A stretch of 64,000 nt of DNA from IMG/VR virus record IMGVR_UViG_3300010158_000027, positions 1 to 64,000 of that record; one strand, written 5' to 3'. Below are positions 1 through 64,000 of the stretch, in pieces. Numbering within the stretch: position 1 is the first letter of the stretch; each line of letters begins with the position of its first letter. The position numbers were made by a program, and so were the translations under genes. The notes beneath the pieces were generated by a model. It made no database searches, was not told the origin of the DNA, and saw only the letters and a list, made by a program, of their open reading frames with translations.

Positions 1-103
1 CTCCAAAGGGTGTTGTTCCCCCAGCCCGTCTAAGTGTTCCCCACCGACCATACAAAGATATAAAATATTTATGATTTAACCTAACATTTTATAAGATGAC
101 ACA

Positions 104-110
104 TATTTAT
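104..110 (+). promoter_or_regulatory. TATTTAT motif (representative of more than 25 copies), putative phage late promoter
   Basis: Lies about 4-45 nt upstream of starts on the coding strand on both strands (e.g. 931, 1511, 2141, 27157, 40704, 59908; minus 51392-51398, 57953-57959, 58297-58303). Confidence 0.7.
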
Positions 111-141
111 ATTAAAATAAAAGAATTAAAATGATATTAAA

Positions 142-552
142 ATGAAAAGAGTAATAAGATTAACTGAATCTGATTTAACAAGAATTGTTAAACGAGTAAT
201 AAAAGAACAATCTTCAGGGGTAGTTAAAGTTAGGGGTTGGGACACGTTAGATGGAATGACTAAAGAAACACATGGTGGGTGGATGCTTGACATCACTAAC
301 ATTCATTTAGAGAATATGGTACTTAAATTTAATTATGCGATTCCTGGAACAACCTCAAAAGGTACTGGACTTACTATGTGTCGTAAGAGTTCAACTCCCG
401 AATACGATTCGATAGCTCTCACAATTAATAATCAAACTCATCAATTATTTTTAACACCAGTAGGCTATAAAAACTTAACTCAGCTGTGTCGCACATATGC
501 AGGTAGAACTCCATCACCTACCGAGACACCAACGAATGGTGACTACGCATAA
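142..552 (+). CDS. Hypothetical protein with conserved N-terminal leader (MKRVIRLTESDLTRIVKRVIKEQ)
   Basis: ORF; TATTTAT at 104-110; leader nearly identical to that of 58376..58939. Confidence 0.85.
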   Translation: MKRVIRLTESDLTRIVKRVIKEQSSGVVKVRGWDTLDGMTKETHGGWMLDITNIHLENMVLKFNYAIPGTTSKGTGLTMCRKSSTPEYDSIALTINNQTHQLFLTPVGYKNLTQLCRTYAGRTPSPTETPTNGDYA

Positions 553-573
553 CTAATATAACATTATACTATT

Positions 574-600
574 GTCCCCATCTCTAATACAGGTGGGGAC
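574..600. terminator. Hairpin terminator downstream of 142..552
   Basis: Inverted repeat GTCCCCA...TGGGGAC followed by TTTC. Confidence 0.7.
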
Positions 601-613
601 TTTCTATGCCATA

Positions 614-722
614 AAGTTATTAACATGACAACTTGTCAATGGGGAATCATATATAAGTTATTAACATGACAACTTATTAAGGTAGGGGATAGATAAAGTT
701 ATTAACCTGACAACTTGTCAAT
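614..722. repeat. Three direct repeats AAGTTATTAAC(A/C)TGACAACTT at a 41-bp period
   Basis: Copies start at 614, 655 and 696. Confidence 0.9.
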
Positions 723-953
723 AGGGGGGTGCCTATCATATAAACCCCCTCCCTACGTATTTGGCATACCCCCCTCCCCCTTTATGTGTCCCGTATCCCC
801 CCTCCCCTCCTGACATTATGACAGGGTCAAAAGGGGGGACGATACCCAAAACGATGTGTATATATTAAAACCCCCTTTTAGGGTCATATCCTTAAAATAA
901 ATTTCCAGAAAAATTTTAAGAAAATCGGAGTATTTATTAATAAACAATATACT

Positions 954-1463
954 ATGGGAAAATTTATAATAACTGAATCAGAGAAAAATAACATTCGTTT
1001 ACAATATGGGATAATTAAAGAATCGGATGAGATTGATTTAATTAAAACGGAATTATCTGATAGTGGGGTTTCTATACCTGTTGAAAAAATGATTGATTCA
1101 ACTGAACCATTATGTACATCACCTGAAACGGGTGACCCTATGGAAGATTCTATTTTATCTAAAGTGTGGGAATGGGCTCAGACACAAAGTGTGGAAACAT
1201 TAAAGGATATGAAATCAAAAATTAGAGAGTCTATTAATGTGGCAAAAACTTTAATCAAAAATAAAAGGGTGGATGAACAATCGGCACCCATTCTTATTAT
1301 TGGGGGAATTGGTATTAGTGCTAGTTTATTAATATCCATTGGGGTATTATTGATATTTATAGTAGTTATTGCCATTGTATCAAGATCTTCAAAACGAAAA
1401 AGTCCTTGTCAACGTAGACGTAAGTTAACCAAACGTTACGGTATAGATGGGAACTTTATGTAA
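954..1463 (+). CDS. Leader-bearing protein with a C-terminal transmembrane helix
   Basis: MGKFIITESE...IIKES leader; long hydrophobic stretch followed by a basic tail. Confidence 0.8.
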   Translation: MGKFIITESEKNNIRLQYGIIKESDEIDLIKTELSDSGVSIPVEKMIDSTEPLCTSPETGDPMEDSILSKVWEWAQTQSVETLKDMKSKIRESINVAKTLIKNKRVDEQSAPILIIGGIGISASLLISIGVLLIFIVVIAIVSRSSKRKSPCQRRRKLTKRYGIDGNFM

Positions 1464-1522
1464 ACCATATTAATCCCCTCCCACAAAGAGGGGTTTTTTA
1501 TTTTATCGTATATTTATATCAT

Positions 1523-2068
1523 ATGAAAATCATTATTACAGAGGACCAATACGGACAATTAACTGAAATGATTAAACTTGACATCAAGGTTGGTGATACC
1601 ATAATGGGTGGCAAGTTTAAAAATAAGAAGGTTGTTGTAAAAACAATTGGAAAAAATGATAAGGGAGATATTACAATTAACGGTAAACCTTTATTAAGAT
1701 TCAGAATTATAAAAGAATCCACATCAATTGATAAAAACAAAAATAAGGACTTTTTGACTAATCTCATGGGAATTGACTTTACTGATAAGATTCAGATGAT
1801 AACCTCATCATCTGATGTTCCAAATAGTTTTGATGATGGTATTGCTCCATCAACTATCAAAACATATTTGAATCATTGGGGTCCGATGTATCTTTTTGAA
1901 CTTGATGGTGTAAAATATCTTTATCAAAATAGAGGTGATTTTGAAATGTTTATTGATGAGGACGGATATTGGCATAAAGATGAAATACCTGAAAAACTTG
2001 GTATTGGTATATTGGGGTTAAAGTTCTCAGATATTATTGATATGTATTTTGATGAGGAAAACATGTGA
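1523..2068 (+). CDS. Hypothetical protein with MKIIITE leader
   Basis: ORF; TATTTAT at 1511-1517. Confidence 0.8.
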   Translation: MKIIITEDQYGQLTEMIKLDIKVGDTIMGGKFKNKKVVVKTIGKNDKGDITINGKPLLRFRIIKESTSIDKNKNKDFLTNLMGIDFTDKIQMITSSSDVPNSFDDGIAPSTIKTYLNHWGPMYLFELDGVKYLYQNRGDFEMFIDEDGYWHKDEIPEKLGIGILGLKFSDIIDMYFDEENM

Positions 2069-2164
2069 AAACCTTTTCATATATATATTAACCCCCATTT
2101 ACAAAAATAAATTTCCAGAAAAATTTTAGAAATATCGAAGTATTTATTAAATAACAAATATACT

Positions 2165-2749
2165 ATGGGACTTATTATAACGGAAGAAGAAAAAAAATCT
2201 ATTAGGGGAATGTATCTTTTAAATGAAAACCGTACCATACCTCATCTTACAGAGTTATTAAAGAGTTTAGTTTTCAAGGATTTTGATTTGGACTTTAAAC
2301 TCACCCATAAAGGGTTGTTTGGTTATAATAGTTATTTCTTAAAAATTTATCTTGATCCAGAAGTTATGTGTATGTCGGGGGATATGTATGATTCTGATGC
2401 AATCGATTTTTTAGATAACGTGGAGGAAAATATTCATGGGGTATTACCTTATGTTGGTTTGTCCGATTCGGAACTTATGTTGGAGTTTGAGTTTTTAAAC
2501 GATAAAGAATTTTCAAATAAACTTGTTGGTATGGTTAATGGGATTTTTCCCACGTTATATGATAGGATTGAAGATTTGCCCAAGTTGGTTAATATGAAAT
2601 CAAATCAAAATGGTGGTAAACCTGAGTTTAAGATTTCGTTTCGATTTGATAATCGTCCAAAGATGGGTCAAATACAAAGGATGTATGAATATATCCACGA
2701 ATTACTTCCAACCTTTGAGGATGTGTATTTGGATTTTGGGGTGATATAG
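2165..2749 (+). CDS. Hypothetical protein with leader
   Basis: MGLIITEEE...LLNEN; TATTTAT at 2141-2147. Confidence 0.8.
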   Translation: MGLIITEEEKKSIRGMYLLNENRTIPHLTELLKSLVFKDFDLDFKLTHKGLFGYNSYFLKIYLDPEVMCMSGDMYDSDAIDFLDNVEENIHGVLPYVGLSDSELMLEFEFLNDKEFSNKLVGMVNGIFPTLYDRIEDLPKLVNMKSNQNGGKPEFKISFRFDNRPKMGQIQRMYEYIHELLPTFEDVYLDFGVI

Positions 2750-2972
2750 AATGTTCCCAACAACTATCCCTCATATACAAAAATAAATTTCCAGAAAAAT
2801 TTATATGTAAAATGAAATCCTTATAATATGTAAAGTATCTCCCCATTTCTAAAACAGGTGGGGATTTTTTGTATATTGTTATGGAATTTCTAAAAAAATT
2901 TTTAACACAAAATCTCCCCCCTACCCCCCTCTTTATTAATGTGCCTTGTATTTATAATTAAACGAATAAACT

Positions 2973-3647
2973 ATGAAAAGAATTATAAGACTTACTGAAT
3001 CACAATTGATTAGTATGGTTAACAATGTTATAAAGGAAATAAATACCGAAAACTCATATATCAATAATCAAGATACCGAACAATATCAAACAAAAAATAC
3101 AAATGTATTTGGTAATTCACCACATTCTAATTTTATTGATTATGGTATTCAATTTATGGGTTCACGTACTAAGGGAATGTATCAGGCTGTTTTTATGAAA
3201 ACCATGCCAGACGAATTCTATTCTTTTGTTAATCAATTTGATGATGAAATCAAAAGTGAAATTTTTGATTCTTTATCTAAAATTTATATTGAATCGAGTG
3301 GCGAATATAATCGCATACATTTTAGAGAAGGGATTCACCCATATTTAAAAGGTATCGGATTGGGGTATATAATATATGAAGCCTTTATCAAATACTTGGG
3401 GTTCGCATCTTCATCTGAAAGCGCAACATCTGATGCTAGAAAAATTTGGGAAAAACTTTTAAATGATCCTGACTTTCATGGTATTGTTTGTGGGGATGAA
3501 AAACAAGGTGGGGTTTTAATATTTGATAAGTCTTATAATGAAAATGTTGAGGGCATTGCAAAAAAATTCTTATCTGAAAGATGTAAACAAAACGCAAAAA
3601 TTGACGATTCATTAATTAAGATGTATCCTAATTTAAATAATATATGA
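2973..3647 (+). CDS. Leader-bearing GNAT-like acetyltransferase (putative)
   Basis: IHPYLKGIGLGYIIY resembles the acetyl-CoA binding loop; followed by ATSDARKIWEKL. Confidence 0.5.
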   Translation: MKRIIRLTESQLISMVNNVIKEINTENSYINNQDTEQYQTKNTNVFGNSPHSNFIDYGIQFMGSRTKGMYQAVFMKTMPDEFYSFVNQFDDEIKSEIFDSLSKIYIESSGEYNRIHFREGIHPYLKGIGLGYIIYEAFIKYLGFASSSESATSDARKIWEKLLNDPDFHGIVCGDEKQGGVLIFDKSYNENVEGIAKKFLSERCKQNAKIDDSLIKMYPNLNNI

Positions 3648-3982
3648 AACGATTTAATTTTTTATTGGAACTTTTGGAAACTTATAATTTACCTCATGGT
3701 GAATATGCCATATTTGGTTCAGCTCCCCTTGTTGTTACGGGAATGATTAAAGATGTAAATGATCTTGATGTAATTATAAAACCTAAATCTTGGGAGTTTG
3801 GACCCAGTGGTGAATATCGAACTGAGGATATTGAGTTCTTTAATAATTGGCCAGGTTTTGATGTTGATGATTTAATTGATAATCATACATTCGAATATAG
3901 GGGGTTTTTATTTGTGTACCCCGAAAAGGTTATTGAATATAAGAGATCGTTAAATCGGGATAAGGATCAAGATTTGATTTAA
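3644..3982 (+). CDS. Minimal nucleotidyltransferase-like protein
   Basis: AIFGSAPL...VNDLDVII (GS...DxD motif). Confidence 0.55.
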   Translation: MKRFNFLLELLETYNLPHGEYAIFGSAPLVVTGMIKDVNDLDVIIKPKSWEFGPSGEYRTEDIEFFNNWPGFDVDDLIDNHTFEYRGFLFVYPEKVIEYKRSLNRDKDQDLI

Positions 3983-3993
3983 CCCTTTGATAA

Positions 3994-4215
3994 TTATAGT
4001 GGGGGATTTTTTGTTTTATGATTGTTAATAATGTCGATTATTTTGTCATCTAATTCATTCATCATATCTTGTCTAACATAATTGGCGTAAATTGTTTTTG
4101 TATCGGTTTCGATATGAATCACCCCTCTATCTAACAATCCGTTAACATATCCTTGTTGTTTTATTCCGTGTAACGCCAATACTTCTTTAAGAAGTTCTAT
4201 TAATTCATTTTCCAT
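3994..4215 (-). CDS. Hypothetical protein
   Basis: ORF; TATCTTTG promoter at 4220-4227 on the minus strand. Confidence 0.75.
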   Translation of the reverse strand: MENELIELLKEVLALHGIKQQGYVNGLLDRGVIHIETDTKTIYANYVRQDMMNELDDKIIDIINNHKTKNPPL

Positions 4216-4335
4216 AATACAAAGATAACGTTTAACTTTATATTGAACGCGGAATTTCTAAAAAAAATTTTAACACAAAATCACCCCCTACCCCCTCTTT
4301 ATTGTTTTGTCTTGTATTTATTAATAAAAGAAACT

Positions 4336-4992
4336 ATGAAACATTTATTAAATGACTTAAGCGAAGAAGAAAAGAATAATATTCGTGAACAACATGCTGG
4401 TGGCATGAAAGTGAGTAACGCTAGATTTAACACATTATTGGAAACAAAATCGGGTGACGTTAAACCTTTTATTTCGGAACAATCTGGATCAATGAAACTC
4501 TCTTCATCTCCTGACTATATAAAGTTAAAACAATATTTTACTGTTGAATATGGTAAAGATAACGAATCACCTACATATGTCGGAAGTGATTACATTATTT
4601 GGAATGAGACACCTATTGGTAATTTTGATAATACAGTTAGATATAATTTGACAGTGGTTAAGTTAAAAACTGTAACAATGAAAGGTGGTCTGGCGGTTCT
4701 ACCCATAAGGGTTGGTACCGTCGACTTTGATTTTATGTCAAAGACTTTTATAAACGAGAAATATGACACTTTTAATGATTATAGCGGGATTAAATATTCA
4801 GTACAAGAAATTAACGATGCGTATTCATCATTCCCCAATGGACTTGACAAATTAGTTCCATCTTATAAGAAAACACAAGAAGGACAACTTATGGTTCAAA
4901 CCTTAAATAAAAATCCAGAATCTTTAAAGTTATTAAAATCGCAACTCACAGGTCAAGCTTTGGAAGTTTATAATGCCTTAACATCATCATAA
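4336..4992 (+). CDS. Hypothetical protein with leader (ATG at 4336 preferred over the track start)
   Basis: MKHLLNDLSEEEKNNIREQH; TATTTAT at 4315-4321. Confidence 0.8.
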   Translation: MKHLLNDLSEEEKNNIREQHAGGMKVSNARFNTLLETKSGDVKPFISEQSGSMKLSSSPDYIKLKQYFTVEYGKDNESPTYVGSDYIIWNETPIGNFDNTVRYNLTVVKLKTVTMKGGLAVLPIRVGTVDFDFMSKTFINEKYDTFNDYSGIKYSVQEINDAYSSFPNGLDKLVPSYKKTQEGQLMVQTLNKNPESLKLLKSQLTGQALEVYNALTSS

Positions 4993-4997
4993 TAAAA

Positions 4998-5024
4998 AGG
5001 GGGGTGTTATTACCCCCCCCTTTA
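4998..5024. terminator. Bidirectional terminator between convergent genes
   Basis: AAAGGGGGG...CCCCCCCTTT stem with A/T flanks. Confidence 0.7.
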
Positions 5025-5027
5025 TTT

Positions 5028-5567
5028 TTATTCAGTTGTACACCAAGGACACGTCAAATCCGTATCGTCGTCATTGCCGAAAAATAAATCCCATCTACCC
5101 TCACTATCTTCAACCATAATCAACGTTTGAACCAAGTCTCGATAACTATTGACTTCTAAAATCTCAATAGAATTAATTCCATCTTGATGAATCTCTTTAT
5201 GGTATAATGATAATATTTTGGTAGTTTCCCTGAAGTCCATTCCAAGCCATTCATTTCTATTTGGTTTAAGGCTAAGATAATCGGAACCTGACATTAAAAC
5301 GACCCTATCAGGAACCACTTTGAATGATCCGTCATTCCATAACATAAATCGATTATATGCGTTAACCATAGAATCTGCAATACTATCGCAGAGCCTATTT
5401 ACCCTACCTGTCGATACCATATACCTACAGTGGGCACCTGTGAAATCTATGCCGTATTTATCTAGTAGTTTATTTTGAGATTGGTTAATTTCGTCAAAAT
5501 ATAATTTTTGACCTAATACATTTAATTGAATTAATAATACCGATAAAAATAAAATTACGTTTTTCAT
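5028..5567 (-). CDS. Secreted protein with Sec signal peptide
   Basis: MKNVILFLSVLLIQLNVLG|Q. Confidence 0.75.
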   Translation of the reverse strand: MKNVILFLSVLLIQLNVLGQKLYFDEINQSQNKLLDKYGIDFTGAHCRYMVSTGRVNRLCDSIADSMVNAYNRFMLWNDGSFKVVPDRVVLMSGSDYLSLKPNRNEWLGMDFRETTKILSLYHKEIHQDGINSIEILEVNSYRDLVQTLIMVEDSEGRWDLFFGNDDDTDLTCPWCTTE

Positions 5568-5681
5568 ATGTTTCCTGTTTTAATTAATAATATAAAGATA
5601 GTCAAATTATTTGATTATCTAATTAAATAATGAAAATAAATTAAACTAAGACGGTTTTTGTTTCCCGTATATTTATAGTAT

Positions 5682-6083
5682 ATGAAAATCATTATTACAA
5701 AAAAACAATATAGATCTTTGGTATTTACCCTTTTGGAAACATTGGTGGGTGATATCACCATCGGTGAGTCGACAGGAGATTACTACACTATTTTAGATCA
5801 AGATGGTGAGGATATAATTACCATATGGACTAACATGGATAATGGATGTAAAAATGATTTAACTTTGGGTTTTAGTTTTAGTGAAAGTCTGGAGGTATAC
5901 GTTCCCTACTTTAGAAAAAAGATATTTTCTGAAGTTTTAATTGAATATGTCTATGATCATACCAATATTAAATGTGACTGTATAGATTATCACTATGGAT
6001 TTACTGAGGATGATGGTGGTACAATGGCGAAGGGTCAGTTTTTGTATAACCTTAAAAAGAAAAAAAAGCTTAAATCACCTTAA
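5682..6083 (+). CDS. Hypothetical protein (MKIIIT leader)
   Basis: ORF; TATTTAT at 5670-5676. Confidence 0.75.
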   Translation: MKIIITKKQYRSLVFTLLETLVGDITIGESTGDYYTILDQDGEDIITIWTNMDNGCKNDLTLGFSFSESLEVYVPYFRKKIFSEVLIEYVYDHTNIKCDCIDYHYGFTEDDGGTMAKGQFLYNLKKKKKLKSP

Positions 6084-6159
6084 AAGTATGTATTTCTAAA
6101 AAATTTAACTCAACCACCCGATTTATTGAATTACCTTATATTTATTAATAAAAGAAACT

Positions 6160-6399
6160 ATGAAAAAAGTAATAAGATTAACTGAAAGTGAATTATCTCG
6201 TATAATTAAACGAGTAATAAATGAAGCGGAAGAACCTGCAAACGATAATAGTAAAAACGGAACTATAAGTTGCGCAGAAAGACTGAAATCAGAATTTCAG
6301 CCTTTTCGTGCAAATAATGTTGCTTATGGAAATATTAAAGCGGAAAACGGTGGTTTTTCTTTATATAGAGGTTCTGAATTTTTTTGTAAAATTAAGTAA
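6160..6399 (+). CDS. Small leader-bearing protein
   Basis: MKKVIRLTESELSRIIKRVINE. Confidence 0.8.
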   Translation: MKKVIRLTESELSRIIKRVINEAEEPANDNSKNGTISCAERLKSEFQPFRANNVAYGNIKAENGGFSLYRGSEFFCKIK

Positions 6400-6460
6400 A
6401 CTATCATTGTGAAAATTAACCGATTAATTATTACCGTATATTTATAATTAAAACAATACT

Positions 6461-6958
6461 ATGGATCAAAATATACTAAATGAGATTAACCAAATGAAAT
6501 TTATGTTTGGTTATAAACCAGGGCTCGTGATATCCGAACAAGTTGAATTACCAAAATCAGATACTAACCCGGTGAATGTGATTCCGGACGCTCGTAAGAT
6601 ATCGGAACTTGAGGCAACTATATCTGTAGCTACCAGATCATTGGATGCTATTAAGACCCAAAAAGATGAGCAGTCTAAGAAGGAACAAATATCTGATCTC
6701 CAAACCCGACTGGACGACACTGTAAATAAGATTATAACCCCCGAGTTTAATAAAATGTCAAAGGAACAACAAAAAGTTTTAATGGGGGTGAAAACTCAGA
6801 TAGATACAGAATTAAATAAACTTAAAGGTATTGAGGTATCGGCACCAACCCAAACTAGAACTCCAGATGCTAAGGTGTCCGCGTGGGTTTCGGTGGCTGC
6901 AAGTCTTTTAGCGTTATGCACCAACGTGATAGACAAAATTAAAAAACCATTACAATAA
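6461..6958 (+). CDS. Leader-bearing coiled-coil protein with hydrophobic C-terminus
   Basis: MKFMFGYKPGLVISEQ leader, paralogous to the leader of 11458..11937. Confidence 0.8.
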   Translation: MDQNILNEINQMKFMFGYKPGLVISEQVELPKSDTNPVNVIPDARKISELEATISVATRSLDAIKTQKDEQSKKEQISDLQTRLDDTVNKIITPEFNKMSKEQQKVLMGVKTQIDTELNKLKGIEVSAPTQTRTPDAKVSAWVSVAASLLALCTNVIDKIKKPLQ

Positions 6959-7049
6959 CCTCGAAAGGTTATAATAAAATAAAAAACCCCATCTCTAATA
7001 CAGGTGGGTTTTTTATTTCCTTTTTAGATTTGTGAACTACATTAACAGT

Positions 7050-7229
7050 ATGGACAATCAACAGAAAGCAGAAATGTATAATCAACTAATGTATGAGTAT
7101 ACAAAAACACAAAATCAAATTTCATCAATAAAGGGAGAATCTATCGATTTGAACGAAAGACAATTAAAAAGTGTCAGTGAGTTGGAAAGTAAATTGAAAT
7201 TTCTAATGGATAAGGTGACTCGTTTGTAA
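7050..7229 (+). CDS. Small coiled-coil protein
   Basis: ATG at 7050; TAGATTTG at 7025-7032. Confidence 0.7.
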   Translation: MDNQQKAEMYNQLMYEYTKTQNQISSIKGESIDLNERQLKSVSELESKLKFLMDKVTRL

Positions 7230-7280
7230 TCTTTATATTGTTTTTTGAACATTCGTGGTATTTATAATAAAATATATATT

Positions 7281-7574
7281 ATGAACTTAAACAACAAATT
7301 AGTTTCAAGAATTGTAAAATCAATTCTTAAAGAACAGGAAGAAGATAAATCAGTTGAGACTTTATTTAACGATAACTCTGTTGAGGTACCTGCGGCTTGC
7401 AAGGCGGACACAAGTAAAGTCCCTTCAGTAGATATAAAGGCATGTGTAAAAGAAACGTTTACAAAGGCTCAAGGTTATTTAAAGGTGTTGGAATTGTTAT
7501 CAGACATGGAACCAGGTTTGAAGACACAAACTTTTGACTTACCAATAGGTGAATCAAAAAAAAGACGATATTAA
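7281..7574 (+). CDS. Leader-bearing hypothetical protein
   Basis: SRIVKSILKEQ; TATTTAT at 7259-7265. Confidence 0.75.
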   Translation: MNLNNKLVSRIVKSILKEQEEDKSVETLFNDNSVEVPAACKADTSKVPSVDIKACVKETFTKAQGYLKVLELLSDMEPGLKTQTFDLPIGESKKRRY

Positions 7575-7599
7575 AAGACTTATTATTTTTTGAACTGTA

Positions 7600-8022
7600 A
7601 TGTTTAACGAAAAAGAAAGGGAACAGGTAAATAGGTTTTTATCTAATCAAACATTTGAATGTTCTGCTCCGATGCTTGGTCTGACTAATCTTGATATTGA
7701 ATTTGAATATCGATTTGAAGTTGTTGGTGAGAGAAAAATGATTTCCGTTGGTGAGTATTACATGTATGCTGAAGTTAGTGTTGAAATTTTAAATATCGAA
7801 GAAAAAATTAAACCTTTACTTAAACTGATGGGTGAACATTTTAATAACTCGGAAATGTCTAAAGTCTTTTTCCTCGAGGATTGGCAGTTCAAGCATAGAC
7901 TAGATAACTGTATTAGTGAAAATTTAAAATACGTGAATAATGGGGATTACCCAAGAATTACATTTAATGAAATTATAATGACGGACGATTTATATGACGA
8001 TATAATGAGTAATCTTAAATAA
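7600..8022 (+). CDS. Hypothetical protein
   Basis: ORF only. Confidence 0.7.
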   Translation: MFNEKEREQVNRFLSNQTFECSAPMLGLTNLDIEFEYRFEVVGERKMISVGEYYMYAEVSVEILNIEEKIKPLLKLMGEHFNNSEMSKVFFLEDWQFKHRLDNCISENLKYVNNGDYPRITFNEIIMTDDLYDDIMSNLK

Positions 8023-8067
8023 GAAATTTAAAATACGGCTTAGGACCGATATTGCTACGGCAATAGG

Positions 8068-8099
8068 AACCCCCATGTGTATCGCTACCTATGGGGGTT
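8068..8099. terminator. Bidirectional terminator
   Basis: AACCCCCAT...ATGGGGGTT stem between convergent genes. Confidence 0.7.
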
Positions 8100-8106
8100 T
8101 ATTTTT

Positions 8107-8532
8107 TTATTCAAAATCAATAACCTCTAAATCGAAGATAAGTTTTTTTCCTGCTAGTGGATGATTACCATCTAACACTACCGTATCCTCTTTTACTTCC
8201 TTTACCAACAACTGAATCGGTCCCATGTCTGTGTGAGCCTCTAAATGCATTCCGATTTCAACTTCACCTGGCATTTGAACTTTAGGAACCTCTTGAACCA
8301 TATAGTCCAGATGTTCTCCGTATGCGTCAACGGGTTCAATTTCAATCGTTTTTTTATCGCCAACCGACATCTCTAAAAGTCCATTTTCAAATCCTTTTAT
8401 AAGATTTCCTTCACCTAATTTGGTTTTAATTGGTTCTCTACCTTCATCCGTTGATGAATCAAAAATTGTCCCATCAGTAAACTTCCCTGTGTAATGTACT
8501 GTTACAGTATCACCATTTTTAACTTTTGTCAT
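8107..8532 (-). CDS. slyD: FKBP-type peptidyl-prolyl cis-trans isomerase (SlyD/FkpB-like, no His tail)
   Basis: VTVHYTG...FDSS...LIKGFE...VVLDGNHPLAGKKLIFDLEV. Confidence 0.9.
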   Translation of the reverse strand: MTKVKNGDTVTVHYTGKFTDGTIFDSSTDEGREPIKTKLGEGNLIKGFENGLLEMSVGDKKTIEIEPVDAYGEHLDYMVQEVPKVQMPGEVEIGMHLEAHTDMGPIQLLVKEVKEDTVVLDGNHPLAGKKLIFDLEVIDFE

Positions 8533-8611
8533 AATTTTAATTTTTTATAATTATAATTTATTTTATTCGTATTGTAAAACTATTTATTAAAATATATATG
8601 TAAAATCCAAT

Positions 8612-8911
8612 ATGAAAAGTAGAAAACAAAAACTAATGGTATCCGTTAACGTATTATCAGAACAAAGATATTTGTATGATAAGTTCTTAAAGAAGGACGA
8701 AGAAAAAAATGACATACCAAAATTACAAGTCTCTTTAATTGAAGGTAGGTTTAGTAAATATAAAGTTAATTTATTTCAAAACGATATTCTAAAAGATAAC
8801 ATGACTGACGAGATATTACAAAAATTAAATCTAAAACGTGAATATGCTAGTCGGGTATCGGCTATGATGGATGTGGATAAAGTCACTTCTGAACAATTAA
8901 AAAACATTTAA
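8612..8911 (+). CDS. Hypothetical protein with leader (VLSEQ)
   Basis: ORF; TATTTAT at 8581-8587. Confidence 0.7.
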   Translation: MKSRKQKLMVSVNVLSEQRYLYDKFLKKDEEKNDIPKLQVSLIEGRFSKYKVNLFQNDILKDNMTDEILQKLNLKREYASRVSAMMDVDKVTSEQLKNI

Positions 8912-8912
8912 A

Positions 8913-9323
8913 ATGGACGTAAACGAAATTAAACAAAACGCATTAGATGGACTTGAAACTCTAAAATACATTTTAGAAATTAAGATCGGGGAAGGGTTAA
9001 ATGATATTTCATACGATAATATCGATTTTTCAATATCAAAGGATGAGGGACTTTTTGATGTAACTGGTGAGATTATTATTGATATGGTGTGTGACGGGGA
9101 TTTAGGTATGATATCAAATATGTTTAAAAAATTGGATGTATCATTTGATGTCGTCTTCAGATCTTACCTTTTTACCGATGAAGGTAAACTTTCAAAAATT
9201 AAATCAGACACCCCACCTAATAATTCGCTAGGTCTTGGTTATATGTTGTTTGAACTTCGTCCAGATTTTATTGATAAAGAAAAAATATCAATAATTATGG
9301 GGTTTAATTCGTATGACTATTAA
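8913..9323 (+). CDS. Hypothetical protein
   Basis: ORF only. Confidence 0.7.
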   Translation: MDVNEIKQNALDGLETLKYILEIKIGEGLNDISYDNIDFSISKDEGLFDVTGEIIIDMVCDGDLGMISNMFKKLDVSFDVVFRSYLFTDEGKLSKIKSDTPPNNSLGLGYMLFELRPDFIDKEKISIIMGFNSYDY

Positions 9324-9359
9324 AAATTGACTATCTTTGTATTATACTCTTTTTATAAT

Positions 9360-9656
9360 ATGGAAAAATTAGAAACTTTAGAACTTGCCGAAATTAAATT
9401 ACTATGTAAAAAACATGGTGTTAGTATTATTGGTGATAAGAAAACTTTAATTAAGAAACTTAACTATTTTTTGGTTCCAGTTTCTGATACAATCAATACC
9501 CATCCGGGTCGGAAACTATCTGATGATAAAAAAATCATTGCTGTCAAAACCACCGAAAAAGAAAAGTTAAATCTTATTCTTAAAAATAAAGTATCATTTC
9601 TTTATTACTCTTTTGGGTACCATTACTATTTAGTTAATAAACAATTAGAAGTATAA
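9360..9656 (+). CDS. SAP/HeH-like domain protein
   Basis: LELAEIKLLCKKHGVSIIGDKKTLIKKL matches the SAP pattern; TATCTTTG at 9332-9339. Confidence 0.6.
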   Translation: MEKLETLELAEIKLLCKKHGVSIIGDKKTLIKKLNYFLVPVSDTINTHPGRKLSDDKKIIAVKTTEKEKLNLILKNKVSFLYYSFGYHYYLVNKQLEV

Positions 9657-9671
9657 AGTATTTATATAGGT

Positions 9672-10148
9672 ATGAGAGATTTATCAAAACAATTTAGTGA
9701 TAGAATATTAAGGTCAATATTGAAGCAACTTGGAGATGCATTCCATGATGAACATAACGGATATAGTGCTCGTGAAAGATACGAAAATGGATATTGTGAT
9801 ATAATCGATGATGTGGTTAAATATTTTGGGGTTAACGATTTAGACTGGGAGGAATATGGATTCTTTTTTAAATTAATAGAATTAAACCCTGACTATGAGA
9901 ATGACGATATCGTCATCAAATTACCAAAATTAGGTTTGTATGATGTTTTTTATGATGTGGAAGAAAGACAATGGATAACATCAACATATAGACACCGAAT
10001 CTACAGTTACGACCAGGGCATGATAAGTGACCAACTACATGGTGACGAAAATTTTGATGTCTTCGACGGCCGTGAGGTTAATACGGAGGTTAGAGATTCG
10101 CAACCGACGGATCAAACCCTTGTTGAGATAATTAAAGTTGAAATGTAA
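9672..10148 (+). CDS. Hypothetical protein
   Basis: ORF; TATTTAT at 9659-9665. Confidence 0.75.
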   Translation: MRDLSKQFSDRILRSILKQLGDAFHDEHNGYSARERYENGYCDIIDDVVKYFGVNDLDWEEYGFFFKLIELNPDYENDDIVIKLPKLGLYDVFYDVEERQWITSTYRHRIYSYDQGMISDQLHGDENFDVFDGREVNTEVRDSQPTDQTLVEIIKVEM

Positions 10149-11431
10149 TGATAAAAAAAATTAATATATCGGAGAATGATAGACAAACCATTTTGTCTAT
10201 GCATAAACTCATTGTTGAACAGTCGGGCGGGATAACTATACAAGGAACGGTTAAAGAAGATACAGAATCTCATGACCCATACCTTAACCTTAATGTAACA
10301 CTATACGATTCAAAGGGGGTTATAGTTGATAAGGGTCGGGCACGAACAGACGAAAATGGGGAATATAAAATGACTATACCTAATTTAGTTCCAGGTAACT
10401 ATACTCTTAAGTTTGGTGGTGGTGACAAGACGAATAATAGACCCATTAAAATCACCTCAGAGACCACTTCCCCCGTTGTTGTTAACATAGACTACAAATT
10501 CACAAGTCAGGAATTAGAACCGGTAACGGTAGAGGCGAAGTCTTACCGTGTCCCAATTTTTAACATTAAAGTTGTGACACCAAGTGGTGAAAATATAGTG
10601 GGTGCGGAAATAGAAATTTACCATAAGAATATCCTTATGAATTACTCAACATTTGTGGGTGGGGGTAATGAGGGCGTAACATTCGACGCAACTACCGATA
10701 CTGTTAATAAAAAAACGTCAGAGGATGGTTTAAAAAATATATGGATTGATTCGGATAAATACCCATACTTTAGTAGTGACAAAGACGACGAAGTGTGTGG
10801 TGAGGAAGAGCGGATTAAAATTGTTGTAAAATACCAAAATGTCCCTGTAGCGAAGGATGTTGAAACTTGTTTAAATAATGGTATGTATATTATTCCTACC
10901 GACGATTCTAAAACCATTAGAGTAAAAATTAAAAAACTACAAGATTTTGAAATCATAATACAACCATCATCACCAGAATCGTTAGATGACACACAAACAA
11001 CAAAGGTAGATTCTCCAAACATCATTTATTCAAAGATAGGGTTTAGAGAATTAATTAAAAAATCAACAGATGAGGGGAAACCCGCCTTTATTTTATTTTC
11101 TAGCAAGGGAGATAGGTTAAGTGATGATTTAATAACCAGACTTAACACAAATGAAGAAACCATTAGTAAACTTAACAATTACTATATACCCGTTAATTAC
11201 GTTGGTAGTGGGTCGGACCCTGAAGGATTTACTTTGGCTGCCGATTCACTAGGGATTTCACAAATACCAGCAATAGTGATAATAGAAGGAAACCCTGATA
11301 ATCGACCAAACAACACTACCCCTCGACCAATTAAAGGTAGTTATACGGAAATAAAAAAAGTCATCGATTTAACAAGTTTTTTTACGAGTCCCAAAAATTA
11401 CTTAACTATAATAAATGATTTATTGAAGTAA
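10148..11431 (+). CDS. Leader-bearing protein with carboxypeptidase-regulatory-like (prealbumin-fold) domain(s) and a C-terminal thioredoxin-like domain lacking CxxC
   Basis: ITIQGTVKE...RTDENGEYKM...PGNYTLKF; KKSTDEGKPAFILF...GISQIPAIVII. Confidence 0.55.
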   Translation: MIKKINISENDRQTILSMHKLIVEQSGGITIQGTVKEDTESHDPYLNLNVTLYDSKGVIVDKGRARTDENGEYKMTIPNLVPGNYTLKFGGGDKTNNRPIKITSETTSPVVVNIDYKFTSQELEPVTVEAKSYRVPIFNIKVVTPSGENIVGAEIEIYHKNILMNYSTFVGGGNEGVTFDATTDTVNKKTSEDGLKNIWIDSDKYPYFSSDKDDEVCGEEERIKIVVKYQNVPVAKDVETCLNNGMYIIPTDDSKTIRVKIKKLQDFEIIIQPSSPESLDDTQTTKVDSPNIIYSKIGFRELIKKSTDEGKPAFILFSSKGDRLSDDLITRLNTNEETISKLNNYYIPVNYVGSGSDPEGFTLAADSLGISQIPAIVIIEGNPDNRPNNTTPRPIKGSYTEIKKVIDLTSFFTSPKNYLTIINDLLK

Positions 11432-11457
11432 CATTGTATTTATATAAAAAAGAAATT

Positions 11458-11937
11458 ATGAAAAAAGATTTAAAAAACGAATTACAAGAAATGAAATTTT
11501 TATTTGGGTATAAACCAGGTAGAGTAATTTCGGAACAAGATATGTCAAAAATGGATATCGATTTAGAAATGGACGATGAGTACGATGTTGATTTTGCTAA
11601 TCCAGATGTTGCTCCGGCTCCATCAAGAGAAAAGGAAAAAGAAAGAGAAAGAACTGCTCCCGATACTGACCCATTCCCTAACCCATTCGATCCTGAACGT
11701 TCTAAAGAATTTAACCCTCTTCCAGATTTACAACCACAAGGTAAAGATAGATTTAGTGATGATGACGATGACGATTATAAAGATCGAAGTATGTATAGTC
11801 CATACTATGGTGATGATGACAATGAGGATATAAATGAACCATTCACTGACGAAGTAGAAAGCGATGAAATCGATAGTGACGACACTAGTAAATCTTTAGA
11901 GGACTTAGTTAGCAAATATTTGAACAAATTAAAATAA
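11458..11937 (+). CDS. Acidic, Pro-rich leader-bearing protein
   Basis: MKFLFGYKPGRVISEQ; low-complexity D/E/P content. Confidence 0.8.
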   Translation: MKKDLKNELQEMKFLFGYKPGRVISEQDMSKMDIDLEMDDEYDVDFANPDVAPAPSREKEKERERTAPDTDPFPNPFDPERSKEFNPLPDLQPQGKDRFSDDDDDDYKDRSMYSPYYGDDDNEDINEPFTDEVESDEIDSDDTSKSLEDLVSKYLNKLK

Positions 11938-11938
11938 T

Positions 11939-12934
11939 ATGAAAAAATGGCAACTATTATACGAATCCCCACCTGTGGGTGATTATTTACCTGATGAATT
12001 CAAGCAACAGGCAAAATTAGCGGGAACAACTCAAGACAGGGATGAAAAATCTCAAAGAAGAAATAAGTTAATGAGTGTTATGCAAAACTTACCTAACCTT
12101 GAGAGAGAAAATAAGGAGGAGCTTCAAGATTTAGCTGTTGAGGCTATTTTTAGAATCTACCCATCGTTAAAAAAGATGGTTGATTCGGGTAAAGTAATTA
12201 TCGACGCTAAATTAGTTTCAAATCCAGGTGGTAGACAAACCCCACAAAACTTTCCATCAAAGGAAATCGAAAAAGTTAAGGAAAAAACACCTAACTTCTC
12301 AGCATTGGAAAAGAAAAGACACTTTCAAAACGCACAAACACAAGCAAGAGCTTGGATTGATGGTTTTAATTACGTTTCAAACTTTATGGATGAGGAATTG
12401 GACGCTATTGACCCACAACTATATGATAAGTATAGAGATTTCACTAAAGGTATCTCCGATTTTTATTGGGACAATGCTGATATGTTAGAAAGGATGGCAT
12501 CAAACGGTGCTGGAAGAATTGCATATTGTGATGTCCTACCAATGGAAGATGGAAAAGTTAAAATTGAGGCTAGAGCCCCACATTTCCCATTACTTGTTCA
12601 CGAATTAGTTAAAGGTGCTGAATATTATAAGACAGCGGCTAGTTTACCAAAGGATCCTGAGGTAAGACAAGCAATAATTAAAAGTACAGACACACATAAG
12701 CACGAAATTCAAAATATGAACTACGGTCGAGAGATTGTTAATAGAATGAGAGGGATTTTAGCCAAAAGAGTGGAAGGATATTTACCAAATATGGAAATTC
12801 AAATCTCAACACAGATGGATATGTTACCTGAAGATAAATATAACGAATATATGGATGCGATTGTTAATAATGATAACGATGGTATACTTGGATTCATAAT
12901 TTTTGCAGAAAAAATAGTAAAACAATTACGATGA
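11939..12934 (+). CDS. Hypothetical protein (331 aa)
   Basis: ORF; starts MKKWQLLYES. Confidence 0.8.
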   Translation: MKKWQLLYESPPVGDYLPDEFKQQAKLAGTTQDRDEKSQRRNKLMSVMQNLPNLERENKEELQDLAVEAIFRIYPSLKKMVDSGKVIIDAKLVSNPGGRQTPQNFPSKEIEKVKEKTPNFSALEKKRHFQNAQTQARAWIDGFNYVSNFMDEELDAIDPQLYDKYRDFTKGISDFYWDNADMLERMASNGAGRIAYCDVLPMEDGKVKIEARAPHFPLLVHELVKGAEYYKTAASLPKDPEVRQAIIKSTDTHKHEIQNMNYGREIVNRMRGILAKRVEGYLPNMEIQISTQMDMLPEDKYNEYMDAIVNNDNDGILGFIIFAEKIVKQLR

Positions 12935-13209
12935 GAATAACAGAATCAGATATTAGAAGAATTATTAAAAATGTAGTCAACGAAAACAGTGGATACGTTA
13001 CTGGATTAGCACCATCAGAAAGAACTGAACTTGTTGATGACGTAATTAATAGAATTAATGAGCACGGTACGAAATATATCGTTGAACTTAACAAACTTAA
13101 CTCGGAATTTCCTGTTGAAAAATACAAAAGACAAGACAGAATCAAAAGAAAAGATTTTGAGCTACCTAAAGGGGTTAGAGTTCAGAGTTCTTACTTCAGT
13201 GAAGACTAA
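12931..13209 (+). CDS. Leader-bearing small protein
   Basis: MRITESDIRRIIKNVVNEN. Confidence 0.8.
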   Translation: MRITESDIRRIIKNVVNENSGYVTGLAPSERTELVDDVINRINEHGTKYIVELNKLNSEFPVEKYKRQDRIKRKDFELPKGVRVQSSYFSED

Positions 13210-13212
13210 ATT

Positions 13213-13851
13213 ATGGATAAATCTAAGGTTTATCGGTTATTTTTAGACTTTATTGGTGGGAACTCAATAGAAATTAATGGAATTCACTTAAAACCTGAAA
13301 GAATGGGTAGGGATACTCGCACAATTGAGTTCTCAATTCAAAATTTTAACGATGTTCCCTACTATTCGGAGATTATTCTCGAATATTTGAAGGATGTTAT
13401 GGATGATTTTAGTAAATACACCAATATTTATTTCAAACCCCGTTTATTGGATGAATATATGGGGGTATATTTAAATGAAACGGTAAAAAATCAAATACAA
13501 TCCGTATTTGATGGTAAAACTACCCTACAGTTGTCCACTTATAACAAAACGGTTAAGATAATGGGTAGTAGTACTGGTTTTAATATTGAGAGTCACGACG
13601 ATACCATCATGATATGGAACGAATTCGATGCAAAACGTGGAATTTGGTATTATTCTAACACTAATGAAGAAATAAGTCGTGATTTAGGTGAATGTATATC
13701 AGAATATTTTGATATTATTGAAAATGATAGTCGTGGGACAGAGTCTGAACGAGTTTATGTGGAATTGGACGACATTCTAAGTAAATATCCCTTAATTTCG
13801 GCCGAATGGACGGTATTATACTACCACACTGGGTTCAATAACCTATCCTAA
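13213..13851 (+). CDS. Hypothetical protein
   Basis: ORF only. Confidence 0.75.
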   Translation: MDKSKVYRLFLDFIGGNSIEINGIHLKPERMGRDTRTIEFSIQNFNDVPYYSEIILEYLKDVMDDFSKYTNIYFKPRLLDEYMGVYLNETVKNQIQSVFDGKTTLQLSTYNKTVKIMGSSTGFNIESHDDTIMIWNEFDAKRGIWYYSNTNEEISRDLGECISEYFDIIENDSRGTESERVYVELDDILSKYPLISAEWTVLYYHTGFNNLS

Positions 13852-14149
13852 CATAGATTCACTACTTTTTACACAAATTAAGGTGTTTTGAGTCCAAAGT
13901 TATGTCACTTTTAAGAAAAATGGAGGTATTTTTGTCAAAGTGGTTAAAAAATCAACATTTGACACAGTTTTTACCGATATTTTAATCTTTTCTGTGTGAT
14001 TTTTACTAAAAAAGTACTATTTTACCTTTTTTTATCTTTAAAAGGTAACAATCAATAGATTTTTGGGTATTTTTAAGTTTTTATTTTATTATTTAAACTA
14101 AAATAGTTATTTTTTAGGTATAAATTGACATTTTAGACTATTTATTTGT

Positions 14150-14722
14150 ATGAAAATCATTATAACAGAGTCACAATACCGTTTTTTAATGGAAAATACC
14201 GCTGAAATCGACCATATTTTAGATAAAGTAAGCGAAATAGGGTACGAAAACCTTGAAAATGACGAAAAAAGTACCCTAAATAGGTACTCAGAGTGGTTAA
14301 ATTCGGGTAAAAAGGGAGACTTTATACCCCAAAATACGTCTAAAAGTAACAATTTAGGGGGTGCAGATGACGATTCTGACGACAAATCAGGTAACGAATA
14401 CACCACATATTTACCCGATGGTAGTGGGTTTTCATTCAGATATGACTATTCTGACGTATTAACGGAAGAAATACTTCATTACGGGGTAGTAAAATACCAT
14501 GGAGAGGACTGGTCGGGGTTAATTGCCACCAATAACAATGGTAAAATCACTGAAATTGACTTTGTTTTGGAGTCAAATGGGTTCCAATCTTATGATTCTA
14601 ACGATGAATTGGGTAGATATGACGAAGAAAAAGAAGTTAGACTACAAGATGTGTTAGGTAATGATTTACATCAAGTTAAATACTTCCTACAAGAAGAGGT
14701 AATTTCCGATTTAATGGATTAA
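14150..14722 (+). CDS. Leader-bearing hypothetical protein
   Basis: MKIIITESQYRFLMEN; TATTTAT at 14139-14145. Confidence 0.8.
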   Translation: MKIIITESQYRFLMENTAEIDHILDKVSEIGYENLENDEKSTLNRYSEWLNSGKKGDFIPQNTSKSNNLGGADDDSDDKSGNEYTTYLPDGSGFSFRYDYSDVLTEEILHYGVVKYHGEDWSGLIATNNNGKITEIDFVLESNGFQSYDSNDELGRYDEEKEVRLQDVLGNDLHQVKYFLQEEVISDLMD

Positions 14723-15337
14723 ATCATTGTCTTTTAAGTAATCAAACATTGTTTTAGCCAACTTTTTACCTGCCTTTATATCTGAAGGGTAGTGTGCTTT
14801 AGCCATTTGTCTGGATTGTGTGATATCCTTCACTATCTTTTTAAAGTCTTTCTCGTATTTAGGGTAAAACTTAGTTAGAATTAACCCTAAAAGGTTAGAT
14901 TGGGTTGAATGTCCTGACGGATATGCGTAACCACTCATCGATTTCATCGACATATCATCTAATTTATCATCTAATTTAAATGGTCTGGGTCTTTTAAAGT
15001 GCTTTTTTAGTATACGTATTACTTTAGTCGCGTCCTGTTTAATCTTTTTTAATAATTCCTTATCGTACTTTATACTTTTACTATCTAAAAAATCAAAAAA
15101 GTTACCCACCACGTCATCCTTCTCTTGAACGAACTTTTTATCTAAATCCAAAGTGCTTAAATGTTCTATTTCTTTTTTAGTTTCTTCACTATCGTCTTCA
15201 GGTGGTGTTTGATTTTTAAATGAATCCACATCAAAATCTTTAAATATGTTATCTTCGGGTACGTCATTATTTATTGATTTACCTTCATTTAACAACATTA
15301 ATAATTTAATTCTATTTATTTCTTGGAGTATGTACAT
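14711..15337 (-). CDS. PAP2-family (acid phosphatase/haloperoxidase) protein with leader
   Basis: KKHFKRPRP, AYPSGHS and SRQMAKAHYPSD are the three PAP2 motifs. Confidence 0.85.
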   Translation of the reverse strand: MYILQEINRIKLLMLLNEGKSINNDVPEDNIFKDFDVDSFKNQTPPEDDSEETKKEIEHLSTLDLDKKFVQEKDDVVGNFFDFLDSKSIKYDKELLKKIKQDATKVIRILKKHFKRPRPFKLDDKLDDMSMKSMSGYAYPSGHSTQSNLLGLILTKFYPKYEKDFKKIVKDITQSRQMAKAHYPSDIKAGKKLAKTMFDYLKDNDLIH

Positions 15338-15349
15338 ATTTATAAATAT
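15336..15349. promoter_or_regulatory. Palindromic double TATTTAT site between divergent genes
   Basis: ATATTTATAAATAT is a perfect palindrome. Confidence 0.6.
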
Positions 15350-15363
15350 AAACTAAAAAGATT

Positions 15364-15954
15364 ATGATAACAAAAAAAGATTTACTAAATAAGAAGTTCT
15401 ATAATTCTCCAATTTTAGAACAAGAAGAGTCTGAGGAAAACGACGAAAAAAATGAAGGAGGTAGAGTTAAACTTTATAAATTAAGTGAAAGTGTAATTAA
15501 CATTTTAACTGATAGAATTAAAGACGAATACACTGCACATTATTACTATAGAGCGGCAACTAATTGGTGTGAAGATATGAATTATAAAAAAGCTGCGGAA
15601 TTCTTTAAAAATGAGGCTAAAGACGAACTGAAACATTCACAGAAAATTCAAGAGTACATGGTTGGGTTTAATATTATTCCAGAAATCCCTCAAGCACCAA
15701 CAAAACATACGTTTAATAGTTTAATTGATATTATTAATGGAGCATATAAAATGGAGTTAGATTTAATGAATGAATATAATAAAAACTCACAAGACTTAAT
15801 ATCTGAAGACATTACAACATTTGATTTTTTAACTGAATTTAGAGAAATTCAAAAAGGTGCTGTTGTTGAATACAATGATTTAATTAATGCAAGTGAATTG
15901 GTTAATATGAAAGATAAATTCCAAGTACTTTATTTCGAGCAAACTTATTTTTAA
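15364..15954 (+). CDS. ftnA: Ferritin (FtnA-like) with N-terminal extension
   Basis: EYTAHYYY...EAKDELKHSQKI...AYKME...FREIQ ferroxidase-type pattern. Confidence 0.8.
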   Translation: MITKKDLLNKKFYNSPILEQEESEENDEKNEGGRVKLYKLSESVINILTDRIKDEYTAHYYYRAATNWCEDMNYKKAAEFFKNEAKDELKHSQKIQEYMVGFNIIPEIPQAPTKHTFNSLIDIINGAYKMELDLMNEYNKNSQDLISEDITTFDFLTEFREIQKGAVVEYNDLINASELVNMKDKFQVLYFEQTYF

Positions 15955-15959
15955 ATTAC

Positions 15960-16859
15960 ATGATTTCAGACTCACAACTTAATGGTTATGGTGAAAGATA
16001 CTTAACGTTCGCTGAGAATAGTTCGGACATTGAGGTGATTACTCTACGATCTCTTTATAATTTATTCAAACATGATCATATGGTAAAAATGTTTTTTTCA
16101 AAACTTACCAAATATGATATTATAAGAGTTATTTATTATACATACTTTTTAAGTGAGGGATATAATCAAGATGATATATTCCTAACCCTAAATAAGATTT
16201 ATATGTTTACCATTCTTGATTATGAAGGTCCAGGGACAATTGATATTGAGTGTTCTGACTGTTACGGCGATGGTCTTGATGATTGTAGGCGTTGTGGTGG
16301 TAGCGGTAATGAAGACTGTTACAATTGCGGAGGTGATGGGTCAATAGATTGTGACACATGTAATGGTGATGGTAAACAGGAGTGTAATGAATGTGGCGGC
16401 ACAGGTGGCGATTCGGATGATGAATGTAGTCATTGTGATGGTACCGGTGAAGAGTCATGCGATGATTGTGGTGGTGTTGGTCATTACGAGTGCCATGCTT
16501 GTAGTAATTCTGGTAATCAAGACTGTTTGAGTTGTGAGGGGGCTGGTCAACAATCTTGCGAAAATTGTGGTGGGGATGGAATAGTTCAATCAGATGAAAA
16601 CCATTATACCGACACCTACTCCTCCCATTATGTCACTTTAGATGATTTTATATTAAGTGTAGATGAGAATGATCCTATGACAAATGAAGACATAGTGGAT
16701 GACATGGAAAATACTCTTTTATTGGTAGTCATACGTACCAATACTGAACCTGATGTTTATGATATAGATCAAAAATACGGGACTGATGAGTGGGATAGAG
16801 TTGTTGTAATCACTGATGTTGCAGAATTTACGGAGTCAACCACACATACCCCATTCTAA
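15960..16859 (+). CDS. Protein with ten CxxCxGxG (DnaJ-type zinc finger) repeats
   Basis: Repeats run from CSDCYGDG to CENCGGDG. Confidence 0.8.
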   Translation: MISDSQLNGYGERYLTFAENSSDIEVITLRSLYNLFKHDHMVKMFFSKLTKYDIIRVIYYTYFLSEGYNQDDIFLTLNKIYMFTILDYEGPGTIDIECSDCYGDGLDDCRRCGGSGNEDCYNCGGDGSIDCDTCNGDGKQECNECGGTGGDSDDECSHCDGTGEESCDDCGGVGHYECHACSNSGNQDCLSCEGAGQQSCENCGGDGIVQSDENHYTDTYSSHYVTLDDFILSVDENDPMTNEDIVDDMENTLLLVVIRTNTEPDVYDIDQKYGTDEWDRVVVITDVAEFTESTTHTPF

Positions 16860-17458
16860 TCCCACCAACCGTCGATACGACTTTCCATAATTTTAAATAC
16901 TAATTTACGACATCTATCTTGGTTTTCGTGAGCAATCTCCATAGCAATTAACTGTTTATCTTTTTCTTCGATAGGTTTTCTGTATAAATCAATCTCACCC
17001 GACATTACCCGTTTGTATTGACGAGGATATTTTTTGAAGTACTCATCGAAGTTTTCACTAACAAGTTCAAGATCCAATTCTTTCAAACCAAGTCTACCTT
17101 CAACATCTAACCAATTAACCTTAGATTCGTGATAATCCATAAATTCACTATCGTAGTAATCATCTTGGCAACGTTCAATTAAACGGGAAGTCAATCTCAT
17201 TAATTCGGCATCACGTTTAGCTCTTTGGTGTCTATTATGACTACCAATATATTCTGCTTGGCTATTTAATTTAACTTTAATTATTTCATAAATGAAACTA
17301 TTATCCCAATCTCGGTCTCTCCATATTACTGGAAACCATTTGATTAGATTTTTACATCCCGTTAAGAATTCGATTAACCAATTGGGTAATTTATCGTATA
17401 ACGATTTTTTACTCCAAAACGAGTCTTTATGTATTGAAACTTTATCGTAGTTTTCCAT
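16856..17458 (-). CDS. Hypothetical protein
   Basis: ORF; TATCTTTG at 17486-17493 on the minus strand. Confidence 0.8.
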   Translation of the reverse strand: MENYDKVSIHKDSFWSKKSLYDKLPNWLIEFLTGCKNLIKWFPVIWRDRDWDNSFIYEIIKVKLNSQAEYIGSHNRHQRAKRDAELMRLTSRLIERCQDDYYDSEFMDYHESKVNWLDVEGRLGLKELDLELVSENFDEYFKKYPRQYKRVMSGEIDLYRKPIEEKDKQLIAMEIAHENQDRCRKLVFKIMESRIDGWWD

Positions 17459-17530
17459 ATAACAAAATTATTTACTTATTTAATACAAAGATATAAAACT
17501 TATTTAATATAACAAACATATTTATTACAT

Positions 17531-18256
17531 ATGGAAAAAAACCTTAATGAGATGAATCCGGAACTATCCCCTAATGATCGGATAGTTTTGATACATATGG
17601 ATGACTACCGTCCGGTACCGATTTTATCGAAAGGTGTCGTTGAAAGTGACCCTCTAAAATATAAACAACAACAACCTAAGTTTTCAAAAAATGATTGTGG
17701 GTATGCTTATAAAGTGGCATGGTATGATCAAGACACTGGGGAACCTATAAGTACTCTACCATTAATGCCAGATACAGACTCGTGGTTATATGATAAAGAA
17801 TATTATGAATCAAATGTGGATTCACTAAATGAGTCTATGTTTAATAATGTGGATGATATTATTAGATGGGGGGATTTTTTAAATGTGTTTAGTAAAAGTG
17901 AACTCGAGTATGTATGTGAATTTTTTGAACTTGAGAGAAGGACAGGATTTTTTAATATGGTATTAGATGGTGGTAAATTTTTATTAGTTGGTTCTGATTT
18001 TATAAAGGACTACATTAAGTTAAAATCTTATGAAACCGAATTTGATAGTGAAGATAAAGAAATTCATGATGCGATAATTTCGAGAGCAGAAAAAGTTAGG
18101 ATGATATTTATAAGTAATGCTATGGAGCTTTTAGAAAACAACGACATGGATACTGAAATAGATGATGTAAAACATGCGATGATAAAACTGGCAAAATTAG
18201 CAAAAGAATATTGGGTGGAGAACTCAAATAAATTTTTAGATAAAGAAATAGAATGA
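17531..18256 (+). CDS. Hypothetical protein
   Basis: ORF; TATTTAT at 17519-17525. Confidence 0.8.
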   Translation: MEKNLNEMNPELSPNDRIVLIHMDDYRPVPILSKGVVESDPLKYKQQQPKFSKNDCGYAYKVAWYDQDTGEPISTLPLMPDTDSWLYDKEYYESNVDSLNESMFNNVDDIIRWGDFLNVFSKSELEYVCEFFELERRTGFFNMVLDGGKFLLVGSDFIKDYIKLKSYETEFDSEDKEIHDAIISRAEKVRMIFISNAMELLENNDMDTEIDDVKHAMIKLAKLAKEYWVENSNKFLDKEIE

Positions 18257-18762
18257 GAGGATTTTCAAGTATGTCTGATGAAGAAAGACAACAAATCAAA
18301 CAACAACATAGTAAAGTATACGATGGGTATGCTACCAATAACGTAACTTCCAACATGACACCGTTAATGGTTTATGATGCTGCTCAAGACAAGGCGGGGA
18401 TTACAGTAAATGCTAAAGGTGAGGTAAAACCATACCATAACCATAACGTTAATGAGATTGCAGCTAAAAACTTACATTACGATGAGATAGATGCGGCATA
18501 CGACTTTGACTCTCCTGGACCTCAACAAAGTATGGTACAACCAAACCCAGGAACGAAGCCGTACGAGTTTGATACTCACGGACCAATAGATTCTTATGGT
18601 GGTGGACTGTATGATACTACGACGTCTAATTTTGAGGGTGAACCTGAATTTAACGTTGATAACGAAGAGGATGAAGAAGTCGAAGAGGAAAAAATTGAGG
18701 ACATTAAAGAAAGTGTATCTAAATCTTTAGATATGTTTAAAAGGTTTCAAAAATTTAACTAA
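18253..18762 (+). CDS. Acidic hypothetical protein with leader-like N-terminus
   Basis: MSDEERQQIKQQH resembles the start of the 4336 protein. Confidence 0.75.
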   Translation: MRGFSSMSDEERQQIKQQHSKVYDGYATNNVTSNMTPLMVYDAAQDKAGITVNAKGEVKPYHNHNVNEIAAKNLHYDEIDAAYDFDSPGPQQSMVQPNPGTKPYEFDTHGPIDSYGGGLYDTTTSNFEGEPEFNVDNEEDEEVEEEKIEDIKESVSKSLDMFKRFQKFN

Positions 18763-19076
18763 TGGAAATTGTTGAAATTATATCTCATTATGTTGATAAA
18801 CAACAAAATATAATAAACGTCGAATTTAGAATCTTCGGTGATGATGACGACGTAATTAGAGAGGATATTATCGAATACACTTATTTTGAAGAATTTGGGT
18901 TTGACGATAAAAAGGACTTACATATCTTTGAAGAGATAATGGATGAAGATGAGGATGGGGATGAGTGGGATGACGATGATTTTGATTATATTCAAAATGA
19001 GGATACTCTCACGGCATTTTTAAATGAATACTACGTCGTATATCCAAAAAAACTACCTAAATCGGAATATAGATAA
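18762..19076 (+). CDS. Small acidic protein
   Basis: ORF, coupled to its neighbours. Confidence 0.75.
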   Translation: MEIVEIISHYVDKQQNIINVEFRIFGDDDDVIREDIIEYTYFEEFGFDDKKDLHIFEEIMDEDEDGDEWDDDDFDYIQNEDTLTAFLNEYYVVYPKKLPKSEYR

Positions 19077-19077
19077 T

Positions 19078-20658
19078 ATGAAATTAATTAATGAAATAAA
19101 AGAGATTAGAAGATTAATTAACTTAATTGAGAATGTTGACGATAATAATAGTAATGTTATAGTCATTGGTGATAGAATTGCCATGATGTTACAGGACGAA
19201 TATTTATATGTAAACGAAAATTTGTTGAACCCATCATTTACGGTGGATACCTTAATTAATAGGGTTTCCAAACAGGAGATAAATGACGATATAGATGAGG
19301 TATTTATTTCAGTCGGGTCAAACGAAATGTTCGACACCAATCAAAATATCTCAGCTTTGGTTGACTCTTTAAATGACATATACCCTAACGCTAGACTACA
19401 CCTTATTAAAGGTTATGTGAATGCCAATAAATTTGGTCTTGAACCTGAAGAGGTTGACGAAATAAAAAATGAATCAATAACGTTCTTTGATTTATTTAGA
19501 AAGGATAACGTAAAAATTGTTGGTGAGGAAATCACCGGTAAGTTTGAAGTTGTTGGTTACGACATTGTAAAACCGACATCAAACTTTGTTGAAAAAATAA
19601 GAAACTATATTAAACGATTCGTAATTAAATCTCCATTCGATATGGAGGATGTGGAGGATGACCAAAATATTGACTTTACCGATATGGATATTGATGATAA
19701 AACTGATTTCGATACCATATATGAATTTTTAGATGTTTTTGAAAAAATATCAAAATCAACTAACGTTTATGATATATCATTAAGTAATCATTATTTAGGT
19801 GAAGTAGAAATTATACAAATAGCGTTAATGTTTTTGGGTCATTCTGAAGTTTTAAATAACGGACACTACGATAAAAAAACCGAAGACGCGATAAAATCAT
19901 TCCAATCGCAAAACCAATTAACTGTTAATGGTAAATCCGATAAAGTTACATTGACTGAACTTTTATGGGAATTAAAAGGTAAGGGTTTTGAGGATGACGA
20001 TTTGGCTAAGTTTATTGGTGGATTAGAAGAAACCAAAAAACAATACGAGGTGGACACTTACAATCTTGAGGATTTATGTGATAAAGTTATTGATAATTTT
20101 GAGGGTGGTTATGCGAATGAGGTACACTTTGCGGCAGCGGCTAAAAATGCTACCAATCCCGATATGAAGGCGGCACTTAAAAACTCATCGGAAACCATGT
20201 TCGGTATAGATAGAATGGCGGGTAATTGGGATAGTGATCCCGTTGGTTCTGAATTTTGGGATCTGATAGATAAAAATAGTGGTTGGTCGGTTGAGTCCAC
20301 AGGTAAACCGAAATGGAGTCACGGATACATGGGTGGATCGATAGAGGGTCAGTTAAGGGATTACATCTATGAAATGATGATACCGAGATATGAAACATTG
20401 AAAAGTCAAAACCTATCTCCAGAAGCTAAAAAACTGGTGGAGGAAGATAAAAGACTAACATTACATTTATTATATGGTGTTTGGAATGGTCCTGGATTCT
20501 TTCAAAAATTTGCTGACGTTATCAACTCTGAAGTCGCTAGTGGTAACATTGATAGAGATTCTTTATATGAGGTATCGATAGACTCTAGAATACATAACGG
20601 TAATGGGGCGATTGCTAGTACGGGAGGTAAAGTAAAAAATGTGATAGAAAGTCTTTAA
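19078..20658 (+). CDS. Putative virion-associated peptidoglycan hydrolase (degenerate SGNH-like, PG-binding and lysozyme/GH108-like domains)
   Basis: IQIALMFLG...YDKKTEDAIKSFQSQNQL (PG_binding_1); IDNFEGGY...ETMFGID. Confidence 0.6.
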   Translation: MKLINEIKEIRRLINLIENVDDNNSNVIVIGDRIAMMLQDEYLYVNENLLNPSFTVDTLINRVSKQEINDDIDEVFISVGSNEMFDTNQNISALVDSLNDIYPNARLHLIKGYVNANKFGLEPEEVDEIKNESITFFDLFRKDNVKIVGEEITGKFEVVGYDIVKPTSNFVEKIRNYIKRFVIKSPFDMEDVEDDQNIDFTDMDIDDKTDFDTIYEFLDVFEKISKSTNVYDISLSNHYLGEVEIIQIALMFLGHSEVLNNGHYDKKTEDAIKSFQSQNQLTVNGKSDKVTLTELLWELKGKGFEDDDLAKFIGGLEETKKQYEVDTYNLEDLCDKVIDNFEGGYANEVHFAAAAKNATNPDMKAALKNSSETMFGIDRMAGNWDSDPVGSEFWDLIDKNSGWSVESTGKPKWSHGYMGGSIEGQLRDYIYEMMIPRYETLKSQNLSPEAKKLVEEDKRLTLHLLYGVWNGPGFFQKFADVINSEVASGNIDRDSLYEVSIDSRIHNGNGAIASTGGKVKNVIESL

Positions 20659-20685
20659 ATAAAAATAAGTTTAATACTTATTTTT

Positions 20686-20961
20686 ATGGTGAACAACATA
20701 ACATTTGATCATATCACAGCTAAGATAACTTTAAAAAAAGTTTATTTTTTTGGTATTTTTAAACGTTACGCCATTATCATTATTGTACCATCATTAAAAA
20801 TCGCAAAAATCAAAACAAATATTTCAAATTTTAATTTTAAAGAGTCGCACCCTTTAAATATTAATGAGTTATTGTTATACGTTAAAAAAGAAAAATATAA
20901 AATTTCTTACACAACTAAAAACTCAAAATTAAAAATAATTTTAGATTATTATATTAATTAA
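20686..20961 (+). CDS. Small basic hypothetical protein
   Basis: ORF only. Confidence 0.55.
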   Translation: MVNNITFDHITAKITLKKVYFFGIFKRYAIIIIVPSLKIAKIKTNISNFNFKESHPLNINELLLYVKKEKYKISYTTKNSKLKIILDYYIN

Positions 20962-20993
20962 CGTTTTATATTTTTTAAAGTATTTATATTATT

Positions 20994-21260
20994 ATGAATA
21001 AGCTCAGAAACGATATTAAAAAAATACTTAAACTAATGGAGGTTGAAAAAACCGATGAGGAATTGGATGAAGAATCTGAGGTTAATGAAGAGGGTGAAGA
21101 AACAAGTACCGAAACGGAAACAACTACTCCTGACTCTGGAGCTCCAGGTATTTGGACAGCGGGACTGACAAGGGGACCAGCTAACCAATTAGGAAATACT
21201 AAATGGGCGGACACTGTCGGGGCACAATTAAAAAGAGGAAAGGGTAACATGTTAAAATGA
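20994..21260 (+). CDS. Small leader-bearing protein
   Basis: TATTTAT at 20981-20987. Confidence 0.75.
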   Translation: MNKLRNDIKKILKLMEVEKTDEELDEESEVNEEGEETSTETETTTPDSGAPGIWTAGLTRGPANQLGNTKWADTVGAQLKRGKGNMLK

Positions 21261-23299
21261 AAAAACTAAATGAAGAGTTAATAAGACAACTACTATTAAT
21301 GAATTTTGATAGTAGTAAAGTATTATCAGAACAATACGAAGTACCGAGCGATAGGTTAGGGACTAAAGGGGATTTCCAACCATCGAGAACGGCACCTAAA
21401 TTTAACCCCAATAAAACGGAGGATGAAATCTATGAGGATGATAAACAATCTGCTATTCGTTCATATAACAAAATCGTAAATGAAATTGATGGTGGGTGGG
21501 CACCATGGAAGTGGGGTACTGATGAGCAAGGTATGTCAGACGCAATACTTTCAATAAAAAACAAACAACAATATCAAATACTAAGAAACTTATTATCAAA
21601 AAAATATAAAGATTCGGCATACCCTAACACTCTTTTAGGGTTCATACAAGAACAAGAATTTTCTCTTGGTGAGGACCCGTGGTTAAATGATACGATTAGA
21701 AAAAGTCCCTCGGGACTTGGTCAAGAGTACCAATACCAAACTAATGATAAATTTTTAAGACAGATAGAGTCACATTTAGAAAAGTTTAATACAGAAGAAA
21801 AATTTTCAAGAGCGGGGCTCATGAATAGGAGTCTAACATCGTTAATAATTCCATCAACTGCGAGTCAAGTATTACACACCATAATACCCGTTCTTTCAAT
21901 AGTAACTATGATGATACCACCAGCGTCGATAGCCTTTGAGTTGTTGGATGCAGGTCTTTATTTAGCCGAAGGAGATAAATACTCCGCAGGTTTAGGGTTT
22001 TGTTTTGCGTTTATACCAGCAGGGCAATTTGCGATGTTAAGTAGAACCCTCAGTAAGGGTGAGAAGTTAATATTAATGAAAAAGGTTCAAAAAGAAGCTG
22101 CGGGTGAGGTGTTTGAAAAATACACAGAAAAGGAAGTAAAGATTTTAGCTTCGTTAGGCGATGAAGGCACTAAAAAAATGTTAAAAAAAGAAGTCGCAAA
22201 AAGGGCAATCACCGAAACAATAGATGAAATGACATCGATTAATGTGTTATATAAGAGTATTTGGTGGATGGTTAAAAAAGGGTATTTACCTGCGAAATTT
22301 TTAACACAAATGGGGGTAACCATTGGTGGTGTATTCCGTTCGTGGGACTATATCGCGTCGGTACTTAAGGTTTGTAACCCTATGGGTTTAACCAAGTTAA
22401 GTGATACCGAAAAAGGGTATTTACAAATGATAGGTGGAGTTGCGAAATTCCTACAAAAATATTCAACTGATTGCGAAGATCAAAGGGCGTTGAAAAATTT
22501 TCAAGATCAAGTTAGGGGGTTAGAAAAAGACGTTAAATCTTTGGTATTGAAACGTTTGCAAAATATTATTGACTCGAACATAAACTTGACTATGTCTAAA
22601 TATCAATCAACATATACATTAGAAACATTATCGATACAGTTAGCGTTAAGAAATTTAGGGTACACTAAATTTACAGAAATTAAGACCACCTTCGGGACTT
22701 TTAATGAACCATTGCCTGCCAAATCACCAACAAACGTTCCACCACTACCACAACAACAGACATACGACCCAACGGGAGGTATCGGTGCGTCAAGAAAGGT
22801 ATCGGGACTTCCATCAACAGGAACCCCCACATTAGATACAAAATTATCACTGAAATCGTCACCAATAACAGAAAAAAAAGTGGTTGACGTCGTTTTTAAG
22901 TGGGGTTATTATGATTATAATACTTCGATGGTAGTGAAAGATTTTCAAAAAAAGAATAATTTAAAAATAGATGGCGAGACTGGGGCTAACACAACTAAAA
23001 AAATTATGGAGAAGATTAAAGTCATGTCGGGTGTAAATCCTTACGATTCTAAAATTGATAAATTAACGAAAGATGAAATATTAAAAATAGAGGAGAGTAT
23101 AGTAAAAAAAATACAGTCAGAAAATCAAAACCCATTAAAGGAGTCCGATTTAGAGAAAAAATTAGACCCATCACAAATGGTTAAAATAAAAAAAGATGTT
23201 GGGGAAAATATGACTGACAAAATTCAGGATATGGACCCAAACAGTTGGAACATAAATTTTATATCGGATGAGTATGACTCTGAATACCCAAAAGATTAA
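21257..23299 (+). CDS. Leader-bearing protein with hydrophobic hairpin and PG-binding-like domain (ejection protein candidate)
   Basis: VLSEQ leader; LDAGLYLAEGDKYSAGLG segment; VKDFQKKNNLKIDGETGANT. Confidence 0.65.
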   Translation: MKKLNEELIRQLLLMNFDSSKVLSEQYEVPSDRLGTKGDFQPSRTAPKFNPNKTEDEIYEDDKQSAIRSYNKIVNEIDGGWAPWKWGTDEQGMSDAILSIKNKQQYQILRNLLSKKYKDSAYPNTLLGFIQEQEFSLGEDPWLNDTIRKSPSGLGQEYQYQTNDKFLRQIESHLEKFNTEEKFSRAGLMNRSLTSLIIPSTASQVLHTIIPVLSIVTMMIPPASIAFELLDAGLYLAEGDKYSAGLGFCFAFIPAGQFAMLSRTLSKGEKLILMKKVQKEAAGEVFEKYTEKEVKILASLGDEGTKKMLKKEVAKRAITETIDEMTSINVLYKSIWWMVKKGYLPAKFLTQMGVTIGGVFRSWDYIASVLKVCNPMGLTKLSDTEKGYLQMIGGVAKFLQKYSTDCEDQRALKNFQDQVRGLEKDVKSLVLKRLQNIIDSNINLTMSKYQSTYTLETLSIQLALRNLGYTKFTEIKTTFGTFNEPLPAKSPTNVPPLPQQQTYDPTGGIGASRKVSGLPSTGTPTLDTKLSLKSSPITEKKVVDVVFKWGYYDYNTSMVVKDFQKKNNLKIDGETGANTTKKIMEKIKVMSGVNPYDSKIDKLTKDEILKIEESIVKKIQSENQNPLKESDLEKKLDPSQMVKIKKDVGENMTDKIQDMDPNSWNINFISDEYDSEYPKD

Positions 23300-23337
23300 T
23301 TATTTTGAATAAAATTATATTTATATATTAAAAGACT

Positions 23338-26052
23338 ATGGAAGATAAACTATTAAATGAAATTAATAGATTTCGAGAAATTACTAAATTACCTTTATTG
23401 ACTGAACAAATGGGTTGGTTAGATGATTTAATACGTGCAGGTACAAAAAGATTTACTAGTTTAGATGATGTCATTAAAAGATTAGGATACCAAAATGAAA
23501 AATTAACCGATAATGAGATTGATGATTTAGTGGACGAATTAAAGGCGTCAGGATTAGAACCTATTAGGGCAGAAAACGTCAGAAATGTTTTAAAAAATGA
23601 CGCAAACGTTAGAAAGGCATTAACCACACCTAGTGATGATTTTGTAACTGCGTTAAAAAATGCATCTAAGACAAAAAACGTAAAGGGATTTGGAGTTGTG
23701 GAAAGTCTTACCTCAGCCCAAACACAACTGATAGCAAAAAATTTAGTCACTAAATTTTTAAATGATCCAACAAGTGTTCTTTCTAAATCACTTGGTAATT
23801 TAGACTACAGTATCAGTGGGGCTTTACAAAAGATTTACGATAAAGGAGAAGTCCTTAATAATGTTGATGAGATGTATGACGTTTTTGATGGGTTTATAAA
23901 TAAGATATTATCTGAAAATAAAGTAGATGATGAATTGGCTGAACAGATACTACAATCGTTTAAAACCAAATATAGATCAAATTCAAAAACTAAAGATTTA
24001 TTAGAAAAATTTAAATCTGAAGGTAGGGTTTTAAATAAACCAAAAACCACAAAAACCATAAGTAAATTTAATAAGTCAGACATATTACCTAATGAATGGT
24101 TAAATCCAAAAAAATGGAAAGGTATCGATGATGCTGGAATACCGATTAAACATGTACCACCAGTTGTGGATGATGTTGTGGATAATGTTGCAGATGAGGT
24201 AAGAATACAGGATGAGTTATTTCCACCATCAAACGGGGGTAATGGTGACGAACTCATTGAGGAAACCGCAACTGAAATTATTTCACCTAGAAATAACCCC
24301 TTCAATTTAGAAAGTAAAGGTGGATTTGCAACTGTGGAGTTGAATTTTAAATTTTTTGATGCGTTTAATCAATTAAAATATATATCCACAAAGGCGAGTC
24401 CTGAAATTCGAAAAACATTAGAAAAAATAACTAAATCCATTCGTGAGGGTCAAAAACTAACTTGGACGGTTGACGAGATGGCTACTCTACGCACATCCGG
24501 ATTGGGTCCAGACGATGTGGATTTAATTATTGAACGATTAAAATACCCTGTAAAAACTAAAATGGGGATATTGGGTGAAATCTTTTGGAAGTGGATAGAA
24601 CCGTTTGTTAGAAAGTATAGAGAATCCATGTTAAATTTTGATTACTTTAGAAATTTAGCAAATAAATATGGTGCTAAATTACCGGATAAAACCGCATCTG
24701 GATATTTTGATAATTTTTTAAAAACTTTAGAATTAAGGTTAACAAAAATGAATGTAACGACAGGGATTTCAGGAGGTGAAATTAAACAGTTAAAAGATAA
24801 ATTTTTAAGATTACGTTCAGAACTTGGAGAATCCGATCAGTATTATTCCCAACTTTGGGAAGATCTAAATACCTATATGGTAAAGAATTTAGACACTAAA
24901 AGTTTAAAATCGTGGGGAGATATTACTAAAAAATTAATGTCTGAAAATCCGAGTGGTTGGAGATTTTCTAGTTGGAAGGAGATTATTAATGATAGTACTT
25001 TCACAAAAATGGCGGATGATGCTGTTATAAAAAAAGCACCCAAAGAAAGTCAAGATATATTCCAAGATATTATGGAAACATCACTTTTAAAAAGTTCTGA
25101 AGATTTAACAAAAGGTATTTTTAATTGGATTAAAAGAAATGGGGCAAAGATTTGGACGTTTTTTATGACGGGTACTTTTAAAACACCAAAAGAGATGATG
25201 GAATACATGGTATCGAAGGGTTACGCAACAAAATCTAAGGGATTTTTAGGTATAACTATGACGGCTGGAGGGGCAAATTATATCCAAACTCAACTATATA
25301 AGTACATATATATGCCGTTGGTGTACGCTGCAGGAACAACTTTGGTGGAATCTATAGGTGAGGCCTTTTCGGGATTAGATTTGGACGGAAAACCTTTTTT
25401 TGATGGTTTATTTAGTAATTTATATAAATCACTTATCTCTAAAGATATTATCGGTTATTTTATGAATAGCGATTCTTTTAAGTCCCAATACCCTGATTGG
25501 TATAAATTTATAGAACCCTTATATGACGTTGCTTTTAGTTCCATGAGTAACAAAATCGTAAAAAGAGTTGTTGAGTCTCAATTTATTGTTGATCAGTTAA
25601 CACCACAAGAGGTGGCTCATAGGGATTTGGACGAACTAGTTACCACAACTAACACAAAATTAGCAGCCAATCAAACAATTAAAGATGAGTTTGAATCTTG
25701 GAAGCAATTCATTAATGGATACATGGTGGAACGTGGTTTAATACAATACGAAACCGCAACAAATGTGACAAAAAATATGTATATAAAATTGGGTGTGGAT
25801 CCAGAAATAACTAAAAGAGGACATGAGGCGATTGACAACGTTTATAAACAAGTCGGAATACTTGATAAGTTAAAATCAACTAAGGATAGTGCGATTGAAA
25901 TTAAATCCGAATTGGAGAAAGCTCCGATTGTAAGTTACATGGTTAAATCAAATGGTGGTGATTTTAAAGTGGTAAATAGTGGAGGTGAAGGTGGATTTGT
26001 ATATGAGGATAAGGATGGTAACCAACACCCATTAAATGAATTAAAATTTTAA
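23338..26052 (+). CDS. Large helical leader-bearing protein (ejection protein candidate)
   Basis: MEDKLLNEINRFREITKLPLLTEQ; 904 aa. Confidence 0.65.
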   Translation: MEDKLLNEINRFREITKLPLLTEQMGWLDDLIRAGTKRFTSLDDVIKRLGYQNEKLTDNEIDDLVDELKASGLEPIRAENVRNVLKNDANVRKALTTPSDDFVTALKNASKTKNVKGFGVVESLTSAQTQLIAKNLVTKFLNDPTSVLSKSLGNLDYSISGALQKIYDKGEVLNNVDEMYDVFDGFINKILSENKVDDELAEQILQSFKTKYRSNSKTKDLLEKFKSEGRVLNKPKTTKTISKFNKSDILPNEWLNPKKWKGIDDAGIPIKHVPPVVDDVVDNVADEVRIQDELFPPSNGGNGDELIEETATEIISPRNNPFNLESKGGFATVELNFKFFDAFNQLKYISTKASPEIRKTLEKITKSIREGQKLTWTVDEMATLRTSGLGPDDVDLIIERLKYPVKTKMGILGEIFWKWIEPFVRKYRESMLNFDYFRNLANKYGAKLPDKTASGYFDNFLKTLELRLTKMNVTTGISGGEIKQLKDKFLRLRSELGESDQYYSQLWEDLNTYMVKNLDTKSLKSWGDITKKLMSENPSGWRFSSWKEIINDSTFTKMADDAVIKKAPKESQDIFQDIMETSLLKSSEDLTKGIFNWIKRNGAKIWTFFMTGTFKTPKEMMEYMVSKGYATKSKGFLGITMTAGGANYIQTQLYKYIYMPLVYAAGTTLVESIGEAFSGLDLDGKPFFDGLFSNLYKSLISKDIIGYFMNSDSFKSQYPDWYKFIEPLYDVAFSSMSNKIVKRVVESQFIVDQLTPQEVAHRDLDELVTTTNTKLAANQTIKDEFESWKQFINGYMVERGLIQYETATNVTKNMYIKLGVDPEITKRGHEAIDNVYKQVGILDKLKSTKDSAIEIKSELEKAPIVSYMVKSNGGDFKVVNSGGEGGFVYEDKDGNQHPLNELKF

Positions 26053-26063
26053 TATAATAAATT

Positions 26064-26924
26064 ATGAGTAAAAGATTTGACGAAGATAACTTTAAACATT
26101 GGAAAGACACGTTTAAGTTCCAATCTTACAATGAAGAAACTGGGGAATACAAAGACGTTAAAATAAAAATGGAAGACATTATGGATCGTATTGATCATTA
26201 CAGAAAAAAATACGATGAGGATGACTCCTTTGTTCGTGCGGTTGTGGATACTCATGATGATGTTGTTAAAATTATGTTCACCAAAGATTTGGCACACTTA
26301 ACTGAGTCAACTAAATTGGTTGGTTTAGTGAATGTATTGAAAATGGTTAGAGAGTCTCGTGGTGAAATGGAAATATGGTCTGTTGCTCGACCGGCTGACG
26401 GTAACTGGTTTTTAGTAAAGGGTTCTTTTAATAAAGGAGAAATGTCTAATCTGGATCTTCACAAAAAAGAAAGAAAAGGTAAAGAAGTAGAAAGAAACGA
26501 AAAACCTGAAGAGGGATTAAAAAAAAAAGAGGAAACAGCAATACAAAGACTAAAAACTGATGAGGTTTCAGGGTTAGAATACTTACCCGTTAGAATTAAA
26601 CAAAAGATTAGAGAAAAGATGTCACAAGGATGGACAACGGAACTTCCCTTTTCCTTTTTTAATGAATTCTACACTGAAAGTGATATTAATTCCGTATTTA
26701 ATGATAAAATTAAAATATATAAACTTAAATCAACACAGGAGTTTTTTGAATCTTTAAAAGAAAATTCACCAAAGGTTAATTTAAAAAGAGGGTTTTGCCG
26801 ATCAATATATTTGGCAAAATCAGATTCGGATATTGATGAGGATTCAAGAAAAGTTGTCGATCATATTTTAGATAAATGTGATAATAGGTATAACGGTAAA
26901 CTAGGAATTTACTCAAAATTCTAA
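26064..26924 (+). CDS. Hypothetical protein
   Basis: ORF only. Confidence 0.75.
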   Translation: MSKRFDEDNFKHWKDTFKFQSYNEETGEYKDVKIKMEDIMDRIDHYRKKYDEDDSFVRAVVDTHDDVVKIMFTKDLAHLTESTKLVGLVNVLKMVRESRGEMEIWSVARPADGNWFLVKGSFNKGEMSNLDLHKKERKGKEVERNEKPEEGLKKKEETAIQRLKTDEVSGLEYLPVRIKQKIREKMSQGWTTELPFSFFNEFYTESDINSVFNDKIKIYKLKSTQEFFESLKENSPKVNLKRGFCRSIYLAKSDSDIDEDSRKVVDHILDKCDNRYNGKLGIYSKF

Positions 26925-27116
26925 TTTAATAAAACAACGAGATATTTATAATAAAAATAACATGAGACTGAATGATAGAATTTATAATAGACTTATAAAA
27001 AATAAATTCTAAAGAGTTTGCATAGTCGTTGGCAAATTAAATAATAACGGCAGAAACATAGTGTAGTAACTTAGTTTCATAAACCTTTAAAGAAAGGGGG
27101 GTGTTCTAAAATCTAA

Positions 27117-27148
27117 GAAAGGTGTCCCATTAGGGATACCTTTTCTTT
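27117..27148 (+). terminator. Intrinsic terminator
   Basis: AGGTGTCCC-ATTA-GGGATACCT followed by TTTCTTTT. Confidence 0.75.
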
Positions 27149-27167
27149 TATACAAGTATTTATTAAT

Positions 27168-27893
27168 ATGGAATTTTTCATTAGAAAAAAAAGTACTTTA
27201 CCAATTTTAGAAGTTGATTTAGTTAAAGACGGAGGATTGGATTTTAATTACGTTAATACTAACCTAAACGGGTATACAATATATTTTTCAATGAAAAATA
27301 TTGATACTCAGGTTTATAAGGTTTTAAATGGTGTTTGTGTATTAGATCAAGCAACTAATTCAATATACTATCAGTTCACAAAAAAAAACACAGTCAACGA
27401 TGGTAGATTTATTTGTGAGTTTAGTTTCAGTGGTGATCAAGGATTAGTGAAACTACCTTTAAGGGATAATTTATATGTTAATGTTTTGGAATCCTTTAGT
27501 AATAGTGATTTTTGTTGTGTGGGTGGACAAACGCCAGCACCAACACCAATACCGCAACCTGAAAACCCAAAATTGTATTTTGGTAAATATGCTTCACCAA
27601 CTATTACGTTATCAGGAATTACCTCATTAAGTAGTATTTATAGAAATGTTGCGGTTAATAGTTATGTGGATATAGTTGTGGGTAATGGATACTCATATAT
27701 TCTAATTCCTGTTGGGTTTGCACAGCCTACTGAATTTAGAGAAAGTACCAACGGTTGTTATGGGTCGATAATTCCTATGAATAACATTGGTCAAATAGTA
27801 ATAAACGACATAAACGGATATCCAACAACCTATAATATTTATAGATCATTTTTTAGTTTCTATGGTCATATAAATTCTTGGATGTGTGTTTAA
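27168..27893 (+). CDS. Putative baseplate/fibre-attachment protein (BppU-N-like N-terminus)
   Basis: First gene of the fibre cluster; Ig-like beta-rich N-terminus followed by a Pro-rich linker. Confidence 0.45.
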   Translation: MEFFIRKKSTLPILEVDLVKDGGLDFNYVNTNLNGYTIYFSMKNIDTQVYKVLNGVCVLDQATNSIYYQFTKKNTVNDGRFICEFSFSGDQGLVKLPLRDNLYVNVLESFSNSDFCCVGGQTPAPTPIPQPENPKLYFGKYASPTITLSGITSLSSIYRNVAVNSYVDIVVGNGYSYILIPVGFAQPTEFRESTNGCYGSIIPMNNIGQIVINDINGYPTTYNIYRSFFSFYGHINSWMCV

Positions 27894-27906
27894 TAATAAA
27901 TAAAGT

Positions 27907-30447
27907 ATGGGAGATTTTAAATATTCGGGTGGTGTTGAGATTGTAGGGTTTATATCCCCTACCGATTCTACCGATTTATATCCAGTTATTGACCCTTTAT
28001 ATGGTATTGATGGATTTAGAAACGTTGATACTATATCCGATTTAAATAATATACCAAATCTTAGAAGACGATCAGGAATGGTTGTCGGGGTAAGTGGTGG
28101 TACAACTTATTATAAATTAAATTCAAGTCCGTGGGTTGGGGACATAACCGATTGGAGTGACTTTTTTGGTTCTTTCACTGGTAGTTCGGGAACTAGCGGT
28201 GTGAATGGGACTTCTGGCACTAGCGGAATCGATGGAACTTCTGGAGTTAATGGTACTTCTGGTACTAGCGGAATATCAGGGACTAGTGGTGTTAGCGGTA
28301 CTAGCGGTATCGATGGGACATCTGGAATGGACGGCACTTCTGGGGTTAACGGAACTTCGGGAATAGACGGAACGTCAGGTATTTCTGGAACTAGCGGAAT
28401 TGATGGTACATCAGGTACTAGCGGAATTGATGGTACATCAGGCATTAATGGAACAAGTGGAATTAATGGTACTAGTGGGTTATCAGGAACATCCGGAACA
28501 TCAGGTATCGATGGATTAAACGGTACGTCTGGAATAAATGGTACTTCAGGTACTAGTGGAACGTCAGGTATTAACGGTACATCAGGTACTAGTGGTATTA
28601 ATGGGTTAAATGGTACATCAGGAACTAGCGGAGTTAATGGATTAAATGGGACATCTGGAACCAGCGGTATTAATGGTACTAGCGGAACATCAGGGGTTAA
28701 TGGATTAAATGGGACATCTGGAACTTCGGGAATAAACGGAACATCTGGTATCAACGGAACATCTGGGACTTCAGGTTTAAATGGTACATCCGGAACTAGT
28801 GGAACATCTGGAATATCAGGTACAAGTGGAATAAATGGTACATCAGGTATTGACGGAACGTCTGGCGTTAATGGTACTTCTGGAACTAGTGGAATATCAG
28901 GAACTAGTGGAATATCAGGAACTAGTGGTGTTAGTGGAACTAGCGGAACGTCTGGGGTTAACGGTACAAGTGGAACATCAGGATTATCTGGCAGTTCAGG
29001 TACTAGTGGTGTAGATGGTACTTCTGGTGTTAGTGGGACAAGCGGAACGAGTGGAATAGATGGTACATCGGGAATAAATGGTAGTTCGGGAACTAGCGGT
29101 ATAAACGGCACATCAGGCATAGATGGATCCAGTGGGACAAGCGGTATTGGCGGAACGTCAGGTACTAGCGGATTAGATGGTTCATCGGGCACATCAGGAA
29201 TTAACGGTACTAGTGGAATCAATGGTACGTCTGGTATTGATGGTACATCAGGTATAGACGGGACTAATGGGACAAGTGGCGTTAGTGGTAGTTCAGGTAC
29301 TAGCGGTGTTGACGGATCATCGGGTACAAGTGGTGTAGATGGTACATCAGGTATTAACGGTTCTAATGGGACTAGCGGTACTTCAGGCACTAGCGGTATA
29401 AATGGAACTTCTGGAACAAGCGGAATTAATGGTACGTCCGGCATATCAGGAACAAGTGGCGTGGATGGGACATCAGGAATTAACGGCACTAGCGGAATTG
29501 ATGGTACATCTGGGATTGATGGGTCATCAGGTACCAGTGGGGTTAATGGTACAAGCGGCGTTAGTGGTAGTTCAGGTACTAGCGGTATTGATGGGACATC
29601 AGGTACTAGTGGGGTAAATGGGTCTTCCGGTACGTCAGGAATAAGCGGAACATCGGGAATTGATGGGACGTCTGGAGTAAATGGAACCAACGGAACTTCA
29701 GGTATCAACGGTACAAGTGGAATTAATGGAACATCAGGTGTGGATGGATCTTCAGGTACTAGCGGAACATCAGGTACTAGTGGTATAGATGGTACATCTG
29801 GAATTAACGGCACTAGTGGTATAGATGGTACATCAGGATTAAACGGAACTTCTGGAACTAGCGGAATAGATGGAACTTCTGGAACTAGCGGAATAGATGG
29901 AACTTCTGGAACTAGCGGAATAGATGGAACTTCTGGAACTAGCGGCACAAGTGGACTTGATGGGGTATTTACGGGAGGAACAATAAGTGCATCGACAATA
30001 TTCTTAAGTGGACTAACAGCAAATACGATTTCCGCGACTACATATTACAACCTACCAATAAAGATTAATATTGATTTTGGATTCGATGCGACGTACTCAA
30101 CAACAAGTAATACTTTCGCTCAAATACCATTAAACGTTGTTATACAAAGTGCTAGCACTTATAACGACACATACACAGGTATAAACGCAACTTTAATTTG
30201 TGATGTTAGCCAATCCGACGCTGGAATCGCTGGGGAGTTTGAATTATATGATTTAACAAATTCAACATCAATTGCGACATCAACAACATCATTTATCGAT
30301 ACGGACGATTTAAAAATGTCATCACTCTTTTCAATATTAGATTCAAATTTTGATGATTCCTTTAGAATAAGGGTAAGAAGAACGGGGGGTACCGGTTCTG
30401 ATAATGTTAGAATTAGATCAGCACAATTACTTTTAACTTTAATATAA
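27907..30447 (+). CDS. Collagen-like (Gly-X-Y, proline-free) fibre protein
   Basis: About 200 [12 protein letters not shown] triplets between globular ends. Confidence 0.85.
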   Translation: MGDFKYSGGVEIVGFISPTDSTDLYPVIDPLYGIDGFRNVDTISDLNNIPNLRRRSGMVVGVSGGTTYYKLNSSPWVGDITDWSDFFGSFTGSSGTSGVNGTSGTSGIDGTSGVNGTSGTSGISGTSGVSGTSGIDGTSGMDGTSGVNGTSGIDGTSGISGTSGIDGTSGTSGIDGTSGINGTSGINGTSGLSGTSGTSGIDGLNGTSGINGTSGTSGTSGINGTSGTSGINGLNGTSGTSGVNGLNGTSGTSGINGTSGTSGVNGLNGTSGTSGINGTSGINGTSGTSGLNGTSGTSGTSGISGTSGINGTSGIDGTSGVNGTSGTSGISGTSGISGTSGVSGTSGTSGVNGTSGTSGLSGSSGTSGVDGTSGVSGTSGTSGIDGTSGINGSSGTSGINGTSGIDGSSGTSGIGGTSGTSGLDGSSGTSGINGTSGINGTSGIDGTSGIDGTNGTSGVSGSSGTSGVDGSSGTSGVDGTSGINGSNGTSGTSGTSGINGTSGTSGINGTSGISGTSGVDGTSGINGTSGIDGTSGIDGSSGTSGVNGTSGVSGSSGTSGIDGTSGTSGVNGSSGTSGISGTSGIDGTSGVNGTNGTSGINGTSGINGTSGVDGSSGTSGTSGTSGIDGTSGINGTSGIDGTSGLNGTSGTSGIDGTSGTSGIDGTSGTSGIDGTSGTSGTSGLDGVFTGGTISASTIFLSGLTANTISATTYYNLPIKINIDFGFDATYSTTSNTFAQIPLNVVIQSASTYNDTYTGINATLICDVSQSDAGIAGEFELYDLTNSTSIATSTTSFIDTDDLKMSSLFSILDSNFDDSFRIRVRRTGGTGSDNVRIRSAQLLLTLI

Positions 30448-30448
30448 T

Positions 30449-33400
30449 ATGGAAATAAAAATTTACGGTGAAGATTCACCATTAAGTGGGGGAACAAGAT
30501 ATGTAACAGCCATAAGTGCCGAAACGGGGTTTTTTGATTCTTTTACCATCACCGACATTCAATCGGGATCGTCAGTTGCTAGTTTATTTATAACGGAATC
30601 GGGATCCGTTATATCGGGAGAAACTAATAATTTTACGGGAGACACGTATTGGACATCAGGAACTACAGGAACTACATCAATTAAAGCAATTAATAGTACG
30701 GGGTTAGACTCTACGGGTAATCGGTCAGTGGCTTGGGGTAATCAAACTTTAGCTCTGGGGGATGATTCTACAGCTTGGGGTTATCTTACAACTGCCGGAT
30801 GGAAAGGATTTACAGTATCATCGGTAGTTGCCGGTTTAATTACCATATCAGATAACGTAGATTATTCTACTGAATTTACAAGTGGAACCGTACTGTTAGA
30901 CAGTACTCAATACACATATAACACAGTTACATTTAGTTCTCCAAATTTTACGATTCAATTAAACGATACTACCGTTAATACTGGAACATATGTATCCGAT
31001 TTATCAAATTTAAATAGTCCGTTAGCCACAGTTACTGTAGGTAATGGTGCTCACTCCGCTGGGGACAGTACTAAATCGTTAGGTAATTACTCCCACGCAG
31101 AAGGTCAAAATACTTTAGCCTCAGGAGATTATTCACACGCAGAAGGATATTATGCAATATCATCTGGCGATTATTCTCACGCAGAAGGTTCTGGTACAAT
31201 AGCATCTGGTAGTTATTCACACGCCGAAGGTGACAATACCGTAGCTATTGGAAATAATTCTCACGCAGAAGGTACTAGTACAACAGCATCTGGAAAATCA
31301 TCACATGCTGAAGGTAATACCACAACAGCAGTTGCGGATTATTCACACGCAGAAGGTGGTAATACAACAGCATCTGGTGTCTATTCTCATGCAGAAGGTA
31401 ATAATACTACCGCATCTGGAATTAGTTCACACGCAGAAGGTGACAGTACAACGGCATCCGGTGATTATTCTCACGCAGAAGGTAATAATACTACCGCATC
31501 TGGAATTGGTTCACACGCAGAAGGTGCTAGTACAATATCTTCCGGTGATTTTTCCCACACAGAAGGATTTCAAACCAAAACCGGTGGTAACAACGGATAT
31601 TTAGCAATATCAGTATCGGCTGGGTTAGTTACTTTAGATGCGTCATATGGAGACGTATCCGCAGATTACCCTACAGGAAATTATTTATATCTTAATGATT
31701 ACGCATATAATAATAGTTACACGACAGTTGCATTAATAATCGACTCAACATCGTTTAATGGAACCGAAACTGAAATTCTATTAATAGACACTAGCATAAC
31801 AACTACAACCGCGGTTGTTGGAAACATAAACCTAAACCCTGCTAACTGGACCGGTGACCAGGTATATGGTGCACCAAATTCACACGCAGAAGGTGATAAT
31901 ACATTAGCATCTGGATATGCGTCACACGCAGAAGGTGTATCTGCAATTGCCGCTGGTGGTAATTCACATGCTGAAGGAAACTTCGCAATCGCGATTGGTG
32001 GTTATTCACACGCAGAAGGTACCAATACTAAATCAACCGGAGATGGTTCTCATGCAGAGGGTATTACCACTCAATCATCGGGTCTGTATTCACACGCAGA
32101 AGGCCAAGATACACTCACAATTGGACAATATTCTCACGCTGAAGGTAATTTAACGACGGCCGGGTGGCGAGCATTTACTGTAACATCAGTAGTGGCAGGT
32201 TTAATTACTATATCAGATAACGTAGATTATACAGCAGCATTTACTAGCGGTGAAGTACTATTAGATACTCGAGTGTATACATATAATACCATTGCATTTA
32301 CTTCCCCAGATTTCACAATTCAATTAGATGATACTACAGTTAATTCTGGAACATATGTAGCTGATTTCTCAAATTTAAATAGTCCATTAGCTAGTTATAT
32401 TGCTGGAACTGGTGCTCATTCAACAGGTAATGGTACTAAAGCATTAGGTGATTTTTCCGAAACGGGTGGTGATATTACGTTAGCGTCTGGTTATGGGTCA
32501 CATGCAGAAGGGTCTTCGACTCAAGCCACAGGAGATGCTTCCCATTCAGAAGGTGTTAATACACGAGCAGAAGGTCCACATGCACACTCCGAAGGTTATC
32601 TTACAAGAGCATCTGGTGATGCGGCACACGCAGAAGGTAAAACATCTATAGCTCATGGTTACTATTCTCACGCCGAAGGCCAACAAACAACAGCATATGG
32701 TCAATCTTCTCATGCAGAAGGCAACAGTACAACGGCATCTGGATCATATTCGCATGCTGAAGGTGCCGGTACTGAAACTAGAGGTAATGCCGCACACGCT
32801 GAAGGGTCTTCGACTATTGCAATTGGTGATTATTCACACACAGAAGGTAATACTACTCAATCAGGTTGGAGAGGGTTCGGCGTATCATCAGTAGTCGCTG
32901 GATTAATCACTATTAATGATGATATAGATTATTCAGCCGAATTCCCTGGTAGTGATGTATTATTAGATAATATAATTTATTCTTATAACTCAATTTCGTT
33001 TAGTTCTCCTAGTTTTACTATACAATTAGATGACATTACAATTAATACAGGAACGTATGTAGCTGATTTAACTAATTTAACTAGTACCGCATATCTAGCA
33101 ACCACACTTGGTGCTTATTCCCATGCAGAAGGTGAAAATACATTGGCATCTGGTCCGGCATCACACGCAGAAGGTGAAAGTACATCAGCTACTAGTGATT
33201 ATTCCCACGCAGAAGGTTTTAATACTTTAGCATCTGGTAGTTACTCTCACGCTGAAGGTGGTGGCACAACGGCATCCGGAGAGTATTCTCACGCTGAAGG
33301 TGGTGGCACAACGGCATCTGGTGGTGCATCACACGCAGAAGGTCAAGCAACTCAAGCATCTGGTCAATCATCTCACGCAGAAGGTGAAAGTACAACGGCA

Positions 33401-36400
33401 TCTGGCGATTATTCGCACGCAGAAGGTGCTGGTACCGTAGCATCTGGATATGCGGCACACGCAGAAGGTGATGGAACAATATCATCTGGTAACTATTCCC
33501 ACTCAGAAGGTGATGGAACAATATCATCTGGTAACTATTCCCACGCAGAAGGTACGTCAACGATTGCTGGATGGCGAGCATTTACTGTAACATCAGTAGT
33601 GTCTGGTTTAATAACTATATCAGATAACGTAGATTACTCTTCTGTATTTAATAGTAATATTGTTATATTAGATAACAATGAATACGGATATAACACAATT
33701 GCGTTCAGTTCACCAAATTTTACAATTCAATTAAATGATACTAACGTCAATACTGGAACATATGTTGCCGATTTCTTAAATTTAAATAGTCCATTAGCGA
33801 CCACCACCTTAGGGAATGGTACCCACTCCGCCGGGGATGGTACTAAAGCATTTGGTAATTATTCACACGCAGAAGGAACGGGAACGGTATCATATGGGGT
33901 ATCATCACACTCCGAAGGTTACGGATCATACACTTATGGGGATTATAGTCACTCAGAAGGTTATGCATCATCAACATATGGAAATCAGAGCCACGCTGAA
34001 GGTGGATCGACAGCAACATTTGGAAATTACAGCCACGCTGAAGGTTATGGTACGCAATCAGGTTGGAGAGCGTTTCCAGTATCCTCAGTAGTTGCTGGGT
34101 TAATAACCATATCGAATAATGTTGATTACACTTCTCAATTTACTTTGGGTGGGGGTAAAGTCATATTAGACAATAATTTATACACTTATAATACAATTTC
34201 ATACTCAGCGCCAAACTTTACAATACAATTAGATAACATCACGGTTAGTACTGGTAGTTATGTTGCGGATTATACTAATTTAAGTAGCTCGTGGGCGACA
34301 ATAGTCTTAGGTACTGCTTCTCACTCTGAAGGAACTGGAAATATATCGACGGGTGATTATAGTCACGCCGAAGGACAAGGAACGACTTCTATCGGTCAAA
34401 GTTCGCATTCTGAAGGGTTTTTAACAAAATCAATTGGAATTGCATCTCACTCTGAAGGTTATAGTACGACATCTATTGGTTCGTATTCCCATTCTGCTGG
34501 TTATAACGCAATCGCCAGCGGTAATACATCATTTATCCATTCAACTAATTCAGTTGTTGGTGGAGATAGAAGTGTGGTGTTAGGTGGACAAAACATTACA
34601 GGATTAACAAACGATACGGTTTATGTTCCTTATTTTAATTTAAATTATACCCCAATATTCAGTAATTCAAATACGGAAATTTTAAGTAGAAATTCATCAA
34701 ATGGTGATGTCGAATATACGCCACTAAGCGCATTTACAAGTCTTGATACGTATGTCACTGGATATACATATTCACCAACCACAAATACATTCACTATTAA
34801 ACAAAATCAAGGACAACCTAACATATCGGCATCGTTTGATAGTGTATCTGGTTTGACAGTTAACGGTTTATTGGAAGCAAATTCAATGTCGGCTAACACT
34901 TTTAGTGCCACAAGTATAGATAAAGTAGATTATATCATATTCAATACTGGAACAACAAGTGCAGCAACTGTTGCTGGTATGGTTTATTTTGATAATACAG
35001 AAAAATCGTTATCATATAATACATCAATTAATCAAGGAGTTACCGTTAACTTAGGACAACAAAACTATATTAGAGTGTTTAATAATAGTGGTGTTGATAT
35101 TCAAAGAGGTAAAGCTTTGGAGGTTTTATCTGCTTATAGTGGGTTACCATCAGTAACTCTCGCAGTTAATAAACATACGGGTTTTAATATTATTGGTGTT
35201 TCATCTGAAATCATACCTAACAACACCGAAGGTATTGCTATCACAAACGGAATTATTTCAGATATTCAATTAACCGGTATAACGGTTGGTTCTTTAGTTT
35301 ACGCATCAGATACCGTACCAGGTAAATTAGATGATGTTACAAATTATCTAAACTTCCCTCTTACGGCAAGAACAAATAGTGTTGGTTATGTGGTTCAAAC
35401 TGGAATCACAACTGGTAAATTATTCGTTAATATTAACAATGAGAATTCAGTATTATCTTTAACCGATTTAGAACGAAATGTATTGGAAGGAAATACATTA
35501 TCAACCGGTTTATTTGGGTTTACTGGGATGACAACTGGATCAACAACAACTTTTAATGTTGCTCCGTTGAAAGGTTGGTTGATTAAAAATACATATGAAT
35601 ATGCTACATTACCAGATGTTCAGAGTGTTAATTATACTGGTGGTACAAACATATCAGTCACTAATATTGCTTCAGCAGATTCAACATTTATTTTAATCAA
35701 TAGTGCTATAACTATTACACAACAAACAACATTTCCAACACCACAACAGAGAAGAGAAAATATCTATCTGGGTAAGATTAATCACCCAAATAGAACGAGT
35801 ATATTAAATATAAACAATACAGCTGATTATGATGTATCACCAATGTCATCTTTGCGTGATTTATGGTCACCTATAAGATTGATAAATCAAGGAATCGTAC
35901 CTTCACCAAATGGTGCTAATCTAAGTTTTAACACATCGGCCGGTATACTGTGGGGTAATGGTATTAATTGGCATAATAATCAATTAAGTCCTAATAATGT
36001 TAGTATTGCAGCAAAAGTTCCAGTATCGTTTAATTATAGAACACAAACTGGTGGAACTTCCACTAGTGTCACAGTTATTGACCCTCGTAATTATGATGTT
36101 GGTGGTGTAATAACTAGTATTGGTAATGCTGGTCTTGATGATGCAACTAATCAACGAATATATATGTACCCTACTGGTGTTATTAATGTTCTTTATGGTC
36201 AAACAGTATATACCAATTTAACTGCCGCTGTTGCTGCTGTACAGTCAGAGTCATTTATACCTTACCCTAATGCTGATAGCAGTGGTATACTTATTGGTGT
36301 ACTTTCGGTTAGAAATGATATTGGTACTGATGGACAATCATTAACCAATACGAGTTATGCTAAATTCACTTTTGTTTCTAAGTTTGGTGAAAGTTTTGGT

Positions 36401-38692
36401 GGAACTGGTGGTTTGTCAACAACAACACTTCAACAAGCGTATGATAATTCAACAACCCCAGAAATAACTACCAACGCAACGTTAGGTGGTTTATCGATAA
36501 AAAATGGTACTGGAAATGCCGATAACGTAACAAATTTAATAGAAGGTTTAAATGCCGCTGGTAACACAACATCATTTATTAGAGCTGATGGTGATATTTC
36601 TGGTACAACAATACAAACAAATGGTTTTACAGCAAATACTGGTGGAATGACAGCCACAACAGTTTCTGCCACAACAATTAATACTAATGGTGTTACCGCA
36701 ACAACAATTAATACAGGGGGGTTTAGTGCTAACGGAAATGGTTTAACCGCAACAACAATATCAGCAACAACATTACAAACGGGTGGGTTTTCCGCTAACA
36801 CTACAGGACTATCAGCATCAACTGTTAATATAAGAACAATCGGTAGTGGGTCCTCAGTTACCAACTTAGGTGTCGATTCTTCGGGTAATGTTGTCAGTGG
36901 TAGTACCCCTTCAATACCACAAGCTAATAAAATTTATGTTGATTCAATTAATGGGACTAATTCAACAGGTCAAGGAAATATTAACGCACCATACTTAACA
37001 GTAGAATACGCATTATCAGACATAACTAATACGGGAACGGTTACCGCAACCACTGCGAATGGTAGTGCGACATTAACATCCGTAAGTTCTACGGCTAATA
37101 TTGTTATAGGACAATTTATTACTGGTACTGGCATCCCATATAATTCAGTGGTTGTTAGTAAGACACCCAACACAATTGTATTAAGTCAATTATGTACAGC
37201 ATCAGCCACTATTACTGCAACTTGGTGGACTATTTATGAACTTATTCTGAACGGTAATTTTGTATGGGTTTCTAATTGGTTTAAACAAGGTTTTTTTATA
37301 AATGCTCAAACTTCAACTATATCATTCTCAGGAGTATTGTTATCACCAACTAGTCCTGTAGTACCAATAGTATTTAAAGGTGGTTTTTTATACGGAACAT
37401 CCGCATCAAGTAAATTTTTATCTATAAATGGGAGTTCAGTTGTAAAAGTATTTTTAAATCCAACAACTTATTCGAGTAGTGGTACTGGATATCAAATAGA
37501 TTGTAATCAAAATGGTAGTTCAAAATTTGATTCATTATATTTATTATGTGATAGTTTCTTAGCGAATTTTGGGTCAATTGCGGATATTGAAAGTGGTGGA
37601 GTATCTACCATAAAGGGTAATTATTATGGACTTTTGAGTGGTATTAGACTAAGATTCGCTACTATATTTTTTGATGGTGATTTAATTTGTCCAACTTCGG
37701 TTGCAGCATTTACGTCCGTAACTAGCGGTTATTTATTCACTAACGGTAGAATAACGGGAAATCTTTCAATACAAAGTAGTGGTGGTGTAGTTAATAGTAC
37801 CGTTACGGGTACTGCTCACTCATTGGGTTCAATTAGTACGGATTTGTTACAAACATTTAATGGTAAAATATTAGGAACTGTATCTGTACAAGGAATTTGC
37901 ACATTTAATGGAGTTGTTTATGGTAATATAACGGTGGTTGGTGGAACATCAATTTTTTTGGGTGTTTCAACTACAGTTGCAACTGTTACAACTAGCATAT
38001 CTGTTTCTAACGCAAAAGTGATAGCAACGGGTATGGCATCGATAGTTTCAGGAATTAATGGTATTGGGAATATAACTCTAACAAATTCAGCAACTTTAGA
38101 TATATTAGATAATGTAATAGGGGTTTCATACACCACTTATTCATCTGTACCCTTTATTTCTGTGGACGCAACATCAACATTAAATTTATATAAAACTAAT
38201 TTTGGAAACATATCTAGTTGTGCGGGAACGATTAACGTGTATGGTATATTTTCACATATTAATAAATCCGCAGACATAACGGGGTCATTAAACAATAAAG
38301 GTGGGACAATACAATTATTAAGATCTACCACAGAATCTGCAACTAGCACACCAACATTATTAATCTCTGGAGGTACATACCAACAAAACGGTGGTAAATT
38401 GTTATGTGCGGTATCAGATTCTAAATCGGGATTATTAAGAAAAACGGCAACGGGAGGTAAAATACAATTAATTAATCAGGCATATTTAAAGGTCGCAAAT
38501 GGGTTAGCTCCAATACAAATAATATCAAATACGGGGACAGCTCAAGATGTTGAAGTTTATTCGGTAATCGATAATTGTGCGGTTGGATTTAGAATTTCAA
38601 ACACATTTACCGATACAACATATGGAACAGCATATTCTCCAAATATTTTAGTGGGGGGTACGATGTTAGAAGATACAACTTATTTATTATAA
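30449..38692 (+). CDS. Giant adhesin/tail fibre with YadA-head-like 14-aa SHAEG repeats and a beta-helical C-terminus
   Basis: About 50 SHAEG-type repeats in six blocks; Gly/Ser/Thr-rich beta-strand C-terminal half. Confidence 0.8.
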   Translation: MEIKIYGEDSPLSGGTRYVTAISAETGFFDSFTITDIQSGSSVASLFITESGSVISGETNNFTGDTYWTSGTTGTTSIKAINSTGLDSTGNRSVAWGNQTLALGDDSTAWGYLTTAGWKGFTVSSVVAGLITISDNVDYSTEFTSGTVLLDSTQYTYNTVTFSSPNFTIQLNDTTVNTGTYVSDLSNLNSPLATVTVGNGAHSAGDSTKSLGNYSHAEGQNTLASGDYSHAEGYYAISSGDYSHAEGSGTIASGSYSHAEGDNTVAIGNNSHAEGTSTTASGKSSHAEGNTTTAVADYSHAEGGNTTASGVYSHAEGNNTTASGISSHAEGDSTTASGDYSHAEGNNTTASGIGSHAEGASTISSGDFSHTEGFQTKTGGNNGYLAISVSAGLVTLDASYGDVSADYPTGNYLYLNDYAYNNSYTTVALIIDSTSFNGTETEILLIDTSITTTTAVVGNINLNPANWTGDQVYGAPNSHAEGDNTLASGYASHAEGVSAIAAGGNSHAEGNFAIAIGGYSHAEGTNTKSTGDGSHAEGITTQSSGLYSHAEGQDTLTIGQYSHAEGNLTTAGWRAFTVTSVVAGLITISDNVDYTAAFTSGEVLLDTRVYTYNTIAFTSPDFTIQLDDTTVNSGTYVADFSNLNSPLASYIAGTGAHSTGNGTKALGDFSETGGDITLASGYGSHAEGSSTQATGDASHSEGVNTRAEGPHAHSEGYLTRASGDAAHAEGKTSIAHGYYSHAEGQQTTAYGQSSHAEGNSTTASGSYSHAEGAGTETRGNAAHAEGSSTIAIGDYSHTEGNTTQSGWRGFGVSSVVAGLITINDDIDYSAEFPGSDVLLDNIIYSYNSISFSSPSFTIQLDDITINTGTYVADLTNLTSTAYLATTLGAYSHAEGENTLASGPASHAEGESTSATSDYSHAEGFNTLASGSYSHAEGGGTTASGEYSHAEGGGTTASGGASHAEGQATQASGQSSHAEGESTTASGDYSHAEGAGTVASGYAAHAEGDGTISSGNYSHSEGDGTISSGNYSHAEGTSTIAGWRAFTVTSVVSGLITISDNVDYSSVFNSNIVILDNNEYGYNTIAFSSPNFTIQLNDTNVNTGTYVADFLNLNSPLATTTLGNGTHSAGDGTKAFGNYSHAEGTGTVSYGVSSHSEGYGSYTYGDYSHSEGYASSTYGNQSHAEGGSTATFGNYSHAEGYGTQSGWRAFPVSSVVAGLITISNNVDYTSQFTLGGGKVILDNNLYTYNTISYSAPNFTIQLDNITVSTGSYVADYTNLSSSWATIVLGTASHSEGTGNISTGDYSHAEGQGTTSIGQSSHSEGFLTKSIGIASHSEGYSTTSIGSYSHSAGYNAIASGNTSFIHSTNSVVGGDRSVVLGGQNITGLTNDTVYVPYFNLNYTPIFSNSNTEILSRNSSNGDVEYTPLSAFTSLDTYVTGYTYSPTTNTFTIKQNQGQPNISASFDSVSGLTVNGLLEANSMSANTFSATSIDKVDYIIFNTGTTSAATVAGMVYFDNTEKSLSYNTSINQGVTVNLGQQNYIRVFNNSGVDIQRGKALEVLSAYSGLPSVTLAVNKHTGFNIIGVSSEIIPNNTEGIAITNGIISDIQLTGITVGSLVYASDTVPGKLDDVTNYLNFPLTARTNSVGYVVQTGITTGKLFVNINNENSVLSLTDLERNVLEGNTLSTGLFGFTGMTTGSTTTFNVAPLKGWLIKNTYEYATLPDVQSVNYTGGTNISVTNIASADSTFILINSAITITQQTTFPTPQQRRENIYLGKINHPNRTSILNINNTADYDVSPMSSLRDLWSPIRLINQGIVPSPNGANLSFNTSAGILWGNGINWHNNQLSPNNVSIAAKVPVSFNYRTQTGGTSTSVTVIDPRNYDVGGVITSIGNAGLDDATNQRIYMYPTGVINVLYGQTVYTNLTAAVAAVQSESFIPYPNADSSGILIGVLSVRNDIGTDGQSLTNTSYAKFTFVSKFGESFGGTGGLSTTTLQQAYDNSTTPEITTNATLGGLSIKNGTGNADNVTNLIEGLNAAGNTTSFIRADGDISGTTIQTNGFTANTGGMTATTVSATTINTNGVTATTINTGGFSANGNGLTATTISATTLQTGGFSANTTGLSASTVNIRTIGSGSSVTNLGVDSSGNVVSGSTPSIPQANKIYVDSINGTNSTGQGNINAPYLTVEYALSDITNTGTVTATTANGSATLTSVSSTANIVIGQFITGTGIPYNSVVVSKTPNTIVLSQLCTASATITATWWTIYELILNGNFVWVSNWFKQGFFINAQTSTISFSGVLLSPTSPVVPIVFKGGFLYGTSASSKFLSINGSSVVKVFLNPTTYSSSGTGYQIDCNQNGSSKFDSLYLLCDSFLANFGSIADIESGGVSTIKGNYYGLLSGIRLRFATIFFDGDLICPTSVAAFTSVTSGYLFTNGRITGNLSIQSSGGVVNSTVTGTAHSLGSISTDLLQTFNGKILGTVSVQGICTFNGVVYGNITVVGGTSIFLGVSTTVATVTTSISVSNAKVIATGMASIVSGINGIGNITLTNSATLDILDNVIGVSYTTYSSVPFISVDATSTLNLYKTNFGNISSCAGTINVYGIFSHINKSADITGSLNNKGGTIQLLRSTTESATSTPTLLISGGTYQQNGGKLLCAVSDSKSGLLRKTATGGKIQLINQAYLKVANGLAPIQIISNTGTAQDVEVYSVIDNCAVGFRISNTFTDTTYGTAYSPNILVGGTMLEDTTYLL

Positions 38693-38696
38693 AATT

Positions 38697-39020
38697 ATGG
38701 AAAATGTTAAACAAATAATATATAGACATTCAGATCAAGCTCTGATGATTATACCAGAAAACAATGAAATTGAGGTTACACCAAGATTTATATTTGAATT
38801 AACTAAAGAACAACAAATTTCATTCTTGGAACTTGAGATATTTTGTTTAACCCAAAAAAACCCATTGGTATATGTAGTATATACCTCTGATGTAAATAGA
38901 TTAGATATACAAGGCGATAATGATGAGGTAACATGTTTACTTGTTTCTGAAATGAGTTCTGAAGATAGACTAATAGTTGATCAAGTAAAAATAATATGTA
39001 CAGAATTAATAAATAATTAG
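38697..39020 (+). CDS. Small acidic protein after fibre (assembly chaperone candidate)
   Basis: Position and size only. Confidence 0.6.
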   Translation: MENVKQIIYRHSDQALMIIPENNEIEVTPRFIFELTKEQQISFLELEIFCLTQKNPLVYVVYTSDVNRLDIQGDNDEVTCLLVSEMSSEDRLIVDQVKIICTELINN

Positions 39021-39023
39021 AAG

Positions 39024-40535
39024 ATGGCGATAATATATACAAAAACCGATCAAGGATTAATAGTTACAACAGGAACAGGAGCACCAACTCACACAGCTGT
39101 TGCTGGAGATAGATACACTAACACTTCAAATGGTAATACGTATCAATACACTACTGGATGGAATTTAATGGCATTAAGTGGCGACTTTACCGGTGGAACC
39201 GTAAGTGGTGCTACTAATTTTACAAATGGATTAACAGCAACAACAATATCAGCAACAACAATATCGGGTACAACATTTTATGGTAGTGGAATAAACTTAA
39301 CAGGTGTGGTTAAAGGTTCAGGAACAACAAATTATTTACCAAAATGGACGGGAACAACAGGTTTGGGTAATAGTCAAATTTATGATGATGGAACTAATGT
39401 TGGTATCGGTATAGGACCTCAATCAGGTTATAAATTATATGTTCAAGGTAGAATATATGGTGTTGGTAGTATTGGTACTTATGGTGTTTATGGTCAGAAT
39501 ATCGGAGATAATACGGGAACTTATGTTGGTGTTTATGGTGAAGGCACTTCAGTTGAGCCATACGTTGATTCAATATATGTTGGAGGTAAATTTCTCGCTA
39601 ATGGTAGTTCGTATAATTTAAACTACGCGGCTTGGTTACAAGACGGAACTGAAGGTATAAATAAAGTTTTAATATCAGCAACGGCTGACGGTAAATCCAA
39701 TTGGAGTTCAAATTTAACAGGATTAACATCAGTGTCGGCAACAACAATAAATGCAACTAATTTATATGTTACTGGGGGAACACAATCAATTTTTTCAGGT
39801 AATAGTTCCGTAGAATTAGTTAGAATAACGCAGACAGGATCGGGAGACGCATTTGTTGTTGAAGACAGCACCAATGTTGATGCATCACATTTCGTGATAA
39901 ATGCTAGTGGTAACACAGCTATCGGTTTAACTCAACCAATAGGTAATGATAAATTAACGGTATCTGGAAACACAACAGTATATGGGACAGTAAGTGCGAC
40001 CACATATGATGGTGGTAGAATAAATAATGGTAAACTTATAGCCATAACCGAATTAACGGCTTCAACACTTGCGACACATACTGTAGCCAGTTCAACAGTG
40101 TTTACCGCAATTAATTGTAATTCAGACGCCACTAATAGATATGCTAAAATAACATTTACAGCACCACCAAGTGGTATTGTTGAAATCACATTTGAAGCGG
40201 ATATTGTATTTACAAATAGTGCCGCTGTTCAAATGGTAGGTTTAAACACAACAACAGGATCAACAACTACCCCAGATAACGGTTGGTTTAGAATAAATGG
40301 CGATGCTGATGGTAGTTCAGCTACATATAGAGCTTCATTTATAATAAGTAGTTTAACTCCATCTACAATATATTCATATTATGTTATGACAGTATGTGAT
40401 TTTAGTGGTAATATAGTTAGATGTGGTAGTAGACAAACTGGGGTCTATGTTGCTAGTGCTGATAGGCCATCTCCATTAAGAATTTATGCGAGAGATTTAG
40501 GTACAACAGTTATAACAACAAATCCATCATCTTAA
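39024..40535 (+). CDS. Tail fibre/spike-like protein
   Basis: Beta-rich; SGTTNYLPKWTG and NVGIG motifs; shares a module with 43449..45338. Confidence 0.7.
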   Translation: MAIIYTKTDQGLIVTTGTGAPTHTAVAGDRYTNTSNGNTYQYTTGWNLMALSGDFTGGTVSGATNFTNGLTATTISATTISGTTFYGSGINLTGVVKGSGTTNYLPKWTGTTGLGNSQIYDDGTNVGIGIGPQSGYKLYVQGRIYGVGSIGTYGVYGQNIGDNTGTYVGVYGEGTSVEPYVDSIYVGGKFLANGSSYNLNYAAWLQDGTEGINKVLISATADGKSNWSSNLTGLTSVSATTINATNLYVTGGTQSIFSGNSSVELVRITQTGSGDAFVVEDSTNVDASHFVINASGNTAIGLTQPIGNDKLTVSGNTTVYGTVSATTYDGGRINNGKLIAITELTASTLATHTVASSTVFTAINCNSDATNRYAKITFTAPPSGIVEITFEADIVFTNSAAVQMVGLNTTTGSTTTPDNGWFRINGDADGSSATYRASFIISSLTPSTIYSYYVMTVCDFSGNIVRCGSRQTGVYVASADRPSPLRIYARDLGTTVITTNPSS

Positions 40536-40722
40536 AATTAATTCAGATTGGTAATGAGATGTAGTGTTTTTTATTGATACAATCGGAAATGTGGTTAATA
40601 CCCCTACTTAATGTTATTTGACATTCATTTAAATTTGAATCGTACACTAGATTAACTAATCCTGTTTTTCTATAATTAAATCTATTTAATTCGATTATTA
40701 GGATATTTATTAAATAAAGCTA

Positions 40723-43122
40723 ATGTCGAATAAAAGAATTTCACAGTTACCATATATAGGTGCAGATAAAATTTCGGGCAATACCTTAGTCCCTTTAGTC
40801 ACTTACTATTCAGCGACTACAGGAACTACCGTACACTCAAATCTCGGTGATGTACAATCGTTTATACTAAGCGGACAGACATTAACGGGAGGAACGTATA
40901 ACTCAACATCGGGTAATCTTACGTTAGTTAATAATAGTGGTGGAACCATAATAATTTCAGGAATAACTTCATCAGCGGGTACTAGTGGGACATCTGGTAC
41001 GTCAGGTATTAATGGTATAAATGGTACTAGCGGTATTGACGGCACTAGTGGAATATCAGGAACTAGCGGTATTGACGGAACTTCAGGGTTAAGCGGAACT
41101 AGCGGTATTGACGGAACTTCAGGGTTAAGCGGAACTAGTGGTATCGATGGAACGTCAGGTGTAAACGGTACTAGCGGCACATCAGGAACGAGCGGTATTG
41201 ATGGGACTTCAGGTGTAAGTGGAACTAGCGGAAGTAGTGGTACGTCGGGAATTAACGGAACTAGCGGGGTAAGTGGTACATCAGGTATTAACGGAACGTC
41301 AGGAACGAGTGGAATAAATGGTACTAGTGGTATTAACGGCACTAGTGGAGAGTCGGGATCATCAGGGACTAGCGGAATAAACGGTAGTTCAGGTACGTCA
41401 GGTACAAGTGGAATAATTTATATTACAAATCAAACCACAGGTTCGGTGACGTATTACACAACATTGGAACTTGCGAGAGATGGATCTGTTTCTGGAGATA
41501 CTATATATGTAAATACTGGAACATATATAGTAACTACAACCGCAGCTAACGGATTAAGTAAAAGTGGAGTGAATTGGTATTTTCAACCAGGTACGGTAGT
41601 GTCTAAAGTAACATCAGGTCACATATTTAGTGATAATGGTTTTGCTCTTAATGCGAATGTGTATGGAAATGGAACTTTTACTAAATCAACAACCACAGGT
41701 AATATATTTTATAATACATTATCAAACGCAATATTTGAAGCAAAATCAGTTACATCAAGTATAGATGATTGTTTTTTAACAACAACAGCTTCAAATTTAT
41801 ATTTCAATGTTAAATTTGCCGTATCAAGTGGTGGTAGAGTTTTACATATAGCCGGTTATTCAACAAGTCTTATAAAAATTGATATGATATCTTGGAGATC
41901 CACAGCGTCTAATTGTATCGGAGGAACTACCTGGTGGTATAATACTGATGTTCAAGTAACTGGGGAATTATTAGAATCTACAACGGCACAAGCTGTGGGT
42001 AATTATAATAGTGGAGCCGTATTAAATTTAAATATTACAAAAATACTTGGAGTAACTTATGCTTTATCTTCAGGTGATGGAAGTAATGGATATCCAAATA
42101 TTATAAATTGTGCTTATTGTACAGGTATATCAGATATTGGTAAAAATTATATCCTTAATGGTCAATTTGGGGTATTAAATTATGTTGGTAGTAATGGTGC
42201 CTTTGTTAATGGTGGAAGATTTGCAACAATTACTTTAACAGGTGGTGGACATGTAATTACAACTCTTGGGGCTAATTTTACACTACCTTCTACTGGTACA
42301 ATAACACAAAGTTCTGGGGTATTAGACGTAACTATTGATACTTTTCATTATGGTATTGGATTTACCATAACAGGAGGTGTTTGTAATATTAGGAATCAAT
42401 CAGTATCAAACCAATTATCAGGAGCTTTAGATAGAATAGTAAATGGTGGAACATTAAACTTATATACTAATTTTATTCATGGTGGAAATCCTGATTCTGG
42501 AGTATGGTATGCGATGAAATTACAATCAGGAACATTAAGACTATTAGCTTCAGTACAAAATAACTTTAATGTTGCATCAAGTAATTTAGCGGCACACGGA
42601 ATAGTATGGGTTGGTGGTAAATTAATTATTGATAGATCAACTATTTTTATAACAGATACCGTTGCATTACCGATACAAGCAACAACCGCTGGTTTATCTT
42701 TAAGAGTTCTTACAGGTGGATTAAGCACAAATATTACGGCGGATGGGGGAGTATTACCAGGTAAAAAAATGAAATATAAATTTACCATAAGCGCAGTTGC
42801 AGCAACAGGAATAAATATTTTAATACCAACCTCTTATAACATTTCAGAATCAAACACTGGGGTGTATAATACTAAAGCTCTTTTAGCTCAACGAATGGCT
42901 TCATTAATTAATGGTAGTCCATTTTTAAATGTTGCGGTAATTGCTACACAAGACATACCAGGAACTGATGAATACTTTTATATAGAAACATTAACCGCGG
43001 GCCCCACATTTTCATATAATACTCCTGTTAATTTTTCAGCTATTAATATTCAAAGATGGAATAGTTATACTATAACGAACATAACTGGAGGATCAATTTT
43101 AGAAAACTCAAACGTAGAATAA
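40723..43122 (+). CDS. Fibre protein with GTS collagen-like stalk and beta-helix-like C-terminal domain
   Basis: [10 protein letters not shown] start; GTS block; [11 protein letters not shown] beta-helix cap motif. Confidence 0.75.
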
Positions 43123-43123
43123 G

Positions 43124-43459
43124 ATGGAATTACAAAACATAGTAGTAGACTTTAAAGAAATCACAACAACCACAATGTATAAAGACGTACATTATGATGT
43201 GGATGTTATGTCGGAGATTGAACCCGTTAAAATTGAGTTTGAGATTGCTTATGGTATCACATTCGATAGAGCAATAATACAATTAACTGAGGATCAACAT
43301 TTATGTGAACCAAGAATACTTTGTCAAAAAGAAGATGAACAAACGATTATAACTATTGTAGATATAAGAGATAATCATCCATCACTTATGTTGGAATTAG
43401 ATAAAATAAAATTATTAATTGAAGAACAATTACTTAATAATACGAATAATGGCGATTAG
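43124..43459 (+). CDS. Small acidic protein after fibre (chaperone candidate)
   Basis: Position and size only. Confidence 0.6.
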
Positions 43460-45338
43460 AGATAAGATAATAAGTGGGGGTAATGGTATAAATTTTACTA
43501 AGGAGACGGATTCTAGTACTGACTGGACTGGAATTACCAATAACACATATTTTAGAGATGTTGCGGACGGATTAATACATTATAAAAATTCGTCTGGATC
43601 AATATTAGAAATATATAATCTAAGTACTTCGGGGACTAGTGGAACATCAGGTACTTCCGGAATAAATGGTATTAACGGAACGTCAGGAACGAGTGGTGTA
43701 AATGGTTTAAACGGAACTAGCGGAACATCGGGTATAAATGGGACGTCTGGAACAAGCGGTATAAATGGGACGTCAGGAATCAACGGTACAATCGGTTTAA
43801 GTGGAACATCAGGAACAAGTGGTACCAATGGGTTAAACGGCACATCTGGAACGAGCGGATCATCAGGGACTAGTGGAATTAATGGAACATCAGGTACTAG
43901 CGGTAGAAATGGGACATCTGGTATAGATGGAACGTCTGGTACGTCAGGTAGAAATGGTACTTCAGGGACTAGCGGGATATCACCAACAGTATCAGGGTCT
44001 AATGACCAAATACTGACTTCAAATGGTGCTGGTGGAATTATTGCCGAATCTCTTTTAACATTTGACGGTACAAAATTAAGCGTATTGTATCAAGCCGGTG
44101 ATGAAGGTGGTGAAATATTATTAAATAAACCTGAAACCAACACTACCATTTCAGGTACAGGGGTTACTTTTGATGTATGGCAAAATAGAATTAGGTTTTT
44201 TGAACAAGGTGGAACGGCAAGAGGTGCGTATATTGATATAACTGAATGTGCTGCCGGTGTCGGTACAAACCTTTTAACTGGTGGGTCAACTTCATCAGGA
44301 ACCAGTGGCACATCGGGTAGAAATGGTACATCTGGTATTAACGGAACTAGCGGGACATCCGGAACAAGTGGTGTTAATGGTAGTAGTGGAACTAGTGGAG
44401 TTAATGGTACTTCAGGAATAAACGGCACTAGTGGTACGTCAGGTAGAAATGGAACATCAGGAATTGATGGTACGTCGGGTACAAGTGGTATTAACGGTAC
44501 ATCAGGAACTAGTGGTGTTAACGGCACATCTGGTACTTCAGGAATCAATGGACAAAATGGAACATCTGGAACATCTGGAACATCTGGAACTTCAGGAACG
44601 AGCGGTATAGCACTTATATTAAATAATACCAACAATTACGTTTTAACCGCGACAGGTACTTCAGGGGTTATAAATGGTGAATCTAACTTAACTTTTGATG
44701 GTACAACTGCAATTATAACAGGAAATCTAAATGTATCCGGAGGTACACAATCTATCTTCTCTGGAAATAGTACTTTAGAGTTAGTTAAGATAATTCAAAC
44801 GGGAACAGGGGATGCACTTGTTGTTGAGGATTCATCAAATGGTGACACTTCACATTTCGTTATCGACGCTAGTGGTAATACGTCAATAGGAACATCTACA
44901 ACGGGAAGAAAGTTAACAGTGTCTGGAGATTCAACATTCATTCATAATCCATTAACTCTTTTAACCGCATCAGTTACCGCATATGGGGATATAGTAACTT
45001 TTGGTAGTGGGTCATTAACTGCGGGTAGTTTATATTACCTAGGTAGTGGAGGATCATGGACAGCTGCAGATGCCAGTTCAAGTACATCATCAACTGGGTT
45101 ATTAGGTATCGCTTTAGGTACAACCGCTTCATCAGGGTTATTAATAAAGGGGTACGCCAGATCCACCACATACTCAGCAACAACAGGTCAGATATTATAC
45201 GTATCAACAACCGCCGGTTCAATCACTCCAACCGCGCCATCAGCCGCTACCGAAATAATTAGAATAATTGGGTATCAGTTATCCACAAATGATGATGTCA
45301 TATACTTTACCCCTTCAAATGATTGGATAGAATTATAA
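43449..45338 (+). CDS. Fibre protein with two GTS collagen-like blocks
   Basis: GTS blocks at about 43623-43980 and 44290-44607. Confidence 0.75.
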
Positions 45339-45344
45339 TATATT

Positions 45345-45854
45345 ATGGGATATTTAAGAAAAAAAAATGGTGTAAGTGTTTATGGACCTAGTCAGATTTT
45401 AATTAATAGTGGCGGAACCCTAAACGTTTCTGTTAGTAACGTAGAAAAGGTGCTAACATCATTAACCGTTCCGGCAAATACTTTCGTAACTGGTGATTCC
45501 ATAAACATTATTAGTAGGATAGTTAAAACGACGACTAACGGAATAACGGAGATAAGAATGAGAATAGGTACTACAGGTACGATTTCAGATACATTGGTTG
45601 GTTCGTATAGCGCAACATCGGCGACTCATACGATAATACCAATTTTTAGAACGATAAGTTACTATAGTGGAACGACTAATTATTTAATGGATCCAACAGA
45701 TAACTTGGCATCCATTGACGTGACGAGCGACAGTACTATTAGCTCAATAACTATAGATTGGACTACGAATCAAATTATCACAATAAGTGGTATAAACGCA
45801 ATATCTGGTACCGATAGTATGAATGGTATGTTTATAAAAACAAAGGTGATATGA
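45345..45854 (+). CDS. About 170-aa beta-rich paralogue 1
   Basis: SIDWTTNQIITISG C-terminal motif. Confidence 0.75.
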   Translation: MGYLRKKNGVSVYGPSQILINSGGTLNVSVSNVEKVLTSLTVPANTFVTGDSINIISRIVKTTTNGITEIRMRIGTTGTISDTLVGSYSATSATHTIIPIFRTISYYSGTTNYLMDPTDNLASIDVTSDSTISSITIDWTTNQIITISGINAISGTDSMNGMFIKTKVI

Positions 45855-46369
45855 TAAACAAATTAAACGGAATTAAATTTGGTGTTGAAAGTAAAACACT
45901 ATCAAGTGTATCGGTATCCGGAACTACTACCACACTAATAGATAGTACTTATATACCTGCAAATACTTTAATTCCTAGATATGCCGACGTCGCAATTGTT
46001 AAGTTCATGTCTTCAATAACTATTACTTTAGGTACCCCTGATTTTACGTACTACCTGTATTGGAATACGTCATCAAGTTTAACAGGGGCAATCCAATTAG
46101 GTACATTTACAACCGCAGCGAGTAGTAACGGAGTTTCATTTTTAAGGCATTTTTATCTTAAATATGACCCACCAAGTTTAAATGGGTTTTATGTGTTTGA
46201 TCCCACAGTATCGTTAATTTATGATTACGGAGACATAACCTCCGGACTTTTAACTGCAGTCACTGGAATTGACTTTACAATCGATGGGTATTTAATATAT
46301 GCAGCAAATAAAAATCTTAGTAAGTCTACAGCATACACCACAGGATCCCAATTTAATGTTAACATATGA
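45851..46369 (+). CDS. About 170-aa beta-rich paralogue 2
   Basis: GIDFTIDGYLIYAA motif. Confidence 0.75.
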   Translation: MINKLNGIKFGVESKTLSSVSVSGTTTTLIDSTYIPANTLIPRYADVAIVKFMSSITITLGTPDFTYYLYWNTSSSLTGAIQLGTFTTAASSNGVSFLRHFYLKYDPPSLNGFYVFDPTVSLIYDYGDITSGLLTAVTGIDFTIDGYLIYAANKNLSKSTAYTTGSQFNVNI

Positions 46370-46875
46370 TAAGATACGGAAACAACATACCAATTAATTT
46401 CACAACTAACGGTGTTAATCGTGCGTCAGGAACGACAACGGAAACCGTTTTATGTAGTGTTTCGATTTCTGGTGGTTCCTTTAAGTCAGGTGATGTTGTT
46501 TTTATTGAAGGTATGTTTGATAGTAAAACGACATTGGGTGTAACCACAAAAATATACGTAAATACGGGATCAACGATTACTGCGGCAACCCAAATTATGT
46601 CTAGGGCAATAAGTGCTGGTGATACATGGCAAATACAAGAAAGGGTTTTACATATTGTTAGAGGTGATGGGTCAATGACAGGAACTACCCCCGATAGAGG
46701 GACAATATTTGCCGCGTCAGGTACCGCCAATTTTACCGATTTTAGATCAACAACTAATAGTATAGCATCGATTGATTGGACTACCGATAAAGTAATATTT
46801 TTTACAGGAAAGCTGAATTCGGCAGCTGCAGGTAATTATATTGATCAATATTTTATGAAAGTATGGACATATTAG
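46366..46875 (+). CDS. About 170-aa beta-rich paralogue 3
   Basis: SIDWTTDKVIFFTG motif. Confidence 0.75.
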   Translation: MIRYGNNIPINFTTNGVNRASGTTTETVLCSVSISGGSFKSGDVVFIEGMFDSKTTLGVTTKIYVNTGSTITAATQIMSRAISAGDTWQIQERVLHIVRGDGSMTGTTPDRGTIFAASGTANFTDFRSTTNSIASIDWTTDKVIFFTGKLNSAAAGNYIDQYFMKVWTY

Positions 46876-47090
46876 CTATATCTAAAATTAAAAATGGGTT
46901 ATCATGGAATAATCAGGATAAATTTTTTACAACTAATTTTTATTCAGACGGTTACACCATTCCAGATATTATCCACATAGTATTGGAATTAAATCAAACA
47001 ATATATTGGTTTAATTGCCAAGAAATAACAATCGATGGATTAAGATTTAATGACCCAATAGAAGTTAGAAACTATTTATTTGTACCGTGA
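46863..47090 (+). CDS. Small hypothetical protein
   Basis: ORF coupled to its neighbours. Confidence 0.6.
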   Translation: MDILAISKIKNGLSWNNQDKFFTTNFYSDGYTIPDIIHIVLELNQTIYWFNCQEITIDGLRFNDPIEVRNYLFVP

Positions 47091-47695
47091 GATACTTTAA
47101 AAATATAAAAGACATATACCCAAAATACGATAAGTTTGGTGACTATTTTATTTTAACAAAAAAAATAGAAAGGGGTATTGGTAATGAAAATTTTGATTCG
47201 GAGTTTGAATTAAGTTATTCCGGATTAGTTGAAGACACAACTTACGAAACCAATAAAGAGTTCATCGCACTATTAAATAAAAACGGAGACTTGGTAATGT
47301 CGAATTCGAATTCAATGTTGAGACATTACAAACCATATTTAGATTCATCAAATGGTGAAGTTTTAATATCAGGATTAGGTTTAGGGTTATCACTATTACC
47401 CCTATTAGAGGATAGTGCCGTAACTAAAATCGACATTATAGAAATGGATATGGATATAATAGAATATGTTTACATTAATAGATTAAAAAAGTTAGACATT
47501 AATAATAAAATTAATATTATCAACCACGACATTTTTACATTCGAAACGACAAACACCTACGATTATATTTTATTAGATACGTGGTCGTCCCCAGATGAAA
47601 CATCAATATCGGAAGCGAACACATTAAAACTTAAGTTCACATCAAATTTAAAAAGTGGTGGATCAATTGATGTTCCTATTTTAGATTTTAATTAA
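47087..47695 (+). CDS. Class I SAM-dependent methyltransferase (spermidine-synthase-like fold)
   Basis: VLISGLGLG motif I, IDIIEMD, IINHDIF, YDYILLD. Confidence 0.75.
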   Translation: MRYFKNIKDIYPKYDKFGDYFILTKKIERGIGNENFDSEFELSYSGLVEDTTYETNKEFIALLNKNGDLVMSNSNSMLRHYKPYLDSSNGEVLISGLGLGLSLLPLLEDSAVTKIDIIEMDMDIIEYVYINRLKKLDINNKINIINHDIFTFETTNTYDYILLDTWSSPDETSISEANTLKLKFTSNLKSGGSIDVPILDFN

Positions 47696-47728
47696 TTACT
47701 TTTCATAAAAAACTAAATACATTTATTC

Positions 47729-50700
47729 ATGTTAAAAGATGAAAAGTGTTATGTTTATTACGCAACTGAAAAGTATTTTGAAATCGCAAAAAAATCCATT
47801 GAATCAATTCGTAAATATTCTGATTTACCCATATACCTTTATTTATTAAACTCCGATTTAAAGTTGGAGATTGATAATACGTTCACAATAAAATGGGAAT
47901 GTGATGTTGATTTTGATTCGGATATGTTCGAGTCGTTTGAAAACAAAAATTTCTACATTAATAGGAGAAATAAAAATATCTATAAAATTTTAATACAACG
48001 TCCATTAATTGTTAAACATTGTTTAGAGAATTATTCGAAGGTGGTTTGTTATGTTGACTCGGATTCCATATCCACCCCCTATGTTGATAATATATTTGAC
48101 TTTTATAACAAGGATTCAAACCACCCCTATTTTACTCAAGGAGTTTATGATTATTTAAATTTTTATGGTAGAGGTGGAATCCCAATCGATGAAAACAGTA
48201 CAAACACATTAGAGTACCCACTATGTGAGTTATTAAACACCAATCAAAAAAATAGAATCACATATAGACAAACGGGATATTTCGTTTCAAATGAAAAGTG
48301 CATTGATTTTTTAAATGAATGGTCGGAAGTCTGTAATCACCCGAAGGTTTTGGAGAACCCAGAACACTACGCTCCCTATCATGAAGAAACTGTTATGAAT
48401 GTACTTTTATGGAAATATAACTATCAGGATGGTTTACCCTATATGTATGTTAATGGTTCATTAGAAAGAGTGGATGAAATATATAATACCATTAAATTTA
48501 ATGGTGAGGATAATTTGGTATCCGAGTTATATAAAATACCAAAAAATAAAGAAACCTTATTATTTTTTCACGGAGAAAAAAGAGTGGAGGTTATGGAACA
48601 GATGATTCGGAGTATTGAAAAAAATTATAAAATGAAACTCCTATTTTTGGCTCCACATTTATCCACAGGTGGTATGCCGTCATTTCTTTTAAAAAGAATT
48701 CAGGAACTTATTAAATATAATAAAGACATTGAAATTTTTGTTATTGAATATTCATATTATGGTCCATCGTACGTTGTCCAAAGAAACCAAATTATAGATA
48801 TTATAGGGGATGATCATTTTTTTGAATTGGGTTCAAATAAAGATAGGGTAATTGATATAATAAAAGAAAACAATATTGATATTGTTCACATTGATGAAAA
48901 CGTTGAGATGTTAAATGAACCTATGTCAACAAATGTTTTAAACTTATTATATTCAGATGATCGAACATGGAGAATGGTGGAGACGTGTCATAATATTTGG
49001 TTTAATGCAAATCAAAATAAAATATATAACCCCGACTCTTATATATTTTGCACATCATGGCATGAGTCAAATACGTTTTCAGATTTACCCTCACCAAAAA
49101 CAACCATACAATTTCCTTTGGAGAATAAAAAACCAACATTGGATGACAGGTTGGAATCCAAAAGACAATTAAATTTTGAATCAGATAAAATCCATATAAT
49201 TAATGTTGGGCTTTGGACAAGTGGCAAAAACCAAAAAGAGGGTGTTGGGGTTGCAAAACTTTTATATGAGACAAATCCTGAAATAGTATTTCATTTCATT
49301 GGAAACCAAGCCCCCAATTTTAAAGACTATTGGGAACCCATAATGTGCGATATCCCACCAAACGTTAAGGTGTGGGGTGAAATGGATAATGTTGATTTAT
49401 TTATGCAATCTTCGGATATTTTAATGTTTAATTCAACATTAGAGTGTAATCCGCTAGTAGTTAGAGAGGCGATTTCACATGAATTAAAAATTATCACAAG
49501 AACATTACCCCAATACATGGGAATTTATGATAGGTACGTATACCCAATTGAATCCTCGAATGTTAATGAACTAAAAGATTTAATTTTAAAGGTAATTAAA
49601 TCTGAAAACAAATATAAAAATGTTATCGATGAGAATTATGAGTTTTCAAAAACTCACATCGACACATATAAACAAACATTACTTAATTCACCAATAAAAC
49701 AAAATAAAATGGAAAACAAAATTCAAATAGTGACTCATTTTGTCGAAGCCCCCTTTATTGAAATAAAAGGTCAGAGTTCGGCAGACTATAAAATTAAGGT
49801 ATATAATGAAAACGATAGTTGTATTTACGAGAATACCATAAAGGTTAACCATTGGGTAAAATTAAATAGGGGATACTACACAAAATGGCGAACTGAAATA
49901 TATGAAGATAATGAATTAATCTATAATGAAACTATAAACTTAAAAGATAAAAGGGTTTATGTATCTTTTGAAAGTAAATCATTGGGGGACACACTCTCTT
50001 GGATTCCGTATGTGGAGGAATTTAGAAAAAAACACGAATGTAAAGTTATTGTCTCCACGTTTTTAAATAATATACTCGAAAACCAATACCCAGAAATTGA
50101 GTTTGTTAACCCCAACTCGGAGGTTCACAATTTACATGCACTCTATAGAATAGGTTGGTTTTATAAACCCGACGGTAATTTTGATTCAAATAGACACCCA
50201 TATGATCCGAAATCACAACCACTTCAAAAAACCGCATCAGACATTTTAGGTTTAGAATTTAAAGAAATAAAACCAAACATAAAATACCCAAGACTTTCAA
50301 AAAAGAAAAAGGTGGGAATTGGTTTACACGGAACTGCGCAATCAAAATATTGGAACAATCCTGATGGATGGCAAGAGGTGGTGAATTACCTTACCGGAAA
50401 GGGATATGAGGTGGTTTTATACTCTAAAGAGGAAAACGGTTACATGGGGAATAAACATCCGTATGGTGTCACTAAATTTAAGGAAGGATCATTAAATAAT
50501 TTAATTTATGATATGTCAACTTGTGAGTTTTTCATAGGTATTGGGTCGGGACTTAGTTGGCTCGCTTGGTCGATAGATTTGCCCATCGTTTTAATATCGG
50601 GGTTTAGTGAAAAATGGACGGAGACTCAATCTAATACGTATCGAGTTTTAAATGATAACGTTTGTCATGGGTGTTTTAATATGTGTAGATTAAACCCTTC

Positions 50701-50815
50701 AGATTGGAATTGGTGTCCAATGTTAAAAGATACGGATAGAATGTTTGAATGCACAAAATCAATCACATCTAAAATGGTAATTAATCAAATCGATCAACTA
50801 ATAATATCGCAATAA
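47729..50815 (+). CDS. Three-domain glycosyltransferase: GT-A (DxD), GT-B (GT4-like) and a TibC/Aah-like heptosyltransferase domain
   Basis: YVDSDS; FLAPHLSTGG (from 48632); from about 49709 SLGD, KYWNN, SGLSWLAW, ISGFS and the Cys cluster CHGC..WCP..FECT. Confidence 0.85.
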   Translation: MLKDEKCYVYYATEKYFEIAKKSIESIRKYSDLPIYLYLLNSDLKLEIDNTFTIKWECDVDFDSDMFESFENKNFYINRRNKNIYKILIQRPLIVKHCLENYSKVVCYVDSDSISTPYVDNIFDFYNKDSNHPYFTQGVYDYLNFYGRGGIPIDENSTNTLEYPLCELLNTNQKNRITYRQTGYFVSNEKCIDFLNEWSEVCNHPKVLENPEHYAPYHEETVMNVLLWKYNYQDGLPYMYVNGSLERVDEIYNTIKFNGEDNLVSELYKIPKNKETLLFFHGEKRVEVMEQMIRSIEKNYKMKLLFLAPHLSTGGMPSFLLKRIQELIKYNKDIEIFVIEYSYYGPSYVVQRNQIIDIIGDDHFFELGSNKDRVIDIIKENNIDIVHIDENVEMLNEPMSTNVLNLLYSDDRTWRMVETCHNIWFNANQNKIYNPDSYIFCTSWHESNTFSDLPSPKTTIQFPLENKKPTLDDRLESKRQLNFESDKIHIINVGLWTSGKNQKEGVGVAKLLYETNPEIVFHFIGNQAPNFKDYWEPIMCDIPPNVKVWGEMDNVDLFMQSSDILMFNSTLECNPLVVREAISHELKIITRTLPQYMGIYDRYVYPIESSNVNELKDLILKVIKSENKYKNVIDENYEFSKTHIDTYKQTLLNSPIKQNKMENKIQIVTHFVEAPFIEIKGQSSADYKIKVYNENDSCIYENTIKVNHWVKLNRGYYTKWRTEIYEDNELIYNETINLKDKRVYVSFESKSLGDTLSWIPYVEEFRKKHECKVIVSTFLNNILENQYPEIEFVNPNSEVHNLHALYRIGWFYKPDGNFDSNRHPYDPKSQPLQKTASDILGLEFKEIKPNIKYPRLSKKKKVGIGLHGTAQSKYWNNPDGWQEVVNYLTGKGYEVVLYSKEENGYMGNKHPYGVTKFKEGSLNNLIYDMSTCEFFIGIGSGLSWLAWSIDLPIVLISGFSEKWTETQSNTYRVLNDNVCHGCFNMCRLNPSDWNWCPMLKDTDRMFECTKSITSKMVINQIDQLIISQ

Positions 50816-50848
50816 AAAACCCCCACTATTTCTAATGGGGGGTCAATA

Positions 50849-51379
50849 TTAATTGTTAGACATTATTTTACAAAATTCTAACATCTGGTTATGGGTTAAA
50901 TTATTTTTAGCGTGATTACAAGTGATACTAATAAATTGAATATTACCTTTAACATAACCTTTATCACTATCAATCCGATCTAAAGATGCGGTGTTTAAAT
51001 TAGTCCTATCACCATTATGGTTGGGGTGTAATAATTGTATATGACTATAAACACAGATACCATTTTGCTTATTCCATTGATCTAAAATATCGTCCAAAGT
51101 TACACCTATCTCGTGTTTTCTTTTTTTTAGTCTACGGTAATGTTCTCTTAATCCTGTGTAGTTGTCCTTTCTATTATTAGACATACCCAATAAGAATTTT
51201 ACATTCCCTTCAACATATTTAAGTAAATGTTTATTATTTATTTTACCACTACACGTTAATGAACAATAGTTTTTTCTACCAATCTTTTCATTTCGATTAA
51301 TCTCTGATTTGTCCTTAAGAAATGTTATATTACATTCAGGGTTGGAGCAAATTGTTAGTTCTTTTTTTCTTTTTTCCAT
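50849..51379 (-). CDS. Free-standing HNH-like (His-Me finger) endonuclease
   Basis: N-terminal CxxxxC...CSLTC zinc finger; CVYS...ASLDRIDSDKGYVKGNIQFISITCNHAKN. Confidence 0.75.
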   Translation of the reverse strand: MEKRKKELTICSNPECNITFLKDKSEINRNEKIGRKNYCSLTCSGKINNKHLLKYVEGNVKFLLGMSNNRKDNYTGLREHYRRLKKRKHEIGVTLDDILDQWNKQNGICVYSHIQLLHPNHNGDRTNLNTASLDRIDSDKGYVKGNIQFISITCNHAKNNLTHNQMLEFCKIMSNN

Positions 51380-51480
51380 AATCCTTTTATTATAAATATA
51401 TACATCTCCACAAAAAACCCATCTCCACAAAAAAATACATAAAAAAATTACCACTATTTCTAATGGTAAATCTTTTGTCT

Positions 51481-51520
51481 TCTAGCGATGTTTATAGTTT
51501 TACTTATAAACACCGCTAGA
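51481..51520 (-). terminator. Hairpin 3' of the tmRNA gene
   Basis: TCTAGCG-A-TGTTTATA...TATAAACA-C-CGCTAGA inverted repeat. Confidence 0.6.
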
Positions 51521-51539
51521 AGGTACAAAAGATCCAGGG

Positions 51540-52156
51540 TGGAGGTGCGGGGACTCGCAAAATCAATAATTTTCATTACTGCGTGGACTATATCATCATC
51601 TCATTGAGATGTCGGACGCTCTAGCTGGTTATTAAGTATATCGCTATACTCCAGTAGTCTCTGCACCTTCTTACTCTGTAAGCTTGGCTCAGGATTGCCA
51701 CCACCATTACGTGCTGAGGTTTCCCTGAGTTCATCCGATTTTTAATCTATTGTCACCAATAGATGGGTCCGACATTAAACCCCGGTCCATAACATCCTGT
51801 AAAACAAGGACTACACGTTTAGGTTAACGTTTTCTAACGTTCCAAAATATTTGATTTTTCACACCGACCAACAAACGGTGATAGTCCTTTCGGGGGACCA
51901 TACCCGTTTTGTTTTCTTTTAGAGTGTAAACTAACTCATCAACGACTTCTGTTGCTAGGTTGAATGTCTGACCGACCCCCGTTTCCGAACTTAAATTAAG
52001 CTACAGTAACTTCAGATTCTCTTACTAAACCAAGAGTTTCCATTTTCGATAATACGTCGCCGATTGTTTTTTGTGAATCAGTTTTTAAAGAGATTAACTC
52101 AGTCTCTACGTGCCCTTTATTCTCAGCCGACATCTGTCAAATCCAAAAACACCCCC
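51540..52156 (-). ncRNA. ssrA: tmRNA, intron-containing (exon 1 52156-51778, exon 2 51557-51540; CCA not encoded)
   Basis: 5' GGGGGTG..GGATTTGAC; 3' CACCTCCA with G3-U; T-arm CGGGG-TT|CGAGT-CCCCG restored on splicing; tag ORF 52061-51996. Confidence 0.92.
51558..51777 (-). mobile_element. ORF-less group I intron (IC3-like, 220 nt) in the tmRNA T-loop
   Basis: P1 GGGUU/GACCC with U-G at the 5' splice site; P3 UCGGAUG/CGUCCGA; P4 CUCAGG/CCUGAG; P7 GACUA/UAGUC; P9 GAAA hairpin; terminal G. Confidence 0.9.
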
Positions 52157-52175
52157 ATAAATCAAAGAACTTTAA

Positions 52176-52183
52176 CAAAGATA
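52176..52183 (-). promoter_or_regulatory. Bacteroidota-type -7 promoter element TAnnTTTG (representative of 8 sites)
   Basis: Also minus 53-60, 4220-4227, 17486-17493, 54446-54453, 59558-59565; plus 7025-7032, 9332-9339. Confidence 0.7.
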
Positions 52184-52221
52184 ATACAACAATTCCGATT
52201 ATCCAATATATTTATATAAAT

Positions 52222-53406
52222 ATGTTTAAAAAAAGGTTTATATACGAACAAGAGGAAGAGGAAGTCGAATTAAATGACTTTCAAAAAATCCTAGCACTTC
52301 ATAAAAAAAGAATGCATCCAAATCAGGTTGAGTTTTTTAATTCGGAAGGTAAGGATTTTTCAGATATTATATCAATCAATTACGATGGGATTACCTTCAA
52401 TTTTAATGATTTACAGGAATATTTAGAGTTCTTTTTTCCAGAAATATATGGTGTGGATGGTTCCGATGGGGCCTACGAGGCTGAGTACTTCCAACAGATG
52501 TATAATGGAAATTGGAGCTGGCATAACGAATATTGGGATAGATCTACTGATGATTGGAATGAGGGGTATATTGTTGGAGCAATGAAAAGTCAAAGTTTAG
52601 AGACATTAAAAGAAATTATAGATGCGGTTTCGCCTGGTGATAGTAAATGTATTGTCTTTAAAGATGGGGAGTATGTATTGGATAACTCTAGCGATAAGTC
52701 TAACGCCGAAACAACCATTACGTCAATTTTAGAAGGTTTGGGGGTTGAGGATAAGATAAAGGAAGCATATGTTGATGCTCAAGTGGACGCTGTGAGTGAT
52801 GAAGTCTCTAAATATATTGAAGACACCTATGGTGATTGTTTTTCTGAACTTGGAATTGAAAACGATTCGGCAAGACACTTTTTTTGGAAATATTCAATGG
52901 ATTGGGGTTCTATGGTTTTATTGTTTGCTCGTTTTGGTACTGAAAACGATAGTTTTTTAGACTTACTTTTTGAAGCGATTAACGCCACAGCGATTAAACA
53001 TCTTCCAGAATATTATGAAATGCAATATAACGTTTGGAATGAAGAAAAGTTCACTAAAACATATGTCAATGAACTAAGTACCATTTTTGATAAACTATTA
53101 ATTGAGGTATCTGAAAACCACAATAAAGGGTATTATGAAGCTATTTCAAAGATTACAAAAATCGGTGGGTTTAATACCTGGATAACCTCTAAAAATGAAA
53201 AAGTTAAACTTATGATTAGAAATCTTGATCCCGAAACCCTAAAAGTTGATTTTTCTGTTATCAATGGTAATTATGGTTCTTGGCATTCAAAAAAAGGTAG
53301 ATCTACCGTTGATGAAATAATCAACCTACTCTATAATGAAAGTATGTTTGATGTTGAGGATTTCAGGGAACATTATTTAAGATTTATTCAAAAGACGATT
53401 CTTTAA
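52222..53406 (+). CDS. Acidic hypothetical protein with short leader (MFKKRFIYEQ)
   Basis: ORF; TATTTAT at 52209-52215. Confidence 0.8.
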   Translation: MFKKRFIYEQEEEEVELNDFQKILALHKKRMHPNQVEFFNSEGKDFSDIISINYDGITFNFNDLQEYLEFFFPEIYGVDGSDGAYEAEYFQQMYNGNWSWHNEYWDRSTDDWNEGYIVGAMKSQSLETLKEIIDAVSPGDSKCIVFKDGEYVLDNSSDKSNAETTITSILEGLGVEDKIKEAYVDAQVDAVSDEVSKYIEDTYGDCFSELGIENDSARHFFWKYSMDWGSMVLLFARFGTENDSFLDLLFEAINATAIKHLPEYYEMQYNVWNEEKFTKTYVNELSTIFDKLLIEVSENHNKGYYEAISKITKIGGFNTWITSKNEKVKLMIRNLDPETLKVDFSVINGNYGSWHSKKGRSTVDEIINLLYNESMFDVEDFREHYLRFIQKTIL

Positions 53407-54429
53407 TATATCATAAAGGTAGGGTAAGTCGTCGTCAGAAATAAAAACGGTGCCACCCCCAAAAATATCTGAAATCGTAACTCCACTTTTTTCTTCCATA
53501 ACATCGATTGTTTCTAATTGGTGGAATTCCTCCGATTCAATATAGAAATCATCATCGTCAAATCCAATTAAAGAATTCATAACCGTTTGTTGTGTATATA
53601 CTATGGGTTTATAAACATATTCGTATTTTTTATAACCAAGAACCTTTACCATGTTTTTTCCAGCATCGATTGAGTTTTTAACATCATCAATTGAGATGAA
53701 CTCTTGGTTTGAGTGCATATTATAGTAACCACAAGACATGTTGATACAAGAAACGTCCGATTTCTTTTTTAGTTGCGATATGTCAGTATATGGGTGAGAT
53801 TGAACTAACATTTCATTTCCAAAAGATTCCTCAATCACCTTTAATGTTTTTGTGAAAAATTCACTATCACGATCAAACAATCGAACTCCCGAACATATCT
53901 CGGATATTAAATGGTTCCCTGGCGCATCGTATTGGGCGATGTAACCAACATCCTTTAAAAAATTCTCATCACATTTTGACGATCCGTGACAACCCGTCTC
54001 TTCTGAAACAAAAAGTCCAATTTTTACCTTATCTAATTGTTTTAAAAGTTCCAAACAAATAAAAATACCACATTTATCATCACCACCAATACCCGTTGGG
54101 TTTCCGTCTTCATCGTAAGCTTTCAAACAATCAACCTCACTTTTATCGAAAGTTTTTCCGAACGTATTTGGTCGAGGTAGTTTTTCTTCTTTAACTATAA
54201 TTTTATCAATCATGTTATGAACCGTATCGGTGTGGGCAATAAACATCGGGTAAGACTCATTCTCAGTAAGTGTACCTTTAGTTGCGTATACATTCATCAT
54301 AATATCCCTGTAATATGAGACACCCTCAATCTTGTCCAATTCAGAGCAAATATATTCCACCATATCCTCCTCTTGGTATGTTTTTGATGGTACTGATAAT
54401 AAATCTTTGAATTTCTCTAAATCGAACAT
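53377..54429 (-). CDS. Dinuclear zinc peptidase (M20/M28/M42 clan)
   Basis: AHTDTVH, GGDDKCG, SEETG, YD, NMHSNQE; TATCTTTG at 54446-54453. Confidence 0.85.
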   Translation of the reverse strand: MFDLEKFKDLLSVPSKTYQEEDMVEYICSELDKIEGVSYYRDIMMNVYATKGTLTENESYPMFIAHTDTVHNMIDKIIVKEEKLPRPNTFGKTFDKSEVDCLKAYDEDGNPTGIGGDDKCGIFICLELLKQLDKVKIGLFVSEETGCHGSSKCDENFLKDVGYIAQYDAPGNHLISEICSGVRLFDRDSEFFTKTLKVIEESFGNEMLVQSHPYTDISQLKKKSDVSCINMSCGYYNMHSNQEFISIDDVKNSIDAGKNMVKVLGYKKYEYVYKPIVYTQQTVMNSLIGFDDDDFYIESEEFHQLETIDVMEEKSGVTISDIFGGGTVFISDDDLPYLYDILKNRLLNKS

Positions 54430-54522
54430 AGTATACGTTTTTCAACAAAGATAATAAACTTTTTGGGTTATTGGTATATTTTTTATAAAATAAAAATCCC
54501 CACCTTTTGAGTGGGGATTGTA

Positions 54523-56745
54523 TCATGGTTTAAGTCTTCTTTTTGTTGGTTTTTTTATCTTTACCTCCGTTTTCTTATCCGTCTCATTATATGAGAGAAT
54601 AAATTTGGATCCCTTTTCTGGGTTATTTGTTAATATGGATTCGGTTATCGCATCATCAACCCACTTTTGTACTGTACGTTTTAATATACGAGCCCCAAAT
54701 CTAGTGTCTGTCCCTACGGTAATTAAATGTTTTTTTAATGTGTCGTCCACCTCAACATCGAACTCAATATTTTTAACTCTCTCAAAAACCTTATTAAGTT
54801 CTAATTCTACGATTTTTAATAAATCATCCTCATTCAAATCTTTAAAATAGATAATCTCATCAAATCTATTAATGAATTCTGGTGCGAACCTTTTAAACAA
54901 TTCCTTTTCAAGTAGAGATTTTACCTCATCGTCTTTCTTTTCGATTTTAGTTGTCGTTGTGAATCCAACTCCCCCACCAAAATCTTGAATAACTTTGGTT
55001 CCAACATTGGATGTCATTAAAATTATACAATTTTTAAAATTGATTTTTCTCCCATGCCCATCCGTTAGATATCCTTCATCTAACATTTGTAAAAATACGT
55101 TAAAAATTTCAGGGTGAGCCTTTTCTATCTCGTCTAAAAGTATTACCGAATATGGGTTATTTTTAATTTTGTTTAAAAATGGTGATCCATCTTCATACCC
55201 AACATACCCTGGTGATGTTCCCGTAAGTTTTGATGTTGACACTTTATCTGAGAATTCACTCATGTCTAATCTAATTAACGAATCTTCGCTATTAAACATA
55301 TGTTTAGCTAATTGTTTGGCTAACTCCGTTTTACCGACACCAGAATTACCAATAAGTAACCCACTAAATATTGGTCGTTTAGGGTCGTTTAGTCCTATCT
55401 TGTTTCTTTGAATTGATCTTGCAATTTTAGCAACCGCATCATCCTGACCAATAACTTTACTACATAAAGTTTCTTTTAATACTCTTAACTGTTCAGTCTC
55501 ATCCGTATTGATTTTACTAATTGGAATTTTTGTCATCAACGAAACAACATCATAAACTACATCTTCAGTGACTTCACGTTTGTTTAAGTTTCTATTTTTT
55601 TCAAACTCCTCTTTTTCTCTCTGTAAATCTAATAGGATTTTTCTTTCCTTATCTCTAAGGTTGGCTGCCTCCTCATATTTTTGGCTATTAATTACTTTTA
55701 TTTTTTCCTCTTTAATATCCTGAGCTAACTTTTTAAGATCCTCAATTATTTCAGGTAATTTAATTTCTACTTGTGATCTCGCCCCAACCTCATCGATTAT
55801 ATCAAATGCCTTATCTGGAAATTCTCTATCAGTGATATATCTATCAGCCAACTCAACACAAAGTTTTAATATTTCGTCGGTGTATCTTACTTTGTGGTGT
55901 TCCTCATACCTATCTTTGGAATTTTGAAGGATTTGTAATGTTTCTTCTTTAGTTGATGGATCCACCATGACTTTTTGGAATCTTCTTTCAAGAGCTCCGT
56001 CCTTTTCAATATTTTTTCTATATTCCTCTAAGGTAGTTGCCCCAATACATTGTAGTTCCCCACGAGATAATGCGGGTTTAAATATATTAGACGCGTCCAT
56101 CGAACCAGATGAATTACCCGCACCTATCATCGTATGTATTTCATCAATAAAAATAATAATATCGGGATTGGCATATAATTCCTCAATTATCACTTTCATC
56201 CTTTCCTCGAATTGTCCTCTATATTTTGTTCCCGCAACTATTGATGTCATGTCTAAAGACACTATCCTTTTGCCGGTTAAGTTTTGGGGACAATCACCCT
56301 CAAATATTTTTTTAGCCAACCCCTCGACTATAGCTGTTTTACCACAATTATGGGATACTACCCCATTGGATATATATTTCCTTTCGTTATCTAAAACCTC
56401 CAAATCGTAGGTGTTGTGAACCCCAATTTCAGATTTTTCAATAACCTCATAAATATTATTGTCCTCACAATATACAAAATCCCCCACGTTAATGGTTTTT
56501 AATTTAACCCAAAACGAATCATTAATATACTCAACAGTTTCGTTGGTTGTATTGACATCAACTTCAACTAAATGATCTTCAGACCCAGACAACCCTAACC
56601 CGTTTGAAAGTTTTATTTCAAAACAGTTTTTATTTTGTTTTTTATATAAATTACCGATTAATTTATATCCAGATGGCGTTTTAACTTTATACGTCCCACC
56701 CTCACTCTCGATTAAATTAAAAAACTCCTCAATTTTGATCTTCAT
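54523..56745 (-). CDS. clpC: IntC (133 aa, 56745-56347) fused to the C-terminal part of a ClpC-like AAA+ unfoldase
   Basis: SEDH, TYDLEV, SHN|CGKT; then IFIDE, UVR-like YEEAANLRDKE, GNSGVGKT, LLDEIEKAH and a VGF loop. Confidence 0.92.
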   Translation of the reverse strand: MKIKIEEFFNLIESEGGTYKVKTPSGYKLIGNLYKKQNKNCFEIKLSNGLGLSGSEDHLVEVDVNTTNETVEYINDSFWVKLKTINVGDFVYCEDNNIYEVIEKSEIGVHNTYDLEVLDNERKYISNGVVSHNCGKTAIVEGLAKKIFEGDCPQNLTGKRIVSLDMTSIVAGTKYRGQFEERMKVIIEELYANPDIIIFIDEIHTMIGAGNSSGSMDASNIFKPALSRGELQCIGATTLEEYRKNIEKDGALERRFQKVMVDPSTKEETLQILQNSKDRYEEHHKVRYTDEILKLCVELADRYITDREFPDKAFDIIDEVGARSQVEIKLPEIIEDLKKLAQDIKEEKIKVINSQKYEEAANLRDKERKILLDLQREKEEFEKNRNLNKREVTEDVVYDVVSLMTKIPISKINTDETEQLRVLKETLCSKVIGQDDAVAKIARSIQRNKIGLNDPKRPIFSGLLIGNSGVGKTELAKQLAKHMFNSEDSLIRLDMSEFSDKVSTSKLTGTSPGYVGYEDGSPFLNKIKNNPYSVILLDEIEKAHPEIFNVFLQMLDEGYLTDGHGRKINFKNCIILMTSNVGTKVIQDFGGGVGFTTTTKIEKKDDEVKSLLEKELFKRFAPEFINRFDEIIYFKDLNEDDLLKIVELELNKVFERVKNIEFDVEVDDTLKKHLITVGTDTRFGARILKRTVQKWVDDAITESILTNNPEKGSKFILSYNETDKKTEVKIKKPTKRRLKP

Positions 56746-57914
56746 AATAACTTTTTATTTTTACAATTAGTTTATTTTCATTTAAATCATATATTAAATT
56801 AATATTATTATCTACACAAAATTTAATTTTATAATCCATTTTTTCTTTATATCCTCCCAAAACCCGATCCAATTTATCCATATTTTTACCATTTAATAAC
56901 CCAAAAAACTCAATGTAAATATCTTCTTTAGGTAAGTAAAAATCACATTTCATATTACTATTGGGGTAGTTAGTCTCATAAACAAAATTTAAGTTATTTT
57001 TTTCTAAAAATAAAGCCACCCGATACTCACCCACACTTTTATATCTTATACCGTTATGGTAAGTTGGTATTCCATAATATTGTCTATTTTGGTTTAAGTT
57101 AATTTTACTATAAATAGTATTTTTTAATTCTTTACTTGTTGATTGATAAAAATTCTGTATTATTTTACTACTAATATACGGGGATAAATCCGAATATCTT
57201 TTAATGTCATCTTTAGATAATACACAATCAATAAAATCATTAATATTTTTATTTGTGGTACAATGTGTAACAATATTATTAATTTTTTCTTTAAACCCAG
57301 AATGCTTTAAAATGTCTGATTGACTTTTTTCATTATATTTAAACCCACTTTTACTTCTTTGTATTTCGGAATAATTCGATTTGTTTTTTAAACTCTCAAT
57401 CCACTTATTTTGCCTTTCGTCAAACACTACCCTCCCTTTATCCTTACCGTACTTTTCTATACATTTTTCCAAACTAAATGTGCTCTGCCTTTGTTTAATT
57501 TGGTTTTTAGACTCCTCAATAGAATACCCCTTTTTAATCCAATACTCAACGTTGGTTGTTGTCTTATCTTTATAATGTTCTGGATTATCTTTTTTTAAAT
57601 CGGATAATTTTTTACTGTTTTGTTTTTGTTTTTTAACAATAAAATTTTTAATGTCTTCATCCCCCCCAACCCATACACTTTAAAAATTTTTTATCATATA
57701 TAGTATCGGGGTATTTTAAAATGGATTTAATTGTGGGTTTAACTTGTTTGTAATTTACAAAATCCGTTTTTTCGATAAAATCTTGAATTTCTTTTTTATG
57801 CGAAACATCAAACTTTATAAAGTACTTATAAAATCCACCATTAACTATAAAGTTTTCAAAATCTTCTATAGTTAAAACCTCAAATATCGGTTTACTTCTT
57901 TTTTTAATTAACAT
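56729..57914 (-). pseudogene. Homing-endonuclease-like gene (PD-(D/E)XK/Vsr-like), frameshifted at a G7 run (57661-57667)
   Basis: The 85-aa ORF joins a frame that stays open to 56729 if one G is removed (394 aa); KSVGEYRV...CDFYLPKEDIYIEFFG. Confidence 0.7.
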
Positions 57915-57959
57915 AACACTATACAGGATGTGGGAAATACCACACCCTGACTATAAATA

Positions 57960-58253
57960 TCACATAGTTTCAATATTGTGAGTATTCACATCTGAAATTT
58001 TTTCTACCTCAATCCAAGTATCCCCTAAAACACATCCAGGTTCCCCTAAGATGATTGGGTTATTTTTTTTTCTTCTCGAAAGTATTTGGGCGATTCTATT
58101 AATCTCATCTTCTCTACCGACAACTGGGTCTAATTTACCTTCTTCTGCTAATTTTATTAAATCTCTTGAAAAATTATCTAACACAGGTGTTTTCGTTGAT
58201 CCTTCTTGGTTTTTATTTTTTGATTTGTCACTTCCGTCTGCAGATTCGATCAT
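57960..58253 (-). CDS. clpC: N-terminal ClpC extein (73 aa) plus IntN (24 aa, 58034-57963)
   Basis: [10 protein letters not shown]...[11 protein letters not shown]...[14 protein letters not shown]|[10 protein letters not shown]...stop. Confidence 0.92.
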
Positions 58254-58375
58254 ACCGATATTGATTTTTTATTTTTTATTTTTTCAAAGTTTAATTATAA
58301 ATAGACAAAAAATCAATTATTTAGTAGATAATACGTCTTTTTTAATCTTTGTTGTATTTATATATAAAATTGTAT

Positions 58376-58939
58376 ATGACTAGAATAATAAGATTAACAG
58401 AATCCGATTTAACAAGAATTGTTAAACGAGTAATAAAAGAACAAACCACTATGCCCCCAGTAACGGTTACCGCTCAGAGAACACAAAAACTGGAAGACAC
58501 TAAATTCACACCAAAACTATTTAACAAAATAACCGCGGCGAAGGGATTGGAGGTTACGGCATCAATAAAAAGTACTGACCCTACTACACGTAAACTTGAT
58601 ATTAAGCCTATTATGTGGAAAATAACACCATCGATAGTTAAAATTAAAGACAATAACGCTAAAGTGGTTAGAGTTCCTGGTATGTTAAACTTAAATATCG
58701 AACTAGAGGGTATTAAAGATACTTTTGTTATAGTTAAACTTAATTGTAGAACTGGTCAGATTGATTATGTAAATAAATTAATCCAAAACACGTATGATAA
58801 ATCACTGTCATTAGTTGCTGCAAATATGCCACCTTTTACAACCACAGTTAACGGATTCGCACAAACATTTAATAACAGTGGTTGGAAATACGTTGGTGCG
58901 ATTAAAGAGGTTGGTGATATGTATTGTAAATCTGTTTAA
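58376..58939 (+). CDS. Leader-bearing hypothetical protein
   Basis: MTRIIRLTESDLTRIVKRVIKEQ; TATTTAT at 58355-58361. Confidence 0.85.
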   Translation: MTRIIRLTESDLTRIVKRVIKEQTTMPPVTVTAQRTQKLEDTKFTPKLFNKITAAKGLEVTASIKSTDPTTRKLDIKPIMWKITPSIVKIKDNNAKVVRVPGMLNLNIELEGIKDTFVIVKLNCRTGQIDYVNKLIQNTYDKSLSLVAANMPPFTTTVNGFAQTFNNSGWKYVGAIKEVGDMYCKSV

Positions 58940-58964
58940 TAAAAAAATATTATATAATAAAAAA

Positions 58965-58990
58965 AGGGACATTATGTCCCTTTTTTTATT
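58965..58990. terminator. Bidirectional terminator
   Basis: AAAAAGGGACA-TTA-TGTCCCTTTTT. Confidence 0.75.
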
Positions 58991-59432
58991 TCGTAGCGAT
59001 AGTGCCATTTGTTGTGTTAGTGTCAGGACTTAAGAATAAATGTACATATTTTGGGTACCGTTTATTATTTTTATTTGTGTTGATGACGATGGTAGATACG
59101 ACTTTAGTTCCTGTAAGGAATAGTTCATCGTTGAATGTTACGTAAACCAAGTCTCCGACTTTTTTAGATGTGATAATAGTTGCTGACTCCATAAGATGTC
59201 CACCAGAGTAATACTTAATCGTCTTATTCGTTAAGTCAATAACATACTTATGAATAACACTATCAGACTTGTCCACACGACCGCAGTAATTCGCAGAATC
59301 AATAACCTCCTCATACTTACCATGACTACATGAGTTAAATTTAGTATACTCACTAAACCCAACTTCATATAGTTGTGAGAAAGACACGAATGAAGATACC
59401 AATAATACCAAAGACAAAATTAAGTTTTTCAT
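58986..59432 (-). CDS. Secreted protein with Sec signal peptide
   Basis: MKNLILSLVLLVSSFVSFS|Q. Confidence 0.75.
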   Translation of the reverse strand: MKNLILSLVLLVSSFVSFSQLYEVGFSEYTKFNSCSHGKYEEVIDSANYCGRVDKSDSVIHKYVIDLTNKTIKYYSGGHLMESATIITSKKVGDLVYVTFNDELFLTGTKVVSTIVINTNKNNKRYPKYVHLFLSPDTNTTNGTIATK

Positions 59433-59647
59433 AGTTTTTATTTTTTAAGGGTTTATGTTTATATTACGAATTTAATGTTTTTATTTTAATCTGACAAACT
59501 TTTTTAAAATATTTTTTTTGTTTATCTTATTTTGAATTACGTATTCAATTCATACAACAAATATAATACATTTATTTAATATGTAATACTTATAAGTGTA
59601 AAACCATGGAAAAAAATAATGTCACAACACCTTTAAATAATTAAATT

Positions 59648-59896
59648 ATGGCAATAAAAAGCACAACAATAGACGGAACAAAAATAGTTTGTGAAATAGT
59701 ATCAAGTAATTTGATAAAAACCACTTACGATAGTGAGAAAAATTCACTTGTGGTTGAATTTAAAAACGGTATGAATTACGAATATGATGATGTACCCCAC
59801 AACATATATGCTCAATTCAGATTATCAGAATCTCAAGGGAAGTTTTTCAATTCTAAGATATCTAAAACATATAAATACAAAAAATTGGATAATTAA
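59648..59896 (+). CDS. KTSC domain protein
   Basis: SSNL...YD...LVVEFKNG..YEYDDVP..IY..F..SESQGKFFNSKI. Confidence 0.85.
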   Translation: MAIKSTTIDGTKIVCEIVSSNLIKTTYDSEKNSLVVEFKNGMNYEYDDVPHNIYAQFRLSESQGKFFNSKISKTYKYKKLDN

Positions 59897-59920
59897 AAAG
59901 TACGGCATATTTATATTTAC

Positions 59921-60673
59921 ATGTCTAACACTCAAAAAATAATAAATAGTTTTTATCTCCAAGATGAATTAAATCCGGAAATATGGGATTCACCTGAACA
60001 CCCAAAATCTGCCAAGTTAAAACCTGAAATTAGAAATAGACTATTAAAAGTCGCTCAAATTTTTATAGATTATTTGGACGATGATTTTTTTGTACACGAT
60101 ATAATTTTTATTGGGTCGTTAGTTGGGTATAACTGGAGTGAGTTTTCAGATTTTGATATTCATATTTTATATGATTCAAGTGAATTCAGTGGTGACGTTG
60201 AACTACATAAGGAACTATTCAGACTTAAAAAGACGGTGTTCAATGCTGCTCACGATATAAGAATCAAAGGGTATGAAACTGAGTTATTCGCTCAAGACAC
60301 TAACGAACCAGAAAAAAGTGCCGGATCATACTCAATTTTAAACAATGAATGGATTAGAGTTCCGGAAAAAGAAAACTTCACAATCGACGAAAAAAAATTA
60401 AAAGATAAATCCCAACAATGGATGGATATTATTGATGGAGTTTTAGAGAATGCTGAAGATGAAGATTTAGAGGACGCAATTAAACTTGTTAAGAAGTATA
60501 AGGAAAAAATAAGAAAGTATAGAACCTGCGGTTTAAAAAAAGAAGGTGAGTTTTCTTATGAGAATTTAGTGTTTAAATTCCTAAGAAGAAACGGATATAT
60601 AAGTAAATTAGAGAACTTCAAAAACAAAATTGCAGATAAAAAATTGTCATTAGAGCAAGAAAATTTTGAATAA
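59921..60673 (+). CDS. Pol-beta-superfamily nucleotidyltransferase-like protein
   Basis: FIGSLVGYNWSEFSDFDIH (GS...DxD motif); GYETELF. Confidence 0.7.
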   Translation: MSNTQKIINSFYLQDELNPEIWDSPEHPKSAKLKPEIRNRLLKVAQIFIDYLDDDFFVHDIIFIGSLVGYNWSEFSDFDIHILYDSSEFSGDVELHKELFRLKKTVFNAAHDIRIKGYETELFAQDTNEPEKSAGSYSILNNEWIRVPEKENFTIDEKKLKDKSQQWMDIIDGVLENAEDEDLEDAIKLVKKYKEKIRKYRTCGLKKEGEFSYENLVFKFLRRNGYISKLENFKNKIADKKLSLEQENFE

Positions 60674-60716
60674 TTAGTAAATTACTAAATTACAATATAT
60701 TTATATATAAAAAAAT

Positions 60717-60908
60717 ATGCCAACAACAGCTTGTACTGACAATTATTATAATACCGTTTTGGTGGGTTACGTACCCGGCACCGGTAATACTACGGGTAAT
60801 ATAGTAACATTTAAAACCCCTAAACCCGAATGGACAGACGAAACAGGACAACAATCAAAACAATGTAATGGTATTGCTCTTGGTGGCTTTGATGGACTAA
60901 ACAATTAA
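60717..60908 (+). CDS. Small hypothetical protein
   Basis: ORF; TATTTAT at 60698-60704. Confidence 0.7.
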   Translation: MPTTACTDNYYNTVLVGYVPGTGNTTGNIVTFKTPKPEWTDETGQQSKQCNGIALGGFDGLNN

Positions 60909-60921
60909 AAAATAAAATAAA

Positions 60922-62181
60922 ATGGCAGATTTAAGACCCTTAGGTAGTGAAAAATTACAAGGTATGGATAAAATAAAACGTATAATGGAAATTGCACGTT
61001 ATAACGAATCACCTAAACAGGAAATTAACGAACTTTCAACTACGAACTATACAATTAAATTATCTGATGGTAATACATATGCTATAGTAAAAGAAAAATT
61101 AGGGTATATCATTAAAAATGGTTTAAATGAATCAACTTTTGAATATTCAGAACCTATTAGACATAGAAAATACTATCGTTCATATTCTGAAGCGATGAAA
61201 AAACTAAACCTAATGGTTGTTGAAATTAATAGAACTACAGGTTTTGAGGAAAACGTACCACTTATCGGAGAACAACAATCTGATACAAAAAAAAAATTCA
61301 TTTTAAAAACACCTAAACCAAAAAACGACGCGTCAATACCCTCACCGGTAGCCGCTTCTGAACCACCAATGGCTCCACCAATGGCTCCAACACCACCTGC
61401 TGATGATATGGGAACAACTCCACCACCAGCTGATGATATGGGAATGTCACCAGCAGATGATATGGGTGTTCCTCCTTCTGATGATATGGGAACGCCACCA
61501 GCAGATGATATGGGAATGGATCCTTCTGATGATATGGGAATGGATCCTTCTGACGATATGGGTGAAGACGATGAGGAAGCTCAAGGACCAATGGGGTTAA
61601 AGTCAATTCAAAAATTGACAGGAAAGTTAAGTCAAAAAATTAGAGCCTTCGATAAAGAAAAAGGTTTAGATTCTCAAGACATTAAATACGTTTTAAACTC
61701 AATCATTTCGGCTTTAGATTTAGAGAATTTAGATGAAGACGATAAAGATGACGTTCTTTCAAAATTTGATGAGTCAGATGAATATGGTGAAGAAGGGCCT
61801 GGAGACTTAGATTTTAAAGACACAGATACGGAAATGGGTGTGGAAGGTGATGAACCTACAGACGAAGAGTACCCACAACCACCAGTTAGTGAATCTTCAG
61901 TAGATAAAGTTTTAACTAGTTACTTCAATATTAAATCAACTGAAAAACCACTAATAGAAGAAAAAAGAAAAAAAGATTATTTAAAAAACAAATTAAATAA
62001 ACTATCAGTTAAGTCTGAAATCGGAAGGCTTAGTGAAAGTAATTCACAATCGGACGCAGCGTTATCCATTATGGAAAACTATGAAGGGGCTAAGTTCATT
62101 GGAAAAACGAATAAAGATAATTTAATATTTGTGATTGAAGATAAACAATACAAAGTAACACCAGCAGGAAGAATTTTATGA
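60922..62181 (+). CDS. Prohead core/scaffold-like protein with Pro/Asp/Met repeats
   Basis: Seven P(A/S)DDMG repeats, acidic linkers, several hydrophobic-x-E sites, upstream of terL. Confidence 0.5.
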   Translation: MADLRPLGSEKLQGMDKIKRIMEIARYNESPKQEINELSTTNYTIKLSDGNTYAIVKEKLGYIIKNGLNESTFEYSEPIRHRKYYRSYSEAMKKLNLMVVEINRTTGFEENVPLIGEQQSDTKKKFILKTPKPKNDASIPSPVAASEPPMAPPMAPTPPADDMGTTPPPADDMGMSPADDMGVPPSDDMGTPPADDMGMDPSDDMGMDPSDDMGEDDEEAQGPMGLKSIQKLTGKLSQKIRAFDKEKGLDSQDIKYVLNSIISALDLENLDEDDKDDVLSKFDESDEYGEEGPGDLDFKDTDTEMGVEGDEPTDEEYPQPPVSESSVDKVLTSYFNIKSTEKPLIEEKRKKDYLKNKLNKLSVKSEIGRLSESNSQSDAALSIMENYEGAKFIGKTNKDNLIFVIEDKQYKVTPAGRIL

Positions 62182-62597
62182 TTTTAGTTTATGTAAACGA
62201 GTTAGGACCAAACTATAAAGGCGATAATATATATGAATTTATATTTTCAGATTTAGATGATGTTTGGGGTGAGGATTGGGATTCGGAACCAGCAGCTGGA
62301 AAACCGTTACCTCCTGAAATGAATTACATAAAAAAAGTTGGGGTTTTAAAGAACTCAGAAATTGAGTTAAACCTTATACAAAATTCAGATTTTTTTGGGG
62401 TTTATGATGCAATTGATGGAGTTATATCGTTGGCGTGGGAAAGATCCGATAGTGATGATATATTAATACATAAAAGAAAACGATTAGTATTTCAATATGG
62501 AGATAGTGTTGAAATAGTTGAGAATAAATTATACGAAAGAGATATCGTATTAAAATGGGAAAAAAACTTAGTACAAGATGAAACATATGAATCCTAA
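62178..62597 (+). CDS. Hypothetical protein
   Basis: ORF only. Confidence 0.75.
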   Translation: MILVYVNELGPNYKGDNIYEFIFSDLDDVWGEDWDSEPAAGKPLPPEMNYIKKVGVLKNSEIELNLIQNSDFFGVYDAIDGVISLAWERSDSDDILIHKRKRLVFQYGDSVEIVENKLYERDIVLKWEKNLVQDETYES

Positions 62598-63135
62598 ATT
62601 ATCAAAACTTCTTCATGAAGGTTTTTCAATTAATACACTTGAGTCGTTAAATGACTCTCAATTGAATGTTTTATACGAAAGAGTTAAAGGTTCAAAAAAA
62701 GAAACAAAGGAGGAGGTAACTAAAACTACCACAACGACTTCATATAACCCACAAGAAGTCAAAGGTAAGACATTCTCTAAAACTGATGATGTTAATGTTA
62801 CCATAAAACAAGATGGTTCTGTCGACGTAACTAAAGAAGGTGAGGTAACTGAAAAGGCAATATCCAAAAAACAACAAGAATTTTTTGGACTCGTTAGAGG
62901 AATGCAAAAAGGAACTACACCAAAAAAAGGTAAAGCTGGTGAAGCGGCAAAAGAAATGAAAAAGAAAGATGTGAAAGATTTCGCATCAACAAAACACAAA
63001 GGGTTACCAACTAAAGTTAAAGAAAAGGATAACGTAAAAAAATTAGAGGAAAGTATTTTACGTTTAATCGAATCACACTTACCTCCCCACACAACTAAAG
63101 GGGAACTTTTAAGTGTGATAAATAAAAAAAAGTGA
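62578..63135 (+). CDS. Hypothetical virion/head-associated protein
   Basis: SKKQQEFFGLV...KDVKDFASTKHKGLP, a motif I recall from T4-like myoviruses. Confidence 0.6.
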   Translation: MKHMNPKLSKLLHEGFSINTLESLNDSQLNVLYERVKGSKKETKEEVTKTTTTTSYNPQEVKGKTFSKTDDVNVTIKQDGSVDVTKEGEVTEKAISKKQQEFFGLVRGMQKGTTPKKGKAGEAAKEMKKKDVKDFASTKHKGLPTKVKEKDNVKKLEESILRLIESHLPPHTTKGELLSVINKKK

Positions 63136-63138
63136 TGA

Positions 63139-64000
63139 ATGAGTCTTACAAGGGAGCAAGCATTATTAGAATACGCTAAATGTGTAAAAGATACCCCTTA
63201 CGCACTTAAAACTTATTTACAAACTTACGATAATACCCAATCACAATACGTACCCTTAGAGTTATTTAATGATCAAGTAACGTTAGTTAATGACTATGAT
63301 ACTTGTGAAGAGAATATCGCATTAAAATACAGACAAGCTGGAGTATCAACCGTAACGTCAGCATGGGCATCCAAAAGATTGGTATTCGCCAGTAAAAAGA
63401 AACCTGAAAAAATTCTAATCATTGCAAACAAAATGGATACCGCCCAAGAGATGGGAAATAAGGTTCGAGCGTTTGTTGATCAATGGCCAAAATGGTTGGG
63501 TGTTGGTTTTTCTGTAGAAAAAAACTCCCAGAGACATTTTAAACTAACTAACGGTTGTGAAGTAAAGGCGGTTGCAACATCTAAAGATGCTTTACGTGGA
63601 TATACCCCAACGATATTAATATTCGATGAGGCGGCATATATCAATGCCGATGAGGACTTTTGGTCAGCATGTATGGCTTCCCTATCTACAGGGGGTAAAG
63701 TTATCGTAATATCAACACCAAATGGATTTGATCCAATTTACTATTCAATTTATAGTCAAGCGGTAAAAGGAATGAACGACTTTAAGATTACAGAAATGTA
63801 TTGGTTTAGAGATCCGAGATATTCTAAAGATTTAAAACTAATTAAATGTAATGATATTATTCATTACATGCTAAATAGAGGTGATTACGTCGATTCTGAC
63901 ATTACATTAGATTATAGTAACATTAAAGTTAGTGATCGTGATTTTAAAGAAATAAAAAATAGAGTAGAAAACGAAGGATACAAAGCCTATAGTTCGTGGT
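63139..64000 (+). CDS. terL: Terminase large subunit (T4 gp17-like), truncated by the window end
   Basis: Not in the ORF track; MSLTREQ... LKYRQAGVST (Walker A), ILIFDEAA (Walker B), ISTPNG (motif III). Confidence 0.92.
   Translation, partial: MSLTREQALLEYAKCVKDTPYALKTYLQTYDNTQSQYVPLELFNDQVTLVNDYDTCEENIALKYRQAGVSTVTSAWASKRLVFASKKKPEKILIIANKMDTAQEMGNKVRAFVDQWPKWLGVGFSVEKNSQRHFKLTNGCEVKAVATSKDALRGYTPTILIFDEAAYINADEDFWSACMASLSTGGKVIVISTPNGFDPIYYSIYSQAVKGMNDFKITEMYWFRDPRYSKDLKLIKCNDIIHYMLNRGDYVDSDITLDYSNIKVSDRDFKEIKNRVENEGYKAYSSW

What the first reader, a model, noticed from the sequence alone, without database searches (positions are those of the whole stretch)
50823..51466. HNH cassette flanked by a perfect 16-bp direct repeat next to the ORF-less intron (possible collaborative homing)
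Seen: CCACTATTTCTAATGG occurs at 50823-50838 and 51451-51466, bracketing the HNH gene and its own TATTTAT (51392-51398, minus). The left copy is the core of a terminator hairpin. A tandem CATCTCCACAAAAAA duplication lies at 51403 and 51420. Known: free-standing phage endonucleases can mobilise a neighbouring intron by cutting intron-less alleles. Inference: a recent insertion with target-site duplication whose enzyme cuts the intron-less tmRNA T-arm.
Basis: partly seen in the sequence, partly recalled or inferred. Interest (0 to 1): 0.62.

Follow-up and report, generated by a model that had tools for sequence, protein, structure and literature searches.

The report
Mobile endonuclease cassette beside phage tmRNA
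A selfish DNA-cutting enzyme gene sits just after a jumbo phage's tmRNA gene, between two copies of a terminator hairpin, and in phages and bacteria alike the small intron in that tmRNA gene was found only where this enzyme gene is also present.

Summary
The 16-mer occurs exactly twice in the 281-kb phage genome, at 50823-50838 and 51451-51466, on either side of a 176-aa endonuclease gene.

It is not a transposon-type target-site duplication. Each copy is the whole inner stem and GAAA loop of a minus-strand terminator hairpin. One hairpin ends the tmRNA and the other ends the endonuclease gene. Their outer stems differ by compensating pairs.

The cassette is an insertion, but not a recent one. 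Of 96 related phage tmRNA loci, 80 lack it, and near-isogenic filled and empty pairs exist. Its promoter, including the "tandem duplication", is conserved among homologues only 50% identical.

The collaborative-homing idea gains strong comparative support:
- The 220-nt ORF-less intron occurs only beside this gene: 8 of 8 phage loci, none of 80 loci without the gene, and 3 of 3 Hymenobacteraceae ssrA introns.
- The intron is 96% conserved while its flanks are 75-79% conserved.
- A 39%-identical homologue lies inside the same intron in crAss-like phage cr128_1.

The enzyme is a His-less, PacI-type His-Me finger with no Pfam match. Cleavage at the T-loop is inferred, not shown.

The parts
51778..52156 (-). 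tmRNA exon 1: 5' acceptor strand, tag reading frame, pseudoknots, and the 5' half of the T-arm ending ...GGGGTT
   Evidence: Alignment with intact phage tmRNAs that Rfam and ARAGORN recognise. The splice junction was read from the sequence.
51558..51777 (-). ORF-less group I intron of 220 nt in the T-loop, between TT and CGA (loop position 3)
   Evidence: Rfam RF00028, 92.7 bits against a cut-off of 50. Boundaries come from comparison with intron-less relatives. It is 94-97% identical to the introns of 7 other phage loci.
51538..51557 (-). tmRNA exon 2: 3' half of the T-arm, 3' acceptor strand with the G3:U pair partner, and ACC
51467..51536 (-). Long hairpin that is a remnant of the leader and first ~9 codons of a different (GIY-YIG/NUMOD3-type) free-standing endonuclease gene. 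The start codon has changed from ATG to ATC.
   Evidence: Fold of -36.1 kcal/mol, z = -10.2. Alignment with the intact leader and ORF that follow the tmRNA in L078, L026, L027, L064 and L065. Those ORFs match PHROG 314 'homing endonuclease' at 3e-35 and NUMOD3.
51448..51469 (-). T1: terminator hairpin after the tmRNA. It holds the right copy of the 16-mer (51451-51466). The outer stem is TTA/TAA, and the U-run follows at 51441-51447.
   Evidence: 9-bp stem with a GAAA loop. It folds at -8.4 kcal/mol as minus-strand RNA against -4.2 for the plus strand. Sequence.
51381..51440 (-). Cassette promoter and leader: two direct GTGGA-type boxes (51403-51417 and 51420-51434), the TATTTAT box (51392-51398) and an AAAGGA ribosome-binding-like site
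   Evidence: The same architecture lies upstream of every homologue examined, including those at 50% identity. The boxes are unique to this spot in the genome.
50849..51379 (-). Endonuclease gene of 176 aa: N-terminal Cys4 zinc ribbon plus a C-terminal His-less (PacI-type) His-Me finger motif
   Evidence: PHROG 3322 'endonuclease' 2e-19, PHROG 1035 1e-14, PHROG 3118 'HNH endonuclease' 3e-12. No Pfam match. Family invariants. Weak profile match to PacI.
50820..50841 (-). T2: terminator hairpin after the endonuclease gene. It holds the left copy of the 16-mer (50823-50838). The outer stem is CCC/GGG. It lies 4 nt after the stop codon of the convergent glycosyltransferase gene.
   Evidence: Scored as terminator-like on the minus strand. 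It folds at -15.2 kcal/mol as minus-strand RNA against -11.0 for the plus strand.
47729..50815 (+). Convergent 1028-aa multi-domain glycosyltransferase gene, the resident right-hand neighbour
   Evidence: Pfam Glycos_transf_1 and Glyco_transf_9. In the cassette-less relative L074 its homologue follows the tmRNA directly, after a single terminator.

Best explanation
The stretch 50820-51469 is a free-standing homing-endonuclease cassette lodged directly 3' of a jumbo phage's tmRNA gene.

**Anatomy (minus strand)**
- tmRNA with a 220-nt ORF-less group I intron in its T-loop.
- A remnant of an earlier, different endonuclease gene.
- Terminator T1.
- A cassette-specific two-box promoter.
- A 176-aa endonuclease gene (zinc ribbon plus a PacI-type His-Me finger in which Arg replaces the usual His and an invariant Tyr is available as the catalytic residue).
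- Terminator T2.

**The repeat.** The perfect 16-bp repeat is the inner stem and GAAA loop of T1 and T2. These are two working terminators, not the footprint of a staggered cut. In several relatives the cassette likewise lies between two copies of the resident tmRNA terminator. I infer that the duplicated terminator ends both transcripts. I also infer that it serves as short homology on the far side of the cassette. That homology would let double-strand-break repair carry the cassette into phages with different downstream genes, and would let it be deleted again.

**How it most likely works (inferred).** The enzyme cuts tmRNA genes that lack the cassette, at or near the T-loop. Repair from the cassette-bearing genome then copies the cassette, the intron, or both. 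The intron splits the site and protects its carrier. This is collaborative homing of the F-CphI/psbA kind.

**Shown versus inferred**
- Shown: the anatomy, the sporadic distribution, the filled and empty pairs, the intron-endonuclease co-occurrence, and the intron-embedded homologue.
- Inferred: nuclease activity, the cleavage site, immunity through the intron, and the role of the terminator repeat in recombination.
For: 1. **Terminators.** Both 16-mers are 9-bp GAAA hairpins that are more stable as minus-strand RNA and are followed by U-runs.
2. **Sporadic distribution.** Of 96 related phage tmRNA loci with enough flank, 80 have neither gene nor intron, 8 have the gene only and 8 have both. 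On the tmRNA-exon tree the gene needs at least 11 changes and the intron at least 8.
3. **Near-isogenic pairs.** L008 equals L132 plus a 221-nt intron and a 635-nt cassette, with flanks 98.6-99.3% identical. L004 equals L121 plus a 620-nt cassette.
4. **Terminator duplication in relatives.** In L005 a ~40-nt terminator unit stands on both sides of promoter plus gene, while the related cassette-less locus L063 (tmRNA 89% identical) has one copy. The right-hand copy in L089 even keeps a tmRNA-3'-end-like CACCACCA.
5. **Intron only with the gene.** Fisher p = 1.4e-6 for the unbiased tmRNA-based sample. Independent pairs go 6-7 to 0 the same way.
6. **Intron conservation.** The intron is 96.2% conserved, against 79.0% for exon 1 and 75.3% for the endonuclease gene. 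It is the higher value in 28 of 28 pairs. It also occurs in at least 3 endonuclease subclades.
7. **Intron-embedded homologue.** crAss-like phage cr128_1 has an unannotated tmRNA with a homologous intron at the same TT|CGA site. A 39%-identical homologue (E 1e-38) lies inside the intron's 3' part.
8. **Bacteria.** Hymenobacter edaphi ssrA has the same arrangement of intron, terminator and free-standing homologue. In 150 Hymenobacteraceae genomes the full-length homologue and the tmRNA intron occur in the same 3 genomes. Homologues also abut tmRNA genes in a Sulfurovum MAG and a Legionella-labelled MAG.
9. **Hot spot.** A second endonuclease family occupies the same spot in other relatives and left a remnant in the window.
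10. **Nuclease family.** PHROG endonuclease families match. The LDRIDS..GY..N..N.AK motif aligns with the His-less active site of PacI, whose Tyr-based chemistry is described in PMC5714182.
Against: - No cleavage data exist, so the target could lie elsewhere in or near the tmRNA gene.
- Six loci carry the gene beside an uninterrupted tmRNA. Some of them (L007, L009) have T-arms identical to those of cassette-less relatives. Immunity by site variation is therefore not demonstrated.
- The endonuclease genes are far more diverged than the intron. The two do not always travel as one unit.
- The structure model is poor exactly at the catalytic motif (pLDDT below 50), and the fold search found nothing.
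- The PacI match is weak (E 0.13).
- No cassette-less relative with a single copy of this particular 16-mer was found. The nearest empty site with the same downstream gene (L074) has an unrelated terminator.
- The origin of the perfect 16-mer in this genome is unresolved. Duplication, gene conversion, and two copies of a widely used hairpin all remain possible.
Confidence: 0.68

Rival explanations
1. Classical target-site duplication. A mobile HNH element inserted recently by a staggered cut 16 bp wide in a single pre-existing terminator.
For: - The repeat is perfect and brackets the gene and its promoter.
- Relatives show empty sites with one terminator and filled sites with two.
Against: - The repeat ends are symmetric about the hairpin axis.
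- Under a TSD, the reconstructed empty site (CCC-16mer-TAA) would lack an outer stem. The element ends would then have to complement both old flanks by chance, which needs 6 matching bases.
- Cassette boundaries and repeat lengths differ between lineages: about 40 nt in L005, about 50 nt in L089, and almost none in L008.
- The gene is old and diverged.
- From general knowledge, homing endonucleases spread by break repair, which leaves no TSD.
Confidence: 0.05
2. The two 16-mers share no duplication history. They are two independent uses of a hairpin core that is common in phages, and their position around the gene only reflects that every gene needs a terminator.
For: - The same 16-mer occurs in many unrelated viral contigs.
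- In 43 of 100 cases the three flanking bases on each side pair with each other (36 contexts, 13 outer triplets). The reversed-sequence control gives 0 of 58.
- Some contigs have 2-4 copies between successive small genes.
- The outer stems in the window differ completely.
Against: - Only these two copies exist in 281 kb.
- In relatives the two terminators around the cassette are also more alike than chance, and in L005 and L089 they are clearly duplicated units.
Confidence: 0.25
3. The protein is not selfish. It is an accessory factor of the phage trans-translation module, for example a tmRNA maturation or regulatory protein, which would explain why it always sits next to a tmRNA gene.
For: - It is adjacent to tmRNA in every locus examined, in phages and in three bacterial phyla.
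- Neighbours in distant relatives include SmpB, ClpP, DnaJ and RF-1-domain genes.
- The canonical catalytic His is missing.
Against: - It is absent from 80 of 96 related phage tmRNA loci and from 147 of 150 Hymenobacteraceae genomes.
- Near-isogenic pairs exist with and without it.
- A homologue lies antisense inside an intron.
- A different endonuclease family replaces it at the same spot.
- A degenerate 39-aa remnant sits beside an intact tmRNA in G031.
Confidence: 0.07
4. The enzyme is a homing endonuclease, but it cuts somewhere other than the intron insertion site (intron-less homing, as with T4 SegG or MobE). The intron is then only a passenger that is co-converted, or is tolerated better in genomes with the gene.
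For: - The gene occurs without the intron in 6 phage lineages, some with ordinary T-arms.
- The intron and the gene have very different divergence.
Against: - The intron is never seen without the gene: 0 of 80 phage loci, and 0 of 147 bacterial genomes for tmRNA introns.
- The homologue embedded in the same intron in cr128_1 implies a target at that insertion site.
Confidence: 0.2

Closest known systems
F-CphI beside the intron-containing psbA gene of cyanophage S-PM2 (collaborative homing; Zeng et al. 2009, as described in PMC6083498)
   Same: A free-standing endonuclease gene lies next to a gene that holds an ORF-less group I intron. The enzyme is reported to cut the intron-less allele, and the intron protects its carrier. 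The layout and the co-occurrence found here match this.
   Different: - F-CphI belongs to the Endo VII-type DHHRN family with catalytic His residues. The enzyme here is a His-less PacI-type motif with a separate zinc ribbon and no Pfam match.
- The target here is an RNA gene (tmRNA), not a protein gene.
- Cleavage is untested here.
T4 MobE and trans-homing of the nrdB intron with defunct I-TevIII (PMC2790892)
   Same: A free-standing HNH-family gene in an intergenic spot next to its target mobilises itself together with a neighbouring intron that cannot move by itself.
   Different: - The T4 intron still carries a dead endonuclease gene, whereas this intron has no ORF.
- No sequence relationship to MobE was tested.
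Bonocora and Shub 2009 pathway: a free-standing HNH gene next to the DNA polymerase gene of T3, and the intron-borne relative in phage PhiI (recalled from memory)
   Same: The same endonuclease family appears free-standing beside the target and inside an intron at that target. The window and cr128_1 mirror these stages.
   Different: T3 gene 5.3 protein is a standard HNH and shows no similarity to the window protein. The target gene and hosts also differ.
Group I introns in the tmRNA T-loop (PMC11915505)
   Same: The intron lies at loop position 3, a subsite which that survey found only in class Bacteroidia. It is short and ORF-less, like 96% of the tmRNA introns surveyed.
   Different: - That survey reports only LAGLIDADG genes inside 4% of the introns. 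In the passages I read it mentions no neighbouring free-standing endonuclease.
- The present cases are on phage genomes as well as bacterial ones.
Restriction endonuclease PacI (PDB 3LDY/3M7K), His-Me finger group 20
   Same: The motif D-R..D-S..G-Y..N..N..K lacks the general-base His and has a Tyr in the loop between the strands.
   Different: - The profile match is only weak (E 0.13).
- PacI has two zinc sites around the catalytic core and acts as a restriction enzyme.
- The fold of the window protein could not be confirmed.
PeSL elements of T4-type phages (Arbiol, Comeau and Krisch 2010; recalled from memory)
   Same: Direct repeats of a stem-loop regulatory element flank small optional genes and are thought to mediate their gain and loss by recombination.
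   Different: - PeSLs combine the stem-loop with an early promoter and occur many times per genome.
- Here the repeat is a terminator pair around one cassette, and the promoter boxes are unique to it.
- Membership was not tested.

Membership tests
HNH / His-Me finger nucleases | General-base His at the end of the first strand (the first H of HNH) | tested here: not met
   The position is an invariant Arg (R135, in SLDRID) in all 38 aligned family members.
HNH / His-Me finger nucleases | Metal-binding Asp/Asn pattern and Asn in the helix (D..N..N/H) | tested here: met
   D134, N146, N155 and K158 are invariant. PHROG 'endonuclease' and 'HNH endonuclease' families match at 2e-19 to 3e-12.
HNH / His-Me finger nucleases | Match to a curated Pfam HNH-type model | tested here: not met
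   No Pfam family matched at E up to 10 for the window protein. None of 38 members hit an HNH model.
HNH / His-Me finger nucleases | Beta-beta-alpha-metal fold | tested here: inconclusive
   AlphaFold2 model with mean pLDDT 69 and below 50 over residues 124-145. Foldseek against PDB found nothing at E up to 0.001.
PacI-type (His-less, Tyr-dependent) His-Me finger | Tyr in the loop after the first strand replaces the His, in a D-R..DS..GY context | tested here: inconclusive
   G141-Y142 are invariant. The motif aligns with PacI residues 84-137, but only at E 0.13. PacI chemistry is taken from PMC5714182.
Free-standing homing endonuclease gene | Sporadic presence among close relatives at one fixed site next to a conserved gene | tested here: met
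   16 of 96 phage tmRNA loci carry it, needing at least 11 changes on the tmRNA tree. Near-isogenic filled and empty pairs exist. 3 of 150 Hymenobacteraceae genomes carry it.
Free-standing homing endonuclease gene | Site-specific cleavage of the allele that lacks the gene | not testable with these tools
   Needs a cleavage assay.
Collaborative homing (endonuclease plus ORF-less intron) | A self-splicing intron without an ORF in the neighbouring gene | tested here: met
   RF00028 at 92.7 bits. The intron is 220 nt with no ORF, and exon junctions restore a 7-nt T-loop. Splicing itself was not observed.
Collaborative homing (endonuclease plus ORF-less intron) | Intron and endonuclease gene co-occur | tested here: met
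   8 of 8 phage introns and 3 of 3 Hymenobacteraceae tmRNA introns lie beside the gene, and none lies without it.
Collaborative homing (endonuclease plus ORF-less intron) | The enzyme cuts at the intron insertion site and the intron blocks cutting | not testable with these tools
   There is only indirect support: a homologue lies inside the same intron in cr128_1.
Transposon-type target-site duplication | Identical repeats abut the element ends, the empty site has one copy, and repeat ends are unrelated to local structure | tested here: not met
   The repeat equals the symmetric inner hairpin. Both copies have their own complementary outer stems. Junctions vary between lineages. No empty site with this 16-mer was found.
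Intrinsic (rho-independent) terminator | G+C-containing hairpin followed by a U-run on the transcribed strand | tested here: met
   The left copy is scored by the scan on the minus strand. The right copy folds alike and is followed by seven U, read. Function was not measured.

The most novel reading that the evidence does not exclude
A previously unnamed endonuclease family (zinc ribbon plus a His-less, PacI-type His-Me finger, with no Pfam model) is the dedicated mobility partner of the position-3 T-loop intron of tmRNA genes in Bacteroidota and their phages. It is caught in all three stages of the proposed route to mobile introns:
- alone beside an uninterrupted tmRNA;
- beside an ORF-less intron;
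- inside the intron.

The duplicated terminator hairpins would act as portable homology arms that let the cassette move between genomes with different neighbours. This would explain why most tmRNA introns look ORF-less yet spread.
Probability: 0.45. Interest if true: 0.72.

Novelty: new member of a known kind. Interest (0 to 1): 0.62.

Why it matters
Collaborative homing rests on very few worked examples (psbA/F-CphI, the T3/PhiI polymerase gene, nrdB/MobE), all in protein-coding genes.

This would be a case in a structural RNA gene, with many natural replicates. There are filled and empty near-isogenic pairs, 8 independent intron gains in phages, parallel cases on bacterial chromosomes, and an intron-embedded relative. 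The proposed route from free-standing endonuclease to mobile intron can therefore be tested on one target.

It also offers an answer to an open point in the 2025 tmRNA survey, namely why only 4% of tmRNA introns carry an endonuclease gene.

It adds a family with PacI-like chemistry, lacking the catalytic His, to the candidate homing enzymes.

The specific claim of a fresh target-site duplication is not what makes the locus interesting, and it does not hold.

Tried and rejected
- **Read mapping.** Laying public reads or contigs on 50600-52250 was meant to look for cassette-less or spliced forms in the same populations.
- **Structure.** The AlphaFold2 model was too poor at the catalytic motif, and Foldseek against PDB gave only noise.
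- **Pfam.** No hit for the protein or for 38 relatives. A single-sequence search of PDB found nothing.
- **Empty site for this 16-mer.** Searching the viral collection for the 16-mer returned only unrelated contigs, none with this tmRNA or gene.
- **T3 gene 5.3.** Its protein is not related to the window protein.
- **Promoter boxes versus tmRNA end.** I considered whether the two boxes co-vary with the reverse complement of the tmRNA 3' end. Some lineages fit (L044, L103) and others do not (L011, L009), so I treat it as unproven.
- **Paralogues.** The genome has none.
- **Spliced tmRNA.** Exons were joined only inside a local script, to build the exon tree.
Full report
**Setting**

The window is the first 64 kb of a 281,269-bp viral record with 33% G+C, judged 96% complete. 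Promoter-like motifs, the closest relatives of the intron and the bacterial homologues all point to a Bacteroidota host. The DNA occurs in freshwater metagenomes.

**Check of the observation**

The 16-mer stands at 50823-50838 and 51451-51466, and nowhere else in the genome. Exact direct repeats of this length within 1 kb are expected about 0.6 times per genome.

Between the copies lies a minus-strand ORF. The ORF list starts it at a GTG (51454). The conserved start is the ATG at 51379, which follows AAAGGA and the TATTTAT box, giving 176 aa.

**What the repeat is**

Read on the minus strand, which is the strand of the tmRNA and the endonuclease gene, each copy is a complete inner hairpin. It has a six-pair stem with one G-U pair and a GAAA loop.
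- In the left copy three C-G pairs extend the stem.
- In the right copy the pairs U-A, U-A and A-U extend it.
- Both are followed by a run of U.

They fold at -15.2 and -8.4 kcal/mol as minus-strand RNA, against -11.0 and -4.2 for the plus strand. The left one is scored as a terminator on the minus strand. So T1 (right copy) ends the tmRNA transcript, and T2 (left copy) ends the endonuclease transcript. T2 also closes the convergent glycosyltransferase gene.

A staggered-cut duplication does not fit. The repeat ends fall symmetrically on the hairpin axis. An ancestral single site would have had non-pairing flanks, and the element ends would have had to complement both old flanks by chance.

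**The neighbour**

Rfam finds a group I intron at 51564-51816 on the minus strand. Alignment with intact tmRNAs of related phages gives the structure:
- exon 1 at 52156-51778;
- a 220-nt ORF-less intron at 51777-51558;
- exon 2 at 51557 to about 51538.

The intron splits the T-loop between TT and CGA. This is loop position 3 in the numbering of a 2025 tmRNA survey, which found that subsite only in class Bacteroidia. The same survey found endonuclease genes in only 4% of tmRNA introns (PMC11915505).

**The protein**

- It has no Pfam match.
- It matches PHROG families named endonuclease, endonuclease VII and HNH endonuclease.
- A word search finds 289 relatives, none with a functional name (the sources call them 'hypothetical protein' at most) and many on contigs of 200-370 kb.
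- In 38 aligned members four Cys form an N-terminal zinc-ribbon pattern.
- The C-terminal motif SLDRIDS..GY..GN..F.S...N.AK is invariant at D134, R135, G141, Y142, N146, N155 and K158.

The usual general-base His is therefore an Arg throughout. A profile of the family weakly matches PacI over exactly this motif (E 0.13). PacI is the documented case in which the His is absent and a loop Tyr takes its role (PMC5714182).

I therefore call the protein a probable PacI-type His-Me finger nuclease. The fold could not be confirmed.

**The cassette is optional and old**

Five homologues found through the protein all sit directly after a phage tmRNA. So do all further loci fetched through homologous proteins.

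A scan with a conserved tmRNA pattern, independent of the protein, gave 119 more tmRNA loci. Among the 96 loci from all these searches with enough flank:
- 80 have neither gene nor intron;
- 8 have the gene only;
- 8 have both.

On a tree of the tmRNA exons the gene needs at least 11 changes and the intron at least 8.

Near-isogenic pairs exist. L008 is L132 plus a 221-nt intron and a 635-nt cassette, with flanks 98.6-99.3% identical. L004 is L121 plus a 620-nt cassette.

The cassette itself is diverged, at 61-75% protein identity to the window. Its promoter has two GTGGA-type boxes about 17 nt apart and then the TATTTAT box close to the start codon. This promoter recurs in every homologue, including those at 50% identity that lie in a DnaJ-ClpP-tmRNA neighbourhood. 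In the window's genome the boxes occur only here. The "tandem duplication" is therefore a conserved regulatory element.

**Terminator repeats in relatives**

- In L005 a unit of about 40 nt (spacer, hairpin, U-run) stands on both sides of promoter plus gene. The related cassette-less locus L063 (tmRNA 89% identical) has one copy.
- In L089 the downstream copy is preceded by a tmRNA-3'-end-like octamer.
- In L004 and L121 the single terminator of the empty site aligns with the 5' half of T1 and the 3' half of T2.
- In L008 the cassette lies exactly between the tmRNA end and the resident terminator. Only the stems are alike.

The boundaries thus vary, as expected for recombination rather than transposition.

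L074 has the window's synteny: tmRNA, then the convergent glycosyltransferase homologue. It has no cassette and one unrelated terminator. An empty site with this 16-mer was not found.

I infer that the duplicated terminator ends both transcripts and gives the cassette a short right-hand homology. That homology would allow transfer into genomes with different neighbours, and loss by recombination between the repeats. This role is not shown.

**An unexpected property of the 16-mer**

In the viral collection the same 16-mer occurs 100 times in contigs unrelated to this phage. In 43 of these cases the three bases on either side pair with each other, in 36 different contexts with 13 different outer triplets. 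The reversed sequence gives 0 of 58.

Some contigs carry 2-4 copies in successive intergenic regions. The core is therefore a widely used hairpin module. This weakens any argument that perfect identity means recency. I cannot explain it.

**A predecessor at the same spot**

The long hairpin between the tmRNA end and T1 (51467-51536; -36 kcal/mol, z = -10) aligns with the leader and first nine codons of a different endonuclease gene. In L026, L027, L064, L065, L078 and others that gene follows the tmRNA. It matches PHROG 314 'homing endonuclease' at 3e-35 and NUMOD3, and has a GIY-YIG-like N-terminus by eye. In the window its start codon has become ATC, and the homology ends inside the right 16-mer. 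The 3' flank of this tmRNA is therefore a hot spot for free-standing endonucleases.

**Intron and endonuclease**

- **Co-occurrence.** All 8 phage introns lie beside the gene, and none of the 80 gene-less loci has one. Fisher p = 1.4e-6 for the sample found through the tmRNA alone. Phylogenetically independent pairs go 6-7 to 0 the same way.
- **Conservation.** The introns are 96.2% identical on average. The first exon is 79.0% identical and the endonuclease gene 75.3%. The intron is the more conserved in 28 of 28 pairs.
- **Spread.** Intron-bearing loci lie in at least three endonuclease subclades, mixed with intron-less ones. The intron has therefore spread more recently than the endonuclease lineages split, and it is seen only in genomes that already have, or gain, the gene.
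- **Intron-embedded homologue.** In crAss-like phage cr128_1 an unannotated tmRNA has a homologous intron at the same junction. The annotated "endonuclease", 39% identical to the window protein, lies antisense inside the intron's 3' part.
- **Bacteria.** Hymenobacter edaphi ssrA shows intron, terminator and a free-standing homologue, as in the window. Among 150 Hymenobacteraceae genomes the full-length homologue and a tmRNA intron occur in the same three. A 39-aa remnant lies beside an intact tmRNA in a fourth. Five other group I introns, not in tmRNA, have no homologue nearby. Homologues also abut tmRNA genes in a Sulfurovum MAG and a Legionella-labelled MAG.

**Interpretation**

The simplest reading is the known scheme of collaborative homing (PMC6083498, PMC2790892). 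The enzyme cuts tmRNA genes at or near the T-loop, and repair copies the cassette, the intron or both. The intron, or a variant T-arm, protects the carrier.

The loci with the gene but no intron have either an unusual T-loop (AGTCGGA type) or a T-stem variant seen only in them. However, the first type also occurs without the gene. Immunity by variation is therefore possible but not shown. Cleavage, its site and the protective role of the intron are inferences.

**Novelty**

In the paper library, searches on tmRNA with free-standing endonucleases, and on tmRNA introns in crAss-like phages, turned up no paper whose title or abstract links tmRNA genes with a neighbouring free-standing endonuclease; I did not open the listed papers. 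A search on tmRNA and SmpB in jumbo phages returned nothing. The mechanism is of a known kind. The enzyme family, the RNA-gene target and the breadth of natural replicates are new.

**Limits**

Noticed in passing
window 50823-50838 and 51451-51466; loci L137-L228: The 16-nt hairpin core recurs in many unrelated viral contigs with different complementary outer stems (43 of 100, against 0 of 58 for a reversed control). Some contigs hold 2-4 copies between successive small genes (for example L141 at 7832, 8528, 9062 and 9365). I have no explanation for why one exact core is shared so widely.
   Followed up: partly
window 51467-51536 (minus): A very stable hairpin (-36 kcal/mol) is the remnant of the leader and first nine codons of a GIY-YIG/NUMOD3-type homing endonuclease gene. 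That gene follows the tmRNA intact in L026, L027, L064, L065 and L078.
   Followed up: yes
G000:C1:228753-229157; L004-L007 and L010-L012: GOLLD RNA (RF02032) lies within about 0.1-1 kb beyond the endonuclease gene in L004-L007 and L010, and just beyond the neighbouring SmpB gene in L011 and L012. In the window's phage it sits 177 kb away instead.
   Followed up: partly
L011 3548-3979; L013, L015, L016, L017: Some relatives carry a phage SmpB gene next to the cassette. More distant ones place the tmRNA and cassette after DnaJ, a metallopeptidase and ClpP, and near RF-1-domain genes, which looks like a ribosome-rescue and proteolysis neighbourhood. The window's genome has no SmpB match.
   Followed up: partly
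L287 (NC_055885.1, crAss-like phage cr128_1), locus about 2325-3641: This is an unannotated tmRNA gene with a T-loop group I intron. The annotated 'endonuclease' CDS lies antisense inside the 3' part of the intron.
   Followed up: yes
L290 (Hymenobacter edaphi) 1763-2960; G010, G092: Bacterial ssrA genes have the same position-3 intron, followed by a terminator and a free-standing homologue of the window protein. The homologue has the G+C content of the host.
   Followed up: yes
window 51403-51434 and the same region of L004-L113: The two promoter boxes resemble the reverse complement of the tmRNA 3' end in several lineages (exactly in L044, 9 of 10 bases in L103) but not in others. This could be an operator that mimics the target, or it could be chance.
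   Followed up: partly
L010 and L089, hairpin after the tmRNA: Two otherwise near-identical terminator hairpins differ by an inverted loop (TATTTTTA against TAAAAATA).
   Followed up: no
window 28179-33536, 41026-44432 and 61399-61528: There are dense short direct repeats inside coding regions, including Gly-rich collagen-like triplet repeats and a repeated HAEG-like motif. They account for most exact repeats in the window.
   Followed up: no
window 47729-50815: A 1028-aa ORF combines at least two glycosyltransferase domains (GT1 family and a GT9 heptosyltransferase-like domain). It is conserved next to the tmRNA in L074 and in the contig of the 97%-identical protein P0001.
   Followed up: no

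What the first reader, a model, noticed from the sequence alone, without database searches (positions are those of the whole stretch)
51558..51777. Self-splicing group I intron inside the T-loop of a phage tmRNA
Seen: the T-arm is split CGGGGTT | 220 nt | CGAGTCCCCG. The insert has the full core (P1 with U-G, P3, P4, P7 GACUA/UAGUC, P9 with GAAA, terminal G) and GAAACCU/GGCAAUCCUGAGCCAA/GGUGCAGAGACU strings like the IC3 tRNA-Leu introns. Known: tmRNA T-loop introns have been reported but are rare, and standard tmRNA finders would miss this gene. Inference: tmRNA activity depends on splicing.
Basis: partly seen in the sequence, partly recalled or inferred. Interest (0 to 1): 0.7.

Follow-up and report, generated by a model that had tools for sequence, protein, structure and literature searches.

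The report
Group I intron in phage tmRNA
A 281-kb freshwater phage carries its own ribosome-rescue RNA (tmRNA) gene, and a 220-base self-splicing-type intron interrupts its T-loop; the intron has clearly been moving between the tmRNA genes of related phages, next to a nuclease gene that probably drives the movement.

Summary
A tmRNA gene runs 52156->51538. Its T-arm is split CGGGGUU | 220 nt (51777->51558) | CGAGUCCCCG by a complete group I intron (Rfam 92.7 bits, E 1.6e-22). Splicing was not seen directly, but comparison fixes the junction. About 80 related viral contigs carry the same tmRNA without the intron, and some have exactly the predicted ligated T-arm. A profile of 64 intronless relatives aligns end to end only after the 220 nt are removed. 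The T-stem halves covary across the intron.

The site (after loop nucleotide 2) matches the rare 'position 3' of intron-form tmRNAs, known from 9 Bacteroidota genomes. I found a bacterial Bacteroidia tmRNA with a 70%-identical intron at the same site.

New here:
- The host gene belongs to a phage-specific tmRNA family.
- Intron copies are 92-100% identical in exons that are 60-87% identical.
- Short co-conversion tracts flank the insertion site.
- A free-standing HNH-type endonuclease cassette sits right after the 3' exon in most bearers, which fits collaborative homing.

This is a new member of a known kind, with moderate interest. Side findings include relatives with A in place of the terminal G, a fractured clp gene with a split intein, and a conserved tmRNA-peptidase-Clp module.

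The parts
52176..52206 (-). Promoter-like element upstream of the tmRNA: TTG (52206-52204), 20 nt, TATCTTTG (52183-52176). It resembles the Bacteroidota TTG / TAnnTTTG promoter type. The motif ends 20 nt before mature position +1, which implies a short leader removed by RNase P.
   Evidence: Read directly from the sequence. Similar TAnnTTTG boxes lie upstream of diverged tmRNAs in L230, L084 and L234. The consensus itself is recalled from the literature and was not tested. The sigma-70 scan found nothing convincing.
51778..52156 (-). tmRNA 5' exon (379 nt). It holds the acceptor 5' strand GGGGGUG (G3 pairs with U, the alanine identity pair), the tag reading frame, the pseudoknot region, and the 5' strand of the T-stem plus the first two loop bases (CGGGG-UU).
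   Evidence: RF00023 alignment. 73-90% identity to about 90 viral-contig tmRNAs, with alignments ending exactly at 51778. Intronless relatives score 96-101 bits on RF00023.
51996..52061 (-). Tag reading frame: resume codon GGC, 21 codons giving GDVLSKMETLGLVRESEVTVA, then stop TAA (51998-51996).
   Evidence: Read directly from the sequence. ARAGORN calls the same frame in intronless relatives, for example GNVLNKMETLGLLRESEVTVA. The tag is conserved across the family.
51558..51777 (-). Group I intron, 220 nt, with no ORF. Helices in window coordinates: guide sequence GGACCC 51770-51765 (P1 with exon GGGUU; U51778 pairs with G51769); UCG 51772-51770 (possible P10 with 3' exon CGA); P2 51764-51757 / 51752-51745 with GUGA loop; P3 51738-51732 / 51618-51612; P4 51729-51723 / 51694-51688; P5 about 51719-51698; P6/P6a 51687-51666; P7 GACUA 51659-51655 / UAGUC 51590-51586; extra hairpin (P7.1-like, GCGA loop) 51654-51625; P8 51611-51597; P9 with GAAA loop 51581-51564; terminal G 51558.
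   Evidence: Rfam 92.7 bits. RNAalifold on 13 related introns recovers P2, P3, P4, P5, P6, the extra hairpin, P8 and P9, with compensatory changes in 31 of 52 pairs. The minimum-free-energy z-score is -3.4. P1, P7 and P10 were read by eye; P7 never varies.
51538..51557 (-). tmRNA 3' exon (20 nt): the rest of the T-loop CGAGU, T-stem 3' strand CCCCG, acceptor 3' strand CACCUCC, discriminator A, then CC. The next base is C, so the final A of CCA is not encoded.
   Evidence: Read directly from the sequence. Intronless L004, L036 and L111 carry the identical contiguous T-arm and acceptor sequence. 26 of 87 family members lack an encoded CCA.
51441..51534 (-). 3' trailer: a long, nearly perfect hairpin (51534-51468), followed by a short hairpin with a U-run (51469-51441). 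This is probably a processing and termination region.
   Evidence: Read directly from the sequence. The spurious microRNA-model hits reflect the hairpin. The same type of hairpin follows the tmRNAs that lack CCA in L010, L012, L020, L029, L050, L054 and L061.
50849..51379 (-). Free-standing HNH / endonuclease VII-like (His-Me finger) endonuclease gene, 176 aa, on the same strand, 159 nt after the tmRNA 3' end. It is the candidate driver of intron homing.
   Evidence: PHROG 3322 'endonuclease' E 1.8e-19, PHROG 1035 'endonuclease VII' E 1.1e-14, PHROG 3118 'HNH endonuclease' E 3.3e-12. The nearest named Atlas clusters are HNH or EndoVII (a lead only). Among loci with enough downstream DNA it is present in 7 of 8 intron-bearers and 3 of 64 intronless loci. 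Against closest kin it is a separate insertion of about 635 nt right after the tmRNA. Pfam, NCBIfam and PDB sequence searches were empty.
51403..51430 (-). Two direct copies of TTGTGGAGATG between the tmRNA terminator and the HNH start. They are possibly a promoter or regulatory motif of the HNH cassette.
   Evidence: 2 exact copies here, and 1 elsewhere in the window with one mismatch. The same motif lies upstream of the HNH gene in L059, L013, L107, L025 and L233, and in reverse orientation after some intronless tmRNAs.

Best explanation
The window belongs to a 281-kb tailed phage from fresh water. The phage encodes its own tmRNA. The gene is transcribed on the minus strand as a precursor of about 0.7 kb.

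A 220-nt group I ribozyme sits between the second and third base of the 7-base T-loop. It would remove itself by the standard two-step route. First, an external guanosine attacks after U51778, which forms the U.G pair of P1 with the internal guide GGACCC. Second, the freed 5' exon attacks after the terminal G51558. The exons are then joined to give ...CGGGG-UUCGAGU-CCCCG-CACCUCC-ACC.

Only then can the T-arm and acceptor stem take their normal shape. RNase P trims the 5' end. The 3' end is trimmed and completed to CCA by host enzymes. The roughly 400-nt tmRNA is charged with alanine (G3.U pair) and works with the host's SmpB. It would add the tag (A)GDVLSKMETLGLVRESEVTVA to proteins on stalled ribosomes.

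At the DNA level the intron is a mobile element. It has recently entered many different alleles of this phage tmRNA family by recombination at the T-loop site. The most likely aid is the HNH endonuclease gene inserted just after the 3' exon (collaborative, or trans, homing).

Shown: the anatomy, the junction by comparison, the mobility signatures and the association with the HNH gene.
Inferred: splicing itself, tmRNA function in infection, and the endonuclease's target.
For: Identity of the intron:
- Rfam Intron_gpI matches the full model at 92.7 bits, E 1.6e-22.
- 31 of 52 predicted pairs show compensatory changes across 13 relatives.
- The U.G pair in P1, the terminal G and a 3-bp P10 were read directly.

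Identity of the host gene:
- RF00023 gives E 1.8e-16 on the unspliced gene.
- Intronless relatives score 96-101 bits, while intron-bearers score 45-56 bits.
- The acceptor stem is fully paired in 87 of 87 family members, and 8 covarying T-stem types occur among those 87.

Junction:
- Relatives' alignments stop exactly at 51778.
- L004, L036 and L111 have the predicted ligated sequence as a contiguous stretch.
- An nhmmer profile of 64 intronless relatives aligns to the in-silico spliced RNA in one piece (model 1-411, 368 bits). It aligns to the unspliced RNA in two pieces that abut in the model and lie 220 nt apart in the sequence.
- The T-stem halves covary across the intron: CGGGG/CCCCG, GAGGG/CCCTC, GTGGG/CCCAC, ATGGG/CCCAT and ACGGG/CCCGT.

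Same site in bacteria:
- A Bacteroidia tmRNA (L220) has a 70%-identical intron at GAGGGUU|...G|CGAUC.
- This matches 'position 3' in PMC11915505.

Phage origin:
- The source is a virus record, 96% complete, with a terminase gene at 63328-64101.
- The tmRNA lies beside the same M42 peptidase and Clp ATPase genes in 67-81 viral loci.
- No bacterial homologue was found in 92 pattern hits or in 401 Bacteroidia genomes.

Mobility:
- Introns are 92-100% identical while their exons are 60-87% identical; L013 and L063 have identical introns in exons that are 86% identical.
- Bearers are scattered on the exon tree, each next to intronless kin.
- The 40 nt around the insertion site resemble other bearers more than they resemble kin that are otherwise nearly identical.
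- Flanks are collinear, with the intron and an HNH cassette as the only differences.

HNH gene.
Against: - No spliced RNA was observed. Eight RNA libraries gave no joint at 51778/51557 and held only relatives' contigs, some of them unspliced intron-exon pieces. These were assembled contigs and may include DNA, so this is weak evidence either way.
- ARAGORN does not call the gene even after in-silico splicing. It also misses 75% of the intronless relatives.
- The phage has no SmpB gene and does not encode the final A of CCA, so function depends on the host.
- Nearly half of the related intron copies carry A instead of the terminal G. This lineage therefore tolerates, or contains, copies that may not splice.
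- The HNH proteins are only 56-84% identical between loci whose introns are 92-100% identical.
- Four intron-bearers lack the HNH gene (L020, L230, L231, L084). The two elements are therefore not an obligate unit.
Confidence: 0.85

Rival explanations
1. The intron is real but no longer splices in this phage. The tmRNA gene would then be an inactivated relic carried along by a selfish insertion.
For: There is no RNA evidence of splicing. Many related copies have A at the terminal position, which in studied group I introns blocks exon ligation (the mechanism is summarised in PMC3984707). The insertions are recent relative to exon divergence, so exon conservation does not prove function after invasion.
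Against: This copy keeps every element needed: the U.G pair in P1, P10, all core helices, an invariant P7 and the terminal G. Differences among copies are compensatory in P2 (L075, L020). The tag frame, acceptor and T-stem are intact.
Confidence: 0.08
2. The unspliced or partly processed RNA is the working product, for example a decoy that blocks the host's trans-translation. A CDS-less tmRNA-like RNA of mycobacteriophage DS6A is reported to inhibit endogenous tmRNA when expressed in E. coli.
For: PMC11915505 mentions the DS6A precedent. Unspliced intron-exon contigs of relatives occur in RNA libraries. Copies with A at the terminal position are common.
Against: Most family members have no intron and look like ordinary full tmRNAs with a conserved tag frame. 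The intron is an add-on to a working design, not part of it.
Confidence: 0.05
3. The gene is a bacterial host tmRNA at the edge of a prophage or in a chimeric assembly, not a phage gene.
For: tmRNA genes are common prophage integration sites (PMC11915505). Some of the viral contigs with the 5' pattern have it at a contig end.
Against: The gene lies 52 kb inside a 281-kb virus record, with phage genes on both sides and a terminase gene 12 kb away. It lies beside the same phage Clp and M42 genes in dozens of contigs, including ones of 150-300 kb. No homologue was found in bacterial genomes searched. Several DNA runs hold 96-100% of the stretch's words, though those runs may be the window's own source samples.
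Confidence: 0.02

Closest known systems
Intron-form tmRNA genes (group I intron in the T-loop), especially the 'position 3' group of class Bacteroidia (PMC11915505)
   Same: The gene architecture is the same: a tmRNA split in the T-loop, U at -1 paired with G in P1, a terminal G, and a restored 7-base loop. The subsite is the same (after loop base 2). The intron is homologous to that of a bacterial Bacteroidia tmRNA: 70% identity, the same extra hairpin after P7, and GNRA loops on P2 and P9.
   Different: The host gene is phage-encoded and belongs to a tmRNA family not found in the bacterial genomes searched. The paper's table lists only 9 position-3 instances, all bacterial. Here there are at least 15 viral and 32 metagenome contigs; the two sets overlap, and one metagenome contig is probably the window's own source. 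The reported homing endonuclease genes are LAGLIDADG-type and lie inside the intron (23 of 844). Here the intron has no ORF, and an HNH-type gene lies outside it.
Bacterial tRNA group I introns (IC3 type; tRNA-Leu(UAA), tRNA(CAU))
   Same: The P4-P6 and J6/7-P7 sequences are shared, as are the P2 and P9 tetraloop layout and the small ORF-less size. The Bacteroidia tRNA(CAU) introns L221 and L222 even share the extra hairpin.
   Different: This intron is inserted in a T-loop, not an anticodon loop. The tRNA-Leu(UAA) intron (L224) lacks the 30-nt hairpin between P7 and P3'. I did not formally assign a subgroup.
Collaborative (trans) homing of ORF-less phage introns by free-standing endonucleases (reviewed in PMC3984707; T4 mobE and I-TevIII, PMC2790892)
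   Same: An ORF-less intron sits beside a free-standing HNH-family endonuclease gene, about 180 nt from the intron insertion site. The intron copies are nearly identical in diverged alleles. Co-conversion tracts flank the site.
   Different: The target would be a non-coding RNA gene. Cleavage and its site are untested. Some bearers lack the endonuclease, and three loci have it without the intron. Those three all carry the variant T-stem GAGCG/CGCTC.
Phage-encoded tmRNAs (for example mycobacteriophage entries in the tmRNA database)
   Same: A virus carries a tmRNA-like gene and relies on host SmpB.
   Different: This one is full-length, with a conserved 21-codon tag. It belongs to a large freshwater phage family, lies next to Clp-like ATPase and M42 peptidase genes, and is interrupted by an intron.

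Membership tests
Group I intron (Rfam RF00028) | Covariance-model score above the curated threshold over the whole model | tested here: met
   92.7 bits against a gathering score of 50, model positions 1-253, E 1.6e-22.
Group I intron (Rfam RF00028) | Conserved core helices P3-P9 supported by covariation | tested here: met
   RNAalifold on 13 relatives recovers P2, P3, P4, P5, P6, P8 and P9, with compensatory changes in 31 of 52 pairs. P7 GACUA/UAGUC never varies, so it says nothing either way.
Group I intron (Rfam RF00028) | U at -1 in a U.G pair within P1, and G as the last intron base | tested here: met
   Exon GGGUU pairs with guide GACCC, with U51778 opposite G51769. The last base, G51558, precedes CGAGU. 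No other choice of boundaries restores a 7-base T-loop.
Group I intron (Rfam RF00028) | Guanosine-dependent self-splicing | not testable with these tools
   RNA libraries gave no joints. An in vitro assay is needed.
tmRNA (Rfam RF00023) | tRNA-like domain: 7-bp acceptor stem with a G3.U pair, a T-arm with a UUCGA-type loop, and an ACCA end | tested here: met
   After removal of the 220 nt: GGGGGUG/CACCUCC with G3.U, and CGGGG-UUCGAGU-CCCCG. The sequence is identical to that of intronless L004, L036 and L111. The end is ACC followed by C, so the last A must be added.
tmRNA (Rfam RF00023) | Covariance-model score above threshold | tested here: inconclusive
   The unspliced gene scores 45.1 bits against a gathering score of 47, E 1.8e-16. 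The tool cannot take the spliced sequence. Intronless relatives score 96-101 bits, and the family profile aligns end to end with the spliced form.
tmRNA (Rfam RF00023) | Internal tag reading frame with a resume codon and a stop | tested here: met
   GGC...TAA at 52061-51996. The peptide is conserved across the family and called by ARAGORN in relatives. The ending TVA is less typical than LAA.
tmRNA (Rfam RF00023) | Works with SmpB in trans-translation | not testable with these tools
   No SmpB gene in the phage genome. The host protein would be needed.
Intron-form tmRNA, T-loop position 3 (PMC11915505) | Intron between loop bases 2 and 3 | tested here: met
   UU|CGAGU. The mapping of the paper's numbering is my reading of its figure legend. 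It is supported by the Bacteroidia example L220, which has the intron at UU|CGAUC.
Intron-form tmRNA, T-loop position 3 (PMC11915505) | Bacterial (class Bacteroidia) host genome | tested here: not met
   The genome is a virus record with a terminase gene, and no bacterial homologue of the exons was found. This is a feature of distribution, not of mechanism.
HNH / His-Me finger homing endonuclease (for the 176-aa neighbour) | Sequence membership in the family | tested here: met
   PHROG families annotated as endonuclease, endonuclease VII and HNH endonuclease, E 1.8e-19 to 3.3e-12. Pfam, NCBIfam and PDB sequence searches were empty. The AlphaFold model was too poor to use (pLDDT 51).
HNH / His-Me finger homing endonuclease (for the 176-aa neighbour) | Cuts intronless alleles at or near the intron insertion site | not testable with these tools
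   Only indirect support: co-occurrence, an insertion right after the tmRNA, and co-conversion tracts.

The most novel reading that the evidence does not exclude
Freshwater jumbo phages, not bacteria, may be the main reservoir and vehicle of the rare 'position 3' tmRNA intron. The ORF-less intron and the neighbouring free-standing HNH endonuclease would act together as a homing unit. That unit would cut intronless tmRNA alleles of co-infecting phages (a form of competition between phages) and occasionally reach Bacteroidia host tmRNA or tRNA genes. A sister lineage of the intron with A instead of the terminal G is found in about 45% of copies. It either splices by a rule not seen in studied group I introns, or spreads while disabling its host gene.
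Probability: 0.35. Interest if true: 0.7.

Novelty: new member of a known kind. Interest (0 to 1): 0.5.

Why it matters
Introns in tmRNA T-loops have been catalogued only in bacteria. The subsite used here was known from nine genomes.

Finding it in a large family of phage-encoded tmRNAs, with clear marks of recent homing and a neighbouring endonuclease cassette, has three consequences:
- It suggests a route by which such introns could move between genomes.
- It provides a natural set of intron-plus and intron-minus alleles for testing homing into a non-coding RNA gene.
- It shows that annotation pipelines miss these phage tmRNAs. ARAGORN found none in the window and only a quarter of the intronless relatives.

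The phage tmRNA lies next to a Clp-type unfoldase and a peptidase in dozens of phages. That hints that these phages bring their own tagging and protein-handling module. The variants with A at the terminal position offer ribozyme researchers a simple test: does a natural group I intron splice without its terminal G?

Tried and rejected
- ARAGORN on the window, on the unspliced gene and on the in-silico spliced gene found nothing. I do not take this as evidence against a tmRNA, because it also misses 69 of 92 relatives.
- RNA evidence: two searches for sequencing runs and two read-laying runs on eight RNA libraries gave no joint at the splice sites. The libraries hold relatives, not this phage. 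They are assembled contigs, and a spliced allele looks the same as an intronless one, so the result is uninformative.
- The genome-contig scan with the tmRNA 5' pattern gave 92 loci in MAGs of many phyla. All were chance 21-mers with no homology beyond 25 nt.
- BLAST of the window's 5' exon and of L230's 5' exon against 401 Bacteroidia genomes gave only 26-34-nt marginal hits or none. The host therefore cannot be named from the tmRNA.
- A Bacteroidota host is suggested only by the intron's relatives, a promoter-like TAnnTTTG motif, and Clp similarity to uncultured huge phages.
- The structure prediction of the HNH protein gave pLDDT 51, so I ran no fold search on it.
- I did not run the count of structure pairs or build a covariance model. 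Both would have needed a long hand-typed structure line, and the RNAalifold counts served instead.
- I considered alternative splice boundaries (after the first or third U, or at G51564, which the Rfam model aligns as the last base). I rejected them because they give loops of 5, 8 or 13 bases. The stretch between P9 and CGA also varies in length (6-10 nt) among copies, so it is intronic.
- A search of the held literature found no report of an intron in a phage tmRNA. This is not proof that none exists.
Full report
WHAT IS THERE

The feature lies on the minus strand. A tmRNA gene starts at 52156 (GGGGGUGUUUUUGGAUUUGAC...). Its T-arm is interrupted after CGGGG-UU at 51778. There follow 220 nt (51777->51558), then CGAGU-CCCCG-CACCUCC-ACC (51557->51538).

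Rfam's group I intron model matches the insert over its full length at 92.7 bits, E 1.6e-22. It is the only such match in the window and in the whole genome. Rfam's tmRNA model matches 52156->51761 with E 1.8e-16. It stays 2 bits under its gathering score, because the 3' strands of the T-stem and acceptor stem are 220 nt away. ARAGORN reports nothing.

THE GENOME

The window is the first 64 kb of a 281,269-bp virus record, estimated 96% complete. Its G+C content is 32.9%, and it comes from freshwater metagenomes. A large-terminase domain lies at 63328-64101. The genome has no SmpB gene and only three tRNA genes by ARAGORN.

THE INTRON'S ANATOMY

By direct reading:
- Exon GGGUU pairs with the guide GACCC, with U51778 opposite G51769 (P1).
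- UCG just upstream of the guide can pair with the first three bases of the 3' exon (P10).
- P2 is an 8-bp stem with a GUGA loop.
- P3, P4, P5 and P6 follow.
- P7 is GACUA/UAGUC.
- A 30-nt extra hairpin with a GCGA loop sits between P7 and the 3' strand of P3.
- P8 follows, then P9 with a GAAA loop, a 6-nt tail and the terminal G.

There is no ORF.

I aligned thirteen related introns: seven phage tmRNA copies, one bacterial tmRNA, three from Bacteroidia genomes (two of them in tRNA genes) and two from cultured phages. RNAalifold recovered P2, P3, P4, P5, P6, the extra hairpin, P8 and P9. Compensatory changes occur in 31 of 52 pairs. P7 forms a pseudoknot with P3 and never varies, so it could not be tested. 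The single-sequence fold is more stable than all 200 shuffles (z = -3.4).

THE JUNCTION, FIXED BY COMPARISON

BLAST showed that most carry a homologous tmRNA (73-90% identity). Their alignments end exactly at the last base of the 5' exon.

In about 80 of them the T-loop is uninterrupted. L004, L036 and L111 have precisely the sequence expected from joining the window's exons. These intronless genes score 96-101 bits on Rfam's tmRNA model, against 45-56 bits for intron-bearers.

A sequence profile built from 64 distinct intronless relatives aligns to the in-silico spliced RNA in one piece (model 1-411, 368 bits). It aligns to the unspliced RNA in two pieces that abut in the model and lie 220 nt apart in the sequence.

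The two halves of the T-stem covary across the intron: CGGGG/CCCCG, GAGGG/CCCTC, GTGGG/CCCAC, ATGGG/CCCAT and ACGGG/CCCGT. All intron-bearers have GGG before the UU, as pairing with the guide requires. The commonest intronless T-stem (CGGAG) would mismatch. No other choice of boundaries restores a 7-base loop.

THE tmRNA

The acceptor stem GGGGGUG/CACCUCC has the G3.U pair and is fully paired in 87 of 87 family members. The tag frame runs from GGC at 52061 to TAA at 51996 and encodes GDVLSKMETLGLVRESEVTVA. ARAGORN predicts the same frame in the quarter of intronless relatives that it detects, and the peptide is conserved.

The gene ends ACC followed by C, so the last A of CCA must be added. 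26 of 87 relatives also lack an encoded CCA.

Upstream lies TTG, 20 nt, then TATCTTTG. This resembles the Bacteroidota promoter type as I recall it, and similar boxes precede diverged relatives. This is a lead, not a test.

PLACE AMONG KNOWN INTRON-FORM tmRNAs

[quoted passage not shown] Position 7 dominates (1658 instances). Position 3 has 9 instances, all Bacteroidota, out of 459,935 genomes. The window's intron follows loop base 2, which I read as position 3.

I searched 401 Bacteroidia genomes with the intron and found six relatives. One, L220, is a bacterial tmRNA (76 bits) with the intron at GAGGGUU|...G|CGAUC. That is the same site, with 70% identity and the same extra hairpin. Two others sit in the anticodon loops of tRNA(CAU) genes, and one in tRNA-Leu(UAA).

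In cultured phages the nearest introns split large-terminase genes of Vibrio phages, and one lies unannotated in a tRNA cluster of Klebsiella phage Muenster.

The host tmRNA does not look bacterial: 92 bacterial loci with the same 5' 21-mer are unrelated beyond 25 nt. 401 Bacteroidia genomes gave only 26-34-nt marginal hits to the exon.

MOBILITY

A scan for the exon-intron junction found 13 viral and 32 metagenome contigs; the two sets overlap, and one metagenome contig is probably the window's own source. The bearers include several distinct tmRNA lineages.
- Among eight complete viral copies the introns are 92-100% identical while their exons are 60-87% identical. L013 and L063 have identical introns in exons that are 86% identical.
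- On a tree of 74 distinct exon sequences, the bearers are scattered, each beside intronless kin.
- Bearers are about 100% identical to their intronless kin along the gene body. In the 40-nt window around the insertion site, however, they match other bearers better (100% against 87-97% for L013; similar for L063, L107, L025 and the window). This is the pattern left by co-conversion during homing.
- Locus-to-locus BLAST shows collinear flanks at 89-97% identity. The only differences are the intron and a cassette of about 635 nt that starts right after the tmRNA.

THE NEIGHBOURING ENDONUCLEASE

That cassette encodes a 172-182-aa protein (176 aa in the window, 51379->50849). It matches PHROG families annotated as endonuclease, endonuclease VII and HNH endonuclease (E 1.8e-19 to 3.3e-12). 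The nearest named Atlas clusters are also HNH or EndoVII (a lead only). Pfam, NCBIfam and PDB sequence searches found nothing, and the structure model was too poor to use.

Among loci with at least 700 nt downstream, the gene is present in 7 of 8 intron-bearers and 3 of 64 intronless loci (Fisher p = 6e-7, not corrected for relatedness). The three exceptions share a T-stem, GAGCG/CGCTC, seen only in four loci of one small clade; the fourth, L099, has too little downstream DNA to tell. That would fit a target-site variant that protects a genome from its own enzyme.

This arrangement is the one described as collaborative or trans homing: an ORF-less intron plus a free-standing endonuclease that targets the intron insertion site (PMC3984707; PMC2790892).

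Caveats:
- The proteins are only 56-84% identical between loci with near-identical introns.
- Four bearers lack the gene (L020, L230, L231, L084).
- Cleavage is untested.

WHAT IS NOT SHOWN

Splicing is not shown. Eight RNA libraries gave no joint at the predicted sites. They hold only relatives' contigs, including unspliced intron-exon pieces. This neither supports nor refutes splicing. Whether the phage tmRNA functions in infection, and in which host, is unknown.

VERDICT

It is a new member of a known kind: an intron-form tmRNA at the rare position 3. The added points are that the gene is phage-encoded, that the intron is demonstrably mobile within a phage tmRNA family, and that a free-standing HNH endonuclease gene sits beside it. 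I put the chance that the intron splices at the stated junction at about 0.85.

Noticed in passing
L020, L075, L084, L109 (viral contigs); L236, L239, L241, L242, L246, L250-L252, L255, L256, L259, L261, L264 (metagenome contigs): Many related copies of this intron end ...AUUUA|CGA, with A where the universally conserved terminal G should be. This holds for 4 of 15 viral copies and 13 of 29 readable metagenome copies. P7 is unchanged, no nearby G would restore a normal T-loop, and the copies sit in at least five tmRNA backgrounds (T-stems GAGGG, ATGGG, ACGGG). Most have no HNH neighbour. Either they do not complete splicing, or they break the terminal-G rule.
   Followed up: partly
window 54523-58253 (- strand): The ClpA/B-type ATPase gene is fractured at its first P-loop. 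ORF 57960-58253 ends ...GEPG|[10 protein letters not shown]... (N-extein plus an intein N-piece of about 24 aa). Two ORFs follow (57657-57914, 85 aa; 56729-57472, 247 aa). ORF 54523-56745 then starts with an intein C-piece of about 133 aa ending ...VVSHN|CGKT. More than 50 relatives have the gene uninterrupted; only L118 shares the split arrangement, including both inserted ORFs. It looks like a split intein with intervening genes. Pfam support for the intein is faint.
   Followed up: partly
window 51538-56745 and 56-81 related loci: The gene order is conserved: tmRNA, a 394-aa protein of unknown family (52222-53406, +), an M42-family peptidase (53377-54429, -), and a two-domain Clp-type AAA+ ATPase. 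The order is kept even next to the most diverged tmRNA types. The phage may carry a tagging and protein-handling module. The tag ends TVA rather than LAA.
   Followed up: partly
L077, L059, L032, L075, L054, L030 (1-2 kb from the tmRNA); own genome G000:228753-229157: GOLLD RNA (RF02032, 277-325 bits) lies close to the tmRNA in related phages. It is present in this phage's genome outside the window. tRNA arrays and a 'freshwater-1' RNA also occur in these loci.
   Followed up: partly
window 51468-51534 (- strand): A long hairpin of about 67 nt, nearly perfect, directly follows the tmRNA 3' end. The same kind of hairpin follows exactly those relatives that lack an encoded CCA (L010, L012, L020, L029, L050, L054, L061). 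It may be a 3' processing signal. It caused spurious microRNA-model hits.
   Followed up: no
window 51403-51413 and 51420-51430 (- strand); L059, L013, L107, L025, L233: The motif TTGTGGAGATG is repeated in tandem upstream of the HNH gene and conserved there in relatives. Its reverse complement follows some intronless tmRNAs. Its function is unknown.
   Followed up: no
L228 (Klebsiella phage Muenster, MT708547.1 about 302896-303086); L226, L227 (Vibrio phages): A related group I intron lies unannotated between tRNA-Ser and tRNA-Asn genes in a 347-kb Klebsiella phage. It possibly splits an unannotated tRNA, and an HNH endonuclease gene lies just downstream. In Vibrio phages the related intron splits the large terminase gene.
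   Followed up: no
L032, L100, L103 (and L099): These intronless tmRNA alleles have the HNH gene downstream, and all carry the otherwise unseen T-stem GAGCG/CGCTC. It may be a cleavage-resistant variant of the target site.
   Followed up: no
window 47087-50815 (+ strand): Downstream of the HNH gene lie a spermidine-synthase-like methyltransferase-fold protein (202 aa) and a 1028-aa protein with two glycosyltransferase domains (GT1 and GT9 types). Among the viral loci first compared, the glycosyltransferase matched only the window's own genome; one metagenome locus, L240, has a 61%-identical match. Gene order is not conserved on this side of the tmRNA.
   Followed up: no

What the first reader, a model, noticed from the sequence alone, without database searches (positions are those of the whole stretch)
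54523..58253. Fractured clpC: atypically split intein (24-aa IntN, 133-aa IntC) inside the Walker A P-loop
Seen: one ORF ends ...[34 protein letters not shown]-stop (58253-57960). A second ORF 1.2 kb downstream starts MKIKIEEFF and carries the intein motifs SEDH (TxxH position), TYDLEV and SHN, followed directly by CGKTAIVEGLA. Removing both intein parts rebuilds GEPG-CGKT, the first Walker A of a 680-aa ClpC-like unfoldase that lacks the N-domain but has a UVR-like motif and a VGF loop. The halves read as one mini-intein broken at a shared Met (ETM|MKIK), with an endonuclease-like gene in the gap overlapping the IntC start by 17 nt. Known: fractured phage genes with split inteins and an intervening endonuclease exist, as do atypical split inteins with very short IntN (AceL-TerL type, about 25 aa); the hosts I recall are replication and packaging enzymes. 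Inference: ClpC is assembled by protein trans-splicing. I know of no Clp/Hsp100 host for a split intein, and a 24-aa IntN with Cys+1 is short enough for synthesis and so useful for protein labelling.
Basis: partly seen in the sequence, partly recalled or inferred. Interest (0 to 1): 0.92.

Follow-up and report, generated by a model that had tools for sequence, protein, structure and literature searches.

The report
Split intein in a phage clpC
A jumbo-phage gene for a ClpC-type protein unfoldase is cut in two inside its ATP-binding loop by a mobile split intein (halves of 24 and 133 residues) with a broken homing-endonuclease gene in between. It is a real, probably self-splicing element, but it is a new member of the known VidaL-type "atypically split" inteins, not a new kind of thing.

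Summary
On the minus strand, a 97-aa ORF carries ClpC residues 1-73 plus a 24-aa IntN. A 740-aa ORF carries a 133-aa IntC plus ClpC residues 74-680. Together they flank a 1,688-nt insert (56347-58034) in Walker A of the D1 module.

- **Intein identity:** IntC folds as a Hint domain (pLDDT 95.7). Its best structural match is the VidaL intein (TM 0.83), and a family profile hits VidaL at E 4e-26.
- **Empty site:** Near-identical phage contigs lack the insert and encode a colinear 680-aa ClpC. It matches the window's exteins at 73/73 and 601/607 residues and reads GEPGCGKT.
- **Conservation:** Twenty viral contigs carry the same split. Some have an intact ~392-aa endonuclease gene, one a remnant, and some only an 11-40-nt spacer. 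Both intein halves and both exteins are under purifying selection.
- **Mobility:** The element is patchy on the extein tree, with at least 5 gains or losses.
- **Endonuclease:** The window's copy is frameshifted at a G7 run.

The "shared Met" is only a start codon. The arrangement is common in public metagenomes. I found no published Clp/Hsp100 host. Trans-splicing is inferred, not shown. Verdict: new member of a known kind, moderate interest.

The parts
58035..58253 (-). N-extein: ClpC-like residues 1-73, ending ...[14 protein letters not shown] (first half of the D1 Walker A)
   Evidence: ORF. Matches phrog_4871 positions 159-223 and ClpB/ClpA/ClpK NCBIfam models. It is 73/73 identical to the N-terminus of the intein-free 680-aa protein P0207.
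57963..58034 (-). IntN, 24 aa (Cys1 ... NIETM); stop codon at 57960-57962
   Evidence: [quoted passage not shown] A 24-aa IntN with Cys1 is conserved in L008-L025 and in the distant L003; L021 has 26 aa. Net charge is -4.
57911..57965 (-). Stem-loop spanning the IntN stop, the 45-nt spacer (57915-57959) and the endonuclease start codon
   Evidence: RNA fold gives -21.5 kcal/mol, z = -4.2, with 0 of 200 shuffles as good. A stem at the same place in L008, L010 and L025 is kept despite base changes. Dassa et al. 2009 describe hairpins in the 5' UTRs of such endonuclease genes.
57657..57914 (-). 5' piece of the free-standing homing-endonuclease-like gene (85-aa ORF, ends at a frameshift-induced stop)
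   Evidence: It aligns with residues 1-83 of the single ~392-aa ORFs of L008, L010, L022 and L025. This exact 85-aa product is recorded on 5 contigs.
57661..57667 (-). G7 homopolymer carrying a +1-nt insertion that breaks the endonuclease reading frame
   Evidence: DNA alignment with L008 and L025 shows one extra base here. Frames are read.
56729..57679 (-). 3' piece of the endonuclease-like gene (open frame of 317 codons, stop at 56729-56731). It holds a repeated EYW.KGYS / CIEKYG module and a C-terminal CDFYLP...IYIEFFG core
   Evidence: 94% identical to L008. The C-terminal domain matches phrog_4538, of unknown function. The central module is 51% identical (E 2e-18) to P0188, and the core motif aligns inside P0188's DUF559/Vsr-like domain. 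No Pfam or PDB sequence hit of its own.
56347..56745 (-). IntC, 133 aa (helix α1, block B His58, block F Asp114, block G Ser131-His132-Asn133)
   Evidence: AF2 with alignment gives pLDDT 95.7. Foldseek top hit is VidaL 6vgv (TM 0.83, rmsd 1.8 Å), and all 50 listed matches are inteins or bacterial intein-like (BIL) domains, i.e. Hint folds. Profile vs PDB hits VidaL at E 4e-26. TIGR01443 scores above its cut-off. Invariant residues are listed.
54526..56346 (-). C-extein: ClpC-like residues 74-680, starting Cys+1-GKT (rest of Walker A), then D1, UVR-like linker, D2, VGF loop and D2-small; stop at 54523-54525
   Evidence: Pfam AAA, AAA_lid_9, AAA_2 and ClpB_D2-small. phrog_4871 positions 225-760. 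601/607 identical to P0207.
56347..58034 (-). The whole inserted mobile element (IntN + spacer + endonuclease gene + IntC), 1,688 nt
   Evidence: blastn of the empty-site contig L107 against the window: L107 3810-4223 matches window 58444-58031 (99.0%) and L107 4220-8506 matches window 56346-52074 (96.2%). The boundary is ambiguous only by the shared TGTG. The joined flanks translate to the same 20 residues as six empty alleles.

Best explanation
The window comes from a ~281-kb uncultured jumbo phage. It carries a clpC-like AAA+ unfoldase gene 'fractured' by a mobile element, namely a class-1, Cys1/Cys+1, VidaL-type atypically split mini-intein with a free-standing homing-endonuclease gene between the halves.

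Two polypeptides are made. One is a 97-aa N-precursor (ClpC 1-73 plus a 24-aa IntN). The other is a 740-aa C-precursor (a 133-aa IntC plus ClpC 74-680).

IntN supplies strands β1-β2, and IntC supplies helix α1 and blocks B, F and G. On docking they complete a Hint fold. The standard splicing chemistry would then follow:
1. N-S acyl shift at Cys1.
2. Trans-thioesterification to Cys+1.
3. Asn133 cyclisation.
4. S-N shift.

This would join Gly73 to Cys74 and create the D1 Walker A GEPGCGKT of a 680-aa ClpC-like protein. D1 could bind ATP only after splicing.

At the DNA level the element spreads, or once spread, by endonuclease-driven homing into empty GEPG|CGKT alleles. In this genome the endonuclease gene is inactivated by a +1 frameshift, so the copy is probably stranded.

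Shown here: the anatomy, the fold, the homology, the empty site, the selection and the patchy distribution. Inferred: that the two halves actually associate and splice, and that the endonuclease cuts the empty site.
For: 1. **Exact junction.** The ClpC profile resumes one position after it stops. Joined flanks give [10 protein letters not shown]|CGKTAIVEGL, identical to six empty alleles.
2. **Empty-site genomes.** P0207 is a 680-aa protein, colinear with the exteins at 73/73 and 601/607 identity. Its contig L107 is syntenic and 96-99% identical on both sides of a clean 1,688-nt insertion. Of the 80 closest viral relatives, 70 are uninterrupted with GEPGCGKT and 9 carry IntC.
3. **Hint fold.** AF2 gives pLDDT 95.7. 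Foldseek hits VidaL at TM 0.83, then gp41-1, GyrA and DnaB inteins.
4. **Sequence homology.** IntC profile vs VidaL gives E 4e-26. The clpC IntC of L004 vs VidaL gives E 3e-16. TIGR01443 is above its cut-off, and TIGR01445 aligns to IntC only from model position 16, as expected if block A lies on IntN.
5. **Both halves belong to one intein.** The contiguous intein of P0028 matches IntN (E 7e-8) and IntC (38% identity, E 6e-26) in order.
6. **Catalytic residues.** Cys1, His58, Asp114, His132-Asn133 and the +1 nucleophile (Cys, or Thr in L003) are kept in all split clpC loci read.
7. **Purifying selection.** Between split alleles, synonymous sites are near saturation (pS 0.37-0.81) while pN is 0.016-0.30 in IntN, IntC and both exteins.
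8. **The split is stable without the endonuclease.** L009, L014, L019, L015-18 and L021 keep stop, an 11-40-nt spacer and ATG at the same point.
9. **Mobility.** At least 5-6 gains or losses on the C-extein tree, against a mean of 12.8 for shuffled labels (0 of 500 as low). Intein and extein identities disagree: L010 has IntC 81% vs C-extein 60%, while L009 has 77% vs 88.6%.
10. **Matches the published pattern.** Same strand, a 45-nt spacer (Dassa: 27-51), a hairpin before the endonuclease gene, and overlap with IntC.
Against: - There is no experiment. Association and splicing of these halves are inferred.
- Pfam's Hint/intein models do not detect IntC.
- The 24-aa IntN alone finds nothing in the PDB.
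- The block B Thr position holds Ser (GSEDH).
- Selection is measured across the family, not on this particular copy. Its flanks are so close to empty alleles that the insertion could be recent and, in principle, dead.
- The endonuclease is broken here, and its nuclease family is not established.
- No contiguous-intein clpC allele was found among the roughly 185 clpC-type loci read.
Confidence: 0.82

Rival explanations
1. Dead insertion. The element landed recently in this phage lineage and the halves no longer splice, or never did in this context. clpC would then be a pseudogene in two pieces that has not yet decayed.
For: The flanks are 96-99% identical to empty-site genomes and the exteins are 99% identical to P0207, so there has been little time for decay. 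The element's own endonuclease gene is already frameshifted. ClpC is an accessory phage gene.
Against: All catalytic residues are intact. IntC is 95% identical to L008's and IntN is identical. Lineages with the same split have diverged to synonymous saturation while keeping full-length exteins and low pN. That is not expected if the split killed the gene.
Confidence: 0.1
2. Non-covalent assembly. The intein halves act only as a dimerisation device, so the 73-aa N piece and the C piece work as a two-chain ClpC without peptide-bond formation. This would resemble the endonuclease-derived interaction domains that assemble a split NrdA (PMC3045599).
For: Such a precedent exists (listed). Intein halves bind tightly.
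Against: A folded 157-residue intein would sit inside the Walker A loop between Gly and Cys-Gly-Lys-Thr, which is hard to reconcile with nucleotide binding. The nucleophiles, His-Asn and the block B His are conserved, and they are needed only for chemistry, not for binding.
Confidence: 0.05
3. The break is not at the protein level. Possible causes are a misassembly, a group I intron carrying the endonuclease gene, or translational bypass of the short spacer.
For: The window does hold a group I intron elsewhere (51564-51816), so such elements are present in this genome. Homopolymer errors occur in assemblies.
Against: No intron model matches the gap. The only hit is a sub-threshold snoRNA match on the hairpin. 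The same stop, gap and ATG architecture is found in 20 viral contigs from many samples. The exact 97-aa and 740-aa products are on 17 and 3 contigs. Alleles without the endonuclease have only 11-40 nt between stop and ATG, too short for an intron, and some have two stops.
Confidence: 0.03

Closest known systems
VidaL intein (PDB 6vgv/6vgw), a naturally atypically split, Cys-dependent intein with a 16-aa IntN
   Same: It is the best structural match (TM 0.83, rmsd 1.8 Å) and the best sequence match (E 4e-26 for the profile). The split lies before helix α1. It shares the long IntC and the block G ...GIVSH-N. The deposited chain continues with SGK, so it too appears to sit at G|xGK of a P-loop.
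   Different: Only 22% identity. IntN here is 24 aa, with an extra ~8-residue tail (...[10 protein letters not shown]). Here +1 is Cys and the host is ClpC. I could not establish VidaL's native host from the papers held.
Fractured genes of Dassa et al. 2009 (gp41-1, gp41-8, NrdJ-1, IMPDH-1, NrdA-2, GOS-TerL; PMC2677866)
   Same: The layout is the same: an enzyme gene, IntN, a short spacer (45 nt here; 27-51 in the paper), a free-standing endonuclease gene with a 5' hairpin, then IntC overlapping its end, all on one strand. It is phage-borne, and alleles without the endonuclease exist, as with gp41-7.
   Different: All eight hosts in the paper are DNA synthesis, repair or packaging enzymes, with no chaperone or unfoldase. 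Most of those inteins are split canonically (IntN 88-105 aa). Only the terminase case has a long IntC (122 aa).
AceL-TerL / GOS-TerL / Cat (consensus) atypically split inteins
   Same: Short IntN (25-37 aa), long IntC, Cys1. CatC is a weak sequence hit (E 1.4e-3) and a Foldseek hit.
   Different: Those are split after helix α1 (S2 site, PMC13014065) and sit in terminase large subunits at a different motif. In this window α1 belongs to IntC.
PolB16 OarG intein (15-aa IntN, Ser1/Ser+1; PMC10189870)
   Same: Atypical S1-type split, from a metagenomic phage-like source.
   Different: It is cysteine-less, its host is a PolB polymerase, its IntC is 168 aa, and its block B His is dispensable. No detectable sequence relation was seen here.
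'Classic' P-loop inteins (DnaB-b, MCM-a, RFC-a, TerL1-a; PMC4760082, PMC5050341)
   Same: Insertion in the Walker A loop of an oligomeric ATPase, so activity depends on splicing.
   Different: Those are contiguous inteins. The classic site is between the Lys and Thr/Ser of GK|T. Here the site is two residues earlier, at GxxG|xGKT.
ClpC/ClpA-type class I Hsp100 unfoldases, including phage-encoded ones (phrog_4871; jumbo-phage ClpA/ClpX noted in PMC7824862)
   Same: Two AAA+ modules, AAA_lid_9, D2-small, a short coiled-coil/UVR-like linker and a VGF tripeptide where ClpP-docking loops lie.
   Different: No Clp_N domain, because the N-extein is only 73 aa. Walker A has Cys, not the Val seen in the megaphage homologues L001 and L002 (GEPGVGKS). 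No partner ClpP was identified in the window.

Membership tests
Intein (Hint domain, class 1 splicing) | Nucleophile (Cys/Ser/Thr) as first intein residue | tested here: met
   Cys1 directly follows GEPG. It is conserved in every split clpC locus read.
Intein (Hint domain, class 1 splicing) | Block B TxxH motif | tested here: met
   GSEDH. His58 is invariant in 23 family members. The Thr position holds Ser, a conservative departure. TIGR01445 aligns over this region but below its cut-off (15.8 vs 24.5 bits).
Intein (Hint domain, class 1 splicing) | Block F/G with terminal His-Asn followed by a +1 Cys/Ser/Thr | tested here: met
   TYDLEV ... VVSHN|C. Asp114, Ser131, His132 and Asn133 are invariant. 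TIGR01443 intein_Cterm scores 21.6 bits against a cut-off of 15.6.
Intein (Hint domain, class 1 splicing) | Hint (horseshoe) fold | tested here: met
   AF2 pLDDT 95.7, pTM 0.85. All 50 listed Foldseek matches are inteins or bacterial intein-like (BIL) domains, with VidaL best. Only IntC was modelled, because the halves could not be joined for the tools.
Intein (Hint domain, class 1 splicing) | Removal restores an intact, conserved host protein | tested here: met
   The 680-aa intein-free proteins are colinear with the two exteins at 99% identity. The DNA empty site is shown.
Intein (Hint domain, class 1 splicing) | Autocatalytic protein splicing | not testable with these tools
   Needs expression and mass spectrometry.
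Naturally split intein, atypical (short IntN) | Two halves on separate ORFs, IntN under ~40 aa and IntC over 100 aa | tested here: met
   24 aa and 133 aa, separated by a stop codon and 1,214 nt. The same split is seen in 20 viral contigs, some with only 11-40 nt between the halves.
Naturally split intein, atypical (short IntN) | Split site class: S1 (after β2, VidaL/PolB16) versus S2 (after α1, AceL/GOS-TerL) | tested here: met
   S1. The IntC model starts with a helix at residues 5-15, followed by the strands. IntC residue ~2-5 aligns to VidaL chain residue ~22-25. Site definitions are from PMC13014065.
Naturally split intein, atypical (short IntN) | Trans-splicing of the separately made halves | not testable with these tools
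   Inferred from purifying selection on both halves.
Fractured gene (Dassa et al. 2009) | Host gene, IntN, endonuclease gene and IntC-host all on one strand at one locus | tested here: met
.
Fractured gene (Dassa et al. 2009) | The intervening gene is a homing endonuclease (GIY-YIG or Vsr-like) | tested here: inconclusive
   No Pfam, NCBIfam or PDB hit. It shares a central module with proteins that end in DUF559/MTES_1575 (Vsr-like) domains, and the core CDFYLP..IYIEFFG aligns inside that domain at pairwise E 0.015. Presence/absence polymorphism fits a mobile endonuclease gene. In this window the gene is frameshifted.
ClpC (class I Hsp100, ClpP-coupled) | Two AAA+ modules with AAA_lid_9 and D2-small | tested here: met
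   Pfam AAA 2.3e-20, AAA_lid_9 7e-27, AAA_2 1.4e-54, ClpB_D2-small 1.4e-15.
ClpC (class I Hsp100, ClpP-coupled) | N-terminal Clp_N repeat domain | tested here: not met
   The N-extein is 73 aa with no Clp_N hit. The distant relative L003 does have Clp_N. 'ClpC-like' is therefore a description, not an orthology call.
ClpC (class I Hsp100, ClpP-coupled) | UVR-type short middle domain and ClpP-docking (I/L/V)G(F/L) loop | tested here: inconclusive
   UVR scores E 0.015, 15.4 bits against a cut-off of 21.5. A VGF tripeptide is present in D2. Binding to ClpP is untested and no clpP gene was seen in the window.

The most novel reading that the evidence does not exclude
The window's element may be one branch of a single VidaL-like lineage of atypically split inteins. 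This lineage would have hopped, with changing endonuclease partners, into the same G|xGK(S/T) position of at least seven unrelated P-loop NTPase families: ClpC D1, Clp D2, classic AAA, PhoH, clamp loader, and SF1 and SF2 helicases.

It would carry its own +1 nucleophile codon into the host. L010 has Cys+1, whereas its nearest empty alleles have Ala.

The lineage would also include natural IntN pieces as short as 13 residues (the clpC locus L004). If active, that would be shorter than the 15-16 aa of any characterised natural IntN.
Probability: 0.35. Interest if true: 0.6.

Novelty: new member of a known kind. Interest (0 to 1): 0.45.

Why it matters
- **New host class.** It adds a protein-quality-control unfoldase (Clp/Hsp100 class) to the hosts of split inteins. 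In the papers I could search, those hosts are replication, repair, nucleotide-metabolism and packaging enzymes.
- **A natural series of alleles.** One phage population holds empty sites (99% identical flanks), the element with an intact endonuclease, with a frameshifted one, with a remnant, and split halves with no endonuclease at all. This could be used to study how endonuclease invasion breaks an intein and how split inteins persist, which is the gene-breaking model of Dassa et al.
- **Protein engineering.** It offers a set of diverged VidaL-type Cys1/Cys+1 pairs with 24-aa IntN, and a 13-aa relative, as candidates for semisynthetic labelling and as possibly orthogonal pairs.
- **What it does not change.** It does not alter the understanding of how inteins work.

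Tried and rejected
- **Pfam Hint/intein models:** no match on IntC.
- **Single-sequence AlphaFold of IntC:** useless, pLDDT 43. The alignment-based run worked.
- **phmmer of the 24-aa IntN against PDB:** no hits. A natural contiguous relative (P0028) served instead.
- **Endonuclease identification:** Pfam, NCBIfam, PDB by single sequence and PDB by two profiles all failed. Only PHROG 4538, of unknown function, matched, plus an indirect link to DUF559/Vsr-like proteins.
- **First IntC profile:** the A1 profile took in extein columns, so AAA ATPases topped the PDB list. The VidaL hit is still unambiguous.
- **Group I intron or other RNA in the gap:** none.
- **Other copies of the intein family in the window:** none.
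- **Contiguous-intein clpC allele:** none found in about 185 loci.
- **Literature:** Burton et al. 2020 is not held. A search for VidaL's host name gave nothing. No supplements are held for Novikova et al..
- **'AceL-TerL type':** considered and rejected on split-site grounds.
- **Host gene of the nearby group I intron:** not found.

Full report
**What is in the sequence**

On the minus strand there are four ORFs in a row.
- **57960-58253 (97 aa):** the start of a Clp/Hsp100 ATPase up to ...[14 protein letters not shown], followed by 24 residues beginning with Cys and then a stop.
- **57657-57914 (85 aa).**
- **56729-57472 (247 aa by the ORF lister):** the frame is in fact open back to 57679.
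- **54523-56745 (740 aa):** it begins MKIKIEEFF. It carries GSEDH, TYDLEV and VVSHN, and continues with CGKTAIVEGLA and the rest of a two-module Clp ATPase.

Pfam finds AAA, AAA_lid_9, AAA_2 and ClpB_D2-small in the 740-aa product. It finds a weak UVR motif and no Clp_N. The PHROG family of phage ClpC-like ATPases matches the 97-aa product at profile positions 159-223 and the 740-aa product at 225-760.

**Is the intervening protein an intein?**

Pfam's Hint models miss it. Other evidence is clear.
- NCBIfam's intein C-terminal model scores above its curated cut-off at residues 112-134. The N-terminal intein model aligns to IntC only from model position 16 onward, as expected if block A lies on the other fragment.
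- phmmer against PDB sequences finds CatC, VidaL and gp41-1 weakly.
- A search of 1.84 billion representative proteins returned 100 relatives. In most, the IntC-like stretch lies at the very N-terminus. In at least 50 it is followed by (C/T/S)GK(S/T).
- A profile from 23 family members hits the VidaL split intein at E 4e-26.
- With that alignment AlphaFold gives a confident model (pLDDT 95.7). Its best Foldseek match is VidaL (TM 0.83, rmsd 1.8 Å), and all 50 listed matches are inteins or bacterial intein-like (BIL) domains.
- His58, Asp114, Ser131, His132 and Asn133 are invariant in the family.

**Do the two halves belong together?**

A naturally contiguous relative, P0028, serves instead. 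It is an intein in another P-loop protein, GLPG|C...HN|TSKT. It matches the end of the window's N fragment, including IntN (14/27 identical, E 7e-8). Some 27 residues further on it matches IntC (38% identity, E 6e-26).

IntN has net charge -4, and the first 40 residues of IntC have net charge +4. The IntC model begins with helix α1, so the split lies before α1. This is the S1 position of VidaL and PolB16, not the S2 position of AceL-TerL and GOS-TerL (definitions in PMC13014065).

**Empty sites**

- Two megaphage genomes hold uninterrupted homologues with GEPGVGKS.
- Of the 80 closest IMG/VR relatives of the C-extein (81-100% identity), 70 are uninterrupted with GEPGCGKT and 9 carry IntC.
- The 90%-identity cluster of the window's own 740-aa product contains 680-aa proteins. 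These are colinear with the two exteins at 73/73 and up to 601/607 identity.
- One such contig, L107, is syntenic with the window. It has the same M42-like peptidase, 394-aa gene and glycosyltransferase. It aligns at 99.0% up to window 58031 and resumes at 56346 at 96.2%.

The insert is therefore exactly 56347-58034, or 1,688 nt. Its removal predicts precisely the protein that sister genomes encode.

**Other occupied alleles**

Twenty IMG/VR contigs carry an IntC 60-100% identical to the window's. One of them, a 281-kb UViG, is the window's source. All have the same split point and a 24-aa IntN, except L021 with 26 aa. They fall into three states:
- a ~1.2-kb gap with one ~392-aa ORF (L008, L010-13, L022-26);
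- a 360-nt remnant (L020);
- only 11-40 nt between stop and ATG (L009, L014-19, L021).

More distant fractured clpC genes exist as well.
- L003 has a 24-aa IntN, Thr+1, a Clp_N domain on the N fragment, and a DUF723 gene on the opposite strand in the gap.
- L004 has a 13-aa IntN and a NUMOD3/TnsA-like endonuclease gene, with clpS downstream.
- P0048 shows the same intein type in the D2 Walker A of a Clp protein.

**Selection and mobility**

Between split alleles, synonymous differences are near saturation (pS 0.37-0.81). Non-synonymous differences are 0.016-0.30 in IntN, IntC and both exteins. This is the main argument that the halves work. An inactive intein in Walker A would kill D1 and release all four parts from constraint.

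On a C-extein tree of 82 alleles the split state needs 6 changes, of which at least 5 are forced by well-supported branches. The window's allele is sister to an empty one at 99% support. Intein and extein similarities disagree: L010 has IntC 81% against C-extein 60%, while L009 has 77% against 88.6%. Both patterns indicate horizontal movement.

Around L010, the nearest empty alleles have Ala at the +1 position. Others have Cys or Ser. The +1 Cys therefore travels with the intein or is selected with it.

**The gene in the gap**

In L008, L010, L022 and L025 the 85-aa ORF and the downstream frame are one ORF. The window has one extra base in a G7 run (57661-57667) relative to L008 and L025. The truncated 85-aa product is recorded on 5 contigs, so the frameshift is probably real.

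The protein has no Pfam, NCBIfam or PDB match. Its central module is shared with proteins that end in DUF559/MTES_1575 (Vsr-like) nuclease domains. Its C-terminal core aligns weakly within that domain. I therefore call it a homing-endonuclease-like gene, probably of the Vsr-like superfamily that Dassa et al. found in half of their fractured loci. That assignment is inconclusive.

A stable hairpin covers the IntN stop, the 45-nt spacer and the endonuclease start codon (-21.5 kcal/mol, z = -4.2). It recurs in relatives despite base changes.

**Rivals**

- **RNA-level or assembly explanations:** the many independent contigs, the short-spacer alleles and the lack of any intron model in the gap argue against these.
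- **A recently inserted, dead copy:** this cannot be excluded for this particular genome, but it runs against the intact catalytic residues and the family-wide selection.
- **Non-covalent assembly without splicing:** this does not explain conservation of the nucleophiles and His-Asn.

**Comparison with what is known**

Fractured genes with split inteins and free-standing endonucleases were described in 2009 for gp41, IMPDH, DnaE, NrdA, NrdJ, ligase and terminase. Atypically split natural inteins known to the 2023-2026 papers I read are AceL-TerL, GOS-TerL, VidaL and PolB16. P-loop insertion of contiguous inteins is common, with the classic site at GK|T.

The present case combines these known features in a new host and at G|xGKT. 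The VidaL crystal chain also continues with SGK after its mutated terminal Asn, so VidaL probably belongs to the same P-loop-targeting family. Full-text searches for split inteins with ClpC, or inteins with Clp and P-loop, returned nothing relevant beyond the chloroplast ClpP intein.

**Verdict**

This is a genuine VidaL-type atypically split intein in a fractured phage clpC. It very likely splices in trans, and it is mobile in a natural phage population, although its endonuclease is already broken in this genome. It is a new member of a known kind. Interest is moderate (0.45). It is valuable mainly as a natural series for split-intein evolution and as a source of new short-IntN pairs.

Noticed in passing
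window 50849-51816 (-): A complete group I intron (Rfam RF00028, 92.7 bits, E 1.6e-22) lies at 51564-51816. It is followed by a 201-aa ORF (50849-51454) with an HNH-like motif. The syntenic empty-site contig L107 lacks about 900 nt here, so this too is a presence/absence mobile element. I could not identify the gene it interrupts. There is no tRNA and no clear ORF.
   Followed up: partly
window 57911-57965 (-): A stem-loop pairs the IntN stop region with the endonuclease start codon. Relatives keep a stem at this position despite base changes. It may gate endonuclease translation, as proposed for other phage homing endonuclease genes.
   Followed up: partly
L004:1-3656 (JGI contig Ga0371475_1069677): A distant fractured clpC has an IntN of only 13 residues (CITENTIIKVRKL, then two stops). 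That is shorter than the 15-16 aa of characterised natural IntN fragments. A NUMOD3/TnsA-like endonuclease gene lies in the gap, clpS lies downstream, and an RNR gene with a contiguous intein is on the same contig.
   Followed up: partly
L110-L189 and L027-L106 (Walker A position 5 of clpC): Intein-free alleles are polymorphic at the residue that is +1 in occupied alleles. It is Cys in all 70 close relatives of the window. It is Ala (27), Cys (48) or Ser (3) around L010, and Val in the megaphages. The intein-bearing L010 has Cys while its nearest empty relatives have Ala.
   Followed up: partly
P0048, P0004, P0007, P0008, P0009, P0022, P0040 (representative proteins): The same IntC family precedes the xGK(S/T) of Clp D2, classic AAA, PhoH, clamp-loader, and SF1 and SF2 helicase proteins. 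P0007 also holds a second, contiguous LAGLIDADG intein. P0014, P0035 and P0037 look like endonuclease-IntC fusions or merged gene calls.
   Followed up: partly
window 27907-30447, 40723-43122, 43419-45338 (+); 30449-38692 (+): Three collagen-like tail-fibre genes account for the G+C-rich, G-skewed block at 28-30 kb. Next to them lies a 2,747-aa repeat protein of unknown function.
   Followed up: no
window 53377-54429 (-): An M42-family aminopeptidase-like gene lies directly downstream of clpC on the same strand. It is conserved in that position in L107-L109. It is a possible functional partner of the unfoldase.
   Followed up: no
L003:3267-4187 (-): In this distant fractured clpC the gap gene is a DUF723 protein encoded on the opposite strand. 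This departs from the same-strand rule of fractured genes.
   Followed up: no
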